Translations under genes and position numbers: made by a program | Shown: positions 1 through 64,000 of the stretch, piece by piece | How the letters are laid out: each line of letters begins with the position of its first letter | How positions within the stretch are numbered: the stretch's first letter is position 1 | NCBI GenBank assembly: GCA_009103225.1 | Contig: RHPI01001037.1 | Span: 1,670,551 to 1,734,550, forward strand | Direction of reading: 5' to 3' | From: Chlorokybus atmophyticus | Taxonomy: Eukaryota > Plantae > Mesostigma and Chlorokybus algae | Length of the DNA: 64,000 nucleotides | Notes under the pieces: generated by a model | The model's input: the letters and a program-made list of their open reading frames with translations, nothing else | Database searches by the model: none | Told to the model about the DNA's origin: nothing

Positions 1-254
1 GAATATTGGAATCGTTCCATACTTTGTAATGTGAGATCGTCCGTGCATAAGACTTTTGCTCATTGTATGAAATTATACGCACGACCACGAGTAGCAACTT
101 GCGTACGTTTCACATATACACATGAATAGCCGTATTTAACATTAGGGATGTAGATGTACACTTAACGTCATGCTGTGTATCAGGGTTATGTCAATGCGCT
201 CCGATAAGAGGTAATTGCGTAAATACTTATGACTGCCCTTACAAGTGTCTAATT

Positions 255-760
255 TACGCACACGCACACCCACACATATATGTATACATATTTATGCATA
301 TATATATGTGTATATATATATGTGTGTGTGTATATACATATCTGTATGTTTTTATATGTGTATATGTATATGTATGTGCATATATACACATATATATACA
401 TATACATATACATGTATATGTTTACACCCACCCACATATATATATATATATACATATAGCAGTATATATATATTTATATATATATAAGTATATATATATG
501 TATATCAATGTATATATATGTACATATGTGTATGTGTATATATATACGCATATATATATGTGTATATTTATTTATACATATATATACATACACATATATA
601 TATACATATATATGTATACTACCGTATGCATATACGTATATATATCAATGTATAAATATCTTTATCGTGATGTTTATATACCGTAAAATTAATATACACA
701 TAAATAGTATTTACGAGTATATATACCTTCACATATGAACATAAACTTATATATGTGAAA

Positions 761-799
<39 letters not shown>

Positions 800-960
800 T
801 ACGTGTGTGTATGTGTATATACATAAAGTATATAATTATAGTACATTCATACACATGTATATGTTTATGGTTATAACACATGTACAAATGTGTATATATA
901 TAAGCATATATGTAATCATGTTTATGCTTTACTCAAACAAAAAGTCATTATTGATGTAGA
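255..960. repeat. AT-rich compound microsatellite tract ((TA)n/(TACA)n/(TGTA)n), largely alternating purine-pyrimidine
   Basis: Seen directly: about 700 bp of TATATA/TACATA/TGTGTA units. The Y/I/H/C-rich ORFs 245-846 are translation artefacts of it. Confidence 0.95.
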
Positions 961-1920
961 TATACAGACTGATACAGATTGACAATGCTCTATTTACAAC
1001 ATATGCACAATGAAGACTATATCAGTATCTTATATAATACAATTGCGATAGTGTGATGTTGTGGCTAGTAGCAATAGCCACAACATCATAGCCTATTGGG
1101 TCATTACCACGTGCTCAGTTGTGTTCATGTTGACATGCATGTCTTGCTTGCTTTGTGGCCCCTTCATTCCACAACACGATTTGACTACACAGTAAAGTGG
1201 GACACTGTATTGTGTAGTCCATCGGACAAGCAAGGCTTGCATCATGCAAGTTGCATGTCAACATGTGCCATAAAAGTCTTCACAAGACTCATCAATCAGC
1301 TGGCCTTACAACAAGGCAACAAAGCAAGGACGACACGTGCACAGGTGGTCCTGAATGACCATGCACCTATGCAACGCGCAGTGCTCATTGAGCGCACACC
1401 GTCTTCCTGGAAAACGGTGTGTGCAATGGCAGGGAAGTCTCCTCCCTGCCGCAAGGGACCTGCTTCATCACTCGATAAAGTCTCACTGTCACTCCACGCT
1501 GTGGTATCATTCCTACAACCGGCTACTGTTATCATTGCTAGTCGTCGCCCATAGGTCGAAGGCAAGGCGTGAACTGGCTGTCGTCCGGTCGGTCTCGGCC
1601 AAACATGCTGCCGCCGCGGCACACGAGCAGTGCTACTGCTGCACACTGCGAAGTGCAGACTTGGCGTTGCCGGGCCGGCAAGCGACGGCGTGGCCGCGCA
1701 ATAATTGCGGTCTCGACTGCGTGAGAGAACAGCATTGGATGCTAGTAGCAGCCTGCGAGAGCTGCAGCGGCGGCGGCGACGTGGGCGGCGAGGTGGGAGC
1801 GGAGGTGAGCGGGAGCGTCAGTGGGATAGCGTGGTTGGTGGAAGAGAAGAGCGTGTGACAGGGATGGTGGTGCTGTGAGGAAGGTTTGGGACTACGGGTG
1901 CAGAAGCCTGCTGCTGAGCC

Positions 1921-4900
1921 ATGGCCATGGGTGACCACCACGGGCAGGGTGATTCTGCTTCTGCTTCTGCCCCTGGTCCTGTTCCTGCTCCTCTTCCGCC
2001 TCGTCCGGCTGGTGCAGGCGAAGAGATTGATGGTGACGGTGATGGAGACGGTGTTGGCGACAGCTCCGCCATTACTGCTGAGTATGCGAATATGCACGGG
2101 GCGGAGAAGGATGACAACATGTTTTTCTCGGAAGGCGGGCCAGTGTTCCGGGTGAGACTGGGCTTAGCATGAGCTTTGCTTTGTGCGAGAGGCACTGGCC
2201 GCCAGCTGATCATATGCTTGTCTCCAAGCTGAAGTTTATAGCATATTCAGCTGCATGATAGTGTGCCATCTGCGCTGGTCTTGCATGCCAGCTGCAGTAG
2301 TCTGTTTCCATTGAGCGCCAGTACTTTGCGGGTGTCTCGCAGCCGCAGTCAGTTCTGTGATCGGCTTGTGTTGCATCAGCTGCAATGGCATTCACCCCAT
2401 GAAGCCATTGACAGCTGCCCCCCCCTATGTCTTGCAATGGTTTCAAAACGTGGTGCTGCTCCATTTCAAAGCTTTCCTCACACATGTGCCCGTATGGTTG
2501 CTGCGGCCAGGCCAAGTACGGGTTCCGCGACAGCCGCACTATTACACAGGCGTTCGTAGAAGGGAGGAAGACTGAAATCAGAAACTTTCTCAGCAATCCG
2601 CCAAAGGCGCGAGTCCTGCGCGTGCTGAACGCGTGCTTCCCTTTCACTAGGTGGCTGCCGTACTACAACTGGCAAATCTTTAGTGCGGATCTCCTTGCCG
2701 GCCTCACTGTCGGCTGCATGCTTATCCCTCAGGTGCAACGTCTTGCAGCATATATTTTTCCTCCATACCTCAATGTCAGCATGCCAGCTTACTCTCCAAC
2801 CAATTCCACTCAACAAGCTTTGTCTGTGGGTATTTGCAGAGTATTTCGTACGCTTCCATTGCAGGGTTGCCAGCTCAATATGGACTCTGTAAGTGCCCTT
2901 TGTCTTGTTGTGTGCCTGCAAAAAGTTATGCAGTCTTTAGCAACAGATTGAACACAACTTTACGTAACCGGTACTCTGTGTCAGATTCTGGTTTCTCTGC
3001 TCCTTACATATACGCTCTTATTGGCACGAGTCGACAGTTGGCAGTGGGGCCAGTGGCTCTCATATCTCTTCTGGTCAACGACGCCATTGCTAATCAGGCC
3101 GAGCCACTGTCGCAGCGCGCAATTGAGCTAGCTATCTTCATCACGATGGCCAGTGGGGTCATAGTTTTGGTAATGGGTCTGCTGAAGCTTGGCTTCCTCC
3201 TCAATTTCCTCGGCCAAGCCGTGGTTACGGGGTTCATCTCTGCCACGGCATGCATTATCATTGCACAGCAGGCCGGTAACGCCCTCGGTTACAAGCTCCC
3301 GCGCTCTGAGCTCATTCATCAGAACTTACGCTACATTTTCAGGGACATTGACAAGGTTCGTGGCAGGCACCGCCAGTCACGGCTGTTTGAGCAACGATCA
3401 AGCCGTATTGCGTGCTGCATGGTATGCTGACGCTGGTTTTACTTCAACAGATCAATTGGCCAACCTTCGGGATCTTCCTGTTCTTCTTTTTGTTGCTGCT
3501 GAGTTTCAAGTTCGTGGTAAGTTTCTACTGTGCTATGCTCCCGCAAGAATGGACCCGCGCAATGTTGAACGAGCAGATGGCTGCAAACAACTGCGTCGCT
3601 TATGGATGTTGTTTTCTACGGGAAGGAGTTTCGGATGCTAACAAGTATCCTGTTTTCGCATTGTGGCTATTGTGTTCTGCAGGGAAGGCGTTTCAGGCGC
3701 GCTAAGTATCTTCCTTATGTTGGGCCGCTCCTCTGCATCATCGCCAGCACTCTATTTGTCGTGATCACCAAGGTGAACAACCATGGTGTCAAGGTAGTTG
3801 GTGAGATTCCCAAGGGAGCCCCCCCTTTGTCAACCTCGTACTGGTCTTTGTCCAACCTTGACAATGGACTGTGGCGTCACATCATTATCATTGCCCTCCT
3901 TGGCAACATTGAGTCCATCGTCATTGGCAAGAAGCTCGCCACACAGCACCGCTACGACCTCAGTCACAACCATGAGCTCGTCGGTCTCGGTGCGGCGAAC
4001 GTGTTTGCAGCCATCTTTTCATCATACCCTGTCACTGGTAAGCACCAACGTGGGTTGGTGGATTTACAACTCACTCTGATGTTGCAAAGCATGTTTACAT
4101 GGCTTTTGTGTGCATTGGGCGAGTTAGTGTTGCGTACGTTGTATAGTGCAAGCGATGTGCACGCTGGTGTTTTCCATGTTTTCTTTGCATGACAGTGGTG
4201 TGTATGTTTAGGGTCCTTCTCGCGCTCTGCTGTCAACAATGCAGTTGGGGCCAAGACACAGCTTGCGGGCGTCATTACTGCAACGATGATTTTATTCGTT
4301 ATGCTTTTCCTCACTCCCCTGTTCAAGAAGACCCCACAGGCCGTCCTGGCGGCCATCATCGTCAACGCAGTCATTGGGTTGATTGACTTTCACGAGTGGA
4401 AGTTCTTCTATGAGGTGTCCAAGAGGGATGTGCTCCTGGCTCTGGTGACCTTTGCGCTCACGGCGTTCATGGGGATCGAATGGGGTGTTGGCATGGGCGT
4501 CGGATTGTCGCTGTTGTTTGTGTTGTATGAATCTGGTCATCCTCATACGGCTGTCCTTGGCCGCCTTCCCGGTTCTACAATCTATCGCAACGTTCGCCAG
4601 GTATACTCCACTTGCTCAACAAGTTGCAACACCCAACATCACATTAGGTTGTGGTACGCCTTGCACAGTATGAACAAGTGTACATGTGTGCAGTACCCGG
4701 AGGCGAAGACTCAGGAAGGCATCATTATTGTGCGTATTGATGCGCCCATTTACTTTGCCAATGTGCACTATCTCAAGGACCATATTCACAAATTGGAAAT
4801 TGAGACCGCCAGAGCTGCGGGACATGTGGTGCACGTGGATCAGAACATTTTCAAACGCTACAAGAGGCTTACTGACAACACCAGGCCGGTAGAGCCAACT

Positions 4901-5654
4901 CCCAGGCAGAATTCCATCACCGACACGCCTCCTCCTCGACTTAAGTTCATCATTCTGGACCTCACACCAGTGCCTTCCATAGACACCGCAGGAGTCAATG
5001 TAAGTACATGACGCAGGCATGCGCAGCCACACATGCTGATGGGCATCCACATGCACCATTGTAAACGCATCTGTCAAACATGCACGCACACGCGCAGACC
5101 TGCATGCATGCAGCCCCCTGTACACGCATGCACAGACGCAAGCACACATGCACAGATGCACAGATGCACCCGCATGCGCACATGCATGTACATATGTGCG
5201 GGCGCACACACATACGCACATTGGACACTGTGCGCTACCAGAGACAAGAAACCAGCATTTGAGTTCAGCCAGCGTACTGCTGGCTTCATTCAGTGACCCT
5301 GCAGAAAATAAATTTAGCTACACGTGTTGTGCGCAGGCCATCTCAGAGCTCAACGAGGAGTACAAGCACCGGCAGGTACAAGTAGTCTTGGTCAACCCCA
5401 CGCGGACGGTGATCGGCTTCCTGGAGAAGACTGGTGTGCTGGACTTGATTGGGCGCGAGTGGGTGTTTGTGCGGGTGCACGATGCAGTGCTGGCCTGTGG
5501 CGCCGAGATGCGGCTGTACCACAGCTCTACGGCTCCAGACTCACCTGACTCCATAGACGTGCGCATCACTGCACCATCACATACACAGCCGCGTCCTGAC
5601 AATCAGATAAGGGTTGGCTCAGTTACTTATAGCGAAGACGCCAAGGCACTATAG
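1921..5654 (+). CDS. SULTR: SulP/SLC26-family sulfate transporter with C-terminal STAS domain (multi-exon)
   Basis: Exon 1 1921-2151 (GT donor), exon 2511-2732 (DLLAGLTVGCMLIPQ), then SISYASIAGLPAQYGL, GTSRQLAVGPVA, PVTGSFSRSAVN, LGRLPGSTIYRN, STAS motifs RIDAPIYFAN and DLTPVPSIDTAG. Stop TAG at 5652-5654. Confidence 0.95.
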
Positions 5655-6524
5655 GCCAGATAGCACAGATTTGAGGTTATTGCAGGTAGGTTATAGCAGT
5701 CTCGGCAGTGGTCGCAGCAGTGTTTGCGGGATCATAGCTGGTGGGTTGAGTAGTTCAAACTCTGCGTACTTGTGACAGTTGGGTTTATATACTACGTTAA
5801 TGCTGCATCAGTTGAGTTGGTTGAAGCGAGCCTTCACGGCGCCAGCCTCACAAGTTGACACCTCGCAGGTATGCTGCATGCCTGCTATGGCTGCTGATGC
5901 TATCTTCTCAACGCGGTGCGCATTATGCCTTTTGAACCAAGTGACAACAGCACACATGCAGTGCCGTTGAAGTTTGGGCGAGCAATACATGCATACAGTG
6001 CGGGAGATAGCCACATATTGGAGGTGATCACAGTCACCATGCTATGTTTGGTACTACAGGGTCTCTGCAGTCTTACTGTTATGTCAACAGCACAGTGCTC
6101 CTGACACTGGGTGTTGTCAAGTATGAAACATTTGTATTGGCTCGCAGACAAAGCCTCCTTCATTTTCAATATCTCAGTCAACCCCTTAGAGCAGTCGACA
6201 CTTGCCAATGGCAACCACTTACTGTATGCTGTGCAAGTGCACGCAAGCTGACACTGATTGTCGGTGCGCTTCAGCCCACTGATGGTGCATGTTTGCAGCC
6301 CCGCGGCAGTTGTGCCTATCTGGGTAAAACTGTGTTCATGCAAGATGCATGAGACTGTTGAAAAGGTGTACAGAGTACCGCGCTCCTGGCTTCAATCAAG
6401 TTGTTATCGCAGTCAGGCAGTAGTACAAACCATGTGTAGAGATCAATCAACAATGTACAGATATTACTAGTCTTCGTAGCAGGCACGCCTCACAACGCGC
6501 ACATCATGCGACCAACACAATGAT

Positions 6525-8253
6525 TCACAAGCAACTTGGCGGATTAGCGCAAGTAAACTTGCCATATAGCGGCTTGATGGGTTCATCCCTCTGACTGAGC
6601 TGCACGAGCCGTGCTTCCCCTAGTGCAAATGCAAGGTCGCTGTGCTGGCGCAAATCGCGGCCTTCAAGAGCCGCTTGCAACACGGAAAGGTTGTCCGAAT
6701 CCGGCGCGACTATGATCACGGTGCTGCCGCTGTACTGCGTCTCGAGTATTGACATCAACTGCGCAACACGCACGAACACGTCCGCTACGCTCTCGTTCGG
6801 TGTGCCGTCAGTGTTGGGCGGTGGCCGCCATCTTTCAGACAAAGCATCTTGCCCGTAAATCTGCACAGATTGATGAATCATCCACATCAACCAATCGCGA
6901 ATCCGGTCCTGGTAGTAATGCCATTGTGCCATGCTACTACGGCCGTCAGTTTGAGGTTCAATGAGTTGGTACATCAACAAATGGCTTCGAGCCTACTGGG
7001 CAATGCACAAATCAACAGCGGCTGTAATACCAACAAGAAAAGCTTGCGAGCTAACAGCTCACCTCAAACACCTCTTCAATGCTCTTCCCCTCGAACGCTC
7101 CCAACCCGCGCGCATCAAGAAAGCTGTACTCAGGGACGATGCGACTGCCGCAAGAGACACAACAACCACTCAGTCACAAGTCGTCTTGCATGTTATAAAA
7201 ACTCTCAATACCAACAAGTGCTGTATACCAATGAGTGTATGTGTAACAAGGCAAGCTTTTTCACCTTCGTCCGATGCCCAGTCCAGCAGCGAGCAGCTCA
7301 GCAGTTTGGTACGAGCGCTGCCAGATGGAGGGCCATATCCAGCAGCCGCTGTCGCACACGCCCATCTCTTCAATGGTGCGCAGCGTGCGGTACACCTACC
7401 AGCAGGAGAAGCTGCCATGAAACCACGGCGTTCAAAGGGGTGTAAGCGCTCTCTTTAATGGTGCTGATGTTTTGTGCTATTGCAGGCGACTATCAACTAC
7501 TAGAAGACAAGACTTACGCCTTAATATTATTGCGTGTGCAGTTGCGCAGAGCCCAGCACTTGACTGCATGCAAGTACAGTGACTCCCAGTCCCTCAAAAG
7601 CGACAAACCATGCTGAATGTCCACGCATTACCTCATGCACTTGCATGCAGTTGGTACATCACACATGCATATCACAACCTGTGTGTCGTTACTTGTCTTC
7701 CATGCATCAGCGTTGCACATGCTTGTAACGGTGTGGCAAGTGCCGGGCCAACACGCGTGCTGTTCATTGGCGCACGCAAAGCTGCGTGCGCTGAATTGCA
7801 ATTCAGGAAAAACACAACCAGAGTCAAAGCGACGACACACAGCACTCAACACACCTGTCTCCGTCCAGCTTCAGTCAGGCCGCTTGTGACAGAGGTTTTG
7901 AGCACTGGGTTGGTCTCAATCCTCCCATACTCGTCCGCGAGGCAGGCGCCGGACCTGACCAGCACGTAGTCATTCTTGAGGCGGTCGGGCGGGAACTGTA
8001 GCAGGCCGGCATGAGCATCCTTGGCGTCCCCGACCAGGCCACACAGCAACCCCAAGCCCAGGCTGAGGCCCACGCCGACCTCTCTCCGGCTCGGCCTGGC
8101 GGATGAGGCACCAGCGGCGACAATGACAGCATTTTTCTGCCTTCTCGTGCTACCTTCAGCCTGGGGTCGGCGCGGGAAGCAGGCGGGAGGCCTCAAGGAC
8201 ACCCGCAACGACAACCCGAGAGCGAAGCTGCATGGCGCCGCCACCGCCGCCAT
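6525..8253 (-). CDS. Chloroplast thylakoid-lumen histidine-phosphatase / phosphoglycerate-mutase-like protein (At5g62840-like), multi-exon
   Basis: ATG 8253 MAAVAAPCSF. Transit peptide, then Tat-type SRREVGVGLSLGLGLL...AHA. Mature part GLLQFPPDRLKNDYVLVRSG, CWIWPSIWQRSYQTAE, IVPEYSFLDARGLGAFEG, DGTPNESVADVFVRVAQLMSILETQY, PDSDNLSVLQA. Stop at 6525. Confidence 0.9.
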
Positions 8254-8524
8254 GCTCCGCCCGCACACGGACTCTACGCTTGCTCACAATCGGATGAGAG
8301 TGGATCACTTGGGTTCAGGCAACGCAGGCGCGGCGGTGTTGGCAAGCAAGTGTAGGCACCCAGCGGCGGCGGCGGTGGTGGGGGAAGTGGGTGAGAAGGA
8401 GGAGGCAGTTGGAGTCGAGGAGAAGTAGCGGGAGCAGGAGCTTGGCTGCTGCTGCAGCGATGGTTTAGGGTCTGAAGGGACAGGGGCAGGCTGCGAGGAG
8501 CCTTGAGCTTGCCTGTCGACCAGC

Positions 8525-11500
8525 ATGGACCCCGAGCATGATCATAACGCCGCCGACGACGAGTTTCCGCAGGACGCCTTGGCGCACGAAGAAGTCGACC
8601 AGGAAGATTTGCATGCTGGTATTGATTTCTTCGGAGAGGTTGGTCCTGTTGAAGGGGCGCAGCCAGAGCTAGGTGAGGGTTCGCTTGGGTCCACCACGCA
8701 GCATGCTGTGTTGGCTGATTGCAGAAACCCCAGTTGTGCAGCCTTTATTTTTCTGCTGATCAACTAGTACACAGGACCGCAACTCCTAACTTAGCTCAGT
8801 TCACTACTTGGAGCAAGCTGTCTTGTTTGCAGCAGCTTTGTTTATTGTTGATGGCAGGCGTACTTACTTTGCTTGGACGTGTGCATGCGATAGCCTTGGC
8901 TGGGTTCCACTTGGATGAGTATGAAGTGGTTGTGGACGACGAGGATGACGAAGATTGGATGGAGGAGGCTGAGGAGGACGCGGAGGATGCGCCGGATGTC
9001 GACTTGCCGGACGAGGACGAAGAGCCGGACGAGTGGACGGATGAAGACTGGGGCGAGGACGAGGTGAAGGTCATGCTATGTTATGTTGTTTGGCAGCAAT
9101 GCCAGCGCCTCCAGACGCACACTTGACAGCTGCAATCCTGAATGGACACTTGTTGTACACTCTTCGCATGCGCTGTTAATGAACTTGCATGTTGCCATAT
9201 GCTTCAAACTCCGTTGTGGTGTGACGACCCTGGTTGTGATGGACCTTCTAACATCAGTGGACCTTTGATATTACACAGACGCTGGTAGAGCCTGACTTCC
9301 GGGAGGGCGAAGCATGGCTGAGAGACGTAGGACTGCGGTGGGTGCCACGATTTGTTGCTGAGTAGCATGGATTGATTACACAATGCATGCTCATGCATAC
9401 CTTGTTGCCACCTACCATCAAACAAGCACCTGGCGCATTGCACGTTTGCACGGTTGTGTATTGTGTGCTTTGCCACCTCCGTTTGTGACTGATAGATTGG
9501 TTTGGACTCTGCATTTTAACCCCTAACCCCTAACCCCTCATTGGCCACAGATACGTGCAAGCTGGTGAGCGCGTAAGGTATGCGGAGGTGCCGAGCAAAG
9601 TCAATCACCATCAATGTGCCGACGCCATTGCGATTGACGAGGCATCGGCGCCATCAGAGGTGGTAGTTGCGTGTACGCCCACCATCAGCATATACGACCT
9701 GGACAAAAGGAAAGTCCTCGGCCGGATCAATGTTGGCCCTTCACACTACAGGTACATGTTTTGGACTCCACGCCAGAAAGCGAGGTGATCAAGCAAGCAA
9801 GCACGTCTCATAATCAGTGCGTGCATTGCAATGTGAGCAATGCCGGTGCCACTTATTGACAATTTTTGTCACCATTGGACCACAGTATATCTCGACACGG
9901 AGACTTGCTGGCTGTTTGCGGGGACAGAGGGTACTTGCAGATGTATAGATTAAAGAAAAATGTACAGGGCGGTAAGTATCTCTTCGGGCGGATTGTTCCA
10001 CGTAGTTGCAGTTGTTTGCGACACTGATAGCTTTCCTGCAGGCTTTGTAGCTTGAATCACGCATCTCGTTGACAGGGGTCTTTGTCTCGCAGAATACTCT
10101 TCAGAGCTGCTAGTAACACTTCGTGTAAACAGCACCAACAACATGTGCAACAGCGTGCGATTTTGTCAAGTGGACTCGACGGTAAGATCAAAGTGAATTG
10201 AGCACCGTTCAGGTGCATGGGTTACTCTCCCTGCTGCAATCCTTATCCGTGTCATTCGTGCTGTGCAGTGGAAGCTGCTGCTCGCAGGTCAAGATCGTTA
10301 TGTGTATGCTTTCAGTCTGCCTGGGCAGCATGGCACCCTAGCACCCGCTGTGTCAACATCGGAAGCGGCACGTAGTCAAGGGACACAGCGCACAGCATCC
10401 AGTGAAGATGTCCGACGTTTGCTTGGGCCAAACAACATCCTTTGCAACGACTTGAGGGCGATGTCATGTACAGAACCTGTGAGAAGGTATGTGTTTAATA
10501 TGACAATGGACTGAATCTCAAGCCTTGGTGTGGGTTGTGTGTTGCTGATGCTAGCAGTGACCTGCAGACCAGTTTATGCTCGGGCCGGGCCCTCACAAGC
10601 TGGAAGCGACTACATCGATGCAGTCACTGATGCTGTTGGCCCCTTTCCATCTCCTGTCAACTTCGTCATCACATCCCCAAACGGCCAGTGGCTGGCAGCA
10701 GCATGCGATTCTCTTGCGGTGTGTTGAGCAATATATGGTTGATAGGTACGCACGGCTTGATGCACATCATGCATGGTTCTCATGCATCCTTCTCAACGTG
10801 AGCAGGTGTTTTTGCTGCACCGGAAGCAGAACTTTTCTGTGAAGCATCAGCTCATGTTGAGTTTCATGCCGGACCAGTCTGCAGAAAGCTTGGAAGACAC
10901 GGCGGACTCCAGGGAGGGTTGCCAGGTAGGGTGCATGCGATGGGTTATGGACAGGTCCTTGCTTGCAGCTCTCGTGGCTGCAGCCGGTAACAGTTGTCAT
11001 CATCACTGCAGTACTTGGCGTGGAACACAAGCTCAACGCTCCTGGCAGCATCAAGTGATGCACAAGCCGCTGTGTCCGTATGGCGCATCAGCAGTGACGC
11101 AGACACCCCAGCCGCTACTATGATTGCTCACTACTCTCGGCACATGTACCCCTGCCTCGCTCTCTCGGTACTGATGCATTATTGTGGCAGGGTTGCTTTG
11201 TTGTGTCGGCAGTCCACACCCGTGGTTTGCACGTTTCTCCCGGGCTTGCACTGTTTTGGCAGTTAGGTTGCTGAGCGAAGTTGCTGATGCTGTTGCTTGT
11301 GTGTGTCGTCATGTAGTTCGCACCCGACGATGACCAACTCCTTTTCTACATCGAGCGCGGTGAAAGGCTACACATTCGTGATACTAGGTCAATTTTGGCA
11401 GCCCAGACAGTATCACTGCCAGCTGGTGTGTGCATCACGGGTCTGGCGGTGGGAAGCAAATGTGGTGCTCTGGTTGCTGCTCAAGATGGTTTGTACATGG

Positions 11501-12249
11501 TATGTAATCTGCAGTTGTGGTGCAGCCAACGCTGAAGTACAGTTAATGCTGTTGACAGTACAGTTAATGCTGTTGACTTACCATGCGTGCCTTGCTGTAC
11601 AGTTCCCGCGAGTGAATGCGTGGAGTCGGAGTAGCCACCGAACATTCCCAACTCGCTTCAAGGTTCTTTGCTGCGTGAAAATGCTGTTAGTGAGTAAAGC
11701 ATAAAAGTTGTTGTTTGCAACATGTCTCTGCTGGATCAGCTACCTGACCTGCTCATAAGCGTTTGGAAAGTTTGTACCAATGCATTGCTGTTGCAGGAAG
11801 CTGTCAAAGCTTTATTGAAGATTGCCCGCAGCAGTCCTGAAACCGGAGCTCCTGCGCACCCAGTTGAGCACAGCCACGGCTTGTGGTATGTCACTGCGCA
11901 GTTGCCAAGTTCATGTCTGCCAAGGCCTGCATGTTTATCTGTCACTAGTGCGGCACCAAGCCCTTGTTCTTACAGCACTTATCAACGCTATTTGCATTGC
12001 AGGAGCCTGCCAACTGACGTCCTTTTGTCCATAGTGCCTCACCTCGCCTTTCCACTCTCTGCCTGGCAACCGCCGAAAGGTATGCCGCTCAGCGAAGGCG
12101 AGCAGGTTGAGTGCAACATGAGGACAGGTATCATGAGCTGGGGATCTGCATTCGCACCCACGCCGGGCCCCGTCAGGTTATCCGTCAGCCTGACCCTGTC
12201 ACCCACAAGCGTTCCAGAGCCAAGTGCCAATAGTCAGGGCAGCGCTTAG
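8525..12249 (+). CDS. WD40-repeat protein (resembles DUF2415 / S. pombe C2A9.03-like family) with acidic N-terminus and helical C-terminal motif; many short exons
   Basis: ATG 8525. Acidic exon DEYEVVVDDEDDEDW. WD-like exons NNMCNSVRF, WKLLLAGQDRYVYAFSL, FPSPVNFVITSPNGQWLAAACD, YLAWNTSSTLLAASSDAQAAVSVWRI, FAPDDDQLFFYIERGERLHIRD. C-terminal WSRSSHRTFPTRFK|EAVKALL and LPTDVLLSIVPHLA. Some exon boundaries are uncertain. Confidence 0.75.
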
Positions 12250-13371
12250 GATGGCTCTGTCTGTTGACCCACTGTTTCTCTGTTGTGTACGATTTTGAGA
12301 GCAACAGTTTGTCCGCATGTAAATATGTGCTGTAGCTTGGTGGCTGTGCCTATGCAAGTTGCGGTTTTCAGCAACAGCTGTATGGTGCTTGCATGGCATC
12401 ATGTGTGTATGGCATCGCAGCTGCAGGACCTGTTACGCGCATGCACTGCACATGTGCCAGTGCACTGTGCAGCGAGCTTGCTGTGCCGTTGCTGTATCAT
12501 GGTGCGGATGCCTGACAATGTGCTTTGTACACACACATGCACACCCACCCGCGCAAGTACCAGCCGACATGGCTGGTAAAGGTTGCACAGGCCATACCAG
12601 TGCAATGACTCAATCAATGCAACACACCAACAAACAGTCAAACAATTTCACTGACTGCATTGGGTATACATCATGGTCAATCACAGACACACATGCGTGC
12701 TCAGTGCGCAGACATACAAACAAAGATTAGGCACAACAAGCCAGCCAGCAATCATCTTACCCCCGGAGCCTTTACCTATGCATAGGCTGACCATGTATTG
12801 CAGATGCAAAGTATCAAGGCATAGCACTCAAACACGCCAGGACAACAGATCAAGCACACAAGCACTAAATCAAGCGGCCAGGGCAACTACGCTATGTGCG
12901 TGCTGCTAGCTATGCGCGTGCAGAGGGTGAGGGCGGGCAGGCAGCAAGGGATGGCAAGGACAAGCAGCAGACCAGCAGCGGACCTGGCAGCACAGCGTCT
13001 GGTCAGTCCAGGTCCGGTCGCAGCAGAGACGCAGCAGAGACGACAGCAGAGCTATCATATTAGTTCGCACACTGACACCAACGCCACACTCTCAACCTCT
13101 AGCAACTGGGATGCAAATATTGGCTGTCAGTGCTGTACCATACCTAACCATATACATCATACACAACCCAACAAACAGCCACACCGACACACCTGTATGC
13201 ATGCATGCATGACGGACATGGTTGGGCATTAGGTGAGTAGGTAGTGTGGCAGACAAGAGTACGAGTGGTTAGCCCAATGGTGTTGATGTGGCTGACTGCT
13301 GGCTGCTGCACGTGACTGCAGGCTGCACTGCAATGACGTACACCGTATGCCCCATTATAGTTTATATGTGC

Positions 13372-13420
13372 GTGCATGACGGTGTGTACAGAAGTATCTT
13401 CTGTACACACCGTCATGCAC
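13372..13420. repeat. Perfect 23-bp inverted repeat with 3-nt loop (49-bp palindrome)
   Basis: GTGCATGACGGTGTGTACAGAAG (13372-13394), TAT, CTTCTGTACACACCGTCATGCAC (13398-13420). Exact reverse complements, read directly. Confidence 0.95.
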
Positions 13421-14470
13421 ACTCCCACACCAACAGTCACCCACGCACGCACCGACACACCCACTCCATCACACGCACACACTCACAGACACGCCGCCGA
13501 CAGTCACCGCAGCGTCACCCCTGCACTCACACACCCACAGCGCCGAGCAACCATGTTCACACCTACTGTCGCCAGTGCTACGTCTGCCTTGGTTGAGGGG
13601 TCCCCAGTGGTACTGGTGCCCAGTCCAGCACGGCCGCCACCACCATAGCACCGCGCCACTATTGCCAATGTCTGCGCCTGTTGCAGCGCACTGCTGACAG
13701 TCTCGCCTGAGGCGGTCCGCGCACCACCACCATGCGCCCCCCATACGACTACTACACGTGGTGGAACTCCTCCCCCCGCCAGCCATGCCTATACATGCGC
13801 ACGGTATCAAGTTGCAGTACGACTACCATACCTAGCAATACGCCCAACAGATGCTGGCTTCTTGTTTAATTTCCTGTAACTTGATACTGTTTCAGGATAC
13901 TACCCCTCGGCTTGGTCAGTTCAGTTTCTATGGGTGCACAGCACTAGTCACAACTTATCAGCCGGCAATCGTACAGGGCAGCACAAAGCACCAAAACGTC
14001 TTGGATATGGTCTGGGCAGCACCCACTTGCTGACACTGGATGTGAACGAGTATGTGGCGCATGCCTTCTGTTCCAGGCAGCCAGCCTGCAAATGTATGCT
14101 CTCTTTGGATATCATGCACCTGGCACAACATATGTAACAGAGCAAATACATGCAGGACATATGCATAACAGAAAGCCATCCCACGCCTCAAACTGACGAG
14201 GGGAATATATATACAATCCAGGGCAACTAGCCTTCAGGGCAACTTGTGTTACCAAGGGCGAGAGCGCAACTGAACCCACTAGCACTGGCATCCTCCCTAT
14301 CTGGGTGTCAACGGGACGACTGACACTAACTAGCCTGTATACTTCACCACAAAAGGTTTATTGAATAGGACAAAAGCAGCTCAACACCTTCGTGCATGTT
14401 ATCACGATTGCAGTACAACTGCGACAGGCGCGCTTGATCTGGCCTGCATGACAAGTGCGCACGTTATACA

Positions 14471-17400
14471 TCAGCTGCAAGGGTCCAAATAGATAGCAGC
14501 TTTGAATTGCTGTGCATGTCGTAGCAACATGCACAGCAATAAACTGACCTGCAGGAGCTCATCCTCCATGCTGCCCTCGCCGCCACTGTTGTGATGCCGC
14601 ACTATCCGCAACCTGCCTTCCTTTGTTCCATACGCGAGCCCGTCGCCCGCTATCGGTGACCAGCACGCCACATTCACCTCATCTTCAGCAGAGGGTATTG
14701 AGCGAATAAGCCGCATGTCTGGCACCCGATACACCTGTTGTGACATGGTTGACGGCCATGTTACTTCTTTGAAAGACCAGTTCATGCATTTTCAGAGCTG
14801 CTTTAACACAGCGTATCCGGCATAGCCAATCACCTCAATGATTGTGTGCACGGGTATTATGGCGGTGCCGTCAGCTACGAGGCTTTGCAACAGCGCAATG
14901 TGCCGGCGACCATATGCCAACAGCAGATGGCGCGAGGAAGGAGAGAACTGTATGGATGTCAAGCAGTGTGCTGCTCGCACAGCAACAGCCGCCAGTACAG
15001 CGCCAAAGCTACGTGATACAACGCAGTCAATGCAGGTGACATCAACAACAGGAGGGTGTGTAAATATGGCCAACACAAGCAGTGAACATACCTGGCCTGC
15101 TCAAGCGAGTACACCCGCAGCTCATAGACCAGGCCATTAGGATTGCCAATACCAGCATATGGGCCGTCGGGTGAGTTGCTCAGCTGTGTGCCTGCATAGC
15201 TGCTCTGTTCCTGGCTGCTCTTGCAAGCAACGCACGCCGCCAGGTACCGCCCGCAGGGTGAGAAGTGCGCACCCATCTCACTGCACAGCACAGCGTACGG
15301 GATCACCAAGCGTGGGCGACAGTTTTCTAGTGTTGGAAGCGGCCGCGCGTCTGCATCATAATGCCACAAACGCAGCCGCACTGTGCACGGCTGCTCTGCA
15401 ACTCCGGCTGGTGCACCCAAAGCTACCTGCATAGGCCGAGCATGGGTCCATGGGCTAACACAATGCCAGCAGACCCACGTGCAGTGCTTCACGAAAACAC
15501 TGTACTTGGGCATTGGCTGTTGCCATGACATCTAAGGTTGGGGACTCGCGACCTTCACGCATGGGATCAAACCCTGAGTTGATAGAGGATAACAAGCCGA
15601 AAGGGCTGCCGGCAAACACAGGGGATGCAGCTCTAGGCACTGCAGGGCAAAGAACGAGAGTTAGACTGCAGGATTGTTGCTAGATGATGTGTGTACGCAG
15701 GCCAAACAGCCACATGCATGGGGCTCAAGAGCTCAGTACCTAGGGGAGCGGTTGTTAGCTGTTGCACCTCGTGCGCTTCAGCTGTCAGCAGCGTGGCTGC
15801 ACTGCGTATGGGCGCGCGAGGAGCAGGAGATGGTGCGCGCTGGCTCATGGGGGATCGATGTGCTGGTGGCAACGGGCTCACACGGCCTGAAGTGCTGGGT
15901 GCGGCTTCTACATTGCGTGATGCTATGCTTTCTAGTCTATTGTAGTATGGCTGTAGCAACCTGCTATCAACCTCTGGTTCTGGCTGCAGGGGCCCTGGGC
16001 TACCTTGACGGCTGCTTGTTGGTGCGTGGATCTCACCGTCTGCAGGTACAGTGCAGTGTTGGTACCAATGGCAGCGAACATGTCATTAGGCTATGTACAA
16101 TCAGAGTCAGGATACACAGCAGAAGCACATGCACAGTATGTTACCTTCAAAAACACCATCCTCTTGATCCATTGGTGCGGCAGCTGCAACGCTGGAGAGA
16201 TCTGAACGCTGCCGCACTGGAACAGGTCCCTGGGCGGCGCCTTCTGTCGGCAACCTGCGCCGTCGCGATGGCAGAGTTGGCTCATCTGCGGCTGCCGTGT
16301 TGGAGGGTGCTGCAGGAGTGCTGGTGGTGGCCCGGCTATTCACACTCTCATTGCGAAGGTACTCCAACACACGCGGGTGCTGCGCTGGTGCAACAGGCAT
16401 CGCAAGTGGCGTGTGCACATTACCAAGAGGATCGCGGTGCGGGTCAGCTTCATTGACCTGTCAGATGCAGGTATAAGCGAGACTAAGCGCACACCAGGCT
16501 TGTTGCAGTCACTACATACCTCGGCAGTGAGAAGCAGATTGGCACTACGTGGGTGAAACTGGACAGCGCGCAAGGATCGCTTTGTTCGCAGGGCGATGAC
16601 TGGAGTTGCTGCTGAGCTCGCAGCTGAGTATTCCCACACCCAAAGCTGAAAGGCAGCAAGTTGTTGGATCAGCTAGACTGTTAAAGACCAGCAACAGCGT
16701 ATGTACCTTATGACCAGAAGCCACTGCTAGCATGTCCCCAAGTCCATGAAATGCCAACGAGGCGATTGGCCGACCTGCCAGTCAACAAAACCGATGCAGG
16801 TTGGGTGCAGAACCAGAACAAAGTGACACATTGCTCCTAACTGGCCCTCACCAAAGTCATGTGAAGTGACGCACTCTGCAGTTGAGGCATTCCAAAGGCG
16901 TACAGTGTTGTCTAGACTGCCACTAGCCAGCAAGGAAGAACTTCGAGGGTTGACACGAACCTAACGAGGCAACCTCAAGTCAGTCGAGCTGTCAGCGCAT
17001 ATAGCCACACAGTGGATGCTGCAACACTGACCACCCACGGGGTGCGTCTGTGGCCGCTGAGGGTGCGTAGCAGTAGTCCTGTGTCGCAGCAGATCAGCTT
17101 GACTGTATGGTCTCCACTGCAATGCACGCAGACCACAACATGAGCAGTGTGTTGCACTTCCTTTAGCCAACTGAGCTTCGAACTCACTGTGTGGAGGCTA
17201 TATAGCGACCATCTGGACTGTAAGCCGCCGCGATGGTAGAACGTGGTGGCGGTTCTAAAGTGCAGTAAACTGCTTTGCAATGCTGCAGCAGGTCTGCTTC
17301 CAACCTGGGTAGTGTGCACATAAACGGGGCCGAGTAAGGCGCCAATAAGAAGAAGCTGGCACATGTGTGCACACGAGCACATGCGCTATGCACTGAACTG

Positions 17401-18005
17401 GTACTTGTCTCTGGCCTCGTGCTCACCAAAATGCCAGCGAACTGCGCGAGTCGACAAGGCCCACATGCCAGCACCTGCACGCTGTGCGCTTGCCTCGACT
17501 GGTTGCTGCAGGTGACAGCTCTCGGAACCGGAGCAGCAGAGCCACATTGCTAGGCGCCGCCCTGCATTGCACGCCGAAGAGTACGCCGTGAGTAAGTGCG
17601 TTTGTATAGCTCGACTCTGCATGCTACGCTGTACATTGCTGCAGCAAGGGGTACTGCCTGCCGCGTGGGCAGGCACGTCGTAACAACAGCGCATGCTAGC
17701 ATACTTCCTTTTCACCGTGTACAGCATACATTACGAGCAATCCAGGTGACGAAGGTAAGTAGGGGACAATTGCTCGGCCTTCCAACCAAGCCCTATTTGA
17801 TTAAAAGCTTCTGACAGCAATGAAAGCTGATTTGGAAGAGAAGTCCATAACTCTGCAATCACCTCTGTTTGTAGCGATCTGAACAAGATGTTTATCGGCA
17901 AGCATACACGAAGTTTAGAATGCATGCCAAAATCAGCATGCCATCTCACCGCAGCTTGCCGCTCCTGCTATCGCAGCGGCAGCTCCCCCAGCGGTCTGTG
18001 GCCAT
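14471..18005 (-). CDS. AMBRA1-like WD40 protein (plant At1g04140/At5g43930 type), multi-exon; start and stop approximate
   Basis: Exons encode NVALLLRFRELSP, WLEADLLQHCKAVYCTLEPPPRSTIAAAYSPDGRYIASTHGDHTVKLI, LSGHRRTPWV, LASGSLDNTVRLWNA, AFHGLGDMLAVASGHK, SLRAVQFHP, PCTVRLRLW, AVLCSEMGAHFSPCGRYLAACVAC, AHCLTSIQFSPSSRHLLLAYGRRH, EDEVNVACWSP, GTKEGRLRI, MEDELLQV. Confidence 0.85.
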
Positions 18006-18709
18006 GTGCGCAGCTTCCCCTTATGGCCACAACACGTTAAACTCGCAGATAAGCAAGCTAGCGGACCACGACGCCTCCCCCATTGCCAGCGCCGACATCA
18101 ACAACCACCCCGCCGCCACCGCCACCGCCACCGCCGCGACGACCGCGGCTGCTAGCGCCTGAGTGCGCACGCAAGCAGAGCCCAAACCGACCAAACCAGC
18201 AGCAGGCGACGCAGCAATTGAAATGCGCAGTTCAATAAACCCTAACCTATGCAAACGGGAAAAACCCGATTCAAAACTCCCGATCAAGCAACCACCCGGA
18301 AAACTGGGTTTTTCAGTGCTGCTTACAAAGTGTGTTGTTTGCGTGGGGAACCCCGTTTTCGGGCAATTCTGAAACATCGCTTCATAACATCTGGTGGAGC
18401 AAATGCTGAAATTCGTGTGACGTGACAGTGACGACGACACACTGAATCGCCACTTCAAGGACAGACGTGACGTCGAACGGGTTCATGAGGTACTGGTTGG
18501 CAGGGGTGGTGGCGGTGATCCCGATCGTGCGCTCGTTAGAGTTAGTCTGCGCGCGCGAAGCTTTGAACGTTTCAAGTTGTAGCGATTAGGGTTTGTGGGT
18601 GGCGTGCCACGTGGCGGCTTGAGGAGAGACGGGCGCCGCCACCGCCACCGCCACCGCCGCCGCCACCGCTGCCATTGTAGGACTACCATCGGCGAGTGTT
18701 AAGGGAGTC
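18006..18709. promoter_or_regulatory. CpG-rich bidirectional promoter / 5' UTRs of AMBRA1-like and MPS1, with two telo-boxes and a site II-like element
   Basis: AAACCCTAA at 18237-18245, TTAGGGTTT at 18586-18594, AGCCCA at 18179-18184, two AACGG cores near 18253 and 18476. Genes diverge head-to-head. Function is inferred from plant promoter motifs. Confidence 0.55.
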
Positions 18710-21700
18710 ATGGCTGCGACAATGGAGGCTTACCGCCGCCCACGAGGTAGGGTTTGCGTGTAAACGCTAGCAGTGTCATCCGCAACAGGTCTGCCGTGCA
18801 TGCTTGGGTCAACATCAGCGGGTAGCATACACCTAAAGAGTGTGACTTGTCCTGCAATGTTTGTCTCTTCCTGGCATCATCGAACTGGTGCCAAAAGCTA
18901 AGTTCACAATGCAGCTGCACAAGCGGGTCTGGAAACGTGATTGCTGCCGGCAGATGGTTGCATGTAAGTATATGGCGGTTACATCGGTTGTGGTGTCGTG
19001 CTGGCAAGGGGGAGGAAGGGGGGAGTTAGAAGGGGGAGTTTGTTGGCTAAATCAACGGTGTGAGTAAGCTCATACATTGAGTGGTAGGCCCTGATTTCTG
19101 GCATATAATTGTTACAGCATTGCCGGACGAGCCTGCTGCCTTTCGACCTGTCACGGCTTATGCACAGCTGCGCGTGCATACCAACGGTACGCCTTCTTCA
19201 GCTTATGGGGGAACCCCGCGGGATGACACGCCCAGGGTTGGCAGCTTACAGAACGGCACGCCACACACCAGAATGTGAGCAACTGCAGACAACAGTTGCT
19301 TGTGTACTGATCTGGAATGGGGCGCGTTATGAGACAAACCTTGACAGCGTGCGCCAGGTGGCACAACGCACATGTATGCGCGAAATTGACTAAAGCTGAC
19401 TACTTGCCATGTTGCGCAGTGATGTGGGAGCTGTGCAGAATGTAACTCCATTGAGCGTGATTCGTGAGCAGTTGAGAGAGGTTCCCAAACCAGCAGCGTC
19501 AACTGCGTCAGTTGCGACGGTGGGCAGTGGCGGTAGTCATGGTAGTGCTGAGGAGGACACAACAGTTTGCAACTCTACAGAACACAGAGGTCCTGGCATG
19601 CCACGCCCAGTACCCAAGAAGCTGGGTCAGTAAGGGCTTTCTACCGCACTGCAGGTTGCCTCTTTGAAGATGGCAGGAACATTTGTCATGATAGTATGCT
19701 GTTTGTACCCATGTAATGTATTATCATGCTGTTTGCCGTATGGCATTGAACTCACATGTCTCGCAGGGGGGCCAGCACGTCGTGTTGCAGTAACAACACC
19801 AAATTTGCCCAGCGATGAAGATCTGCTGGCGCGTATTGCACAAGAAGGTATGTTCACTGCGCTCACTACAGCAGTCTGCTTGATCTGTGAGTTGGGAACT
19901 TGGTTTGCCACTTTGCTGCGCTCTTTGCATACAGATAAAGCTCAAAGCAGGGCGCCATCCGGTGCCGAACAGCAACCCGAGCCAGCCGCACGCGCATCCA
20001 CCACTGCCGAGGACGCCCATGCGAGTATGGCAGCTGTGCAAGTTGTTTCAAAGCCCAGAGCACACAATGGAGCGCTTATCGCACCATCTTCAGCAAATGC
20101 TCTTAGAGACGGGGCTGTTGCTGCCTTGCCACGAGATCAGCCTCCAGATAAGCCTGCCGTCGAGCCTTTCCGGCAAGACCCTGCTGAACGGGCTGTCCCA
20201 AGCAACTCGGTAGACGGAGCCTTTATGCAGAGTGGGAGTCAGCAACAGAGCAAACAGAACGCGCGCTCCATACCAGCAGCTCCCACGCCTGTACAAAGCA
20301 AAGAGCCTTCAGAGTTGCAACAGCCCTTTCGTGGCGCTGAAGCGTCAGCAACGTCAGCTGCGTATTGCAAGCCTGCTGTAGCGCTGGCTGCAGGGCAAGA
20401 ACAGTACCACGAAAAGGCCCCAAGACCTGCTGTTCAAGTGCAACAACAGCAACAAGCATTGGCAGTAGCAAGGACAGCTGTGCCTGGGCGACAAGCGGAC
20501 TCAATGGCGCCAGTCGCAAGTGAGCCTGCGCATACAGTACCCTCTTTCAACAATGCTGGTGGGGCGCAGAACACAGAGGCTGCTGACAAAGCACAACAGC
20601 ACACCGAGACAAGGGCTGCAACCGCAGAAGGTGCGCATGCGCGAGAGGATGCGAGCACCATCTGGGTGAATGGCGTCAGGTACACGAAATTGGAGTGCGT
20701 TGGCAAGGGAGGCTCCAGCAAAGTTTTTAAGGTTTGTGATCAGGAGTTCATGATCAGTGACAGTGACACAGCTGCTGACAGGCTCTGACCTTATGCAGGT
20801 CATCGCTCCAAACCGCAAGATATATGCAGTCAAGCGCATCCGTCTCAATGGTCGGGATGGAGAGTCGGCAACTGGGTTTCTTGCAGAGATTGACAAGTTG
20901 CAGCAGTTCAAGGGGCATCACTACATCATTCAACTGATTGACTCGCAGGTAAGTGTAAAACATCTGTGCTTGCTGCTTAACTTGCTTTAACACAACAAAC
21001 AGTGGTGTTTCTTTGCGCCAGGTGCTAACACAGGATGGGCTCATCTACATGGTGCTCGAGTATGGTGAAACAGACCTGGCACGACAGCTGGCGGTGCGAG
21101 CAAGGGAAGGTCGTGTCAATGACAACAACTTTTTGAGATACTACTGGCAGCAGATGCTGGAGGCAGTGGCCACAATACACAAGGGTCGTATTGTCCATCA
21201 AGACCTGAAACCTGCCAACTTCGTCCTGGCTGAAGGTGTCCTAAAGCTGATAGACTTTGGCATCGCCAACCGTATGGCCTCAGAGAACACCACAAGTGTC
21301 ATGCAGGAGAGCCCAGTCGGCACGCTGAACTACATGGCACCAGAAGCTATCAGGTGCATGCAAAACACCAGTGTCATATGACGTACTTGTCATTATGCAT
21401 GGCAGCACAACGCCGCGTTGCTGATGGATGTTCCTTTTGCAGTCGAGGGGCACCAGGCGTACGTGTTGGTCGAGCATCTGACGTTTGGTCACTGGGGTGC
21501 ATATTGTACCAGATGACGTATGGTCACACGCCGTTCCATGCGCTGCCATACATCCCTAAGATGCATGCTATCCTTGACTCGCGACATGCCATTGCATATC
21601 CTCACATCCACAACCCTACACTTCTAGACACTCTGCGAAAGTGCCTAGAACGCGATCCCGCTCGCCGCATTAGCATTGAGGGACTTTTAGAGCACCCCTT

Positions 21701-21969
21701 CCTCAACCCGTATTGTGGGTTGTTGCCACCGCCATCAACCCAGGTACGTCAATGTGGGTCTCGCAAGGGATCTTGGAGGTTTTGTTGTTGCTGCCATGTT
21801 ACTCTACTATGCATCATGTAGTTGCATCTGTGCCCGCAATTGCAAGGGCTAGTATGTGCGTGGTACGCTGCACTGATATCCTTGCATTCTGGCACAGGTT
21901 GCCCAGGACGAGAGGCCACCTGCATTAACACAGGAAGCCATGCCTGGTAGATCAGGCACAAACAGCTAA
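18710..21969 (+). CDS. MPS1: MPS1/TTK spindle-checkpoint dual-specificity kinase (about 9 exons)
   Basis: ATG 18710. Long low-complexity N-terminus. Kinase motifs [106 protein letters not shown]. The last short exon (21898-21969) is tentative. Confidence 0.93.
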
Positions 21970-22299
21970 CCAATACTTGTGACTCTGGTCATTGTTTAGA
22001 CACTGTATGTATGAATTAGCTAAGCTACATGCCACGTACTGACACGAGTGCATCAGCGTGTGCATATGTGCATACACATGAAGCTCATGCACCTGCACGT
22101 GTTGCAGGATATGATTGCGATACTTTGACTTAATTCGTCAGCCTGTATTGTGCTTTTATAGTGTAGTGTGTTCTTAGCTGTCGTCAAGCATATCTTGCCT
22201 TTAACAACACGCCGATTGCTGCGCAATGCTCTTAGTAGGACCGCGAAATCACATCATAAGTTGATACAGTACGCATCTACGCATGGTGCTACTGGTAGC

Positions 22300-23560
22300 A
22301 GCATAAGATGACAATGACATGGTTTCAATTGTACAGTGAATGAAAGTTGAAGTAACCGCCCGGCGTGTTTTTGCTCTTTTTCTACAATCAAGGTTGTCTA
22401 TAAAATGCAGGCTGTACCACAACACTTTTTGTTCGATGTATGCAATTGTTCAGTTTGCGAGACATCGAGCATTTGGTGTTATGCAGTGCCGTGTTGTGTG
22501 GCTAGGCTCTAGTCGCTGCCAATCGCACCACCATTATATTTCGTAATGTTATACATTGTAATACTTGTTGGTTGTTCGTAGTTACGTGCTTTCTTGAGTA
22601 CACTTGATTCATTATATTATTGCGAGATGTTTCTGCAGCGTGCAAAACAATAATAACAATTGACATTCGCTATTAATGAAATGACATTTACGACATGCAT
22701 ATCAATATCATAAATGGTTTATGTTGTGTACCACAAGCTGGTACACACCATAAACCATGTACCGCAAGCTGTTACACAACATAATGCTAGCTAGTGGAAT
22801 TTCTTACATTGTACGAAAAAACTTAGTAGTTGGGTTTACAAGTGTTGAAGCATCATATTACAACAAAATTGATATTGACACCAACGACAGCGTCACAATT
22901 GTCTTATAAACCATTTACATTGTCAGTATGCATGTTACGCATATTGTTACAGTGCATGCATTGCACTGCCAAGTGGTGCAATGTTTGTACTATATATCAC
23001 ATATGATATATACGCGGATGTGAGTTATAAGGAGTGTTGACGTCTTATTGATCATGCAACCCATTGGCTTTCTTGCGCAATACTCTTTTATGAAAACTCC
23101 ATCACTTTTTGAAGTTGGCAATGGTACGTGGTAAGTTGTACATTGTGTGCATTATGCCGTATGCAAATACATTTACTTGCAATCGAATCTATGAATGTAT
23201 CTTTAGATATGGGGTGATTTGACAACATACAAATCATGAGTGCCTAAATCCAAAGCTTTACAATTTATTTTTTATCACATCGTATTAGATAGCAAAAGGC
23301 AATGCCATTGCCGTGTCACGCACATCAGCTATGCATGATTAATAAACACCCTCATTGAGGGTCTTCACATAGATTAAAATAAACACAAACAAGCTAGCAA
23401 AGTTCAACTATTAAACGGTTTGTGCATCACAAAATTATTGATGCATTTTTGCATAAATGCACCAACATGCAATGTCATGGCCAACATTAGCCATAATTGA
23501 CTCCATCATTTCGTCTCATTACACAATGATGGTGTCACAAAACAAGTATGTTTTGTGACA
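22300..23560. other. AT-rich intergenic island containing a 20-bp-arm hairpin and direct repeat (22714-22783) followed by CTAGCTAG
   Basis: Visibly lower GC than the flanking genes, with no credible coding exons. Hairpin arms 22714-22733 and 22739-22758 have one mismatch. Confidence 0.6.
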
Positions 23561-24177
23561 CCATCATCTCGACCAAGCACATCAAGGTAATCACTTTGCA
23601 ATCGCTACCAACATGCTTACATTGAATTAGCACACTTTGGTTCACTCCGCACTTGCAAAAGCGGATCCCGCGTATCCATTGGCATGGGCATGTAGTATGT
23701 GTGTGTACTGGGTGCTGTATCATACATGCTCAAAACGTGTTTGCATGCGCACTCAGTTAGTCAACATGCCTATACAGTGTGTGAACACTTGCTGCCACTC
23801 TGTAATAGAGCGTGTGTGATTAGGCAGAGGTCCATCCTACTGCTTGACCTTATTAGTTTGTATATAATACGAAAGTCCCGTAGGCAAGAGGCTGTGCAAC
23901 CTCTCGTCAAATAGTTGATCAAAGTAGTGTTTACTTCCTTACATATGAGTGATGATCGTCAAGTACTCACACCTGCGCCACGCTGCCTTCGCCCCGCACA
24001 ACTTGTGACAGCATTTAATGACCGCATGCTGACATATGATGGAAGGCATGGTCGCATCTGAACATGTCGACAGCATGCGCGCTCAGCTAGTACATACGAT
24101 AACGCAGGGGCGCAATGACTGTTACAGATTGTATCTAAGCAACGAAATTGGCACAAGAAAGAAACTATACATAGCGG

Positions 24178-25654
24178 TTAGTTCTTGGGGCCACTGGTCT
24201 GGCTTGGTCCGCATCTCTCAACCATGGTGTCATACAACTGCTTGCCATTCTGCAGAGCAACAACGCAACAACACCCAAAAGGATCCAATCAACCTTTGTG
24301 CGCAGTTGCAACTCTCTTGCATCATTACAGCACAGCATTGCATTGTACAGCCGCTTACCATGATGACTGGGAAGAAGTGTATTTGTCCTTCCGGCTTTGT
24401 TTGAGTCTCCTTGAAGTAGACCAACACAGGAAACCCAGGCCACCAGAACTCCCAGTTGGTAAAAGACTTATAACTGCATCAAAGCAAGGTAGATCCAAAA
24501 TCAGCAGTGACCTGATCCTTCGGAAGAGATCCCAATGCATGTGTAGTACTGCCTTGTGTCAACACAATCAGCAACCACTTGTTCATGTACCTCCAACGGT
24601 TGTCACCACCAACAAAGGCATTCTCGGATGGGTCCTTATCCTCACCAATGGACACTTTCTGCAAGAAGCAATGGCAAGCTGTGACTCAGGGCAAGGAGCA
24701 GCAGGAGCATGAATCAGCATGACATGATAGGCTGCTGTACACTGCCATTGCATGCGTACCAAGGTCTCAGCATCAAACTGGAACCGCACCCGGAATGTCT
24801 GCAACAGCGCCATATGTGTCAGGTTGCGCACCATGCTTGCACCTCGCTCATAGGCATGTTATGGCTTGCTTGACAGGTCAACACATGCAATGCCTGCTGA
24901 AACTTTTACTCCCCATGCAGAGTACCTGCACCGCCAGCAAAGCGCCCAGCAGAGCAAACGGTGCTGCAACCAAGTCTGCTTTGGCGGAGGCAAGCACAGC
25001 GCCAATGCCTGCAAGTGCGGTTACCAAGCATTAGCGCACGTGTACTGCGTGCACACAACCCAGCATGATCGATCACTTTGCCTAGCAAAGAAGCTGCTAG
25101 CCGTAGGTCTGGCTCTATGACAACAACGTCCTTTGCCGTGGCCTGCTCAAATGCACACAACATAGCGTCAAGTCATCCTCAAGCAGTGTGCTGCGGGCTT
25201 GCTTACTCACTCCAACAGCTTCACATACGCTAAGACTCAACCATGCACGTACACAGTGCAACACTCGCTCACAAGACAGCAGGTCTAGAAATGTCACTAA
25301 CAATGAGCAATAGTACTGGCAAGTACGACTAGCATAGCGGCAAGCCAGCGTACCTTGCGAGCAACGACTTGAAGCACGTGTCCAGCACCGGTTTCTGCCA
25401 TAGCAAGCAGAACATCAGCATGTTCAAGGTTGCAACTTTTTGCATGGTCAATTCGTACAATGCAACGCCAACCCCAGCAAGCACATACTTGCGCCAAGCG
25501 CCTTGGAAGCCAGGGGCAGCCTGGCTCCTCCAGCAAACGAAGTGGACAGCGGCCTCAAGCCACGGCAACAGCCACGAGGCGTTGCTGAAGCAGCCACTGG
25601 AGCACGGAACACGCAAGGCGAGCCCAATCCCACTACCATCACCATCGCCGCCAT
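24178..25654 (-). CDS. DUF3119-family chloroplast membrane protein (cyanobacterial origin), multi-exon; missed by the ORF track
   Basis: ATG 25654 MAAMVMVVGLGSPC transit peptide. Spliced exons ATAKDVVVIEPDLRLAASLLG|IGAVLASAKADLVAAPFALLGALLAVQ|TFRVRFQFDAETL|KVSIGEDKDPSENAFVGGDNRWS|YKSFTNWEFWWPGFPVLVYFKETQTKPEGQIHFFPVIM|NGKQLYDTMVERCGPSQTSGPKN*. TAA at 24180-24178. Confidence 0.88.
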
Positions 25655-25851
25655 CGCCGACGCCACCGCCGCTATCGCCCACGACGACAATGCCAATGCC
25701 AAGCATGCAACAATGTACCACGTTAGCTTCCAGCAACAACGGTACTACCCAACGTTAGTTAAGGCTCCAGCTTCAAACAAAGATTTGGGTGGCATCACTC
25801 TGGCAATTATTGCATGCCGCGGCAGCGGCGGCGGTGTCGGCGGTGTGGGCG

Positions 25852-28800
25852 ATGGGGACGCCCGCAGGAGCAGGGGTCGGGTCTGGAGCGAGGAGGTCTG
25901 AGGGCTTTCTTCTCCAGCGAGGGGGCGGAGCTATCGTCGGTGCGGAGGTGGTGCCCCGAGGCGATGAAGTGTGGCGCCGCTTCCGGGCGGCGGGCTCACT
26001 CGGCGGCCATGTGCCCAGAGCTGAGGCTGAGGAGATGGCCGCCAGGCTGTCTGCACTTGAGCAGCAGGTTGATGTCTACTTATGTGTGTTATGGCATGGC
26101 AAGTAATGTTGCGTGCAGCAAGGCTTTGTTGGTGTTTCATTTCCATGTTTTGGGACTGGCTTTGTGGCTGTGAACGTTGCTTTCATCCATCAGGCTGAGT
26201 GGCTAGAAGGAGAGAGGGAAACATTGATTGCAGAAGTGGAGCAGCAGGCTTACGCTTTGCAAGCTGCGGAGAATGCTGCTGCCGCTGCGCAAGTAAGATA
26301 GCAGCATGCAGCTTGAAACGCAATCCCCAATTCGTGTCCCCTCTACAGGCAGCGTCTATGCACTGATTGCATGCGTCCAGCATTTCTCATGTTCATTAAA
26401 CTGCAGTAGGCAATATTGCAAGCACTACCGGGTTATCAACGTTTGTCAATGCGCTTGTAGGCCGACAGCATGTTGTTGCGACTCTTGTAACCATCGTGTG
26501 TACTAGGATGCACTGGGTCAGGAGACGAAGCAGCATGAGCTGCGCGTTAAGACCATGGAGCAGGTAATGCGCTGATGCACCTGTTGTGTTTGGTTCGCAC
26601 ATTGAAGCTTGCGCGCATGTGCACGTTGCAATGGCATAGTGGATGTTGAACTATCACCACATGCATTGAGTTGAGAGCATTGTCACAACAGCCATCACAT
26701 TGGCATTTGTAAACGATGTGCATTGACAGGTGTTGGCGAGAGTCCAAGCAGAGCTTGAAACAGAGCGATTGGTGCGCCAGCAGGTGAGCGTTACTTGTGT
26801 GACTGACTACTTGCCACTGTGCAAGACGTGCCCATGCCCGCTCACCCGTACAGAATTTATATCTCGGTTGAGCTGACGGAACAGCACCACGTGAGTGTGT
26901 CATACATGTCAATATTCCTGGCCTGATCATGTGCATGGTCATTTTGCGCATGCAGGCAGAGGCTGTTCAGAAACGAGCAGAGGCTGAGTTGCAGCAAGTA
27001 AGGTTGCAGGAGTCCGCCAAGCTGACGGCACTTCAAGAGGAGCTTGAAGCCGCACGCCTAGCCGCCCAGACTGAACAAGAAACAGCAGGTCAGGACTACG
27101 TGCACAGTGCTGAAGAGTGCTGTTCTGTGTCCTCTTGGGCAATATTTTGGTGGGGTCGCACACATATTTGGTGTCTTGCAGAGCGGGAGAAGGATTTGCT
27201 CACGAGAAAGCTGAGGGGTGCACAGCAGGCTGCTACACATGCAGATGAGTTGCGCAAAGAGGCAGAGGCCAGTGCAGCTGCATCAGTAAAGGCGGCAGAA
27301 GTTTCAGCGACAAAGGCTCGCAGTAAGGCAAGTGGCTGTCTGGACATTTATCACAGGGTTGATCATGATCAGTTCTAGTCCGTGCTACATAGGCTTGTCG
27401 TGTGTGCCAACAAGACATGTCGCAGGGATATCGTTGGTCCTGAATGATGTTGGTTGGGCCGTGGCTGCATAATTGCGTGGTGCACACTTTCCGTGTATGC
27501 TCTATCTGCACATTATCGTATAGCGCTAGAGCTATACTGCTACCGCTGATGTCCATTGCTGGTGGAGGTGCCATCTATGTTGCTTTTATCAACTCTTGAT
27601 GACTGCTATTAGGCACGCAAGACTGAGAAGCGTGCACAAGAAAAGGATCGTGAAGCTCAGCAGCTGCTTGAATCCGCACAGCAGCGGGAACAGGCACGTT
27701 GCAGCCGCACTGAGTTAATGCTGTTGCTGTTGATCTTACTTTCCTTGCTGACACTAGATGCTGAGTGGGTCGCTATTCTTCGTTGCAGGAGGTAGAGGCG
27801 CGAGAAGGGGCTGTCAGACAACAGCAAGCCAAGTTGGACGAGGCTGTGAAGTCGTTCGAAGATGAGCGAAAGAGCCTTGAGATGCGGGAGGAACACTTGC
27901 AAAAGATTTCCAGTGAGGTATAGCTGGGAGGCATCCCTTCTGTTTGTGGCCCTGCTTGTCGTTGATGCTTACATCATGTGCGCAGAATCTAGAACGGTAT
28001 GCTGAGAGTGGACACTTGGAAGAGGCGCTGAAAACGAGGCAGACAGCGCTTGAACAGCAAGAGGCTGAAGTCCGGTCCAAGTTTGCAGAACTGGAGCAGC
28101 AGTTTGCAACTGTCTCGGAGGCAAAGACAGTGAGTACAGTGAAGACAGATAGTTTTTTTTTTTGTTTTTACTTTACTGCAGCGTATGCAATTTTGACATG
28201 GCTCAAGCCTTGTGTGCAAGCATACGCGTGTATATCAAATATCTATAGTCGTGCAGGAACAGAGTCTTGGTGAGTGCATGCTCACCGTTAATCAACTGTT
28301 TGTCAGGCACTTGAGCAACAGCGCGCAGAGATGGAAGTGGCACGTGACGCATTGTCTCAGCAAGTTGCAAAGTCAGACAAACAAGTTGAGGAGATACTGC
28401 ACCAGCAGGACGTTTTGGAGAAGCAACAGGTGCTCAAAGCATGTTGAGCAGCCTGCATGAAGTTCAGGTGTAACGCTTTTGATGACAGACCGCTATGCAA
28501 GAGCTGCAAAGGGACATGGATGCGCGGGAAGCCGCGGCAGAACAAAAAGAAGCAGACTTGATTGCAAGAGAAAAGGCGCTGGCAAAAAAAGACGGACAGC
28601 TGTGCAAACGCGAGGCATTGCTGCAGAACTTGAAAATGGAGGAGGCGCAGGCAAATCGCAGGTTGGTTCATGTTTGGTTCCGTGTGCTTGTGGTTCTACC
28701 ATGTGAACAAGCTGAGTATACTGTTTTTCATGATATGCGCAGAGTAAAGGAGGCTATGCGTCTAGAGACTGAGGTACAGCAGCGAGAGAGGCAGTTGCTG

Positions 28801-30270
28801 GCAGAACTGTTGAAACTTGAAAGCCAGCCTGATCCGATGGAAGAGGTTGCGAAGAGGGAGCAGGAGTTGATGGCTAGGATTGCTGACAGAGAAGCCAGTT
28901 TGCATGAACAGGCAGCATTTCTCGCGGAGAAGGAACGCAAATTAATGACAGAGCTCCTTCAACTTGAAGGCAGTGTTGATACAGAGGAGGTTGCCAACAG
29001 CAAGAAGCGACGCAGAGTGGAGTCTCATCAAGATGCTCATTGCCCTCAAGGACAGCCACCCAGTCAGCCAGTCGATGCGTTGAGTACTCCAAGCAGGAGG
29101 AGAGCCTGGTGGTCTTTCCTTCACGGTCGCAGGTCAGCGCTTGACTGCTCTGAGGTCATGTTCAGAGCCAAACTGTGCACTTGTGTAATGTTATGTTGTT
29201 GTGTTGTAGGGAACTGGCGATGGAGCAGCTGAGCACACCCCAGGAGGATGGGGATGAGCACATGCATGCTTTGCCGCCTATCGCAGAAGGTACCTCAGAG
29301 AGGTCAATGGCAGCTGATGAGCCCGGCACGCACGAGCAGAGCGCTGACAAAGGCACTAAGCGTGACGGGTCTCGCTATCAATTGCGCGAGAATGCCAAGC
29401 ATCGGCAGACTTCTGCAGATGTATCATACGAAGCACCTGCTGCGAGTGATGCAGAGGAGCATCACACATCTGCAGAGGTGTGTGCTGCCCCTGAAGCGGA
29501 TGAGCAAGTTGCCCCTGATGCACAAACAATGGAGCCCGCACGAGATGAACACCAGGCCGATGCGCCGGCGAGCGCATCCGCCGTGTCTGTCACTGTGACA
29601 ACAGTGGTCGACACAACAACCACTGCATGTCAAAGACCTGAGGACTTGCACACGCAAGACATGCTGGTGGACTCGCTGCCGCCCCTGCCGACAGAACAGG
29701 AACTTGAGCTCGCTGACATTGCCGCAGGCATGGTTGAAGACGCCGCCGCCGAGACGCCTGCTGCAAGCACAGGCCAGCACTCTCCAGCAACGCCTACGGG
29801 ACAGCTCCAGGCCATGGCAACCGGCTTCGCCTCCTCCGTCTTCTCCACCATCTTCAACCGGAGGTAGGTGGTGGGGTTTTTGGTCTTAAGCCACTGTTGT
29901 AGCATGCACAACAACAACAACAACAACAACAACAGCAGCATTCACAGCAACCATAGCATGCCATGGCTGTTGGTTGATACCAAAACTTCACGCCAACACT
30001 CCTTGTGTGTGATGTTCTGTACACAGTCCCAACATTTTTCCTCCGTCCAAGCTCAACGACCAACCCGACACGCTGGACCTCCAGCAGCAGCCTTCGGCCT
30101 CTAACGATGCACAACCCGCAGCCACGGGTGACAGCCACTCCGAGCAGACAAGTCAGCGCAGCCAGAGGCGAAGTAGTAGGAAGGCCGAGCGGCAGGTGCA
30201 GTCGGTGCCGACGACGCCGGGCTCAAGCCGCTACAACCTAAGGCAAAAGCGGGGCTTATCTCACAAGTAG
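25852..30270 (+). CDS. Long coiled-coil nuclear protein resembling NMCP/CRWN (plant lamin analogue), about 13 exons
   Basis: ATG 25852. Head DEVWRRFRAAG...AARLSALEQQ. Several hundred aa of E/Q/K/R/A coiled coil. NLS KKRRR at 29002-29016, then an acidic tail with TP sites. C-terminal TPGSSRYNLR at 30214-30243. TAG at 30268-30270. Confidence 0.7.
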
Positions 30271-31009
30271 TGGGGTAGAGGTGGGCTTGCTTGACTGACA
30301 GCCAGAAGCGGATGCTGCTATTGGACCTGTTGTGTATGTACCTTTATGTAGTTGTTGTCCAAGCGTTGGTGCTGTATGTGGTATGGTGGCAGCTGGTGTT
30401 GGCTTGCGTGTATGCTTGTCTCCCTTCATACACACGACAAACATGTGTCCTTGCCTCTGTTGGTTTTACTGTCCATTGCAGACTCCTGCTTGCATTGTGA
30501 CAACATTCAGAGTGACACTATGCTGCATGCCATGGACATGTCGCCTTGTGTTACTGGTGTTGCTTTCATGCAATCAACATTGCCTTCGTTAATGAGGCTA
30601 TGGCGAGCAACCAGCGCATGCAGTGCATAACTGCATGCGCTCGTTGCTCGCTACAGCGACAGGCGCATGCGCATGAACACTTCAGCAAACAGGCAGAATG
30701 CGTAGCACAGGCAACCAGTAGAAAGACTCGACGCAGACAGAGGCCTTTTATGTACAATCATGTGGTAAGCTAAATTTAGATTAAAAGTTATTATCAATAA
30801 TTTTATTATGGATGCAGCATGTCAGCATTGAAGCACACTTCAATCAAGTGCCGACTGCAAGCCCCAATTTGTTCAAGAGCTGTGCTTTGATGGCCTGTGT
30901 GAGTACCACTTACATTAGGTCAAGCGTGTGGCGCGTGCCTTCACTCAGTATGCACCTCCCTGGCCTTGGCGACGTTCCTGCCTCACTGCGCACTGAACGG
31001 GCGGCAGCC

Positions 31010-32421
31010 ATGGCGGCGGGAGGGGTGGCGATGCACAAGCGCGTGTTCAGGGCCGGCTGCGTCCTGCAGTCCCTGGACGCCACCACGCTGGAGATGCTGG
31101 TGCCTGGGGAAGTCGGACTGGACCAACACGGCAAGGTCAGGCGCCGGGGGGGAGCAACATTGCGTATGTGCGTGCGTGCGTGCTTGTGTGTCAGCATACG
31201 TGTTTGCATGAGTGTGAATAATAACTATACAATGCTCTGGCTGCTTTCTTTGTTTGTACCAGAGCTGTGAGTTGACAAAGGACTGGTGGTGATAGATACG
31301 GTGGTAGCAATGCATGCATGTCTATGTCTCTGGTTGCTGCTAAAGCAGTGTATGTGCACGCATTGTGCATGAAAAACTTCTGCTGTCAGCTGATAGCTAG
31401 CACGGTGGTTACAACTACGTCAAGGTGTCGTCCAGTTCTTACGGCGATGACTGCAATCAGCGCTACTTTATTGCATTTGCACACCTTTCAAGGAAAATCT
31501 ACAAGGCAAATGCATGGCGACCAGTGCTGCCAACACCCACCTTCATATATGTTATTACACCAGCCAAGCAGCCATGTCCAGCATGGTCAGAGCATGCATT
31601 CTATTCTGCCATATAATGTAATACAATACCCACTCATCTCACTCTGTAAGCACCCGTGTCCGTCATAGTAGCACACAGCTTCATATCTTCTTGTCCCAAA
31701 GGTGGAGTATTGCAGACTGGCATCGGGTGGAAAGAGACTCATTGCCACGCCGGACGGCGTGCGTGAGAGTGCGAGTGATGAAGCTGATGAAATGCATGTT
31801 GGCCTGCCGAAAGACGGGGATGTCGATGTCGATGTCGAGGAGCTTGGGGAGGGGACGATGCTGATGCCGGGGTTTGTGGACTTGCATGCGCACGCACCGC
31901 AATACAAGGTGAGGGTGGATGTTTGGCCTCGATGAGAGACATATGCAGACACGCACGCATGCACCCGCACACGCATGCGCGTACACACACACAGGCACGC
32001 ACACATGCATGCACGCATGAACCTGTGCGGAAACAAAACCACATTCGCGAGCACGCGTAGGCGCCTGCCTGGACACACACAATCATGTGTGCTCTTTCTG
32101 CACGCATGTCCGTGACACACACACGCACGCACACGCACACGCACACGCACACACACACGCACACGCACACGCACCTCTCCCTAGTTTGCAGGCAGCGGCA
32201 ACGACTTGCCTCTCCTGGACTGGCTCAAGACCTACACTTTCCCGACCGAGGCCAAGTTCAGTAACTCAGATTACGCCCGTACCGTCTACGACAAGGCCGT
32301 GCGACGCCACCTGTCGTTCGGGTCGACGACGGTTGTGTATTTTGCGTCGCTGCATGTGGAGGCGACGATCGTGCTGGCGGATGTGGTGGAGAAGTATGGA
32401 CAGAGGGGGTTTGTGGGAAAG

Positions 32422-32452
<31 letters not shown>

Positions 32453-34298
32453 TGCGCACGTGCTCGTGTCTGGGTGTGGGTGTGGGTGTGGGTGTGGGTG
32501 TGGGTGTGGGTGCGCGCGTGACTGTGCTGGCGTGCGTGCGTGTGTGCGTGTGCTTGTGCACGCACACCCACCCACACACCACACAATCCTTGTATCAGGT
32601 CTGCATGGATCGCAACAGCGAGCCTTACTACGTCGAGTCCGAGGAGGAGTCCGTGCGCGGGACGCTGGAAGTGGCTGAGAACATTCTGGCGAGGAACAAC
32701 CCTCTGGTCACACCCATCATAACACCAAGGCAAGTGGACAAGTTAGTCGTGTGGTAGTACAACATGTTGATGTGTGTGTGTATGTGTGTGTGGTGCAGGT
32801 TTGTGCCGAGCTGTTCGGCCGGACTCATGCAGAAGCTGGCGGACATCGCGGCTAAGCTGGATATCCCCGTGCAGAGCCACCTGTGCGAGAACAAGAGCGA
32901 GATAGCGTGGGTTCGGGACCTGCACCCCGAAGAGGTGTGAGTGCATTTGCGTGAGCTCGTGTGCTTTTGTGCATACCTGTGCGTGTGTGCAAACATGTGT
33001 GTATGTTTGAGCCTGTGTTAATGTGTACACAAGTGCATGTACGTGCAAACCTGTGCGTGCGTGTATGCGTGCGTGGGTACGTGCGAATGCGCTCATGTGC
33101 ATCCGTGCGTGTGTAGCTGCATTTCCCAATCTAGCGAGGGATCTCTCATGCAATATCTCAGGACACGTACACGGGAGTGTACGACCGTTACGGTCTGCTG
33201 AGCGCGCGCGCGTGCGTGATGGCGCACGGCGTGCACCTCACTCCCGGCGAGCGGCGCGTGCTGGCCGAGCGCGGGACGGGCATCGCGCACTGCCCCATAT
33301 CGAATTTCAACCTGCGAAGCGGAGTGTGCGACGTGAAGCAGCTCATGCGTGATGGCGTCAAGGTGTGTGCGGTTGTGTATGTGTGTGTGTGTGCGTGTTT
33401 GCAAGTTTTGTATACACACATGCTCGTATGTACCGTGGCAGTACCACAAGCGCACGCCCACGTGCACACGAGTTGGCACACGCACGCACGTACGACCGGT
33501 GTGTGTGTGTTGATTGCTGATGTGGTATTATTGGTTGTGTAGGTGGGTTTGGGGTCTGATGTGGCCGGCGGGCACCACCCTTCCATGCTGGAAGTCATGC
33601 GCGCGGCCATTGCCGCCGCGAATGTCCTCACCTTTGATCAACCACAAGTGGTGAAGCCTGTAAGTGCTGTTGCATAACTGCTTTCAACAACACCATCAGC
33701 ACACTGCCACTTGCATGGAAACCCAACATCGCCATGTGCAAGTTACATATGTATTGTTCTATACAAACACTGTCACCACGACATCTCTGTTAGATGTAGA
33801 ACATTACAGAGCCATAAAATACGCCCCGCACACGACATTGACAGGATAGAACTTTGTGTTTTCTGCTGTCATGCTGCATATGGCAGAGCTGGCAGCGTAA
33901 CACGAGATCGAACACTTAGGTCAAGCAAGCTTTTTGTCAGTAATGTCACTGCAACGTCGCATGTATGAATCCACTAAACGGCTGATACAATGTGTGCGTA
34001 TCAACAAACTTGTCCCCCGTCGCAGCCTATGTCAATTCCGGAAGTGTTCTATTTGGCTACTTTGGGCGGGGCGCGCGTGATGGATATCGACGGCACAGTC
34101 GGCAACTTCGCCGTCGGGAAGCAGTTTGACGCGCTGGTTGTTGATATCGGCTCCGACAACGGCCCCTTTGACGTGTTCGACGACGACAGCCACTTTGATA
34201 TCCTGTCCAAGTTCATCCATCTGGGAGATGACAGAAATATTAAGCGGGCGTACGTTGCTGGCAAACAGATTGTGCCGATGCAACAACATTCATTGTGA
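31010..34298 (+). CDS. GDA: Guanine deaminase (amidohydrolase superfamily, EC 3.5.4.3), 8 exons
   Basis: PGFVDLHAHAPQY (HxH), DLPLLDWLKTYTFPTEAKF, GQRGFVGKVCMDRN, ITPRFVPSC, QSHLCEN, MAHGVHL, IAHCPISNFNLRSG, VGLGSDVAGG, YLATLGGA, GNFAVGKQFDALVV, LGDDRNI. Stop at 34298. Confidence 0.95.
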
Positions 34299-34717
34299 TG
34301 GAGAGAGTGTTCATTGGGATGAAGATAGTGAGTGCTGATTGTTTGTTATTGCAGTTATATGTGCACTGTGTATATGTACTAGCATGATTGCTATCTTTAT
34401 AAGGATGTATAAGAATACGCTTTCAGCTCGCTCAGCTTAATGTATATACGTGACCATGCTGAGTGTGCACATGCACACAAGCACGCGTGCACATGTGGCT
34501 GCACAAGCACACGGACGCACTACAAGCACTGACAAGAGAATGAATGTTATTAGAGACAAATGGTTGAATCTGCTGCTGCGTGTCGCCTGAATTCTACATG
34601 TACACACGAACGGTGGTGGGGGGTTGGAAATACAATAAGAGAGGAGTCTACTCTCATAGACATTGGCGGCTATCTACTCGCTCTGTTCTGCGCCATTTGC
34701 AATGTGTTGTTGTTGTG

Positions 34718-37700
34718 TCACTTCTTTCTATTGTCAGGAGTAGGCGGCGAAGAGTACGGGAACGGGTTGCTGAACGGTACGGGATAGCAGAGTGTCTCTG
34801 CGTGATACTCGCCTTGCCCGTGTCCACCCTGAATGCATAGTTTGTCCTCCTCGCCCTCCACGCCCGACACAACAACTGCGGCATGTTCGAACCGGAAAGG
34901 TGACGTGTCCGACGAGGGCGCCTGAGTCCACGTGTTGGTGTTGGTGTCGTATTGCCACATGTCGTTGTACTCCTGCTTGAGACTGGACCCGCCGTGAATG
35001 TAGATGTATGAGCCGTACGCGACGGAGGCGTGGCTGTAGCGGCCAACATAGTTGTTGTTGTTGTTGTTGTTGTTGTTGTCGTCGGAGGAGAGTTGGAAGG
35101 TGTTGAGTTGCGTGAGCACGTTGTCGGCGGGGTTGTACGAGAAGAACTCGTTGGAGAAGCCGCGATCGGTGTACCCGCCGTAGATGTACACAACATCATT
35201 GGCCGACACAGCAATGCTGTGGCCAAAGCGCTTGCCCGCAACAGTGCCATCGACAGACGTGGGTGTAACAGACCGCCACTTGCGTGTGTCGATACTATAA
35301 ACCCACATGTCGTCGTAGAGAGCGTGTCCCGAGCGCCCACCGTACACTATCATCGTCCCATCCGACAACACACCCGCAGCGTGGTCGAAGCGTGCGGGTG
35401 GTACGCCTCCATCACCCTGCGGGCTGATGAATCGCCACGAAGAGGACGTGAAGGAGAACTCCCACACGTCGCTGAAGGCGTACGCGCTACGCTCACCGCC
35501 ATACACGTACATGGCGTCGTTGTACACGACAGCGGAGTGAGAGTAGCGAGGAGGGGGAGACACGCCGTCCTGAGGGGACACTTGCGACCACATGCGTTCA
35601 GGAACCCAATTCACTTGCGTGTCCTCGCCGTCGGCAGCGGGCTCAATCACAGCTCCCACTGTCGCGGGATGAACCTATACATCAAGGTAGAGGTTTCAGC
35701 ACGAGAGTTGTGTTGGGTGCACACGTGTAATGAACTCACTCACAAGGAGCATGCAAAGGTGCACATGAGCCCGCGCACGCAAGCTCGCACGCTCGCACGC
35801 GTACGATTGTGCACGCACATATGTCCACACGTACACATACCACTCTGGGTGTGCAATGTGTTTACCTTGATGACGGTGATGTCATCCCAGAATGCGTGTG
35901 CTGGGAGTACGTTGGGTACGCCCGTGAGGTCATCCAGTCCCGCTATGCCAGCAGAGATGAAGATCTTGTTGATGACAATAGGGTTGGGATCGCTATACAC
36001 GGGTACCCCATCAATTGACACAGTCGTGCCGGTTGAGTCACTGCGGACCTCAAACAGATGCCAGCCAGCGTTACGCGTCGCATTGTAAGCCGACTCCCAT
36101 GGCGACGCCGTGGCATATTTCCCAACAGTAGACAGCGTGTACACGCCGACAGCCGTGCTCTGCGTGTCGGGAAGGAGCCCAACATGCGTGTCGGGGAGAA
36201 GAAGTCTCTCCCCATCAGGTGTGCCTCCACACACATCCCAATCAGGACTGATGAAGTGGGCTGCTGTCTCAGAGTCAGAATCATAGAACTGAGCCCGAAG
36301 GATGAAGCTATCCGTCGGGTCATCGATATCAGCCTGAAGAGCACCAGCGAAGCCATACTTGGCATGAAGACTGTATCGGCCTGCATAAGGCAACTCCTCG
36401 CTGATATCAAACCCGTCAGCTGAGGGCGATATCACCCCGCAGGGAGCCGCGGGGACGAAAGGAGTCGAGGTGATATCGCCCTCGCCCTCGAAATCTTCGT
36501 AGAAAGCGAAGACGGTCTCGGGCTTGGATTCGGATATCACTGCGGGGTTGCCATAGAACATCTCGAGTGAGAATGACGTTGGGAGCACGTTGTCACCCGG
36601 GATGGAGACCCAGAATACGGTCTCGGGCTTGCCGCAGGTCCAGCTGTCGACAACGTGGTCGAGGATGGTTGATTGACCAGTGACACGGAAGACGATATCC
36701 GTGCATGCGCCTGACATTGAACCGCTAGCGACAAGCGACTCGGTGTCGAGCACAACTTGCAGCGTGGCGTCACCATCCAGTAGAGCATTGACTGTAGTAA
36801 CAACAACAAGAACACATCAGGGGTGAAGAGCAGTGTCGGTAACGCGTGTGCGTGTGCATGTGTGTGTCTACATGTGTTTGCGCGTATGTGTGTACTTACG
36901 TGTCACGCTGATGAGCTTGCGGTACGATAGGCTGTCATCAGCACCGCCGGAAGCACCTTCCAGCATCCACATATCATTGAGGTACGTCTTGTCATACAGG
37001 GCGCCGCCGAAGATGTAAATGCTGCCGTTGTATGCCGCAGCCGTGTGCTCGAAGCGCTTCGCTTGCAGCGGGAGCGTCTCATCATCTGTGAGAAGCTCAG
37101 CCCAACGTGCGGGAAGCACCTGTAGTGTGCTTTGAGGCGTGCTCAATAGTGAGATAAATAGGTTGTAAGGTCCTGGTGTCGGGGCCGTGTACACCACTTG
37201 GTACGCGCCCTGGCCGATAGACACCACCTCGGGGACCACCACGACGTTGTCCACGAGCATGTGGTTGATTGTGATCGCGCGGGTCACGTCATAGCTCGCA
37301 TCGCGGTCGACAATCACGTTGGCGTGCGGATCCATGGAGTCCTTTGCTACAACGATGAAAGAGGAGGGGACCCCGGCCACGGCCGTCGGGACCTGCCCAC
37401 CAACAAGGTCCAGACTAGCAAGGTCCCCGGCAGTAACCTCCAACGTAAAAGGTGCGGGGACAAGAGGCTCGTCGGGACGCGTGCCATCACCCAACAGAAG
37501 GACATTGAGAAGGTAGCTCCCGGCTTCATCCAGGTGGTATGTTGCCAACCAGAGGTCACCTAAGCAAGATGTGTCGCCCGGACCAAAGCGATGGTCACTA
37601 ACAAAGAGCCCATTGGGGAGCTCGAGGCTCAGAAGCTTGCGGAAGGGACCCTCTGGATCGGTGATGTTGGGTGTGTCGGACGGTGCGCCATCTATGTTGG

Positions 37701-40700
37701 GCACGCTCCCATAGCATTGGTCCTGTTCTGGGCAGTTGATGGCGGGCTCGTGTTGGACAGTGTCCTGCTTGTGGAGGATGGGGTACTCCACGGCGTCATG
37801 TGTGTCCTGGAAGTACTGCAAATCAAAGCGCGTGGTCTCGACGGCAAAGCGAGCCTCGCGACCAAGGTAGCAGTACTTGCACTCGTCCTTGGCCTGGATG
37901 AGAACATACTGGCCGAGGGACCCGGAGTACGCCCTCGAGTTGGTCAAACCACGGCCCGATGCCACGCTGAAGCGTGCACTCGGGGCTCCAACACCTTGGT
38001 TACGGAAGTCACCCTCCACGGGTGCAAAGGACCCGAGACCTCCCAACCATGAAGGTGGCCCGAGCGGTGCATTGAATGGGTCCAAGTCACCTTGGAGACA
38101 ATTGTTGTTGGAGTTGTCACCGACCCAACAATCGGCAGAGTAGCCCTTGGCGATGTCGCCCTGTCCTTCATTGAAAGGCCAGTAGCCGGCAATCTTGTCG
38201 AGCTCCATGTAAGGTGGGCAGTGCATCGTGTCGATGATCTCCTGTTGGGTGCGAGCCACCTTCCAGAGCTTGGCCTCGTCGATCATGCCCGTGAAGGCGT
38301 AGCCGATGTCAAGCGGGGCTTGCAGGTTGTTGGGTGGGATGCGCTTGGCGACATCATAGGACTTGGATGTAATCTCAACACCATCTTGATAGAGTGTGAA
38401 GCTGGTCTGGTTGTAGACCGCTGCAATGTGTGTCCATCCACCCGTGAGTTGGAATGGTGCACTCACTCTTCGCCACTCGCCATTGCCGGCGTACACGGTG
38501 GCCATCAGCGTGTCATAAGTCGGGGAGAACTTGAGGTCGTAGCTACGCGTGTCCACGCCAGCCTTATCCTGATCGTTCTTGTTGAACACGTAACGGAAGG
38601 TCGGGTTGATGTAATACGGCGTGCCCACATTGGCCAACAACCGCCTCCTTCCTGACTGCTCAGGTGGGGGCGGGGAGGGTGGAGGTGGCACGGGAGGGGG
38701 AGGTGAGGGTGGAGGTGGGCGTGGGGGCGGGGGGGGGGGGGGTGAGGGAGGAGGAGGAGAGGGTGTTACGCCACGCGGGCTCACCCAAGCCTCCATTGTG
38801 AAACCTGATGTGGTCAGACCCAACAGGCGCGTGTCCTCAACCTCCACGCTGGTCTGCCCGTTGAAGAAGAGGGACGTGCCAGCTGCCAAACACAATCAAC
38901 ACACATGAGACAACATATACACACCCGGTAAGTGATGACACTTTATCATTGGGCACATACCTGAAACTTCGACGCAGACGCCGTCAAGGAATGCTGCGGG
39001 GCCCTCAGTGGTGTTGATGGTGGCTGTGAGGACATAAGTGCCCATGACCTGTGGCGTGTAGGTGACAGTGTACGTGCCGTCTTCGTTGTCAACAACGTCG
39101 GCGACAATGTCGTGAGGACCCGTCAACGTGACCGTCACATTGTCGCCACCAGTAAACCTTAGACAACCGCTGTCATCCTTGGCTTGCACCTGTGAGGTTA
39201 CAACAAGCGCGTCAAAGGTAGGTACAACTACTTACAGTATGACTGTTGCCAGAGGCAATGATGCACTTACAGTGAATGAGCTCATGACACCGGCAGGGTT
39301 TGCATCTGAGACATTGGTCAGCGGGACGGTAGTGTTGGCAGAGGAAGGTCCGGCCATCACAAGTGTGACAAAGGATGCAGCGAGTTCATCATCCATGGTG
39401 ACGTTGACATTGTAGGGTCCGCATTGGCCGGGGACAGGCTGCACGGCGACGAGGTATGTGCCATCGTCCATGTCCACAACTTCAGCATCCACGGTGATGG
39501 AGTCATTGGCAGCAACCAAGACTTGGACTTGAAAGTTGTCGCCACCAGTGAGACGGCGAGCAAAACACTTGGTGCGTGCGGTGATTGAGAACACGCCAAC
39601 CCCATCAATGTCAATAGACTCCACGCCGGGTCCCACGAGCTCGGTTGCGTGAGGATCAGTTGAGTCATCATAAGAGATGTTGGCCCACAACTTATCTGCA
39701 CCCATGAGTGGCATAGCATCGCTCGTGTGGAAGTCCGCATAATCTGATGCAGCCGGACCCGTGCCTTCGCTCATGCTCCAAGCATGTGTGACATAATCAG
39801 ATCTAATAGGTGCGACTGCGCTGCTCTTAGGGCGAACCCACCCGAACCGGCTGAGTCTGTTGGGACACCTCACGCGATCCTTCATCACATATGGTGGCGT
39901 GAAGCCCGCTGTGGCAAACTCAACAGCAAAGTCCTCTGGCAGAGCCGACAGGTCCACGTCGTTGATGTTTCTACGCATGCCTTCATCCGTAATGGCCACG
40001 CCGGTGATGAGACCGTTGAAGCGGTTGGTCTCGCCCTCGGTGGAGTCTTGACCGATAAGAATTGGGACATCGGCTGCGAGGATGATGTCACGGGGGATGT
40101 CAACAAACACTTGCTTGTCCTTGAGGATGCCATCGATGTAGAAGAACATTGATACGCCGGTGGGACTGGGAACATACGTGGCCGCCACGTGCTGCCACCT
40201 GCCCTCGAGAACAGTTGCACGCCATGAGACCACCTCGCGGTACACCTCACAGGGCTCGCAGTCGCAACCAACCAACACCGCCAAATAAAGGCGGTCGTCC
40301 TTGATGCCAAAGGAAACAGAGACCAATCCATCTGAACAGAAGGTCATTCACAGAGTCAGTCATTACATGCTGTGATCAAACACATGTACCATTCACACAA
40401 CATGCACTAGGACCCATTAGTACCTGCATATGGTCTGGAGAGAATGGCCTGAGGTCCTTCCGTGCTGTAAGCGTAGATCCAGGCTTCGAGTGTAAAGCTG
40501 TCGGCCGCAAATGAGGCTGGACTGAAAACTGTGGCATTGGCGTCACGTGTGAAGTCGAGAGCGTACTCGCTAGTGAAGTACTGCGCCGTGAGCTCGCCCT
40601 CGGACAGAGCACGCGAGTAAACCCAAACCTCATCAACACGCCCATTCACCTGTCAATGGCGAGTAGCGACTTAGATCTGATTCAGAATGTGTGGGCAAGT

Positions 40701-43700
40701 CATGCATGACGGTTTTGCCAACATACCGCAGAGAGTATGGTTCCCTGCAGCAGGAACTCAGTGAATCCGGCGCCGATGAACTCCAGGATCGAGGCATCTG
40801 TGGAGTTCATAGCATTCTTTCCGTTGATGTAGACAGCGCCAGAGCCATCAGAGTACGTGCCCGCGATGTGCTTGTAGCAGCCAATGTGGGCACCCTGCAG
40901 CATCTGCAAAACATCCTCCTGCACAGATGAAAGATGTAAACAAGTATCTTACAATGAACTGGCCCAATGCATCCGAGGGACTTACTGTTGAGGCACTTAC
41001 CGACTGCTCATAGTCGACGCGGACCCACATGGAGATGGTGAAGTCCATGAAGGCCTCCGAGTCTTGAGACAGGTATGAAGCCGGCACGGGGAGAGTCAAG
41101 TTGGCACCACCCGTAAATGGACCAACAAGGACAGCTCCATTGTCAATAGCATTGCGATCCTGGGTAGAACAACAACCTCAATGTTAGGTGCCTGCTGCTT
41201 GGCAACATAATCTTAAGAGTGACAGTAAGCACTACTCTACCTCAACAAGTTGAGCAAGGCCATTGTCGCCGAGGACGTATATGCCGTGGCGGTCATTGCC
41301 GGAGGAGTCCGTAATGGTCATGACGTTGTTGTCGGCAAAGTTGGAGTCGGGCACGAAGTTGAATGTGTAATGGGCTTCGAGTCCTCGGTTGAGGTCAGTC
41401 ACGGAGGGCTGCACGAAGAACTGCGCTGGGAAGTCCTCCGGGATGTTGCTGACGTCCACATTGGGTGAGTTGGTGGCGAAGACTTGTCCCGGACCGAATG
41501 CGTCACCTTGAGGTGGCTGCGTGACGGTGAACACGTTGTTGCCGTGTGTCAACGGGCCCTCGGCGGGTGCTTGGACCCCGTTAAACACCGCTCCGAGCCA
41601 CTTTGTGGATGCAAGGTTGGTCGCTATTACGCTTACTTCCTGCCCGCCGGCAACATCGCCCACATCAGGGATGACCGCAAGCGTGTTGGGTGGGAGCCAA
41701 GGCGCCGCAGATTGAACGAAGTCCACATTGACTGCTGTCAAGACAGCTGCTGGGTCCGAGGCCAACGAGGCCACCTTGTTGTCATCATCCAAGCTTGTGA
41801 ACTTGTAATAAGCAGCAAGGCCTTCCTCATCACCCTGCAGGGACCCTCCCCAAGTATACTGAGCCACTTCATCTGAGGTGAGGGACTTGTTGAACACCAT
41901 CACTTCGTCAACGAGACCCGCGAAGAACTCGGAGGGGGCAGCCAGGTCAGAATTGCGGTAGTCCTGGCAGATGCTGAAGATACCCGTGATGTTGGGCTTG
42001 CTCGTCGTCGTGAAGCGGCTGGCAAGCTCGCCATCAACGTAGAACTGGCCCTCGCCCTCGCTGTCGATGCTAACAAACACGTGGTGCCATTGGTTGGGTA
42101 GAGCTGGAGGTCCCGTCTGTTACACACAGCCATGTCAGTGTCTGCAACTTTGGACTGGAGGCCCATATCATGCATACAAGTACACAGCAAACATGTGTAC
42201 CCGTGTGACATCAAGGATGGCATCGTCGTAGTAGAAGAAGCGGTGGCCGTCGTACATGACGAGGGCAGAGTTCTTGCCATTGTTGCTCTCAAATGACAAA
42301 ACAGTCGACACGGGCTCAACATCGCCCGAGCGGACTGCCCGGATGAGACCGCGCTTGTCACCCTAAGGGCATACAAGGAATAAGAACATGCTCATAGCTT
42401 GAGCGTATGACAACAACAACATCAACAACATACCTTTGAAAGGAGTGACCTGCGACGAACTGGCATCTCTTCTGCGGGTGCAGGCATGTCATAAGGCATG
42501 ACCCATGCACCAAAGGCATATCCATCTCCATTCAACAGGGCGTTGACCTCCGAGTCAACCGCAGTCATGTAGGAGTTGTCGCCACTGCACTCAAGCGCAG
42601 CCTGGAGCACAAACACATTCCGTGAGTCATGTGTGTGTCACAAAATGCTCTGTAACTGTGCATGCATGAGACATACTCCTCATGCACCGTTATGCCACTC
42701 GCCTCAGTAATCTCATAGACCATTGGGTTGGCGGTCAGAGGCGTGGCGCCAAAGAACAGCACCATTGGTTGGGCAGATGTGGGTGTGTTGCAGGTGAGCT
42801 CGCGTCCGTCGGGGTTTGTTGCGTTTGCGTCTGTCCTGAAGACTGCGGTCATGTTGTATGTTGCCAGTGACAGTTTTGTGCCACACGTGGGGTCAGATAT
42901 GCTCCCCGGCAACATATGCTGCATGGAGTCTCCCACAATCACGCCATCGGCACATTGCTCGGGATACCACCCTGGTTGGTTCTCCTGTTTCATGCAAAAC
43001 TGAGTAAGATGGCAGAGCGTTGCAACACAACTCCTGCGTGTATGCATGTGCTGGTTTCTACCTCGCAGATGGTGAAGTCTTGAACCACTTCCTTTACGCC
43101 CCATGTGCATGAGAGCCAAGGCGAGGGCGCAAAGTTGAAGCCCGCAATGTCCAGAGTCTCTCCACCCGTCAGCTTGCTCTTTGGTATGCTTTGGATTTCC
43201 TGTTGACATATGCGACAACACGTTCAACACAACCATCACCTACTCCATCTCCACTTCCTCCGGCAGCATGTTACCTCATAGTTCACGCCGTTAATGGTGT
43301 AGATCCAGCTAGGGTGCCACGGGACGGGTGTGAACTTGTAGTTCAATGTGCCTGTGGATGAGGTGACTGCCTGGCCATCTGGTGTACTGTCATCAACGTT
43401 CTCGCTGAAGCGGAGGTAAGCCAACACTTGGAGTTCTTCCCACATGGGTGATAGAGGAGAGGTCCACGCAGTGGAAGCCAACACGTCATCGTCGACCAAC
43501 ACGTTGAACCAACGCAACTCGTCAACCAGACCGGTGAAGTTGCCGGTTTTGAGGGTGACAACACCTGCATTGAGTGGCGTATGAGTTGATGAAGTTTACT
43601 GATTGGTATACTACAGTAAAGTACAACCGTACTCACCTTTCAAGTTGGTTGTTGCGCTGCTCTGGTACATGACAACACCGTCGACGTACAGGGTGGCAAC

Positions 43701-46700
43701 ACCTCCCACGGAGAGTGCGACGTAATGCCACTCGTTCACGCTCGACACATTTGCAGCATTGTACTGCTGACTGCAACCACAATGCAGCAGTTCTTCATAT
43801 GAGCACCATCAACGTTGAACCCAGCAGCAACAGCAACAGCAACACCACCACCACCAACAACAACATAAACAACATACCTGTCAAAGTTGGGTGAGTTCAC
43901 CACAAACTTGCCATAGTAGTACTGCACACTCTGTGTCGTGCCTGTTGTGCCACTAATCTTGAACAGTGTCTGCTCATCCTCGTCATTGTTGGGTTGCACC
44001 CACATTCCAACAGTCATTCCATCCCCAAGTATGCCTCCCACAACCACAGACACCTCCTCATCGCCAGTCAGCTCCAACACCTCCTCCATAAAGGTTTGCT
44101 TCTCGCCGGGGATGCCAACAAGCCCGTCGTTGGAAGCAGCAAAGAACATCTGCTCGGTTGCAAAAGGAGCGGGAGGAGATGCACAGGTGATGGAAGTCCA
44201 GCCACCGTAAATGTAGGTGGCTGAGCGAGAAGTCTGAAGGTTGCTCATGAAGTGGCCCTGTACACACAACAACGAGTCAAGCAGTGTTGTGTGTGTGTGT
44301 GTGTCAAGCAGTGTGTCACATGCATTGTTGTGACATGTATCTTACTGTTGCAGTGATGGCAGCTGAAACGTCATCCTGGCTGATGATGTTCCCGTTTGCG
44401 TTGGCGACCTCTGCAGGACCGAGTGACCCGACTGTGGTGTACACCCAATGGAATGGGTTGGCGAGGGCAAAGTACTTCTGGTTGGGTTGGGTGAAGTACT
44501 GATCGTAGTAACGGGGAGGTTCGTTGGACATGCGCGGGGTGTAGGGCATGTTGGTGCGGGCGTTGTCGTCAGCAAAGAGACCGCATGACAAGAAAGGGCT
44601 GCGAGCGAAGCCGACACCCGTGAACGTAACCATGTTGGACTCGCCGACGGGGTAAGCGTCCGAGTCGGGTGAAGGATGAGTTACAACCAACGGCGGGGCG
44701 AAGGGTGCGCCCGTGTAGGCATATCGCGAGTGGGAGGGGAAGGATCCCGCTGTACAGGACAACAAACAACTTCAGTAACATGATGCACTCAACTATCATC
44801 ACCTTCATTGGCTCTACTCACGTGCAAAGTAGATGTAGTCGTTGTCGAGGTCGAGGGTAGCGGTGGCGTTCTTGGCGTGGTTGCGCATGCCCGCAGTGTA
44901 GCCGGCCTTATCGGTAACATACAAGGAAACCGCAGGCACGTTGACGGGGTAGCTGGCCGAGCGGTCAAAAGCTGGCTCCTCCATCTACACATAATCACAC
45001 TCACACTCACACTCACACTCAAAATTACAGTCACAATCACAATCACGAATGCCAATGATGCATACCTGTAGGAGACGGCGGCGGCCTCCACCTTCATCAG
45101 CAGGTGGTGGAGGAGATGGAGGAGGAGGAGGTGGAGGAGAGGGTGCAGGGCCAGGTGGAGGTGGGCTAGGAGGCGGGGGGCTCGGTACCGCCGCTGCAAT
45201 GCCACAAGTGTTGGTGAATGTTGGGTTAGAGTTGTGTCACAAGACCAGAGTGCCTGCATACCAACCATCTTACCAGCGAGGCCTTCCTGGCACGGGTTGT
45301 TGAAGCGTGCCCACAACACGCGGCCGGCCGTGTAGTCGAGCTGTTCCCCGCGCGGGGCCTCGAGCTCGCGGGACGGGAGTGAAAGAGGCATCTTGAACAT
45401 GATGTCCTGTACACAAGACAACACGTCAGTCTCATGCAAGACAGTGTGGATGAGTGTATCAAGACCTCCTCCTTACGTGGAGCTCTGGCAGTGGGACGAA
45501 GCGGTTGTACACCACGACTTCATCAATGAACCCGTCGAAGGTCAGGAGGGTCCCGTCAGAGCACTGCATGCCAATCTTGAAGCTACAGCACATATTGGGA
45601 TCGCCGACAGCAACATCATCGGTGTCCACAAAGCCATCCATGCGCATGTGGTCGTCTGATCCATCCTCAGCATCTGCAGGGTTTCCATCACCAGAATCCC
45701 CACCGTCTGAGCCATCCTCATTATCATCTTGGAGAAGCCTGCAAGGATGTGTCATACCATCATGTTGGGATGTGATACAAGTGAGGTGGTTGAGAGATTG
45801 CCATGGTGATGTGTGTTTACCTTCGTCGGCCTCCACCTTCTTCAGGTGGAGGCGGTGCTGATGGAGGGGGTGGCTGGGCAATTGTGCACTTGATCGGGTA
45901 CATACCCGTGTCAAACTCAGCAACAACTTGGCCGTCAACTGCAAAGAGCCATGATACACAATTAAGCCACACATACGTACGCATCATGTCCTCATTGTCT
46001 CACGTCGTGAGAGTGAAACAGCAGACCCCATCGACTCACCTGCCAGGTTGCCGTGTCCCTCGCCGTCGATGGCCACCATGGCGTGGTGCCACATGTAGTC
46101 CTCGTACGTGCAGTTGGAGTACCACGTGTCGGTTCCATCAGTGAAACCAAACTGCTTGTTGGCAGTCTGCCAGATGAGAGCCATCTTGCATTCATACCTG
46201 ACCAACACCTATAACACACAAGTGGGATGGTCAGTATGACCCACACATACACACGTACACGCAAGGAGAGGATGTGTGTATCTCTACCTGATCTTCAGAG
46301 ACTGGTCTGTCTGTGATCTTCAATTGCACGCAGTAGAACGGCGTGGCTGTGATGAGGTACTGATCGAATGCATAAAAGCACACTTGTGATATGGCGGGGC
46401 GTGTGTCGAGTGCGGGATCCGCTGTTCCCGGCCACGTGAACGTGCGTGTGCCTCGCTCGCCAAGGGAGTTGTTGGGTGGGGTGAGGGACACGTACGTGTC
46501 GAGGAAAGCGCCCTCGGGGAGACCCGTCGTCTCGATGATAAGCATCGTACAGTCGTCGGTGTCCTCGGCGATCACATCGAAGTCGAAGTCCTCGCCGCGG
46601 TAATGTGTCAGCGTGGGCACGTTGTACTGCACAACACCAGAGGCGACATCAGATTAGACAGCCTTGAGGCAGGAGTTGACTGGTGCATCTGCGTGTACTT

Positions 46701-49700
46701 GCGTGTGGGTGTGCGTGTGCTTGTGCTTGTGCGTGTGTGCATAGCACGCGTGCGCGTTCGAGCACATACGCACACTCACATGCCTGACACAAAACACACG
46801 TATACGCGTGTCTGTTACAATAGAATGTCACCACACCTGGGAGAGGTCCAGAGCGGCAAACCAGTTCTCCACTCCCGGGTTCTTGTTTGGGTCGCCCGTT
46901 CGAATGAATGTGGGTAGGGTGTTGCCCTGGCAGGCAGAGGCCACAGGGACAACGCTGTTGCCCGACGTCTGTCCGCAGGTGGCATTGCCCGTACCAAGGT
47001 TGAGCGGGTCAGGTGTACACATCGTGAAGTCACCGTCACCGAGGCCGCAGATGGTACACTCTTGGTTACCGTAAGTACCATCAACATCTGCGTGTAAACA
47101 CAAGGTCAGTATGGGACAACAACAACAACAACAACAATTACTACTACTACTACTACTGCTTACTGTTGAAGGTTGGGGTTCCGGCGATGTTGTTCTTGCA
47201 GTTGTGGTTGCAGAAGTTGAGGTTGCCGTCATATAGGTAGAGCATGAAGTCGAGCGGCACCTTCACTTTGCTGTCGCGGACCATCACCACCATGTTGTAC
47301 AGTCCACCACGCAGCTTCGTGCCCGGACCCGTCGTCCACGTCTGCACACAACAAGCGTCACAACCCACACGCAAACCCGACACAATATTGCCACATACAC
47401 ACATACACTCATCTCCCAACCTGCCAGACGACGAGTCCGGGTACTTTAGCGCTCGGGTCGAACGAGTTGCTCGTCTGCGGCGTTTGTTGCGGCGTTCGAT
47501 CGTTGGGACACGCATTATCAGGTTGGCCATCTCCGTTCCTATCCTGCGTGTACATGTTGGAGTTGCAGTCGAAGTTGCCGTAGTACTGGTTCTTGTTGAA
47601 CACGCCGTCGGCCCTCGAACGCATGATGCCGCCCATCTCCATCTGATCTCCGAAGGTGAACTGCAGGTTGCGGTTGTCGACGGGGTCGAGGTCGTAAGCC
47701 GCGATCTGGAACTTGGCGTAGTTGGGGTACGACACGTGCATCACGGGCATCACGGGGATCTGGGAGGCGATCGGGGAACGGTTGCCGTCGCCAGTCACCG
47801 AAACTGTGATCTCCAACCTGAATCGTCCCTGTAATACAGTACTTTGCTTTTACTACAAGCGTCACACCCTTCTCAATACAGTGTTTGATGTACTTGAGGA
47901 GTTTGTGTGTGTGCGTGCGCGCAAGTTATACACACACACGCGCACGCACATACATACGCGTGTGTACATGCGTGCACGTGCGTGTCCGTTTGTGTACCTG
48001 GGCGTTGTTGTTTAGCCAGTAGTCTAACTCGGAGGGACACACGCCTGGGTTGGTGTTCCATGGCACGCTGCACTCGTATATGCGATCTCCACCGGTGTAG
48101 AAGGCTGTGTACACTGGCGCGCCTGACCCCGGGTAATTGGTTGGAAGCGCCGTCTGCGGCCTATTCATAACCGAGCCTTTAGCACATATTGTGGCAAACT
48201 TGCACGACAAAAGCAAGTGTGAGGGTGTTATCTCCTTACGTGTAGGTTTTGACCCAACGCGACACGCCTCGCACATAGTTGCCGGTAATGAGGTTGCTGC
48301 TGGCATCCACTGTGTCGAGTTGAAGGATGACATTGTCCGCCAAGCCGTCACCATAGAAGAACCCGTACACCTATGCAAAGCATAATGTTGTTCATTGCAA
48401 TTGTAATGTAAATGTAACTGTTGTACACTATCACAGTATGTGTGCGTGTCTGTGTGTGTCTGTTTACCTGAGACCAGGGCGCGCACAAGTTCTTGTTTGT
48501 GGCGTACGCGGTGTTGCTGCTCCCGCAGTCTGCTGGCAGCGTGCCGGACGGCCCCGGATAATCGCAGTAGAAGGGTGTTGGGCACTCCTTCACAATGGTA
48601 TTATCCTGCAGACAAACAACAATCCAACCATGAGCATGCCGAACACAGACACACACACGTGCTTGCACATACACGCACCCACACATACATATACCCCCCC
48701 CCCCCCNTTAGGGTTTTACCCCCCCTTACTGCTGACTGCCTCTTGCTCATTGTTGACCTTACCCGATTAAACATATGCGTTTTCCCCTCTCCTTTGTGTG
48801 CTCCTCTATGCAGCTTCCCATTTCCGCTACGGCACCATCAGTTGGATCCCCTTGCAAGGCCCCAACGCCGACGGCTCCTTCTCCGTCCAGTTCACCTTCC
48901 GCGCCGCCTTCCGTCGCAACTACGAGTGGGGCAAGTGGTTCCGGGAGCAGTGGCAGATCACTTCCTCATCCACCTACCCGGACCCATACCCCCCCACCCC
49001 CCCACCCCACCCCCACTTACCGAGTACACGCTATACGGGAACTTCACATAGAAATATTGTTGCTGCGGCACGATGGTCGGCGCAATATTCTGGCACCCCG
49101 CTCCATTACTCGCTAGCGTTGACCCAGCTGGACACGTGAAGCACCCCGCTTGATTCGGGTTGGTCGCACAGTTACTCGGCACAGTCCTCCAGAACGTCTC
49201 CGTCCCATGCCAGTTGAGTTGGGTGTTTGGGTCCGGGTAGGTGGATGAGGAAGTGATCTGCCACTGCTCCCGGAACCACTTGCCCCACTCGTAGTTGCGA
49301 CGGAAGGCGGCGCGGAAGGTGAACTGGACGGAGAAGGAGCCGTCGGCGTTGGGGCCTTGCAAGGGGATCCAACTGATGGTGCCGTAGCGGAAATGGGAAG
49401 CTGCATAGAGGAGCACACAAAGGAGAGGGGAAAACGCATATGTTTAATCGGGTAAGGTCAACAATGAGCAAGAGGCAGTCAGCAGTAAGGGGGGGTAAAA
49501 CCCTAAAACCTTCCCTACTTGGCCCCCCTGCGCTGCTTTCCCAACTGGTTCCAACTTAATTTTGTAATGCAAGACCGAGGCTTGCTTGCCCCCAGCCACT
49601 GGCTGCTATGCCACAGCAAGCTGCTACTGACAAGTTTTATGCAACATGTGCATGTATTGCTGGTCTGTCGTGTTAGTAACTAGAGTTGTTTCATGCTGTG

Positions 49701-49879
49701 ATGGCTTGCAGCTGTCTGCTCTCCCCCCTCCCCNNNNNNNNNNNNNNNNNNNNNNNNNNNNNNNNNNNNNNNNNNNNNNGGGGGGGGGGGCAATGCACGT
49801 AATGCACGTACGCACCTGCGGCAAGTTGTAAGAAGGCTAGAAGCAGCAGCCCCAGAAGCTGCCTCAGTGGGGCCGCCAT
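34718..49879 (-). CDS. Giant secreted multidomain protein (~3,800 aa, ~31 exons): signal peptide, Sib-like N-terminal module, Ig-like domain, ~6 LamG/ConA-like domains, IPT/TIG-like and filamin-type Ig repeats, Kelch propeller with DUF2341-like insert
   Basis: Exon 1 49879-49816 MAAPLRQLLGLLLLAFLQLAA with GT donor. Exon 2 49400-49021 ASHFRYGTISW. LamG motifs FTMEAWV/WTHIAAVY/FTGMIDEAKLW and FTLEAWIY/WQHVAATY/FNG. Filamin motifs VQAKDDSGCLRFTGGD...DNEDGTYTVTYTP. Kelch motifs RYSHSAVVYNDAMYVYGG...W. Long open exons 38883-36900, 36782-35867, 35685-34718. No C-terminal transmembrane helix seen. Confidence 0.85.
48708..49506. repeat. 279-bp inverted duplication (arms 48708-48986 and 49228-49506) copying the exon-2 acceptor region of the giant gene
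   Basis: The arms are exact reverse complements as far as I can read, and the ORF track shows the same peptide ASHFRYGTISW... on both strands. The left arm starts right after an N at 48707. Confidence 0.92.
49734..49779. other. Assembly gap (46 N) flanked by poly-C and poly-G runs, inside intron 1 of the giant gene
   Basis: Seen directly. Confidence 0.97.
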
Positions 49880-50973
49880 GACGCCGGCGGCGGCGGCCTC
49901 AAGCTGGACAAGCTAACAGTCAGCGCCGCAGCCCCATATGTACACCAACGTCCAGCTCCTCCCCCTCCTCAGGGCGGGGGTCGCCCTCCTGCTCCACCAC
50001 CACTACCACTACCAACGGACTCCACCGTATCAGTCCTGCAGGAGCCGCCGCCGCCTCCTCCTCCTCAACGCTACTCCGGCCGCCGCCCCCCTCGCCGCCC
50101 ACAACGCGGGGGAAAAAGTTTAACACCCCTCTGCAGCCAACACCGCCCTCCTCCTCCCCCTCACGTGGCAGTTGCCAAAGGCAGTTGGGGGAAGAGAGGG
50201 AAAAAACAAAAAGCACAATAGAGTTTCGTAAAGTGCTTCCCTTCCCTTCCCGCTTCCCTTTCGTGTTTCGTGCGCGTCAGCAGGAAGGACGTTTGTCAGC
50301 GTAGTACCTGACGGCGGCGTTAAGTTAAGTCGAGGCAGTTACAACGGATTCCTTCCGACCTGTTAAACATCCCGTCGTCAAAGTGGTTACTTTCGCGCTA
50401 CGGACGGTGGCAGGGGCGGAAGGACTTTGCTGTGACGGAAGTAGGTGTCCTTCCGTTAATGTTGTGTTGCCTTCCGTGTCCGTTTGCTGCGGAGGGATAG
50501 TTAAACGGAAGAGCAGCAGGGCACGTTTTGGCGAGTTAGGTTTTTGTCTAGGCTACACAACACATCTGTGCAACTTCAGGCCGAAGTAAACCCAACAACA
50601 AGTCCCCAACGCACGCATACACTGAGACACATACAACGATCACAAAGAGCAAAATAAGATATATATACATCATGCTACCGCCAGCACTTGGTGGTACATC
50701 TGGAAGGGGGCAGTGTAGTGTCTCCTTCTTACTCAGATGTGTAGTGGGTGAGAACTCTCCCCCACCCAAACACGATGATGGACACATCACTGACAAGTAG
50801 TTGTTGGTGTCTTGGTGTTGGTGGGCGTATCAATGCTCTTCATCTGTGCGCAAACTCTGCGTGTATGCATCGTCACAGTAGTAGTGTAATCAAGGGATCA
50901 GTACCAGAGCAGTGTTGGGTTGGGTTGTGGTGACCCACAACACAACACTGGTGGTGCTAGCAGTATCACCATC
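49880..50973. promoter_or_regulatory. Bidirectional promoter / 5' UTR region between the giant gene and the P4-ATPase, with clustered AACGG cores
   Basis: Divergent ATGs at 49879 and 50974. CpG-rich. AACGG/CCGTT at about 50014, 50343, 50453, 50480 and 50504. Confidence 0.5.
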
Positions 50974-59312
<8,339 letters not shown>

Positions 59313-60011
59313 CCTGTACACCACACAGGCACACACACACACGCACTTTCCTTCAGTTGATCGAGCAGGCTGCGTGCAGCTCCAGCTCCCCGCCTTGCTG
59401 GCTTTTCGCGCTGCGGGAGGCAGATTTGTTCCCACTTGGCGGCCGCAAAAGGATGCTCGCAAGGTGCAGCAACACACAGATGTACTTATCGATGATGCTA
59501 GCAAACTTGTTTGGTTGTTGTTCATCCATCTTTACACAACAATCTCATCGCCTTCTGTGCTTGCGTGCATGTGCGTGTGTACATTCATGTGTGCGTCCAT
59601 TTTTGCGCGTGCATGTGCGTGTGTGTTTGTTTGTGGAGATGTGTGTACGCAGTAGTTGAGATGTGTGTGTTAGTGTTTGTAGCAGCTGTTACGTCTGCGT
59701 AACACTGTGACAAGACTCACAGTGCGTGAATTTGGTGTCAGCGCCGAACCCCAAAGCGGTTGCCATTGTGGCCCATGGAGTACGCAAATAGAATGCGAGC
59801 AACTTGTCTAATCACATGGCAACTTGGTTCATACATGAGCATGTGGTACCTGCACGTTGTTGGTAAATATGCATCAACTAGTGTCCACTCAACACGTTCT
59901 ACATCACAGCTACAGCTGCAGTACCAGATTGCTCTGGCGATGCTCTACAGCTGGCGGAGCAACATGTCCACCCTATACAGTTTTGCGTCTGCTAACGACG
60001 CTGGACCATGT

Positions 60012-60298
60012 TTACCGGTCCTGCTTGAGTACGGGCTTGCCTTCTTTTGAAGACTTCTGCACAAGAACAGCACATACCAACAGTCAACGGAGTTACACAT
60101 GGCTACCAACGTGTTCTATGACTCACGAAACATAACCCTGTATAGGTTAAGCCACTAGGGTTTCACCTAGCAACGAACTTGCACACAGCAGCACCGCTCA
60201 CTCACGTCATAGTAGTAGCTTGCGGCCAAGACGGCGATGCCCAAGCCGCCCAGAATGACCGCCGGAGCCGTGGCCAGGCTCCATGTCTTGAGTATCAT
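60012..60298 (-). CDS. Two-exon single-pass membrane microprotein, 45 aa: MILKTWSLATAPAVILGGLGIAVLAASYYYDKSSKEGKPVLKQDR
   Basis: GC-rich 5' UTR. ATG at 60298. Exon 1 60298-60206 (31 codons) ends at a GTGAGT donor. TGTGCAG acceptor, then exon 2 60056-60012 in phase 0 ending in TAA. One hydrophobic helix. Confidence 0.6.
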
Positions 60299-61869
60299 CC
60301 CGGCTAACGCAGCTGACGGCAGTGGTGGCGATGCCGGCGGCGGCAGCGGCGATGTCGTTGCGCAGATGGCCGATCAGCATGCACTAGGCTTGCAATTCAT
60401 GGAAGTTTAACCGGAAGTACTGGGATGTTCCACACCACAAGGCTCAACGAAACCAACGAAACCAACGAAAGCTTCCTGTGCGTAACGATGCGCAACCGTT
60501 GGCTGGTCATCGATCGAAGGGCCTTTGGCGATGGCGTATGCAGGCAGTACAGTCAAGACGCCAATGGGCCTTCCCCCTGCCAAAGCTTATGCCGGCCAGG
60601 TCAGCGCTGGGAATGGTGGAATGGCCGCTAGGCTGCGGTGGTCCGCCGGTGGACGAGTGAGAAATGTGTTGCCTTATTGTACGATGTCTACTGTATCTCG
60701 CAACGGTTGCTGCTAATTACTATCGTCCGTCACGGTACTGACCGCGCCGACCGACAGCACTAAACTCGCACTGATCAGGGCTGCCGTCAGCTGCGTCACA
60801 CATGGTTCACCACCATTTCACAGCCTACCTACGTCGCCATGCTTCATCTCGACCGTCCGTTTGCTTCAATCGTAGACTACCGGCATAAGCATCTTCTCAT
60901 TGGCGTCTTGACTGAGTAGGTTAGGCTCAACATCTCACATAGATTACCACCGGTTGCGTCCTCTTGGACCGGTAGGAACAGATGGCGCGGAAAAGCGTCT
61001 GCACGGCGCTTGCATCATCCGAGATGGACGTCGACGGTCGCATATGCAGTGACTGGTACCAGCAGCATATGATTTGTCATGTTTGGGATTGCAGTACTGT
61101 TAGTGATCGCCGGTCAGTAACCGGCGTCGAGCCGCCAGGTCGGGCGGTTGCAATAGCACTAGGGACTTGCACTGTGCAGGTAGCATAAATGTACTCAGTT
61201 ATCGTCAGCGTCATGGTGCGTGATGCAGACAACTGAGTTCCAGATTCATGTTCTCCTGAGGCACCGTGTGACCCCTTCGTTCGGGCCTCAAAGCTTTCAA
61301 GGGAGCATTTTGATGACATTGCCCAGCTCACGTTGAAACGATAGTGCTTCGAAAAGTTAGTGACATGAATTACGCAAGGGCACTTCACGAACTAAAAACG
61401 CCCAGTAGCTATGCAGTCCATTGCATGCAGTTTCGCGGGGTTTTGACGAATGAAATCTCCTCACGAACATGTCGGAGCACTACGGTATTCGAGACGGCAA
61501 GTTGCGGTCCGCAACGCCCGCATCACCAGCTAATTGATTCTTGTTACTAGCGGTGCTGGCCAAAGATGCCGGTTAAGTGACAGGCGGCGAGCAGTGAAGT
61601 ATCTCCGAGCGCTTGTCGCGGAGCACTTGCCCCTTTACAAAGCCGCAGACCACCGGCGCACGTAACTTACGGAAAGGTCATTACGTGCATTGACGTTCGG
61701 CAGGGGAGCTCAAGTGTGATCAACGCGAATTGAGTATGGTTGAGAACGTTAGTGTGAGCGCTAGCCCAAAAGCAATGTGACAGTCGCAATTCTGCAAACG
61801 GCGCTTGGCGGCGCCGGTGCAGCGGCGGCGGCGTCATTGTCCGCGGCGTCGCTGCTGTTGGCGGCAGTC

Positions 61870-64000
61870 ATGTCCTCCACCAACGTGCTGGACGCTCCAG
61901 GGGTGTACCGCCAGTACGTTGACGAGCTGTTCGCGGAGGAAATGTACCCGGAGACATGGCTGCAGGTCAGGCAGGCTTCAGAGAGCTGAATTGGAGCGTT
62001 TGTGCTAAGCCTGGGCTTGTGTTCTTTGCTGTTGTCATGCTGGCAGGTGTTGTATGTGGCTTCGGCGCTGCTTTTTGTCATGGCATTGCGAGGCTTGGGA
62101 CACCCCAGCACATCCAAAATGGGCAACCTCTATGGAGTCACTGGCATAGTGCTCGCCATAGCTGCAGTGTAAGCTGTCCGTGCACTGCAAATAGCAGCTT
62201 CAAGCCCATGTGATTCTACTGCGCTTGTGCAATTGCGCTCGATGCCAACTGCCCTTGCAAGCATCCAAAAACAATGCTTTGTGTACAAATTGACTTTCCA
62301 CAAACACGCTCACGCTGCATTGCTTGGGCTGACTCAAATACACACGCGCATGGCATTGGGTTGCAATGTGAGTGCGTTGATAAAGTGCATGCTTACATCT
62401 TGGTAGCAATCTGACTGGCATGCATCGCACTGCTTCAACATCTGACTGCTGCATGCAGCTATGCTTCAAAGTATGTGTTCGGCATTGGGTACTGGATCAT
62501 CCCACTCGCATTGGTGCCGGGAGCGCTTTTGGGTATAGCTGGTGCTCTCGCTGTGAAGATGACTGGCATGCCACAGATGGTGCGCTTGCCATCAAAGCAG
62601 CTTGATGAGGAGTAGTTGACAGTTCATGTACACAGCTTTTACTTGTCAGTGTGCGCAACTCACTTGTGCATGTGTGCTTGCAGGTTGGTCTCCTTAATGC
62701 TTTTGGAGGCCTAGCGGCTGCCTTGGAGGGTTTGGCTTTGTTTGCTGATCAGTATGAGGAGTCTCGCCAGGACTACTTGGGCAAGGGCTCTAAGGACCTG
62801 GTGTTTCAGGTGCGCTGTTGCTGCCGCAGCTATCCTTTATGGCTGTTATTGTTTTGTCTTTGTCTAGCATGCTTACGGAGACGTTGTGCAGGACATCTTC
62901 TACCTATTAGGCATCTGCGTCGGTATGCTTACCTTCACAGGGTCCATTACAGCCTGTCTTAAGCTGCAGGGCACGGTGTGTGTGTGTGTGCATTGCCGTG
63001 CAGTGCAAGCATTCCTGCAATGCTTGGCAACATTGGACATCACACATGTCATGTTTATACAGATCCGCAAGAACTTCATCCCTCCCGGCCGCACTGTCAT
63101 CAACCTGTTGGTGTTCCTGGTGCTGATTGGACTGGGTGTCGGGGTGTCAGTCACTGGCCTGCGGTCGGAAGCTGGCCTTGCAATGGTGCTCGTGTTCACA
63201 TTTCTTTCAGCACTTTACGGCATCCTGTTTGTGCTGGCGATTGGTGGCGCCGACATGCCTGTTGTGATTAGCGTGCTGAACAGCGGGAGCGGCTGGGCAG
63301 GCGTGTTCGCAGGTGTGTGCAGGAGTTGACGTGCGCGGTGTGTTAGTTGTGGTTGTTGTGAAGGGCACAGTGTGCTCATCTCAAATACTTGCTGCGCAGG
63401 TTTTATGCTTCAGAACAGCCTAATTATCATCGCTAGTGCTTTCGTTGGAGCCTCTGGCGCCATCCTTTCGTACCTCATGTGCTTGGGCATGAACAGAAGC
63501 CTCTACAATGTGCTTGTTGGTACGCTTTTGCTTACACATCACTGCAAGCGCACAGCCAGTAGAAGTCAGCAAAAGTTGGTCCTGAGACAACCATTACACA
63601 AGAGATGTCTGACATGCACAGCTGTCATGCAACCATGCATTCGCATGTTTGTCAGGTGGCTTTGGTGAGGGCAGCAAGAAGGCGGTTGGTCCTGCACAGA
63701 AGTTTGAGGGTCAGCCCACAACCATCACCGTCAAGGACACCGTGGGCGCAATGCTCGTGGCTAAGACCGTCATCATCGTGCCTGGTTATGGCATGGCGGC
63801 TGCGCGCGCGCAGCACGCCGTGTCTGAAATGGTCACGCTCATGCGTGCGCGGGGCGTCAATGTCCGCTTTGGCATCCACCCTGTGGCGGGCCGACTGCCA
63901 GGACACATGAATGTGTTGCTAGCGGGTGAGTTTACTATGGTCCACCTGCCATACTATATATTTGCCATACTATGCATGTTGCACTCCTGATTGTTACTTG
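61870..64000 (+). CDS. NNT: Proton-translocating NAD(P) transhydrogenase beginning with the beta (PntB) domain; 3' part outside the window
   Basis: First in-frame ATG 61870 [11 protein letters not shown]...WLQ|[33 protein letters not shown], then [77 protein letters not shown], and dIII motifs [15 protein letters not shown] and [19 protein letters not shown]. Confidence 0.92.

Follow-up and report, generated by a model that had tools for sequence, protein, structure and literature searches.

The stretch of Chlorokybus DNA analyzed here (64,000 nucleotides, henceforth the window) contains a spliced, expressed gene of 14 exons, the features of which are collected in Table 1. All 13 introns are absent from record 2 of X1 (2724 nt) and record 3 of X2 (2436 nt), two transcript contigs that come from two studies and cover all 13 GT/GC–AG joints. 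Moving the exon boundaries to these GT/GC and AG positions, with 11 introns bordered by GT–AG and two by GC–AG, gave one open reading frame of 880 aa running from an in-frame ATG at 25852 to a stop at 30268–30270; the four differences listed within a divergent run are all synonymous. Since the contigs skip the 13 introns, exon 14, which encodes TPGSSRYNLR, is joined to the rod in RNA, a splice that the initial annotation of this DNA had singled out as a check on its proposal. That annotation had placed a candidate NMCP/CRWN gene at 25852–30270, and every feature it named lies at the position it gave, its reading of the exons having to be amended for the small exon 3, with its DALGQE block, which it had missed. 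The gene adjoining the candidate NMCP gives a 99% match to JGI model Chlat1 Chrsp29S04592, which identifies the genome as that of Chlorokybus.

Table 1. Features of the candidate NMCP gene, in positions of the window.
Feature	Position	Strand	Basis or remarks
Transcribed region, 14 exons	25814..30362	+	exon joints seen in the X1 and X2 transcripts
Coding sequence	25852..30270	+	880 aa, pI 5.09, 97 kDa
Exons 1–5	25814-26067, 26194-26292, 26507-26563, 26730-26783, 26956-27088	+	
Exons 6–10	27182-27327, 27613-27693, 27789-27917, 27986-28129, 28307-28429	+	
Exons 11–14	28489-28661, 28743-29132, 29210-29863, 30027-30362	+	
Head block VWRRFRAAGSL, residues 40–50	25969..26001	+	alignment with the N-terminal VWRRLQGAGAL of Spirogloea NMCP A
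Coiled-coil rod, ~residues 56–535, exons 1–12	26017..28992	+	heptad scan; AlphaFold2 helices in exon 12
Exon 3, opening with DALGQE..H (residues 106–114), NMCP rod motif II region	26507..26563	+	alignment
QEVEAREGAVRQQQ, residues 262–275, across the exon 7/8 junction (intron 27694-27788)	27691..27830	+	matches rod motif VI QEVEAREDALRRER
Proline linker SQPDP in the rod	28822-28836	+	heptad scan; AlphaFold2 helices of exon 12 broken there
KKRRR basic cluster, residues 539–543, just past the rod	29002..29016	+	sequence
TP site then RRRAWWSFL, residues 567–578, place of NMCP tail motif 5	29086..29121	+	short predicted helix (AlphaFold2)
First RY[NQ]LR, RYQLR, residues 637–641, after KGTKRDG	29373..29387	+	sequence
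Acidic helix, then hydrophobic helix ATGFASSVFSTIF, residues 744–797	29694..29855	+	AlphaFold2, low confidence
RRSSRK basic cluster (846–851), TPGSSRYNLRQKR (863–875) and C-terminus; NMCP motif 14 region	30163..30267	+	motif scan

The predicted protein has the tripartite layout that had been described for it, with a short, basic head (residues 1–55), a long rod (~56–535) and a disordered, acidic tail (536–880). Our heptad scan yields a heptad-compatible coiled coil of ~480 aa with one proline break at residues 479–483, while in the AlphaFold2 model exon 12 forms long helices (pLDDT 86–98) that extend to about residue 532, and the tail is predicted to be disordered (mean pLDDT 51.6), without an Ig-like fold. 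The nuclear localization signal (NLS) and TP sites that had been noted are also in place, in that KKRRR is, as its sequence suggests, a probable NLS, and S/T-P sites at residues 3, 567 and 591 flank the rod. The tetrapeptides LEGE and LEGS lie close to the two rod ends, and the protein terminates in GLSHK, without a CaaX box. Kosztyo and Richards filtered by length (at least 800 aa), pI (4–6), disordered regions and a central coiled coil spanning 100 aa or more (PMC11604088), and the Chlorokybus protein, with 880 aa, a pI of 5.09, a coiled coil of ~480 aa and a disordered tail, falls within all four limits.

In the tail, NMCP motif 14, which is NLS-linked and given as QTPGEKRYNLRR, has its counterpart in TPGSSRYNLRQKR, with RRSSRK upstream. 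The likeness that had been pointed out between TPGSSRYNLR (residues 863–872) and the NMCP motif TPGxxRYNLR holds up quantitatively: with motifs scored locally (the motif 14 20-mer overhangs the C-terminus), the consensus TPGEKRYNLRR scores 46 against TPGSSRYNLRQ, compared to a shuffle null of 21.8 ± 2.7 (Gumbel p 5.6e-6), and a motif 14 profile built from Physcomitrium, Chara and Klebsormidium only selects residues 863–873, with 0 of 5000 decoys as good. The second copy of the motif, RYQLR, is likewise present as annotated, and two of the scarce tyrosines of this protein (0.6%, roughly five residues) sit in the RY[NQ]LR motifs. What AWWSFL (residues 573–578, without Cys) has in common with tail motif 5 (SWLRKCASKIF) is confined to the small-W-hydrophobic core, and this match is non-significant alone. 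Finally, the modeled acidic helix (744–760) and hydrophobic helix (778–797) may be the counterparts of the NMCP acidic stretch and C-terminal motif 4 (IGKKLWNFLTT), the consensus of which matches at chance level.

The head carries EVWRRFRAAGSL at residues 39–50, followed by AARLSALEQQ, and its VWRRFRAAGSL block leads into the position of NMCP head motif 11 (residues 48–66). Residues 40–137 align end to end with residues 2–100 of Spirogloea NMCP A, with 31 of 99 columns identical (31%) and one gap, the common blocks being VWRR..AG.L and DALGQE, of which the latter is identical in the two proteins and lies equally far (±1 residue) from VWRR in both. The N-terminal comparison was made with the first 100 residues of one NMCP, Spirogloea NMCP A, and otherwise with published motifs of 11–20 aa. 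Its raw score of 120 lies well above shuffle nulls of 35–50 ± 6.5 (p 2e-8 to 5e-7); shuffles preserving composition and heptad register reach a maximum of 85, the best other real stretch of the same protein scores 46, and reversed sequences score 58. Pairwise BLASTP of the N-terminus gives E values of 9e-13 without correction, 1.9e-4 under mode 1 and 0.002 under modes 2/3, and the composition-adjusted alignment yields 23.9 bits, for which a proteome-sized search would give E = 12. When the Spirogloea N-terminus is run against the 64-kb window by tBLASTn, exon 1 ranks first (E 0.005–0.06); at the scale of the whole genome, the gene would go undetected by tBLASTn. A profile of motif 11 (GGLDEESLERKDRAALJAYI) from seven algal sequences has its best match at residues 56–66, in the expected place and register, with 747 of 5000 decoys equaling it, and the Spirogloea NMCP A alignment runs on through this motif.

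The canonical MGLLL rod-start motif had been reported as not visible, and we find the same: the best consensus match to motif I (the MGLL core of a 50-aa block), which among NMCP motifs is the most conserved, is at chance, with the aligned stretch reading AEWLEGERETLIAEVEQQ. According to Ciska et al. 2019, motif I is also missing from a few algal NMCPs. Among rod motifs II–XI, only VI and V exceed chance, the former with a score of 46 compared to a null of 30.7 ± 3.9 (p ~3e-3) and with its QEVEARE also present in Spirogloea, and the latter with p ~2e-3 and its best match out of order. When the 15 consensus motifs of Ciska are chained in their canonical order, the chain does no better than permuted orders (p 0.17–0.31), and we therefore claim no rod-wide collinearity; in scans of the 880-aa protein, none of motifs 5, 4 and 11 is significant individually. 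The rod, at ~480 aa, is also below the canonical NMCP range of ~650–890 aa.

The absence of the MGLLL core, the short rod and the chance-level motif order count against an NMCP, and the first and last of these, together with the 23.9 bits of the composition-adjusted BLASTP, would be expected of an unrelated long coiled-coil nuclear protein, in which the RYNLR-type motif is convergent (through binding the same import or envelope partner, for example) and the N-terminal similarity is compositional chance. Short linear motifs do arise convergently, and coiled-coil proteins are known to yield false similarity (PMC5630835). Nevertheless, we regard this explanation as unlikely, as two independent regions, the head and rod start and tail motif 14, match at the places expected in NMCPs, the most conservative of the pairwise E values concerns a protein that had already been picked by its tail motif, and the score observed exceeds those of the shuffles and of the other real coiled-coil segments in this protein.

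Searches for other families point in the same direction. A Pfam scan of all exons of at least 27 aa returned nothing above threshold and no Filament or lamin-tail family, and down to E = 0.1–1 no exon contains a motor, ATPase, hinge or GRIP domain of the kinesin, SMC, golgin or myosin kind, such that the unrelated coiled coils named in the initial annotation as grounds for abandoning its proposal leave the NMCP reading unrefuted. A PDB sequence search with exon 1 and exons 11–12 found nothing relevant, and no lamin or intermediate-filament chain. Searched by phmmer against a set of 1.84 billion representative proteins, exon 12 gave one chance match, a homeobox-repeat protein, and no flood of coiled coils, from which it follows that no public protein contains exon 12. 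A word search with exon 14 gave no candidate with three common 5-mers, an exon 1 search of the protein atlas gave no usable match, and a scan of metagenome contigs with exon 13 gave no relative. One locus (L001), examined by way of the neighboring kinase for a syntenic orthologue, belongs to another organism (GC 63%), is non-syntenic and lacks a homologue. Across the exon 12, exon 14, exon 13 and kinase-locus searches, no orthologue in another genus was found.

Taking these observations into account, we consider it likely that the NMCP/CRWN family of plant lamin analogues has a divergent member in Chlorokybus. At the level of sequence, the first 100 structured residues and the tail motif match NMCPs specifically, and homology is supported by the two independent quantitative tests, namely, tail motif 14 and the 99 columns over which the head and rod start align with Spirogloea NMCP A. 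This favors the earlier proposal of a divergent NMCP, and its description as very early-branching is apt given that the genome is that of Chlorokybus, the deepest streptophyte lineage.

A function in the lamina can be proposed. The rod would form parallel dimers and, from these, filaments beneath the inner nuclear membrane; nuclear import would be directed by KKRRR and RRSSRK; retention at the nuclear periphery would rely, as in carrot NMCP1, on the conserved N-terminal block together with both RY[NQ]LR motifs; and the S/T-P sites on either side of the rod would allow CDK-driven disassembly in the open mitosis of Chlorokybus. The protein could instead be a true NMCP relative that acts away from the lamina, for example in the nucleoplasm, on chromatin or in the spindle matrix, as its rod is far shorter, rod length is thought to be important in filament assembly, and motif I, reported to be necessary for the peripheral localization of carrot NMCP1, is missing. 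We hold such a role to be distinctly improbable, however, as RYNLRR and the N-terminal region, the two elements that drive peripheral localization of carrot NMCP1 (PMC3935212), are both retained, and a further NMCP-like gene that could fill the lamina role has not been reported from Chlorokybus.

The lamin-sized head, the intermediate rod, the NLS right after the rod and a relationship of RYNLR to EYNLRSRT of lamin A are the features on which one could base a short "proto-NMCP" standing between lamins and plant NMCPs, with the plant lamina descended from an ancestral eukaryotic lamin and not convergent, a scenario that we consider very improbable. That the protein is itself a lamin (type V intermediate filament) that has diverged strongly, and not an NMCP, is hardly credible, as the lamin-like tripartite layout with its NLS immediately past the rod, the likening of RYNLRR to lamin A EYNLRSRT (Ciska et al. 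2013) and the LEGE and LEGS tetrapeptides are set against exons without a match to the Pfam Filament or lamin-tail families, a PDB search with exon 1 and exons 11–12 that gave no lamin or intermediate-filament chain, a tail predicted to be disordered and without an Ig-like fold, and a C-terminus without CaaX.

An NMCP in Chlorokybus bears directly on the only systematic survey of the family, in which Kosztyo and Richards (GBE 2024, PMC11604088) scored Chlorokybus and Mesostigma as lacking NMCPs, put the origin of these proteins between Mesostigmatophyceae and Klebsormidiophyceae, and tied it to the transition to multicellularity and to convergence with lamins. The Chlorokybus gene probably overturns their conclusion of absence. 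Apparently missing from the public protein set, and with small N-terminal exons, it escapes both proteome filters and tBLASTn. If our assignment is true, the origin of NMCPs moves to the base of Streptophyta or earlier and does not track multicellularity, and the MGLL block used as a diagnostic query is not universal. The protein would then be the shortest and most basal NMCP, and thus a means to test which parts are needed for lamina assembly, as well as descent from lamins.

Among known systems, metazoan lamins resemble the Chlorokybus protein in its expected filament role at the nuclear periphery, a head–rod–NLS–tail plan and CDK sites around the rod, whereas the Chlorokybus protein has no intermediate-filament rod consensus, Ig-like tail domain, CaaX box or detectable sequence similarity to them. 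With carrot DcNMCP1 and Arabidopsis CRWN1–4, it shares the tripartite organization, an NLS-linked TPGxxRYNLR, S/T-P sites on both sides of the rod, and two coiled-coil segments with a short linker, and its predicted acidic stretch ahead of a hydrophobic element may parallel theirs at the C-terminus. It differs from them in lacking motif I and the KKLWNFLTT end, in having a putative motif 5 reduced to AWW without Cys, and in an extra terminal exon that bears the best RYNLR copy. Its rod is ~190 aa shorter than the conserved ~670 aa of land-plant NMCP1/CRWN1-type proteins, and ~200 aa shorter than that of seed plants.

The closest comparison is with the NMCPs of streptophyte algae, namely, Spirogloea muscicola NMCP A–C, Klebsormidium nitens A0A1Y1I0R3/GAQ84530.1 and Chara braunii CBR_g27897 (PMC11604088). 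Relative to these proteins, that of Chlorokybus is short (880 aa vs 1345–2066 aa), as is its head (55 aa vs an average of >150 aa), the MGLL core of the diagnostic 50-aa block is replaced, and RY[NQ]LR occurs twice, with the better copy at the very C-terminal end; its rod of ~480 aa compares to 650–890 aa in land plants and still longer rods in other algae. In spite of these differences, the Chlorokybus protein has in common with the algal NMCPs a head, a rod with QEVEARE, a disordered acidic tail and a pI of ~5, with Spirogloea NMCP A the collinear VWRR..AG.L and DALGQE blocks, and with Klebsormidium (RRYNLRK) and Chara (KYNLRR) the RYNLR of the tail.

A stop-to-stop reading of the forward strand at 25700–30500 gives a chain of short open segments high in A, E, Q, R and L, and a run search found approximately half of the sampled words of 25852–30270 in each of two small data sets, which come from different studies; such a share is expected for spliced RNA. 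We compared 25500–30700 (5201 letters) with transcript contigs of two studies, X1 (2724 nt) and X2 (2436 nt), one contig each, from which the same 13 stretches are absent; after permitted boundary shifts, these correspond to 11 GT-AG and 2 GC-AG introns. While the runs are labeled merely "RNA?", the removal of 13 introns at consensus splice sites means that the contigs must derive from mRNA. The 14 exons form a single open frame encoding 880 aa, the ATG and stop codon of which coincide exactly with the limits proposed in the initial annotation, and the RYNLR exon is indeed joined to the rod in RNA, with the exon 13/14 joint present in three runs, including the more divergent run X3. The four differences listed for X3 are all synonymous, a weak indication of purifying selection. 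We note that the two GC-AG introns are consecutive and are both backed by transcript contigs of two studies, and that intron 11 is in frame and lacks stop codons, such that its retention would add 27 residues to the rod with the frame intact; no such retention was seen in the transcript contigs.

The predicted product (97 kDa, pI 5.09; 15.6% Ala, 13.4% Glu and 10% Gln) bears out the layout described earlier from the sequence, with the spliced frame containing the rod, KKRRR, S/T-P sites, RYQLR and TPGSSRYNLR (see the table below). AlphaFold2 models exon 12 as two long helices parted at the SQPDP break (pLDDT 86–98), followed by a disordered stretch with KKRRR and then a short helix over RRRAWWSFLH, while exon 13, which encodes most of the tail, has a mean pLDDT of 51.6 and just two low-confidence helices, near the end of the exon. 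Pfam searches of every exon of at least 27 aa returned no family above threshold, and sequence searches of solved structures with exon 1 and with exons 11–12 returned no match.

Features of the NMCP-like gene, its product and its neighbors
Feature	Window position	Strand	Residues	Remark
Mps1/TTK-type protein kinase gene	19634–21818	+
Open reading frame of kinase gene	19634–20785			384 aa
Abundant transcript contig	25500–25674	+		stops at 25674 in adapter sequence
NMCP-like transcript start	25814	+
NMCP-like coding frame	25852–30270	+		first in-frame ATG 25852; stop 30268–30270
GC-AG introns	27328–27612; 27694–27788	+
Intron 11	28662–28742	+		81 nt
Exon 13/14 joint	29863/30027	+
(AAC)n microsatellite	29900–29946			within intron 13
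S/T-P sites			3, 567, 591	flank rod on both sides
Coiled-coil compatible rod			56–535	crude heptad scan; one proline break, SQPDP, at 479–483
RYQLR			637–641
TPGSSRYNLR			863–872
RYNLRQKR	30229–30252	+	868–875
Amidohydrolase-family gene	31700–34300	+		downstream; Pfam Amidohydro_1 on 33135–33539
(GT)n/(CA)n-type simple repeats	around 31600–33600			dense in introns of amidohydrolase-family gene

The open reading frame of the kinase gene matches eukprot:jgi/Chlat1/4544/Chrsp29S04592 at 99% identity, and the window thus corresponds to scaffold Chrsp29 of the JGI Chlorokybus assembly. This public model (360 aa) spans only 20% of the frame upstream of the kinase domain, and looks N-terminally truncated. 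Record 1 of X1 (783 nt), a transcript contig of very high abundance with a word depth of ∼1500, ends ∼140 bp before the NMCP-like transcript on the same strand, leaving a very short intergenic space, and the downstream neighbor looks like a guanine deaminase. A related Mps1-type kinase lies on an 85-kb contig of another organism (ENA ERZ27237461 k141_835980, GC 63%), which we rejected as a syntenic counterpart, as it has no synteny with the window and lacks a homologue of the present gene. Neither this route nor a metagenome contig scan with exon 13 yielded an orthologue from another genus.

NMCPs share 15 conserved motifs, and the origin of the family has been placed in charophytes (Ciska et al. 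2019, PMC6506774). The spliced protein was searched with each of the 15 motif consensus sequences using ungapped local alignments, and the null came from shuffling its head, rod and tail separately. Motif 14 stands out, with TPGEKRYNLRR against TPGSSRYNLRQ scoring 46 (null 21.8 ± 2.7, maximum 32; Gumbel p 5.6e-6), and a profile built solely from the motif 14 sequences of Physcomitrium, Chara and Klebsormidium picks the same residues, at a score reached by 0 of 5000 decoys. Motifs VI (QEVEARE...) and V give p ∼2–3e-3, the best match of the latter falling out of canonical order, while motifs I, 5, 4, 11 and the remaining rod motifs are at chance level by consensus scoring. As all motifs chained in the canonical sequence also score no better than when their order is permuted, we do not claim rod-wide collinearity with NMCPs.

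The N-terminus was compared with the first 100 residues of NMCP A of Spirogloea muscicola, which cover the head, MGLL block and motif II. These align end-to-end with residues 40–137; 31 of the 99 columns are identical, the only gap is one residue long, and all four quarters score positively. The raw score of 120 compares with 50 ± 6.5 for shuffles of either partner, 35 ± 6.4 for local-segment shuffles, 37 ± 6.6 for shuffles keeping the heptad register, 58 for reversed sequences and 46 for the top scorer among 644 other real 98-aa segments of the protein, with a maximum of 85 in 3000 shuffles (Gumbel p 2e-8 to 5e-7). BLASTP gives 50.4 bits, with a pairwise E of 9e-13 without composition correction, and of 1.9e-4 (mode 1) or 0.002 (modes 2/3) with it; in mode 2 at proteome size E is 12, such that a blind search would not surface the match. 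Used to confirm the assignment of a protein that had been preselected by its tail motif, this sequence match is nevertheless significant by every statistic used. Judging from the alignment, the hallmark MGLL core is replaced, with its position reading ERETLIAE, while the flanks and spacing are kept.

This bears on an earlier survey in which physical filters (size, pI, disorder, coiled coil) were applied to eight streptophyte algal proteomes (Kosztyo and Richards, bioRxiv 10.1101/2024.07.24.604981; GBE 2024, PMC11604088), after which a 50-aa MGLL block was required, with tBLASTn also run with the same block. Nine Chlorokybus proteins passed the physical filters, giving seven finalists and zero candidates, and it was concluded that Chlorokybus and Mesostigma are without NMCPs (PMC11604088). 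An MGLL query cannot find the present gene. Its N-terminal region is, moreover, spread over four small exons, and in tBLASTn of an algal N-terminus against the window, exon 1 ranks top, yet with E of just 0.005–0.06 for 64 kb. Finally, no protein in a 1.84-billion-representative library contains exon 12, even though Chlat1 models are included there, and thus a correct public model is probably missing. For these three reasons, the gene would escape previous screens. The survey supplement provides algal motifs 11, 5 and 14 and three full Spirogloea NMCP sequences (PMC11604088); no algal motif sequence published to date is identical to those found here, and therefore the gene is not among the known algal NMCPs.

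Taken together, the motif 14 match and the Spirogloea alignment support the NMCP/CRWN assignment of the initial annotation, and we consider homology to NMCPs probable, which would add a new, divergent representative to this known family, in a lineage where it was reported absent. In the Spirogloea comparison, the strongest aligned blocks are VWRRLQGAGAL against VWRRFRAAGSL and the DALGQE hexapeptide, which is identical in both proteins and has a subsequent His in common, and the distance between the VWRR block and DALGQE differs by one residue. In carrot NMCP1, the N-terminal 141 residues and an NLS-linked RYNLRR drive nuclear-periphery localization (Kimura et al. 2014, PMC3935212), and, by analogy with the carrot and Arabidopsis NMCPs, we infer that the Chlorokybus protein may function in the lamina. 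Beyond one short tail motif, we found no similarity of this protein to lamins; at that motif, EYNLRSRT of the lamin A tail, which resembles the NMCP RYNLRR (Ciska et al. 2013, PMC3617829), has its Chlorokybus counterpart in RYNLRQKR.

Follow-up and report, generated by a model that had tools for sequence, protein, structure and literature searches.

The closest described systems each resemble one part of the protein considered here. The Sib adhesion receptors of Dictyostelium are defined by a VWA domain, a transmembrane helix and a cytosolic tail, and SibA-E carry a SIBA-E_N domain (PF24907) at their N-terminus. Attractin and MEGF8 are extracellular, and these secretory-pathway proteins combine a six-bladed Kelch propeller of the ATRN/LZTR1 type with lectin-type modules. 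Tandem Laminin_G_3 domains are found in giant LamG-repeat surface proteins of 2,000-7,800 aa (P0003-P0013 and others), which are probably bacterial, the sole named source among them being P0148, a Verrucomicrobiales MAG protein. DUF2341 adjoining LamG is a bacterial and archaeal arrangement, and the site for S1P in Lassa GP-C is RRLL. Processing of Lassa GP-C by S1P has been described (PMC2685025), and RRLL/RKLL is the subtilase processing motif in the pro-region of plant type I pectin methylesterases (PMC13477033).

The window analysed here, a stretch of 64,000 nucleotides of DNA from the early-branching green alga Chlorokybus atmophyticus, contains a single expressed gene on the minus strand (ATG 49879-49877, stop TGA 34720-34718). 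Its CDS of 11,592 nt encodes a protein of 3,863 aa, with a computed mass of 419 kDa and a pI of 4.4; the original prediction had given about 3,800 aa, and its limits of the gene were exact. The protein begins with a signal peptide and a tentatively Sib-type N-module, followed by an Ig-like domain, six LamG domains interleaved with three IPT/TIG-like domains, three certain filamin repeats and a Kelch propeller (Table 1). Pfam yielded five matches to Laminin_G_3 and three to Filamin, besides DUF2341 and Kelch. The scores of the five LamG domains range from 34 to 94 bits, where the cut-off is 27.6 (PF13385), and the sixth was recognised by hhalign (98.9%), so that the predicted string of about six LamG domains with IPT/TIG-like domains between them was found, as was the predicted Ig-like domain (Z 9.5). 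TIG-like domains 1 and 2 were called by internal hhalign comparison alone, and 1745-1905 was the only segment searched against the PDB that matched IPT domains; profile searches with residues 662-1000, 995-1200, 1325-1560, 2800-3045 and 3205-3512 gave nothing significant there. Likewise, Pfam was blank on the orthologue segments for both TIG-like regions and for the 2800-3045 region. It also gave no match on single exons of the 5' half, because introns split the domains. Of the four filamin repeats expected, three were recovered by Pfam (PF00630), two together at 72.1 bits and the third at 26.9 bits, which is exactly the cut-off, while the candidate fourth (residues 2800-3040) had no Pfam or PDB match and reached at most 11% by hhalign.

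Table 1. Features of the Chlorokybus gene, with positions in the window
Feature	Position	Strand	Evidence or remark
Whole gene	34718..49879	-	32 exons, 3,863 aa; JGI Chlat1 Chrsp29S04595
Exon 1, signal peptide MAAPLRQLLGLLLLAFLQLAA	49816..49879	-	predicted cleavage before SHFRYGT
Intron 1 with assembly gap 49734-49779	49401..49815	-	orthologue N-termini: nothing missing
N-module, aa 23-542	46924..49398	-	SIBA-E_N-like start, then Cys-rich beta-sandwich domains; conserved
Ig-like (I-set/cadherin-like) domain	46309..46923	-	VIA-align Z 9.5, rmsd 2.3, 101 residues aligned
LamG-0, Pro/acidic insert with GGGRRRLL	45323..46302	-	hhalign 98.9%, E 2e-17 to LamG-2; no Pfam match
Motif 1, GGGRRRLL in LamG-0 insert	45732-45828, split by intron 11	-	conserved in 9/10 orthologues
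Extensin-like SPPPP tract ending GGGRRRLL (motif 2)	45069..45185	-	
TIG-like domain 1, with insertion	44057..44717	-	hhalign 89.5%, E 2e-6 to IPT/TIG profile; no Pfam match
LamG-1	43500..44026	-	Pfam Laminin_G_3, 5.8e-10
TIG-like domain 2	42590..43445	-	hhalign 97.2%, E 3.5e-11
Lone GC-AG intron	42602..42702	-	contig joints; wrongly placed in JGI model
Motif 3, RRRSLL, loop at start of LamG-2	42440..42457	-	
LamG-2	41862..42356	-	Pfam Laminin_G_3, 8.9e-18
IPT/TIG domain 3	41415..41702	-	profile vs PDB: plexin-A4 IPT, 5.4e-9 (residues 1790-1885)
LamG-3 and LamG-4	39985..41297	-	Pfam Laminin_G_3, 1.5e-26, two stretches
Filamin repeats 1 and 2	38881..39666	-	Pfam Filamin, 7e-20, two stretches
LamG-5, 40-residue Pro tract ending SGRRRLL	38209..38880	-	Pfam, 4.5e-16
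Motif 4, SGRRRLL, end of LamG-5 Pro tract	38635-38649	-	
Conserved beta region, weakly filamin-like	37459..38181	-	hhalign <=11%; no PDB or Pfam match
Filamin repeat 3	37099..37446	-	Pfam Filamin, 7.7e-5 to 8.6e-6
Kelch blade 1	36958..37086	-	Pfam; part of propeller in AF2 model
Propeller insert: 46 aa absent from JGI model, DUF2341 (36481-36711), LamG-like jelly roll	35642..36957	-	
Kelch blades 2-6	34772..35602	-	Pfam, 1e-48; protein ends 17 residues on, no anchor

Any likeness to the Sib receptors concerns the N-terminus. The Sib-like module foreseen in the original prediction was recognised in the family, SIBA-E_N being matched in 7 of 17 N-termini, directly after the signal peptide (best 5.5e-9), whereas the Chlorokybus protein itself scores 18.5 bits, below the cut-off of 28.1, over profile positions 1-29 alone. 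Unlike the Sib receptors, it has no VWA match in any piece searched with Pfam, and no transmembrane helix or cytosolic tail. For residues 23-527 the PDB, ESM Atlas and language-model searches gave no named fold: the AF2 model of the N-module (pLDDT 68) matched just generic Ig/cadherin strings in the PDB, the best ESM Atlas matches were rotifer proteins at a TM of 0.47, and the language-model search returned Bacteroidota clusters and a faint He_PIG lead.

At the other end of the protein, an insert of about 350 residues, made up of DUF2341 and a jelly roll, follows the first blade of a six-bladed Kelch propeller. A Kelch propeller with a DUF2341-like insert had been predicted, and Pfam, the AF2 model and all ten orthologues agree on it. 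DUF2341 (PF10102) scores 41 bits against a cut-off of 23.4 and lies at the same place in each of the ten, and the jelly roll is LamG-like (hhalign 65% to LamG-1). The modelled propeller (model residues 5-641) superimposes on the Kelch domain of LZTR1 with a Z of 39.5 and an rmsd of 2.1 over 297 of 315 residues. A copper enzyme of the galactose-oxidase type is unlikely, given the six blades of the propeller and the fact that the 50 structures closest to it are Kelch domains of the LZTR1, KLHDC and KLHL types. The Chlorokybus protein shares the secretory pathway, the type of propeller and the lectin-type modules with attractin and MEGF8, but their propeller lacks such an insert, and no CUB, EGF, PSI, C-type lectin or laminin-EGF module was found by Pfam on overlapping pieces, nor a membrane anchor. 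With the giant LamG-repeat proteins it shares single LamG domains at about 30% identity, but no common domain order, Sib-type head or Kelch propeller.

Several features point to the secretory pathway. Exon 1 codes for the signal peptide alone, which has an h-region of 14-15 residues and small residues at -1 and -3; it was called by rule and by conservation, with no trained predictor behind it, and agrees with the one proposed originally. The protein has 61 cysteines, many of them invariant, and 25 N-X-S/T sites. Hydropathy of the full protein revealed no hydrophobic segment beyond the signal peptide and thus, as anticipated, no transmembrane segment or GPI-type tail, and the orthologues end at the same point past the propeller.

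We consider it probable, with some reserve, that this gene encodes a secreted, very acidic glycoprotein of about 420 kDa, a cross-linker of the matrix or an adhesin, that has no membrane anchor and belongs to an old family. A role in the extracellular matrix or in adhesion, already put forward in the original prediction, is plausible from the sequence: a signal peptide, an acidic pI, conserved cysteines, SPPPP tracts and lectin-type modules would all be in keeping with it. The protein would enter the secretory pathway, where its SPPPP tracts would be hydroxylated and glycosylated in the fashion of extensins and an S1P-type Golgi subtilase may cut after the RR(R/S)LL motifs. Outside the cell, it would be a beads-on-a-string molecule serving as multivalent cross-linker or adhesin, in which binding would fall to the Sib-type head, the Kelch propeller and the LamG modules of lectin type, six or seven in number, with the TIG, filamin and Ig rods as spacers between them. 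By binding polysaccharides and glycoproteins of the wall or sheath, it would be held in the cell covering. Judged by their fold, the LamG modules may act as lectins, although domains of the LamG, Kelch and Ig folds can also serve in contacts between proteins.

The four RR(R/S)LL motifs sit in inserts of LamG domains or in linkers, and three of them come after extensin-like proline tracts. Only 0.02 occurrences of RR[RS]LL are expected, and none of 5000 shuffles reached four. At the first site, RR..L is kept in nine of ten orthologues, even in those that lack the proline tract. The proline tract of LamG-5 is common to Chlorokybus and Mesostigma only. Of the nine SP(3-7) motifs, all but one lie in two tracts. 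The protein thus has the Ser-Pro(3-5) motifs typical of extensin-type HRGPs, as well as the R-X-hydrophobic-L motif of S1P and other subtilases within inserts and linkers. It shares SP3-7 motifs with extensins and HRGPs, but its proline tracts are short inserts within or between globular lectin-type domains. The RR(R/S)LL motifs look like subtilase (S1P-type) cleavage sites, resembling those in the pro-region of the pectin methylesterases; alternatively, RRxL might serve in binding or represent a dibasic site of the kexin type. Because the motifs lie in LamG surface loops or linkers, the cleaved pieces may stay together. A stronger version, which we regard as rather unlikely, is that the first green algae already had a processed, polyprotein-like scaffold, in which S1P-type cuts at conserved RRxL sites in the lectin-domain loops would yield lectin, rod and propeller pieces, non-covalently held or released, that build the cell covering by way of a Sib-type head in common with amoebae. 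If this were true, subtilase-controlled assembly of the matrix, as with the pectin methylesterases, would be far older than land plants.

The homologue search proposed for prasinophytes and charophytes returned full-length, colinear orthologues in Mesostigma viride (Mv15517, P0002), Pyramimonas sp. CCMP2087 (CAMPEP_0198199736, P0153) and Chloropicon primus (HOP50_04g31050, P0170), and further relatives in Tetraselmis, Chara and Cymbomonas. In Chlorokybus itself the gene is one of at least three paralogues, another being Chrsp115S00763 (P0001). The three full-length orthologues and P0001 keep the same order from the signal peptide and SHFRYGT start to the Kelch propeller with its DUF2341 insert, at 30-50% identity over the full length; they differ in their proline tracts and none has a described function. 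No paper describing the family was found, which agrees with the original label of an undescribed protein; however, a hypothetical JGI model (Chrsp29S04595) and the full-length green-algal orthologues already existed. In the gene tree, streptophyte and chlorophyte copies stand apart at 95/94 and 87/86 support and a second subfamily splits off earlier (100/100). Judged by this tree, which follows the streptophyte/chlorophyte split, the family is older than that split and can be traced to an ancestor shared by green algae and land plants. Searches that scored only the candidates with the most shared words gave no member in land plants, core chlorophytes or Mamiellophyceae, which speaks against a general wall component. 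The Chloropicon primus protein has abundant Chloropicon-like marine relatives, and a search from it, in which few candidates were scored, gave these only and no named Mamiellophyceae.

This distribution bears on a second role, which we think unlikely: a scale-associated or assembly protein, that is, a scaffold in the Golgi lumen or at the surface whose ligands would be the acidic 2-keto-sugar polysaccharides found in body and flagellar scales of the prasinophyte type, and which would be used in Chlorokybus when scaly zoospores form. At some stage Pyramimonas, Cymbomonas and Tetraselmis form scales or a theca derived from them. Chlorokybus, Chara and Mesostigma are also scale makers (PMC10762512). 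All six genera fit, as does the failure to find the family in the scale-less land plants and core chlorophytes. Relatives also show weak Kelch cross-matches of the NanM type (sialic-acid mutarotase), but these are below threshold and typical of cross-matching among Kelch families. Moreover, the transcript contigs come from a presumably vegetative culture. Chloropicon is a walled coccoid alga that is not known to have flagella or scales, and its full-length colinear orthologue therefore weakens a role specific to scales, which the original prediction had also named.

We find it quite unlikely that the protein works outside the cell as a receptor or sensor like attractin and MEGF8, either soluble or bound to a partner, with the Kelch propeller and LamG modules capturing a protein or microbe-derived ligand and a separate membrane partner passing on the signal. 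Among the Pfam Kelch models the attractin/LZTR1 propeller fits best, MEGF8 is a distant match in the protein search, and the N-terminal domain of the family resembles that of the Sib receptors; however, a transmembrane segment and the CUB, EGF, PSI and C-type lectin modules are missing, and the very large size, extensin-like tracts and acidic pI suit a structural matrix protein better. The affinity to the extracellular attractin and MEGF8 also means that the original prediction overstated how unusual Kelch and filamin domains are in a secreted protein.

A cytosolic or axonemal scaffold, in which the hydrophobic stretch at the N-terminus would not act as a signal peptide, is very improbable. 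Outer-arm dynein heavy chains likewise carry filamin, TIG and Kelch domains at their N-terminus, PDB matches were obtained to the dynein gamma heavy chain in its TIG and Kelch domains, and the weak matches include a dynein that has both Kelch and filamin domains. Against this, the signal peptide is kept in position, while its sequence differs, in the Chlorokybus protein and seven relatives; there are many invariant cysteines as well as SPPPP tracts and N-glycosylation sites, and the protein has no motor or cytoskeletal domain.

The gene model, an ab initio prediction amended by contig splice joints, has 31 introns (median 81 nt), GT-AG throughout but for a single GC-AG. Contigs of run X1, which was taken to be RNA by guess and whose spliced joints argue for RNA, cover 42050-48049 (6 kb) and have 14 introns spliced out between 42117 and 47420, all in frame; the other 17, including intron 1, were placed by splice consensus, by reading frame and by colinearity with the orthologues. 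These contigs are presumably from a vegetative culture. The JGI model is 98.3% identical and lacks 46 aa of the propeller insert that the orthologues support. The assembly gap is flanked by homopolymer C and G runs and lies wholly inside intron 1. Since the signal peptide directly abuts S/T-H/R-FRYGT in the Chlorokybus protein and the seven relatives with intact N-termini, no exon appears to be lost in it and, on this comparison, the coding sequence is untouched. The prospect of two or more genes fused by prediction, or of a foreign signal-peptide exon across the gap, a check for which had been proposed, draws on the 17 introns outside the read-covered stretch and is barely credible, indeed close to refuted, because every observed junction holds one frame, the Mesostigma, Pyramimonas and Chloropicon proteins are colinear from signal peptide to last Kelch blade (P0002 aligning end to end as a single HSP, 6-3844 against 8-3956) and the independent JGI model is also one gene.

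In practical terms, the gene model is now corrected at three places and the assembly gap is harmless. According to a 2023 review, the protein make-up of green-algal walls, sheaths and scales is an open question (PMC10762512). The family offers concrete candidates for the green-algal extracellular matrix, being giant, secreted and rich in lectin-type modules, and the Chlorokybus protein is a good but unproven candidate for a component of the cell covering or of adhesion. The family is conserved in Chlorokybus and Mesostigma as well as in Pyramimonas and Chloropicon, and was not found in the land plants searched. Through this family a domain of amoebal adhesion receptors is linked to the green lineage, and its conserved candidate protease site is open to proteomics.

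The gene is already annotated by JGI but uncharacterised: Chrsp29S04595 (P0158; Chlorokybus atmophyticus, 3,807 aa), found by a word-based search, is 98.3% identical to our new model over its whole length, and a literature search for descriptions of the family found none. The initial model came from a splice-aware dynamic program with large Pfam-positive exons as training set. Three runs of a single study supplied contigs for 42050-48049; the locus was present only in run X1. In its contigs 14 introns are spliced out; read on the minus strand, all have GT-AG ends except one GC-AG intron at 42702-42602, and a single frame is kept through all of them. X1 is presumably an RNA run; spliced joints of this kind are expected from mRNA. 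Three more junctions were settled by contig arithmetic and sequence inspection (see table). The X1 contigs differ from the window at 12 single bases, and five of these crowd into 93 nt of exon 21 (42808-42900); the cluster could reflect polymorphism between strains, a contig stretch derived from a paralogue or a local assembly error.

The final model has 32 exons (CDS 11,592 nt, median intron 81 nt) and predicts a protein of 3,863 aa and 419 kDa, with pI 4.37, 61 Cys and 25 N-X-S/T sites. Chrsp29S04595 lacks 15 aa, VCPSELDYWLNNNAQ (~47998-48042), carries 5 extra aa where the GC-AG intron was missed (~42602-42717), and lacks 46 aa ahead of DUF2341 (~36792-36929). Alignment with the Mesostigma, Pyramimonas, Chloropicon and a metagenomic orthologue settled each difference for the new model.

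The original prediction had placed the gene at 34718-49879, and these ends are exact: the frame starts at the ATG at 49879 (minus strand), in a first exon of 64 nt encoding MAAPLRQLLGLLLLAFLQLAA, and ends at the TGA at 34720-34718. An assembly gap (N run 49734-49779, with C and G runs on its two sides) lies downstream of the donor CAG/GTGCGT (49816/49815) and upstream of the acceptor (49401/49400), thus within intron 1. The motif S/T-H/R-FRYGT directly follows the signal peptide in the Chlorokybus protein (LAAA/SHFRYGTISW) as in seven relatives whose N-termini are intact (two from Mesostigma, one each from Pyramimonas and Cymbomonas, three from metagenomes), so that no exon or other coding stretch should be hidden in the gap. 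Around the gap (49721-49791), one flank is a C-rich run and the opposite flank a run of 11 G, and the gap probably arose from a homopolymer impassable for sequencing.

Downstream, 33135-33539 (+), probably joined with 32185-32754 (+), belongs to an amidohydrolase-family gene (Pfam Amidohydro_1, 3.2e-12). On the other side, open frames at about 51840-56340 (+) contain signatures typical of P-type ATPases, including DKTGTLT near 54.2 kb, and look like a flippase-type ATPase gene; Pfam searches on its single exon pieces gave no match. A very long (GA/CT)n microsatellite (about 53110-53920, about 700-800 bp, single N at 53793) stands out in the composition profile through its extreme skew of both GC and AT.

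Features of the protein and inspected splice junctions (residues in P0158 numbering; nucleotide positions in the window)
Feature	Position	Strand	Basis
Signal peptide	residues 1-22		hydropathy scan/conservation among relatives
Conserved Cys-rich N-module	residues 23-527		
Ig-like domain	residues 528-662		structural match Z 9.5
LamG-0	residues 665-880		hhalign 98.9% to LamG-2
TIG-like domain	residues about 1005-1195		hhalign 89.5%
LamG-1	residues 1206-1321		Pfam
TIG-like domain	residues about 1340-1545		hhalign 97.2%
LamG-2	residues 1600-1736		Pfam
IPT/TIG domain	residues 1790-1885		plexin IPT match 5.4e-9
LamG-3 and LamG-4	residues 1925-2251		Pfam
Filamin repeats, two	residues 2358-2566		Pfam
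LamG-5 with 40-residue proline tract	residues 2567-2790		Pfam
Region without domain assignment	residues 2800-3040		
Filamin repeat	residues 3045-3160		Pfam
Kelch propeller	residues 3165 to C-terminus		Pfam and AF2 model
Kelch blade 1	residues 3165-3207		
Kelch blades 2-6	residues 3514-3790		
Intron 17	43877-43771	-	contig arithmetic/inspection
Exon 11 end	45821	-	GGGRRR/LLQ spans intron
Exon 6 start	47828	-	contig arithmetic/inspection

Pfam is blind to LamG-0 because of an 85-residue Pro/acidic insert. At the N-module start, the match to Pfam SIBA-E_N is weak in the Chlorokybus protein but is seen in 7 of 17 relatives; the AF2 model of the module is a string of beta-sandwiches (pLDDT 68, pTM 0.71), for which structure comparison gave no named match. 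The predicted Kelch propeller with a DUF2341-like insert proved correct. Residues 3150-3807 were modelled with AF2 (pLDDT 74.5), and the model matches the six-bladed Kelch domain of LZTR1 over model residues 5-641 (Z 39.5, rmsd 2.1, 297 aligned residues), so that blade 1 is set apart from blades 2-6. The insert between them, some 300 residues long in the JGI version and some 350 in ours, consists of DUF2341, found at the equivalent position in 10/10 orthologues, and a LamG-like jelly roll (hhalign 65%, E 6e-5). The DUF2341-bearing propeller is a family signature.

Two full-length relatives were found by an exhaustive HMMER search with a 660-aa exon. Orthologues that are full-length and colinear come from Mesostigma viride (3,956 aa; a single HSP covers 6-3844), from Pyramimonas sp. 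CCMP2087 (3,957 aa), from Chloropicon primus (3,414 aa) and from several clusters of marine metagenome proteins; Tetraselmis has a fragment or partial model. Neither land plants nor core chlorophytes nor Mamiellophyceae gave a named match in the word-based searches, which scored only the candidates with most words in common. Chlorokybus, Mesostigma, Chara and Cymbomonas have members of a second subfamily (P0172, P0177, P0178, P0179; the longest 5,242 aa), which shares the Sib-type start and the Kelch/DUF2341 end and carries additional galactose-lectin and PA14 modules. In a tree of the C-terminal module the Chlorokybus copies (two recent paralogues) and Mesostigma form one group (95/94), the chlorophyte copies form the opposing one (87/86), and the second, older subfamily falls outside (100/100). 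On this topology the family is older than the streptophyte/chlorophyte split and has been passed down vertically.

Eight of the nine SP(3-7) motifs lie within two proline tracts. RR(R/S)LL, a candidate subtilase/S1P site, occurs four times against 0.02 expected (0/5,000 shuffles reach four); three of these motifs terminate proline tracts and the other, RRRSLL, lies in a loop at the LamG-2 start. At the first site RR..L is retained at the homologous position in 9/10 orthologues, tract-less ones included, whereas the LamG-5 tract is common only to Chlorokybus and Mesostigma; thus, the basic motif seems the older, constrained element. The S1P site in the Lassa glycoprotein precursor is RRLL. This precursor is an S1P substrate (PMC2685025), and plant type I pectin methylesterases undergo subtilase processing at RRLL/RKLL (PMC13477033). 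By analogy, we infer that the Chlorokybus sites would be cut in S1P/PME-type processing.

As predicted, no anchor was seen: in a 19-residue hydropathy scan the signal peptide exceeds 1.6 and otherwise one marginal window appears, within LamG-4. The C-terminus (PPTPDNRKK) is hydrophilic, and orthologues terminate at the equivalent point past the last Kelch blade. A secreted, acidic, modular giant of very long conservation, without an anchor, is supported. A scale-related role, as a hypothesis, agrees with most taxa carrying the family, although Chloropicon does not fit. An attractin-like receptor role may also be considered. Attractin and MEGF8 are known extracellular Kelch propellers, and the surprise originally attached to a secreted Kelch domain is therefore smaller. 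Merged genes or a cytosolic protein are very unlikely, given the full-length colinear orthologues and the signal peptide.

What is new is the gap test with the transcript- and orthologue-backed gene-model corrections, the propeller insert demonstrated on a predicted structure, the recognition of cryptic LamG and TIG domains, a tree with two subfamilies, and a putative connection of the proline-tract tag to S1P/PME-type processing. From its module types, the secreted giant would act as a multivalent cross-linker or adhesin within the cell covering.

What the first reader, a model, noticed from the sequence alone, without database searches (positions are those of the whole stretch)
38635..45880. 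Four RR(R/S)LL motifs, three after polyproline linkers, in loops of the giant protein: a probable protease-processed polyprotein
Seen: (a) ...SPPPPEQSGRRRLLAN at 38635-38770; (b) PSPPPPSPPPPGPAPSPPPPPPPSPPPPADEGGGRRRLLQ at about 45066-45194; (c) QPPPPSAPPPPEEGGGRRR|LLQD at about 45730-45880, split by an intron; (d) MPAPAEEMPVRRRSLL at about 42440-42490. (a) and (d) sit at the same position, right after the LamG AWVxP strand. Established: RRLL/RxLx is the site-1 protease (SBT6.1/S1P) motif used on plant PME and RALF precursors, and SPPPP is the extensin-type hydroxyproline O-glycosylation signal. Inference: the precursor is nicked in the Golgi at glycosylated loops, giving non-covalently held chains or released modules. 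This would be an undescribed maturation system for an algal ECM protein.
Basis: partly seen in the sequence, partly recalled or inferred. Interest (0 to 1): 0.8.

Follow-up and report, generated by a model that had tools for sequence, protein, structure and literature searches.

The report
Protease-site tags in giant algal protein
A 3,866-residue secreted protein of the early-branching alga Chlorokybus carries five short R-x-L-L tags, mostly at the ends of proline-rich loops inside folded lectin-type domains; relatives as distant as Pyramimonas keep them at the same places and they match the cutting site of the Golgi enzyme site-1 protease, so the protein is probably nicked into several chains, although no cut has been observed.

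Summary
On the minus strand lies a 32-exon gene (49879-34718) for a 3,866-aa secreted LamG/filamin/DUF2341/Kelch protein. It has five R-x-L-L sites, not four. A fifth, RKLL, lies at 37630-37641. Shuffles of the same protein give 0.12 on average.

- **Conservation:** the sites sit at the same alignment positions in a Chlorokybus paralogue and a Mesostigma homologue. Three of them are also kept in Pyramimonas and Cymbomonas. The linkers around them are not conserved. In 14 streptophyte sites P4 is always R, P2 is L or M, P1 is always L, and P3 varies. That is the specificity published for site-1 protease (S1P/SBT6.1).
- **Enzyme:** a published table lists a Chlorokybus S1P orthologue.
- **Transcripts:** spliced contigs confirm site d and the start of the mini-exon holding site b.
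- **Limits:** cleavage itself is untested. "Polyprotein" overstates it, because three sites lie in loops inside LamG domains and a fourth probably lies within a domain. Cutting there would nick the protein rather than release modules.

The scan noted the same Pro-rod plus GGR(R/K)LL tag earlier in other giant genes of this genome.

Verdict: a real, conserved motif and a probable new class of S1P-type substrate.

The parts
34718..49879 (-). Whole gene: 32 exons, 3,866 codons. Domain order: signal peptide, Sib-like N-terminal module, several LamG (Laminin_G_3) domains, filamin/Ig repeats, DUF2341, C-terminal Kelch propeller. No transmembrane segment.
   Evidence: Model built from spliced transcript contigs, tblastn of homologues and splice-site scoring. 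One open frame with a single terminal stop. Pfam hits. Hydropathy scan. 23 synonymous against 7 non-synonymous differences to the transcript contigs.
45732..45828 (-). Site c: GGG-RRRLL-QD (residues 778-782), codons split by intron 45739-45820. Preceded by PPPPSAPPPP (45844-45873) and followed by a 26-residue acidic stretch (45651-45728). Lies in a loop of the first LamG domain.
   Evidence: An unspliced reading hits TAA directly after RRR. Homologous positions carry RSLL (Mesostigma, Pyramimonas) and RHLL (Cymbomonas). LamG profile positions 63-105 lie before the site and 126-151 after it. The junction itself is not covered by transcript contigs.
45066..45193 (-). Site b: a mini-exon that encodes only AAVPSPPPPSPPPPGPAPSPPPPPPPSPPPPADEGGG-RRRLL-Q (RRRLL = 45069-45083, residues 949-953). 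It is an inter-domain linker after ...RFNNPCQEG.
   Evidence: The acceptor at 45193 is used in a spliced contig, with 47 nt read into the exon. The donor is CAG|GTATGC. The Q|MEEP junction matches the paralogue's RRRSLLQMEDP. This is the most widely conserved site; the 14-sequence consensus reads RRLxQ.
42440..42457 (-). Site d: MPV-RRRSLL-SK (residues 1600-1605), in the loop after the AWVMP strand of a LamG domain; the exon ends two codons later.
   Evidence: Intron 42363-42433 is confirmed by a spliced contig, with no sequence difference in the exon. Homologues carry RSML, RKLL, RSLL+RKLL and RRLL.
38635..38766 (-). Site a: a 35-residue Ser/Pro tract (38662-38766), then EQSG-RRRLL-AN (RRRLL = 38635-38649, residues 2654-2658). 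It is inserted in the loop after the AWVSP strand of a LamG domain.
   Evidence: The structure model with an alignment (pLDDT 84) puts the motif in a low-confidence coil between strands 27-35 and 96-101. The same insertion ends in GGRKLLQ in the paralogue and GGRRRLLQ in Mesostigma, and is absent in chlorophyte members. An in-frame cryptic intron (38656-38769) scores below every real intron. Not covered by reads.
37630..37641 (-). Site e (new): DPEGPF-RKLL-SLELPNG (residues 2990-2993), in a long unassigned loop about 75 residues before a filamin repeat.
   Evidence: The homologous position has KRRSLLGLDLPEG in the paralogue and SRRHLLGDGPPEG in Mesostigma, and is absent in chlorophyte members.

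Best explanation
The five R-x-L-L motifs are endoproteolytic processing sites. The precursor enters the ER through its signal peptide. In the Golgi it is cut after the second Leu (R-x-L-L, then the cut) by the membrane-anchored subtilase site-1 protease (S1P, alias SBT6.1; the Chlorokybus orthologue is Chrsp66S07212). The Ser/Pro tracts, probably polyproline-II rods that are later hydroxylated and arabinosylated, hold three of the sites (a-c) away from the folded protein so that the protease can reach them.

Sites a, c and d lie inside LamG domains, and site e probably lies inside another domain. Cutting there nicks the protein but leaves the two halves of each sandwich associated. Only site b lies between domains. 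It could separate an N-terminal piece of about 930 residues from the rest.

Shown: the motifs, their positions in loops, their conservation, the match to S1P specificity, expression and splicing around two of the sites. Inferred: that cutting happens, which enzyme does it, in which compartment, and what happens to the fragments.
For: 1. Enrichment: 5 observed against 0.12 expected, with 0 of 5,000 shuffles reaching 5. The same holds in the paralogue (4 against 0.09), Mesostigma (7 against 0.21) and Pyramimonas (5 against 0.14).
2. Positional conservation within otherwise unalignable linkers. Sites b, c and d are shared by Chlorokybus, Mesostigma, Pyramimonas and Cymbomonas. Sites a and e are shared by Chlorokybus and Mesostigma (provenance).
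3. Pattern of constraint. In 14 streptophyte sites P4 is R in 14, P2 is L in 13 and M in 1, P1 is L in 14, and P3 is R, S, K or H. This equals AtSBT6.1 R-(R/K)-X-L / R-(R/K)-L-X and human S1P R-X-(L/V/I)-X, and RX(hydrophobic)X with Leu preferred. The same tetrapeptides (RRLL, RKLL, RRML) mark Golgi processing of plant type-1 PMEs.
4. Different codons at each site point to selection on the peptide.
5. Signal peptide and no transmembrane segment.
6. Accessibility: site a lies in a low-confidence coil of an otherwise confident LamG model. Loop positions of c and d follow from Pfam profile coordinates.
7. Enzyme: a SKI-1-like subtilase of Chlorokybus is listed in PMC6713707, and the family is reported throughout Archaeplastida. 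Its prodomain has RKLM exactly where Arabidopsis has RHLL and Marchantia RRLL, five residues before the conserved (V/I)TSMF. The human enzyme autoprocesses at RRLL.
8. The Pyramimonas protein comes from a transcriptome, so Pro tract plus RRRLL is present in mRNA in this family.
Against: No peptide, N-terminus or fragment has been observed, so cleavage is wholly inferred.

S1P motifs are short, and many proteins with R-x-L-L are not cut.

The extra conservation of Gly-Gly before and Gln after the basic residues at the Pro-rod sites is not explained by known S1P preferences.

Other subtilases exist in this genome (earlier scan notes).

More distant family members have RRLS, RRLQ or RRMQ, or lack the loops altogether, so the sites are not essential for the fold or for every member.

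Site a, the junction in site c and the donor after site b lack read support.
Confidence: 0.5

Rival explanations
1. The motifs are real processing sites, but another secretory or extracellular protease cuts them. Candidates are a kexin/furin-like convertase cutting after the basic residues, another algal subtilase, or a metacaspase-like enzyme. On this reading the Leu-Leu are P1'-P2' residues.
For: Most sites carry two or three consecutive basic residues. Chlamydomonas ECM pherophorins are cleaved, and convertase-like sites were proposed for them. Earlier scan notes report other subtilase families in this genome.
Against: The distance between the basic cluster and LL is not fixed unless the motif is read as R-x-L-L. 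Six of the 14 streptophyte sites have Ser or His between them (RRRSLL, RRHLL). One site has no dibasic pair (RARSML) and several have only RK. The invariant residues are R(P4), L/M(P2) and L(P1), which a dibasic convertase does not require.
Confidence: 0.2
2. The motif is conserved but not proteolytic. It could be a docking or sorting signal read in the ER or Golgi lumen. It could be a basic patch that binds acidic or sulfated wall polymers. It could also be a structural cap that ends the polyproline rod and re-enters the domain.
For: Only conservation is shown, not cutting. In sites a, d and e the residues after LL lead straight back into the domain, so the Leu pair could pack against it. A short helix is predicted at residues 82-84 of the model.
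Against: The same motif occurs in four different structural contexts: two different LamG loops, an inter-domain linker and an Ig-like loop. Pyramimonas has it doubled in tandem at two sites. That is typical of redundant cleavage sites, as in the paired PME motifs, and not of a packing element. The motif region has the lowest model confidence.
Confidence: 0.15
3. Convertase cleavage followed by amidation. Gly-Gly-Arg-Arg-Arg would be a classical amidation signal: cutting after the basic residues, trimming by a carboxypeptidase, and conversion of the C-terminal Gly to an amide by PAM, which exists in green algae.
For: Gly directly precedes the basic residues at sites a, b and c and at their Chlorokybus and Mesostigma counterparts. 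PAM and amidated peptides are documented in Chlamydomonas.
Against: Gly is absent at sites d (PV-RRR) and e (PF-RK), and at all Pyramimonas sites (DK-, CL-, LK-, NL-). The invariant Leu-Leu has no role in this pathway. An earlier follow-up on a paralogue also preferred cleavage over amidation (unchecked note).
Confidence: 0.05
4. Artefact: chance matches in low-complexity sequence, or intronic Pro-coding tracts wrongly read as exons.
For: Pyrimidine-rich tracts rarely contain stops. An in-frame GT..AG pair (38769..38656) flanks the Pro tract of site a. Site a and the site c junction have no read support.
Against: Shuffle test and positional conservation across about a dozen proteins, including a transcriptome-derived one. 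Spliced contigs include site d and the first 47 nt of mini-exon b. The cryptic intron has a donor score of -0.8 against 3.5-11.5 for the 31 real introns, and 75% G+C against 47.5%. Even if it were spliced, SGRRRLL would remain coding.
Confidence: 0.03

Closest known systems
Land-plant type-1 pectin methylesterase precursors, whose PRO region is removed at RRLL/RKLL motifs by subtilases including S1P/SBT6.1
   Same: Secretory cell-surface proteins. The same tetrapeptides (RRLL, RKLL, RRML) occur, often in pairs. Processing takes place in the Golgi as a step before secretion.
   Different: PMEs are small two-domain proteins cut once between domains to remove an inhibitor-like pro-region. Here there are five sites in a 420-kDa protein. 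Four of them lie in loops (three within LamG domains), three of them after Ser/Pro rods, and no pro-domain is evident.
Plant peptide precursors cut by AtSBT6.1/S1P (CLEL6/GLV1 at RRLR and RRAL; RALF23)
   Same: R-(R/K)-L-X or R-(R/K)-X-L sites in variable, non-conserved parts of the precursor. Cleavage occurs in the cis-Golgi, alongside proline hydroxylation and Hyp arabinosylation in the same pathway.
   Different: Those are small precursors that release signalling peptides after further cuts. Here the product would be a nicked structural giant.
Volvocine pherophorins (Chlamydomonas, Volvox): hydroxyproline-rich rod plus globular lectin-like domains, proteolytically processed in the ECM
   Same: Algal ECM chimeras of Pro-rich rods and globular carbohydrate-binding-type domains. 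Stable fragments are observed.
   Different: Unrelated domains. Their cleavage sites and proteases are not identified. No R-x-L-L cassette at the rod end has been described (my literature searches found none).
S1P substrates and autoprocessing sites in animals and their viruses (S1P site C RRLL, arenavirus GPC RRLL/RRLA/RSLK, SREBP, ATF6)
   Same: The motif RX(hydrophobic)X, with RRLL as the best substrate.
   Different: Those are membrane proteins cut once. None is preceded by a polyproline rod.
Receptors and ECM proteins nicked inside a domain and held together non-covalently (Notch S1 cut by furin, SEA and GAIN domains); from my own knowledge, not tested here
   Same: The cut lies in a loop within a folded domain, so the chains stay associated.
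   Different: Different proteases or autoproteolysis, and different folds. The comparison is an analogy for the expected product only.

Membership tests
S1P/SBT6.1 substrate | Cleavage motif R-X-(L/V/I)-X, or in plants R-(R/K)-X-L / R-(R/K)-L-X | tested here: met
   The five sites are RRLL, RRLL, RSLL, RRLL and RKLL. Motif definitions come from PMC7162652 and PMC3497046.
S1P/SBT6.1 substrate | The substrate travels through the ER and Golgi lumen | tested here: met
   The N-terminus MAAPLRQLLGLLLLAFLQLAA is the only strongly hydrophobic stretch of transmembrane length. The Mesostigma and Pyramimonas homologues start in the same way. No dedicated signal-peptide predictor was available.
S1P/SBT6.1 substrate | The site is exposed (loop or disordered) | tested here: met
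   Site a lies in a coil with pLDDT about 50 between two confident strands. Sites c and d lie between matched blocks of the LamG profile. Site b lies in a linker. Site e was not modelled.
S1P/SBT6.1 substrate | The organism encodes the protease | tested here: inconclusive
   Literature only. Chrsp66S07212 is listed as 'Peptidases_S8_SKI-1_like' in the supplementary table of PMC6713707. I could not search the genome itself.
S1P/SBT6.1 substrate | Demonstrated S1P-dependent cleavage | not testable with these tools
   Needs proteomics or an enzyme assay.
Laminin_G_3 (LamG / concanavalin A-like) domain | Pfam PF13385 match above the gathering score | tested here: met
   71.8, 34.5 and 58.6 bits against a cut-off of 27.6 on three exons. 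The same holds on homologue segments around sites a, c and d. The model is a beta-sandwich.
Extensin | Repeated Ser-Pro(3-5) glycomodules | tested here: met
   SPPPP is repeated at sites a and b. The motif definition is in PMC5371791.
Extensin | Tyr cross-linking motifs (YXY) and a mainly Pro-rich protein | tested here: not met
   The Pro tracts contain no Tyr and make up less than 3% of the protein. They are extensin-like modules in a chimera, not an extensin. Hydroxylation and arabinosylation cannot be tested here.
Polyprotein (independent modules released by cleavage) | Cleavage sites lie between autonomous domains | tested here: not met
   Sites a, c and d lie inside LamG domains. Site e lies in a loop about 75 residues before a filamin repeat, in an unassigned region. 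Only site b is inter-domain.
Convertase plus PAM amidation signal | Gly directly before a dibasic cleavage site, at all sites | tested here: not met
   Present at a, b and c. Absent at d and e and at all Pyramimonas sites.
PEXEL-type export motif RxLx[EQD] | E, Q or D at the fifth position | tested here: not met
   Only sites b and c (RRLLQ) fit. Sites a, d and e have A, S and S.

The most novel reading that the evidence does not exclude
The 'Ser/Pro rod plus G-G-R-(R/K)-L-L' unit is a portable processing cassette of the Chlorokybus/Mesostigma lineage. On this reading it has been inserted repeatedly into surface loops of folded domains in several giant secreted proteins. It would sit on top of an older set of R-x-L-L sites that date back to the common ancestor of chlorophytes and streptophytes. 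S1P-dependent maturation of wall and matrix proteins, known in land plants from PMEs, RALFs and CLELs, would then be an ancestral trait of the green lineage. The nicked LamG domains would act as non-covalent joints in the matrix or scale layer of these scale-bearing algae.
Probability: 0.2. Interest if true: 0.8.

Novelty: new variant of a known kind. Interest (0 to 1): 0.55.

Why it matters
S1P/SBT6.1 is known in land plants as the Golgi protease that matures pectin methylesterases and peptide-hormone precursors. Nothing is known of its substrates in algae.

A set of position-conserved R-x-L-L sites is shared by Chlorokybus, Mesostigma, Pyramimonas and Cymbomonas. This gives a concrete, testable substrate class. 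It would also date this kind of matrix-protein maturation to before the chlorophyte-streptophyte split.

The finding offers exact predicted neo-N-termini for a proteomics test. It also points to an unstudied family of giant proteins that, among the named organisms found here, occurs only in scale-bearing or theca-bearing green algae.

Tried and rejected
- **Word-index protein searches.** With the 675-aa exon, only three weak hits came back, probably because Pro-rich words filled the candidate list. With the 250 aa after site a, nothing came back. So no transcript-derived protein of this gene was found to test the Pro tract of site a.
- **Single-sequence structure prediction of the site-a LamG domain** gave pLDDT 41 and was unusable. 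It was replaced by a prediction from a 31-row alignment.
- **In-frame cryptic intron across the site-a Pro tract.** Scored and rejected.
- **PEXEL-like reading (RxLxQ).** Fits only 2 of 5 sites.
- **Dibasic convertase reading.** Does not explain RARSML, RRHLL or the invariant LL.
- **Amidation reading.** The Gly is not general.
- **Recent duplication or gene conversion of the motifs.** Rejected, because the codons differ.
- **Read laying.** It could cover only 6,000 bases in its single call. I chose 40001-46000 (sites b, c, d). The stretch 44982-45146 was skipped as a repeat and 45622-45833 had no contig, so the donor after b and the junction in c remain unconfirmed by reads. Site a was outside the stretch.
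- **Literature.** Searches for S1P in green-algal HRGPs and for Mesostigma scale proteomes found nothing that describes this. These searches are not exhaustive.
- **Complex prediction.** Not used, because a protease-substrate peptide pair is outside what it tests.

Full report
**What is there**

The finding lies on the minus strand, inside one large gene.

I laid transcript contigs of a public run on 40001-46000. Fourteen joints came out, 13 with GT..AG ends and one with GC..AG, all on the minus strand. The run's contigs differ from the window at 1-2% of positions. I combined these joints with tblastn of two homologues and a splice-site matrix trained on the confirmed introns.

- The result is a model of 32 exons, from ATG at 49879 to a stop at 34718-34720. 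It has 3,866 codons with a single terminal stop.
- The product starts with a hydrophobic signal-like sequence and has no other stretch of transmembrane character.
- Pfam finds Laminin_G_3, filamin, DUF2341 and a Kelch propeller.
- Of 30 differences between the window and the transcript contigs, all fall in my exons. 23 are synonymous. This supports the frame and shows purifying selection.

**Check of the observation**

- **Site a:** a 35-residue Ser/Pro tract, then EQSG-RRRLL-AN (RRRLL at 38635-38649).
- **Site b:** a 128-nt mini-exon (45193-45066) that encodes nothing but a Ser/Pro tract and ADEGGG-RRRLL-Q.
- **Site c:** PPPPSAPPPPEEGGG-RR|RLL-QD, split by an 82-nt intron (45739-45820). An unspliced reading runs into TAA at once.
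- **Site d:** MPV-RRRSLL-SK (42440-42457), two codons before a confirmed intron.
- **Site e (new):** GPF-RKLL-SL at 37630-37641. It came out of the full model.

Sites a and d follow AWVSP and AWVMP, and both lie just before position 40-44 of the LamG profile. Site c lies between profile positions 105 and 126 of another LamG domain. Site b lies in a linker between domains. Site e lies in a long loop about 75 residues before a filamin repeat.

An AlphaFold model of the site-a domain, built from a 31-row alignment, has mean pLDDT 84. It is a beta-sandwich in which residues 36-95 form a coil between two confident strands. The RRRLL sits where confidence is lowest.

**More than chance**

The pattern R[RKSH][LM]L occurs five times, against 0.12 in shuffles of the same protein. 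None of 5,000 shuffles reached five. A Poisson estimate from that mean is about 2e-7 (my arithmetic). The five sites use different Arg and Leu codons, so they are not recent copies of one DNA segment.

**Relatives**

A profile-free scan of 1.84 billion representatives with the exon holding site a gave two close hits and a tail of LamG giants.

Provenance:
- P0004 is a Chlorokybus atmophyticus protein on another scaffold (50% identity, a paralogue, N-terminally truncated).
- P0005 is from Mesostigma viride (41% identity, full length).
- P0156 is a Pyramimonas protein derived from a transcriptome.
- P0039 and P0141 are from Cymbomonas.
- P0022 and P0058 are from Tetraselmis.
- Several others come from metagenomes.

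In a MAFFT alignment of these with my model the linkers do not align, but the motif does. A dash means the loop is absent in that protein.

| Site | Window | P0004 | P0005 | P0156 | P0039 |
|---|---|---|---|---|---|
| c | RRLL | N-terminus missing | RSLL | RSLL | RHLL |
| b | RRLL | RSLL | RKLL | RRLL, twice | RRLS |
| d | RSLL | RSML | RKLL | RSLL and RKLL | RRLL |
| a | RRLL | RKLL | RRLL | - | - |
| e | RKLL | RSLL | RHLL | - | - |

Across the 14 streptophyte sites P4 is always Arg, P2 is Leu (once Met), P1 is always Leu, and P3 is free. Some members (P0043, P0057, P0141) have short loops and few or no motifs. The loops are therefore additions to the fold.

**What it most likely is**

The constraint pattern is that of site-1 protease.
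- AtSBT6.1 prefers R-(R/K)-X-L or R-(R/K)-L-X, and human S1P prefers R-X-(L/V/I)-X (PMC7162652).
- Arenavirus glycoproteins are cut at RX(hydrophobic)X with Leu preferred. The enzyme cuts itself at RRLL (PMC3497046).
- Plant type-1 pectin methylesterases carry RRLL, RKLL or RRML. A subtilisin-like protease processes them in the Golgi before secretion (PMC4008260).
- S1P-type subtilases are reported throughout Archaeplastida (PMC6713707). The supplementary table of that paper lists a Chlorokybus gene, Chrsp66S07212.
- In that sequence RKLM stands five residues before the conserved ITSMF. Arabidopsis has RHLL and Marchantia RRLL at that place. By analogy with the human RRLL site this is the likely autoprocessing site. 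That last step is my inference.

I therefore propose cutting after the second Leu in the Golgi. In CLEL6, SBT6.1 acts in the cis-Golgi before proline hydroxylation. SPPPP as a glycosylation module conserved in the green lineage is established (PMC5371791). Whether it is used here cannot be tested.

Sites a, c and d lie within LamG domains, and site e probably within another domain. Cutting there would nick the protein while the halves of each domain stay together. Only site b could separate pieces, an N-terminal part of about 930 residues from the rest. "Polyprotein" is therefore not the right word. Nothing here shows that cutting occurs.

**Rivals**

- A dibasic convertase does not explain RARSML, RRHLL or the invariant Leu pair.
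- An amidation signal fits the Gly-Gly of sites a-c, but not sites d and e or any Pyramimonas site. PAM does exist in green algae.
- A PEXEL-like reading fits two of the five sites.
- A non-proteolytic docking or capping role cannot be excluded. It fits poorly with the same motif in four structural contexts and with tandem doubling in Pyramimonas.
- An artefact is excluded by the statistics, the conservation, the spliced contigs for sites d and b, and the poor score of the only candidate cryptic intron.

**Known or new**

My searches found no description of such sites in algal matrix proteins. Chlamydomonas pherophorins are known to be cleaved, at unidentified sites (PMC6313938).

Within this scan the same Pro-rod plus GGR(R/K)LL tag was noted earlier on other DNA of this genome. 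These are other giant LamG genes, one of them 174 kb upstream of this window. Those notes are unchecked AI notes. They agree with my reading but are not independent evidence.

I class this as a new variant of a known kind: the protease specificity is known, but the substrate class and architecture are new. Gaps are listed under Tried and rejected.

Noticed in passing
window 48708-48993 and 49221-49506: A 286-nt inverted repeat, 99% complementary, with 227 nt between the arms. One arm holds the acceptor and first half of exon 2. The other arm lies inside my intron 2, next to a single N at 48707. A 46-N gap (49734-49779) lies in intron 1. Introns 1 and 2 both come out at 415 nt. This is probably a fold-back assembly artefact near gaps, but it could be real.
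   Followed up: partly
window 42602-42702: A GC..AG intron (GCGAGT...CAG), confirmed by a spliced transcript contig. All other joints have GT..AG ends.
   Followed up: yes
P0004, P0005, P0156, P0039, P0141, P0022, P0058: The named members of this giant-protein family come only from Chlorokybus, Mesostigma, Pyramimonas, Cymbomonas and Tetraselmis. These green algae bear body scales or a scale-derived theca (my own knowledge). A link to Golgi-made scales is possible. Absence from other green algae and from land plants was not tested.
   Followed up: no
Chrsp66S07212, sequence in the supplementary table of PMC6713707: The Chlorokybus S1P orthologue has RRKLM at the prodomain position where other plant S1Ps have R(H/R/K)LL. 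This is the same class of motif as in the giant protein.
   Followed up: partly
window 53163-53792: A 630-nt uninterrupted (GA)n microsatellite ending at a single N (53793), upstream of the gene.
   Followed up: no
window 35051-35077: A run of nine Asn codons in a loop of the C-terminal Kelch propeller.
   Followed up: no
window 45651-45728: A 26-residue acidic Asp/Gly/Ser/Glu stretch directly after site c. It was not covered by contigs of the 1-2% divergent strain, so it may evolve fast.
   Followed up: no
P0005 residues 32-60: A weak Pfam match, below the cut-off, of the N-terminus to SIBA-E_N (Dictyostelium integrin-beta-like proteins; E 8e-4). It echoes another first-reader note on this gene's N-terminal module.
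   Followed up: partly

Follow-up and report, generated by a model that had tools for sequence, protein, structure and literature searches.

Adhesion and phagocytosis surveys have put down the Sib (similar-to-integrin-beta) proteins under "Dictyostelium only" (PMC2651865) or have called them "Amoebozoan-specific" (PMC9453864), and their bacterial-like parts have been regarded as unique among eukaryotes (PMC2651865, PMC9453864). A locus of the streptophyte alga Chlorokybus atmophyticus raises the question of whether a Sib-type head also exists in the green lineage and, if so, where it came from. The window, i.e., the whole 64,000-nt stretch analysed here (contig RHPI01001037.1, positions 1,670,551 to 1,734,550), had been given a preliminary description in which ten peptide motifs at 46290-49400 were read as a Sib-like N-terminal module.

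Motifs and gene model of the locus

The ten motifs were all found on the minus strand and follow one another as claimed; they belong to a gene that is transcribed and spliced, with nine exons between 49400 and 46288 carrying them. Nine of them were located as follows:

49401-49369, minus strand: ASHFRYGTISW
49329-49297, minus strand: VQFTFRAAFRR
48111-48079, minus strand: YTAFYTGGDRI
47783-47742, minus strand: NRSPIASQIPVMPV
47711-47691, minus strand: FQIAAYD
47305-47273, minus strand: GLYNMVVMVRD
47260-47240, minus strand: VPLDFML
47212-47198, minus strand: CNHNC
46926-46903, minus strand: GNTLPTFI

The tenth, LNNNAQ joined to GRFRLEITV, was interrupted in the DNA by the intron between exon 3 (end 47998) and exon 4 (start 47828), and the C. 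atmophyticus protein P0001 was continuous across this and all other exon junctions. The first two motifs were present on the plus strand too (48813-48917), because intron 1 contains the beginning of exon 1 once more, in inverted orientation. In a phmmer search of 1.84 billion representative proteins, the family had 33 significant relatives, and the motifs correspond to its conserved blocks; their occurrence is far beyond chance.

Spliced transcript contigs (run X1) revealed GT..AG introns at 49401-49815, 47342-47420, 46627-46836 and 46209-46287 and more downstream, with splice joints seen as far as 44257; the module region held eight GT..AG introns. When the nine exons were mapped to P0001 by BLAST, they were collinear and abutted exactly. 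It follows from these joints and the exon mapping that the span proposed earlier fits exons 1-7, from the start of exon 1 (49400) to the end of exon 7 (46288). The features of the locus are:

49816-49879, minus strand: exon 0, carrying the start codon and coding for the signal peptide MAAPLRQLLGLLLLAFLQLAA (sequence; transcript joint 49400/49816, GT..AG); its last base completes the Ala codon ahead of SHFRYG
49401-49815, minus strand: intron 0, with an assembly gap inside (N run 49734-49779)
49021-49400, minus strand: exon 1, mature N-terminus SHFRYGTISW...FTFRAAFRRNYEWG, first two SIBA-E_N strands, then start of the insert
48708-48993, plus strand: inverted 286-nt copy (99%) of 49221-49506, in intron 1, adjoining a single N at 48707
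48468-48605, minus strand: exon 1b, rest of the cysteine-rich insert, DNTIVKECPTPFYCDYPG...CAPWSQ (P0001 155-200, 76% identity)
48240-48370, minus strand: exon 2, SIBA-E_N core resumes, VYGFFYGDG... (P0001 201-243, P0022 191-232)
47998-48160, minus strand: exon 3, SIBA-E_N core YTAFYTGGDRIYEC...LNNNAQ and a short Cys loop (mapping to P0001)
47421-47828, minus strand: exon 4, last SIBA-E_N strand GRFRLEITVSV, NRSP linker, first half of domain 2 (Ig_SIBA-E_2nd-type, cadherin-like, FQIAAYDLDP...LQFTFG) and a long loop
47164-47341, minus strand: exon 5, second half of domain 2, GLYNMVVMVRD...VPLDFMLYLY, then CNHNC
46837-47087, minus strand: exon 6, cysteine-rich linker ending GNTLPTFI (P0001 496-576)
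46288-46626, minus strand: exon 7, domain 3, He_PIG-type Ig-like sandwich
34718-46208, minus strand: remaining part of the gene, coding for several LamG_3 domains, filamin repeats and DUF2341, with a Kelch propeller at the C-terminus and proline-rich linkers in between

The inverted copy, over which (48776-48974) no transcript contig depth was obtained, is probably an assembly artefact outside the coding sequence. A transcript contig connected exon 1b to exon 2 through its loose end. In the structure model, the exon 6 region consisted of short strands and a helix, and the N-terminal 660 residues contained 22 cysteines. The C-terminal translation placed the Kelch propeller in the last exon, followed by ...DNRKK and the stop.

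Relationship of the head to Sib proteins

The Sib-like character of the N-terminal module was supported by profile evidence, with the window exons themselves remaining under both Pfam gathering thresholds (28.1 bits for SIBA-E_N, PF24907; 27.8 bits for Ig_SIBA-E_2nd, PF24908). Exon 1 scored 14.3 bits against SIBA-E_N (E 0.041, profile 1-29) and exon 5 scored 13.9 bits against Ig_SIBA-E_2nd (E 0.06, profile 64-102); these sub-threshold matches were collinear and in the right order, and the sole other match of the N-terminal exons among 24,736 models was a short zf-FLZ in exon 5 (E 0.07). Exon 1 stays below the SIBA-E_N threshold, and the Pfam thresholds overlook the gene, because the introns and the lineage-specific insert split the domain. 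Exon 7 gave no direct Pfam match; its domain aligned with the He_PIG of the bacterial protein P0069 (246-334) in the family profile. No match to Ig_SIBA-E_2nd was obtained at E<=0.1 with the full-length algal relatives.

P0001, the closest proxy of the window protein, scored 16.4-16.7 bits on SIBA-E_N. The threshold was passed by the Chlorokybus paralogue P0022 (37.7 bits, with residues 193-272 matching profile 43-118), by P0011 of Cymbomonas (33.3 bits) and by P0036 of Pseudoscourfieldia (28.2 bits), and P0009 of Mesostigma fell just under the 28.1 cut-off with 28.0 bits. By BLAST, the window exons were homologous to the relatives that passed. SIBA-E_N was detected at E<=0.1 in 9 of the 17 family members, to which no other family was common. 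The mature protein starts with (A)SHFRYGTISW, which is SIBA-E_N profile position 1, directly after the signal peptide, and nearly all relatives, algal and bacterial, begin likewise with a signal peptide and a SHFRYG-type start.

A profile comparison with bacterial homologues, proposed in the preliminary description, turned out to be significant. The algal profile A1 aligned by hhalign with P0069 over three domains (probability 98.3, E 1.9e-14) and with the bacterial module alignment A5 over 273 columns (probability 99.8%, E 4.1e-29), the motifs HFRYGxISW, FGDG, LNNN, NRSP, DPD and VDF being common to A1 and A5. The match ran column for column through the PF24908 stretch of P0069 (150-227) and through A5; exon 3 was aligned to the bacterial CCRLSSLNN block, and the exon 5 columns to the LYN..VVTD/VDFII block. 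Against the A5 profile, exon 1 scored 25.2 bits (maximum of 500 shuffles, 10.2) and exon 4 scored 24.2 bits at positions 107-168 (shuffles, at most 6.8). Exons 1-5 had their best local matches in collinear order on A5; taken singly, those of exons 2, 3 and 5 were non-significant.

The AF2 model of the head of a 76%-identical paralogue (pLDDT 81.7, pTM 0.85) was all beta-sandwich. Its nearest solved structures by Foldseek were cadherin, protocadherin and contactin arrays, with cadherin and protocadherin ectodomains as the best matches to the whole head at TM-scores of ~0.12; domain 1 was a generic Ig-like sandwich by VIA-align (Z at most 5.2). The structural comparison suggested earlier recovered Ig/cadherin beta-sandwiches, and the matches were only generic. 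Like cadherin and protocadherin ectodomains, the modelled head is a string of beta-sandwich domains, and its NRSP and AYDxD motifs weakly resemble the inter-domain calcium sites of cadherins, so that calcium may be bound at the domain 1-2 junction. However, no significant sequence relationship with cadherins was found: a PDB sequence search yielded protocadherin matches only, insignificant ones (E 0.3-0.6), at the same junction. That the whole likeness is generic similarity of tandem Ig/cadherin-like domains would suit these structural and PDB matches and the sub-threshold Pfam scores, but such an explanation is highly improbable in view of two collinear Sib-specific models being hit alongside only zf-FLZ, three relatives passing the curated SIBA-E_N threshold, the hhalign E of 4e-29 with its shared motifs, and exon 1 and 4 scores far above shuffles.

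Homology of this head to that of Dictyostelium SibA-E, the Sib side being represented by Pfam models and bacterial intermediates, is therefore supported at the level of profiles. As the Chlorokybus gene starts with the same three-domain head, the head would not be confined to amoebae, contrary to the published surveys.

Architecture and the green-algal family

Dictyostelium Sib receptors carry an extracellular VWA and cross the membrane by a single glycine-rich helix, and NPxY motifs in their cytosolic tail bind talin; Cornillon and colleagues are said to have described their bacterial-like repeats, R1-R4, in 2006. As seen through PF24907 and PF24908, SibA-E and the window protein share the two domain types, likewise ordered and placed right after the signal peptide, and the model blocks HFRYGTISW, GDG, LNNN, NRSP and VDF were matched in the relatives of the window protein. 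On the other hand, the window protein differs in its ~125-residue cysteine-rich insert in domain 1 and in having LamG, filamin, DUF2341 and Kelch instead of a VWA, a membrane helix and a cytosolic tail. Pfam detected LamG_3, filamin, DUF2341 and Kelch only, and no VWA, on the downstream open stretches, and no hydrophobic segment or membrane anchor was present at the C-terminus. The replacement of VWA and anchor by LamG, filamin and Kelch, as claimed beforehand, was confirmed by Pfam, the C-terminal translation and the relatives: P0004 (Mesostigma) and P0006 (Chloropicon), scanned in full, had the LamG, filamin, Kelch architecture of the window gene and no VWA; no membrane anchor was found in P0004, P0006, P0009, P0011, P0023 or P0036, and the scanned relatives of >3,000 residues had no membrane helix besides the signal peptide. 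Since the head is fused to LamG/filamin/DUF2341/Kelch rather than to VWA, anchor and talin-binding tail, the protein, judged by its domains, has a Sib head yet is not a Sib receptor.

The window gene fits an unnamed family with a predicted secreted product, in which a head with a cysteine-rich insert precedes LamG, filamin and, at the C-terminus, a Kelch propeller. Green-algal relatives occur in Mesostigma (P0004, P0009), Chloropicon (P0006), Cymbomonas (P0011, P0023), and Pycnococcus and Pseudoscourfieldia (P0035, P0036). These giant LamG/Kelch proteins have the same head and the same insert as the window protein, which differs from them in no way in kind; the Chlorokybus copy is unrecognised by Pfam thresholds. 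The insert is specific to the algal lineage. Where both motifs were found, HFRYG and GDG were separated by 148-283 residues in algal proteins, whereas the spacing was 34-77 residues in 55 of 56 prokaryotic loci.

In the tree, the window gene grouped with P0001, P0002 and P0004. Algal and marine-eukaryote sequences formed one clade (SH-aLRT 99), and the algal clade contained two paralogue groups, each with streptophyte and chlorophyte members, which was the outcome of the phylogenetic check proposed at the outset. By this topology, the family had duplicated before the chlorophyte-streptophyte split. Besides the head, the marine picoeukaryote relatives P0063, P0065 and P0122 possess a VWA, a single membrane helix and a cytosolic tail.

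Origin and possible role of the head

The head module was confirmed at 119 bacterial loci, mostly in Bacteroidota and across many phyla, and it is mainly bacterial. P0069, a Bacteroidota T9SS (CHU_C) protein close to a Pontibacter oryzae locus, carried SIBA-E_N (41.7 bits), Ig_SIBA-E_2nd (37.8 bits) and He_PIG in tandem. P0073, P0075 and P0076, with TIGR01451/DUF11 repeats, contained blocks nearly identical to the SibA blocks given in the preliminary description. The mature forms of these surface or secreted proteins start with the same three-domain head (hhalign probability 98-99.8%), behind which the Ig or lectin modules vary. They differ from the algal proteins in a compact domain 1 without the insert, and in bacterial downstream modules and secretion signals (Big_12/13, DUF11, CHU_C).

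Green algae and dictyostelids may each have obtained the head from bacteria in separate events, of which the algal one would be ancient, a reading that we regard as about as likely as not. It is favoured by the broad bacterial spread and by the Sib-derived Pfam models scoring bacterial proteins highest, at up to 49 bits and above every algal protein, and the bacterial-like parts of Sib are already in the literature (PMC2651865, PMC9453864); yet the algal-clade relatives with VWA and membrane anchor would then represent convergent architecture.

Those same relatives, whose head, VWA, single membrane helix and cytosolic tail reproduce the Sib layout, would instead suit vertical descent from an early eukaryote common to Amoebozoa and Viridiplantae with loss in most lineages, as would a family older than the chlorophyte-streptophyte split and the structure-based atlas matches in rotifers, echinoderms and molluscs, which hint at a wider eukaryotic spread. 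We consider such descent unlikely, however: the Pfam profile built on Sib lacks the algal insert and is as compact as the bacterial domain, no amoebozoan protein was among the matches of the sequence searches, and the patchy distribution would require many losses.

The preliminary description had left the choice between an ancient module shared by Amoebozoa and green algae and horizontal acquisition. Recent transfer from a bacterium into Chlorokybus, which the module's abundance in bacteria might suggest, was rejected as barely credible on the single well-supported clade, with streptophytes and chlorophytes in both paralogue groups, and on the insert common to the whole algal clade and absent from prokaryotes, the eight introns also speaking against it.

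It is conceivable, although doubtful as a whole, that the Sib head is no amoebozoan speciality and that the green lineage possessed it before the chlorophyte-streptophyte split both in secreted LamG/Kelch forms and, as in the marine picoeukaryotes, in Sib-like type I receptor forms. Were the receptor form homologous to Sib over its full length, Sib-type adhesion receptors would be older than the integrin machinery of animals and amoebae, whether they first arose in early eukaryotes or came as an ancient gift from bacteria.

As for the locus itself, it most likely encodes a giant secreted Chlorokybus protein with a Sib-homologous three-domain head fused to LamG/filamin/DUF2341/Kelch. The region supplies the first ~690 residues, with a rigid three-domain beta-sandwich head starting right at the predicted signal-peptide cleavage site: a SIBA-E_N-type domain 1 split by the alga-specific insert, an Ig_SIBA-E_2nd-type domain 2, a Cys-rich linker and a He_PIG-type Ig domain 3, homologous, on the profile evidence, to the Pfam-defined head of SibA-E and to the heads that hundreds of surface or secreted proteins carry in bacteria. 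Such a head could do the binding at the distal tip of a protein of the extracellular matrix or mucilage, in which the lectin-like LamG and Kelch modules might bind glycans, and an adhesive function may be envisaged.

The Sib head appears to be an old conserved part of green-algal extracellular proteins that is also found on hundreds of bacterial surface proteins. Because, to our knowledge, neither a structure nor a ligand of the Sib head has been reported, its algal and bacterial spread offers a comparative handle on what it binds. The family is also a source of candidates for matrix or adhesion proteins in Chlorokybus and Mesostigma, lineages that matter for the evolution of streptophyte cell surfaces and multicellular packets. 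The green-algal relatives are annotated merely as "LamG-like jellyroll fold domain-containing protein" or "kelch repeat/IPT-TIG domain-containing protein".

Gene structure and transcription

A Sib-like N-terminal module had been proposed at 46290-49400, and all ten motifs cited for it were recovered on the minus strand in the order claimed. The region bearing them was found to be part of an intron-rich eukaryotic gene. Spliced contigs of the public run X1, apparently a transcriptome, revealed GT..AG introns at 49401-49815, 47342-47420, 46627-46836 and 46209-46287, together with five further downstream, and the exon set was derived from these splice joints and from splice-site inspection.

Exons of the N-terminal part of the window gene
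49879-49816, minus strand, exon 0, encoding the signal peptide
49400-49021, minus strand, exon 1
48605-48468, minus strand, exon 1b
48370-48240, minus strand, exon 2
48160-47998, minus strand, exon 3
47828-47421, minus strand, exon 4
47341-47164, minus strand, exon 5
47087-46837, minus strand, exon 6
46626-46288, minus strand, exon 7
from 46208, minus strand, exon 8

The junction of exons 0 and 1 makes the mature protein begin with (A)SHFRYGTISW. Nine exon translations mapped collinearly and end to end to P0001, a Chlorokybus atmophyticus paralogue of 786 residues, with 52-84% identity per exon, and mapped also to proteins of Mesostigma, Chloropicon, Cymbomonas and Pseudoscourfieldia. The motif block LNNNAQGRFRLEITV crosses the junction of exons 3 and 4 and is unbroken in P0001 and the algal relatives. 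Prokaryotic contamination was ruled out by the GT..AG introns and the spliced transcripts, and a pseudogene by the finding that every exon is open, the phases are compatible and the gene is transcribed. One short contig of run X2, from the same study, linked two distant exon pieces, 47280-47299 and 48035-48059 (95-99% identity, 101 loose letters), and probably represents the transcript of a paralogue and not an alternative splice form.

A 286-nt inverted duplicate (48708-48993), 99% identical to 49221-49506 at the boundary of intron 0 and exon 1, sits within intron 1 and directly adjoins a single N (48707) and a G-run; a run of N lies elsewhere at 49734-49779. This duplicate puts a second ASHFRYGTISW...VQFTFRAAFRR on the plus strand. 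It is covered by no transcript contig and most likely arose as an artefact of assembly at a gap.

Kinship of the N-terminal head

To the N-terminal exons, searched one by one, only three of 24,736 Pfam models matched, all weakly; two were Sib-named and collinear. Exon 1 matched SIBA-E_N (PF24907; 14.3 bits, E 0.041, profile 1-29 of 119), exon 5 matched Ig_SIBA-E_2nd (PF24908; 13.9 bits, E 0.06, profile 64-102 of 117), and a 17-residue stretch of exon 5 matched the zf-FLZ zinc finger (E 0.07). Since none reaches its curated threshold (about 28 bits in both Sib-named models, 28.1 in SIBA-E_N), we treat them as leads only. Among the algal relatives, SIBA-E_N was detected above threshold in Chlorokybus P0022 (37.7 bits, E 2.3e-9, in two stretches), Cymbomonas P0011 (33.3 bits) and Pseudoscourfieldia P0036 (28.2 bits), and just under the 28.1 threshold in Mesostigma P0009 (28.0 bits). 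A match at E<=0.1 was obtained in 9 of 17 family members, with no further family common to them. Precomputed Pfam labels already place PF24907 on some algal relatives, so the domain is visible in algae in the databases, apparently undiscussed.

In the algal proteins the SIBA-E_N match is split: profile positions 1-29 fall at the N-terminus and positions 43-118 about 150-200 residues further on. In P0022, exon 2 aligned to where this second stretch begins. The window SIBA-E_N thus combines the opening ~45 residues of exon 1 with exons 2 and 3 and with 11 residues from the beginning of exon 4; the remaining exon 1 and the whole of exon 1b make up an inserted cysteine-rich segment.

When exon 1 was scanned in full with HMMER against 1.84 billion representative proteins, 33 were obtained at E<=0.001, and in almost all of these the match begins 20-50 residues from the N-terminus, right behind the signal peptide. 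The named ones are green algae (Chlorokybus, Mesostigma, Chloropicon, Cymbomonas, Pycnococcus and Pseudoscourfieldia), to which further searches added Pterosperma, Tetraselmis and Prasinocladus. Bacterial proteins with Sib-named domains well over threshold were also recovered by profile search.

Sib-named domains in bacterial relatives
P0069, a Bacteroidota type IX secretion substrate: SIBA-E_N at 20-127 (41.7 bits), Ig_SIBA-E_2nd at 150-227 (37.8 bits), He_PIG at 246-334
P0073 and P0075: SIBA-E_N, 49 and 44 bits
P0072 and P0079: SIBA-E_N, 35.4 and 29.4 bits

The algal head alignment matched P0069 in a profile-profile comparison (probability 98.3%, E 1.9e-14, 248 columns, collinear across three domains) and an alignment of seven bacterial modules still better (99.8%, E 4.1e-29, 273 columns). 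Against the profile of these seven modules, exon 1 scored 25.2 bits at positions 3-48 and exon 4 scored 24.2 bits at 107-168, the best of 500 shuffles reaching 10.2 and 6.8 bits, respectively; exons 2, 3 and 5 fell collinearly at 46-77, 89-99 and 199-234, individually not significant. The bacterial P0073, P0075 and P0076 carry THFRFGHFSW, CCRLSSLNN, NRSPVSSLVPIV and PVDFFL, which are nearly the blocks listed for SibA in the preliminary description. The Sib-like head put forward there is borne out by the Sib-named Pfam models and the bacterial profile match, a comparison made through these models and bacterial intermediates.

Two alignment-based word searches aimed at Sib (~1,900 aa) yielded additional algal and bacterial relatives, with no Dictyostelium protein among the 8,000 candidates sharing most words; as these alone were scored, the result does not speak for absence. 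A word-index search with exon 4 gave no match among proteins of 75-238 residues, a blank that means little because only this size range is covered. In the ESM Atlas, the feature search with exon 1 returned scores of at most 0.86 and no named family, and the proxy head returned solely Ig, He_PIG and PKD clusters of bacterial proteins.

Distribution and age

HFRYG and GDG lie 148-283 residues apart in the algal proteins found with both motifs. Among 56 prokaryotic loci with both, 55 have a spacing of 34-77 residues and the remaining one 197. The Sib-built Pfam profile has the same compact layout as the bacterial domain, which makes the insert a derived character of the algal clade. The N-terminal motif, sought in a single genome for each bacterial or archaeal species, gave 119 confirmed prokaryotic relatives, the majority in Bacteroidota, others in Planctomycetota, Myxococcota, Gammaproteobacteria, Actinomycetota, Chloroflexota, Acidobacteriota and a few archaeal MAGs. 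The two-domain head in MAGs labelled Nitrosopumilaceae and Thermoplasmatota (L011, L032) is nested among bacterial sequences in the tree and could reflect transfer or binning error.

This quick, unrooted maximum-likelihood tree was built from 106 modules and 254 columns, leaving aside fragments, proteins lacking a recognisable N-terminal motif, the window's own protein and Sib sequences. All 22 eukaryotic rows fell on one side of a branch (SH-aLRT 99), and this clade contains two paralogue groups with streptophyte and chlorophyte members in each; the nearest relatives of the window gene (P0001, P0002 and Mesostigma P0004) belong to the first. An early green alga therefore already possessed this family, in duplicated form. 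Of the earlier proposal that the module is either anciently shared or horizontally acquired, old age within green algae stands; the single eukaryotic clade with two mixed groups excludes a recent transfer into Chlorokybus. In their deeper history, the algal and amoebozoan heads may descend from a common eukaryotic ancestor or may have been taken up separately from bacteria.

Architecture, structure and relation to Sib receptors

In the downstream open stretches, Pfam identified LamG_3 domains in several copies, filamin repeats, DUF2341 and, at the C-terminal end, a Kelch propeller; no hydrophobic segment was found at the protein end. The VWA and membrane parts of Sib are replaced by LamG, filamin and Kelch domains, as previously suggested. 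Mesostigma and Chloropicon relatives have the identical architecture, without VWA or membrane helix. The 22 cysteines in the N-terminal 660 residues fit an extracellular, disulfide-bonded protein.

The protein would be secreted with its head exposed at the free N-terminal end. Sib and bacterial proteins likewise carry the head N-terminally, in the latter on downstream Ig repeats that presumably form a stalk, and by this placement the head is most likely the distal binding end. Where domains 1 and 2 meet, NRSP and AYDxD look similar to the inter-domain calcium sites of cadherins. Carbohydrates or proteins are common ligands of LamG and Kelch modules; the most likely role of the whole would be multivalent adhesion or cross-linking in the matrix or mucilage or in association with the wall. 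Polyproline followed by GGGRRRLL or SGRRRLL recurs in the window gene (~45000-45130 and ~38650-38760, minus strand), and shorter paralogues end, or nearly end, in the same proline-rich basic stretch (Chlorokybus P0022, ...PPPEDGGGRKLLS; Mesostigma P0057, ending ...PPAPEGGKKKRRL; also P0059), which fits conserved linkers or processing sites.

Residues 30-700 of P0001, folded with a 44-sequence alignment, gave an all-beta multi-sandwich body (mean pLDDT 81.7, pTM 0.85). Foldseek against the PDB matched this head to contactin, protocadherin and cadherin ectodomains (E 1e-6 to 1e-3, low TM-scores), indicating a generic tandem Ig or cadherin-like array. In domain 1 alone (pLDDT 81.3), ~100 residues matched many Ig-like sandwiches (Z <=5.2), the sandwich being formed by the N- and C-terminal strands with the insert unmatched. 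Neither Foldseek nor VIA-align, run with the entire head and with domain 1, went beyond generic beta-sandwich matches, and neither assigned a fold to the insert. A PDB sequence search with the family profile found no sequence-related solved structure, only insignificant protocadherin and IgA-receptor matches. An atlas shape search with the model of P0001 residues 30-700 recovered Bacteroidota secretion substrates. It also gave, as leads only, rotifer proteins (TM 0.46-0.50 over ~350-380 residues) and echinoderm zona-pellucida and mollusc EGF proteins (TM 0.4-0.5); the exon 1 feature search touched a rotifer cluster too, and the head may be present in invertebrate animals.

Sib proteins were reported as 'Dictyostelium only' (PMC2651865) and as 'Amoebozoan-specific', with bacterial-like extracellular repeats that no other eukaryotic protein carries (PMC9453864). 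Our literature search found nothing tying Sib or 'integrin beta-like' proteins to Chlorokybus, and for SibA with 'green alga' the sole relevant-looking paper was PMC2651865, which restricts Sib to Dictyostelium. The window gene lacks the VWA domain, membrane helix and NPxY tail that define Sib receptors. It is not a Sib receptor and shares the head only, an already known module that here bears a lineage-specific insert and is followed by a new downstream architecture.

Three marine picoeukaryote proteins of ~1,500 residues within the algal clade (P0063, at 10001-14653 of locus L001, P0065 and P0122) combine the head and the algal insert with further parts resembling those of Sib. In P0065 a VWA domain spans 816-999 (37.6 bits), and P0063 and P0065 share a single membrane helix (AIAGGVF) and a ~135-residue cytosolic tail with a conserved DSPY(I/V)SESEII motif; for P0122, covered by Pfam scan only, the live scan gave SIBA-E_N alone and the precomputed label lists VWA too. 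Their Tara Oceans contigs carry compact eukaryotic, green-alga-like genes (among them eIF3g, ribosomal L11, starch-branching enzyme, triose-phosphate translocator), and the source is probably a prasinophyte. By their predicted domains, these proteins represent the Sib layout outside Amoebozoa, a side observation of some weight.
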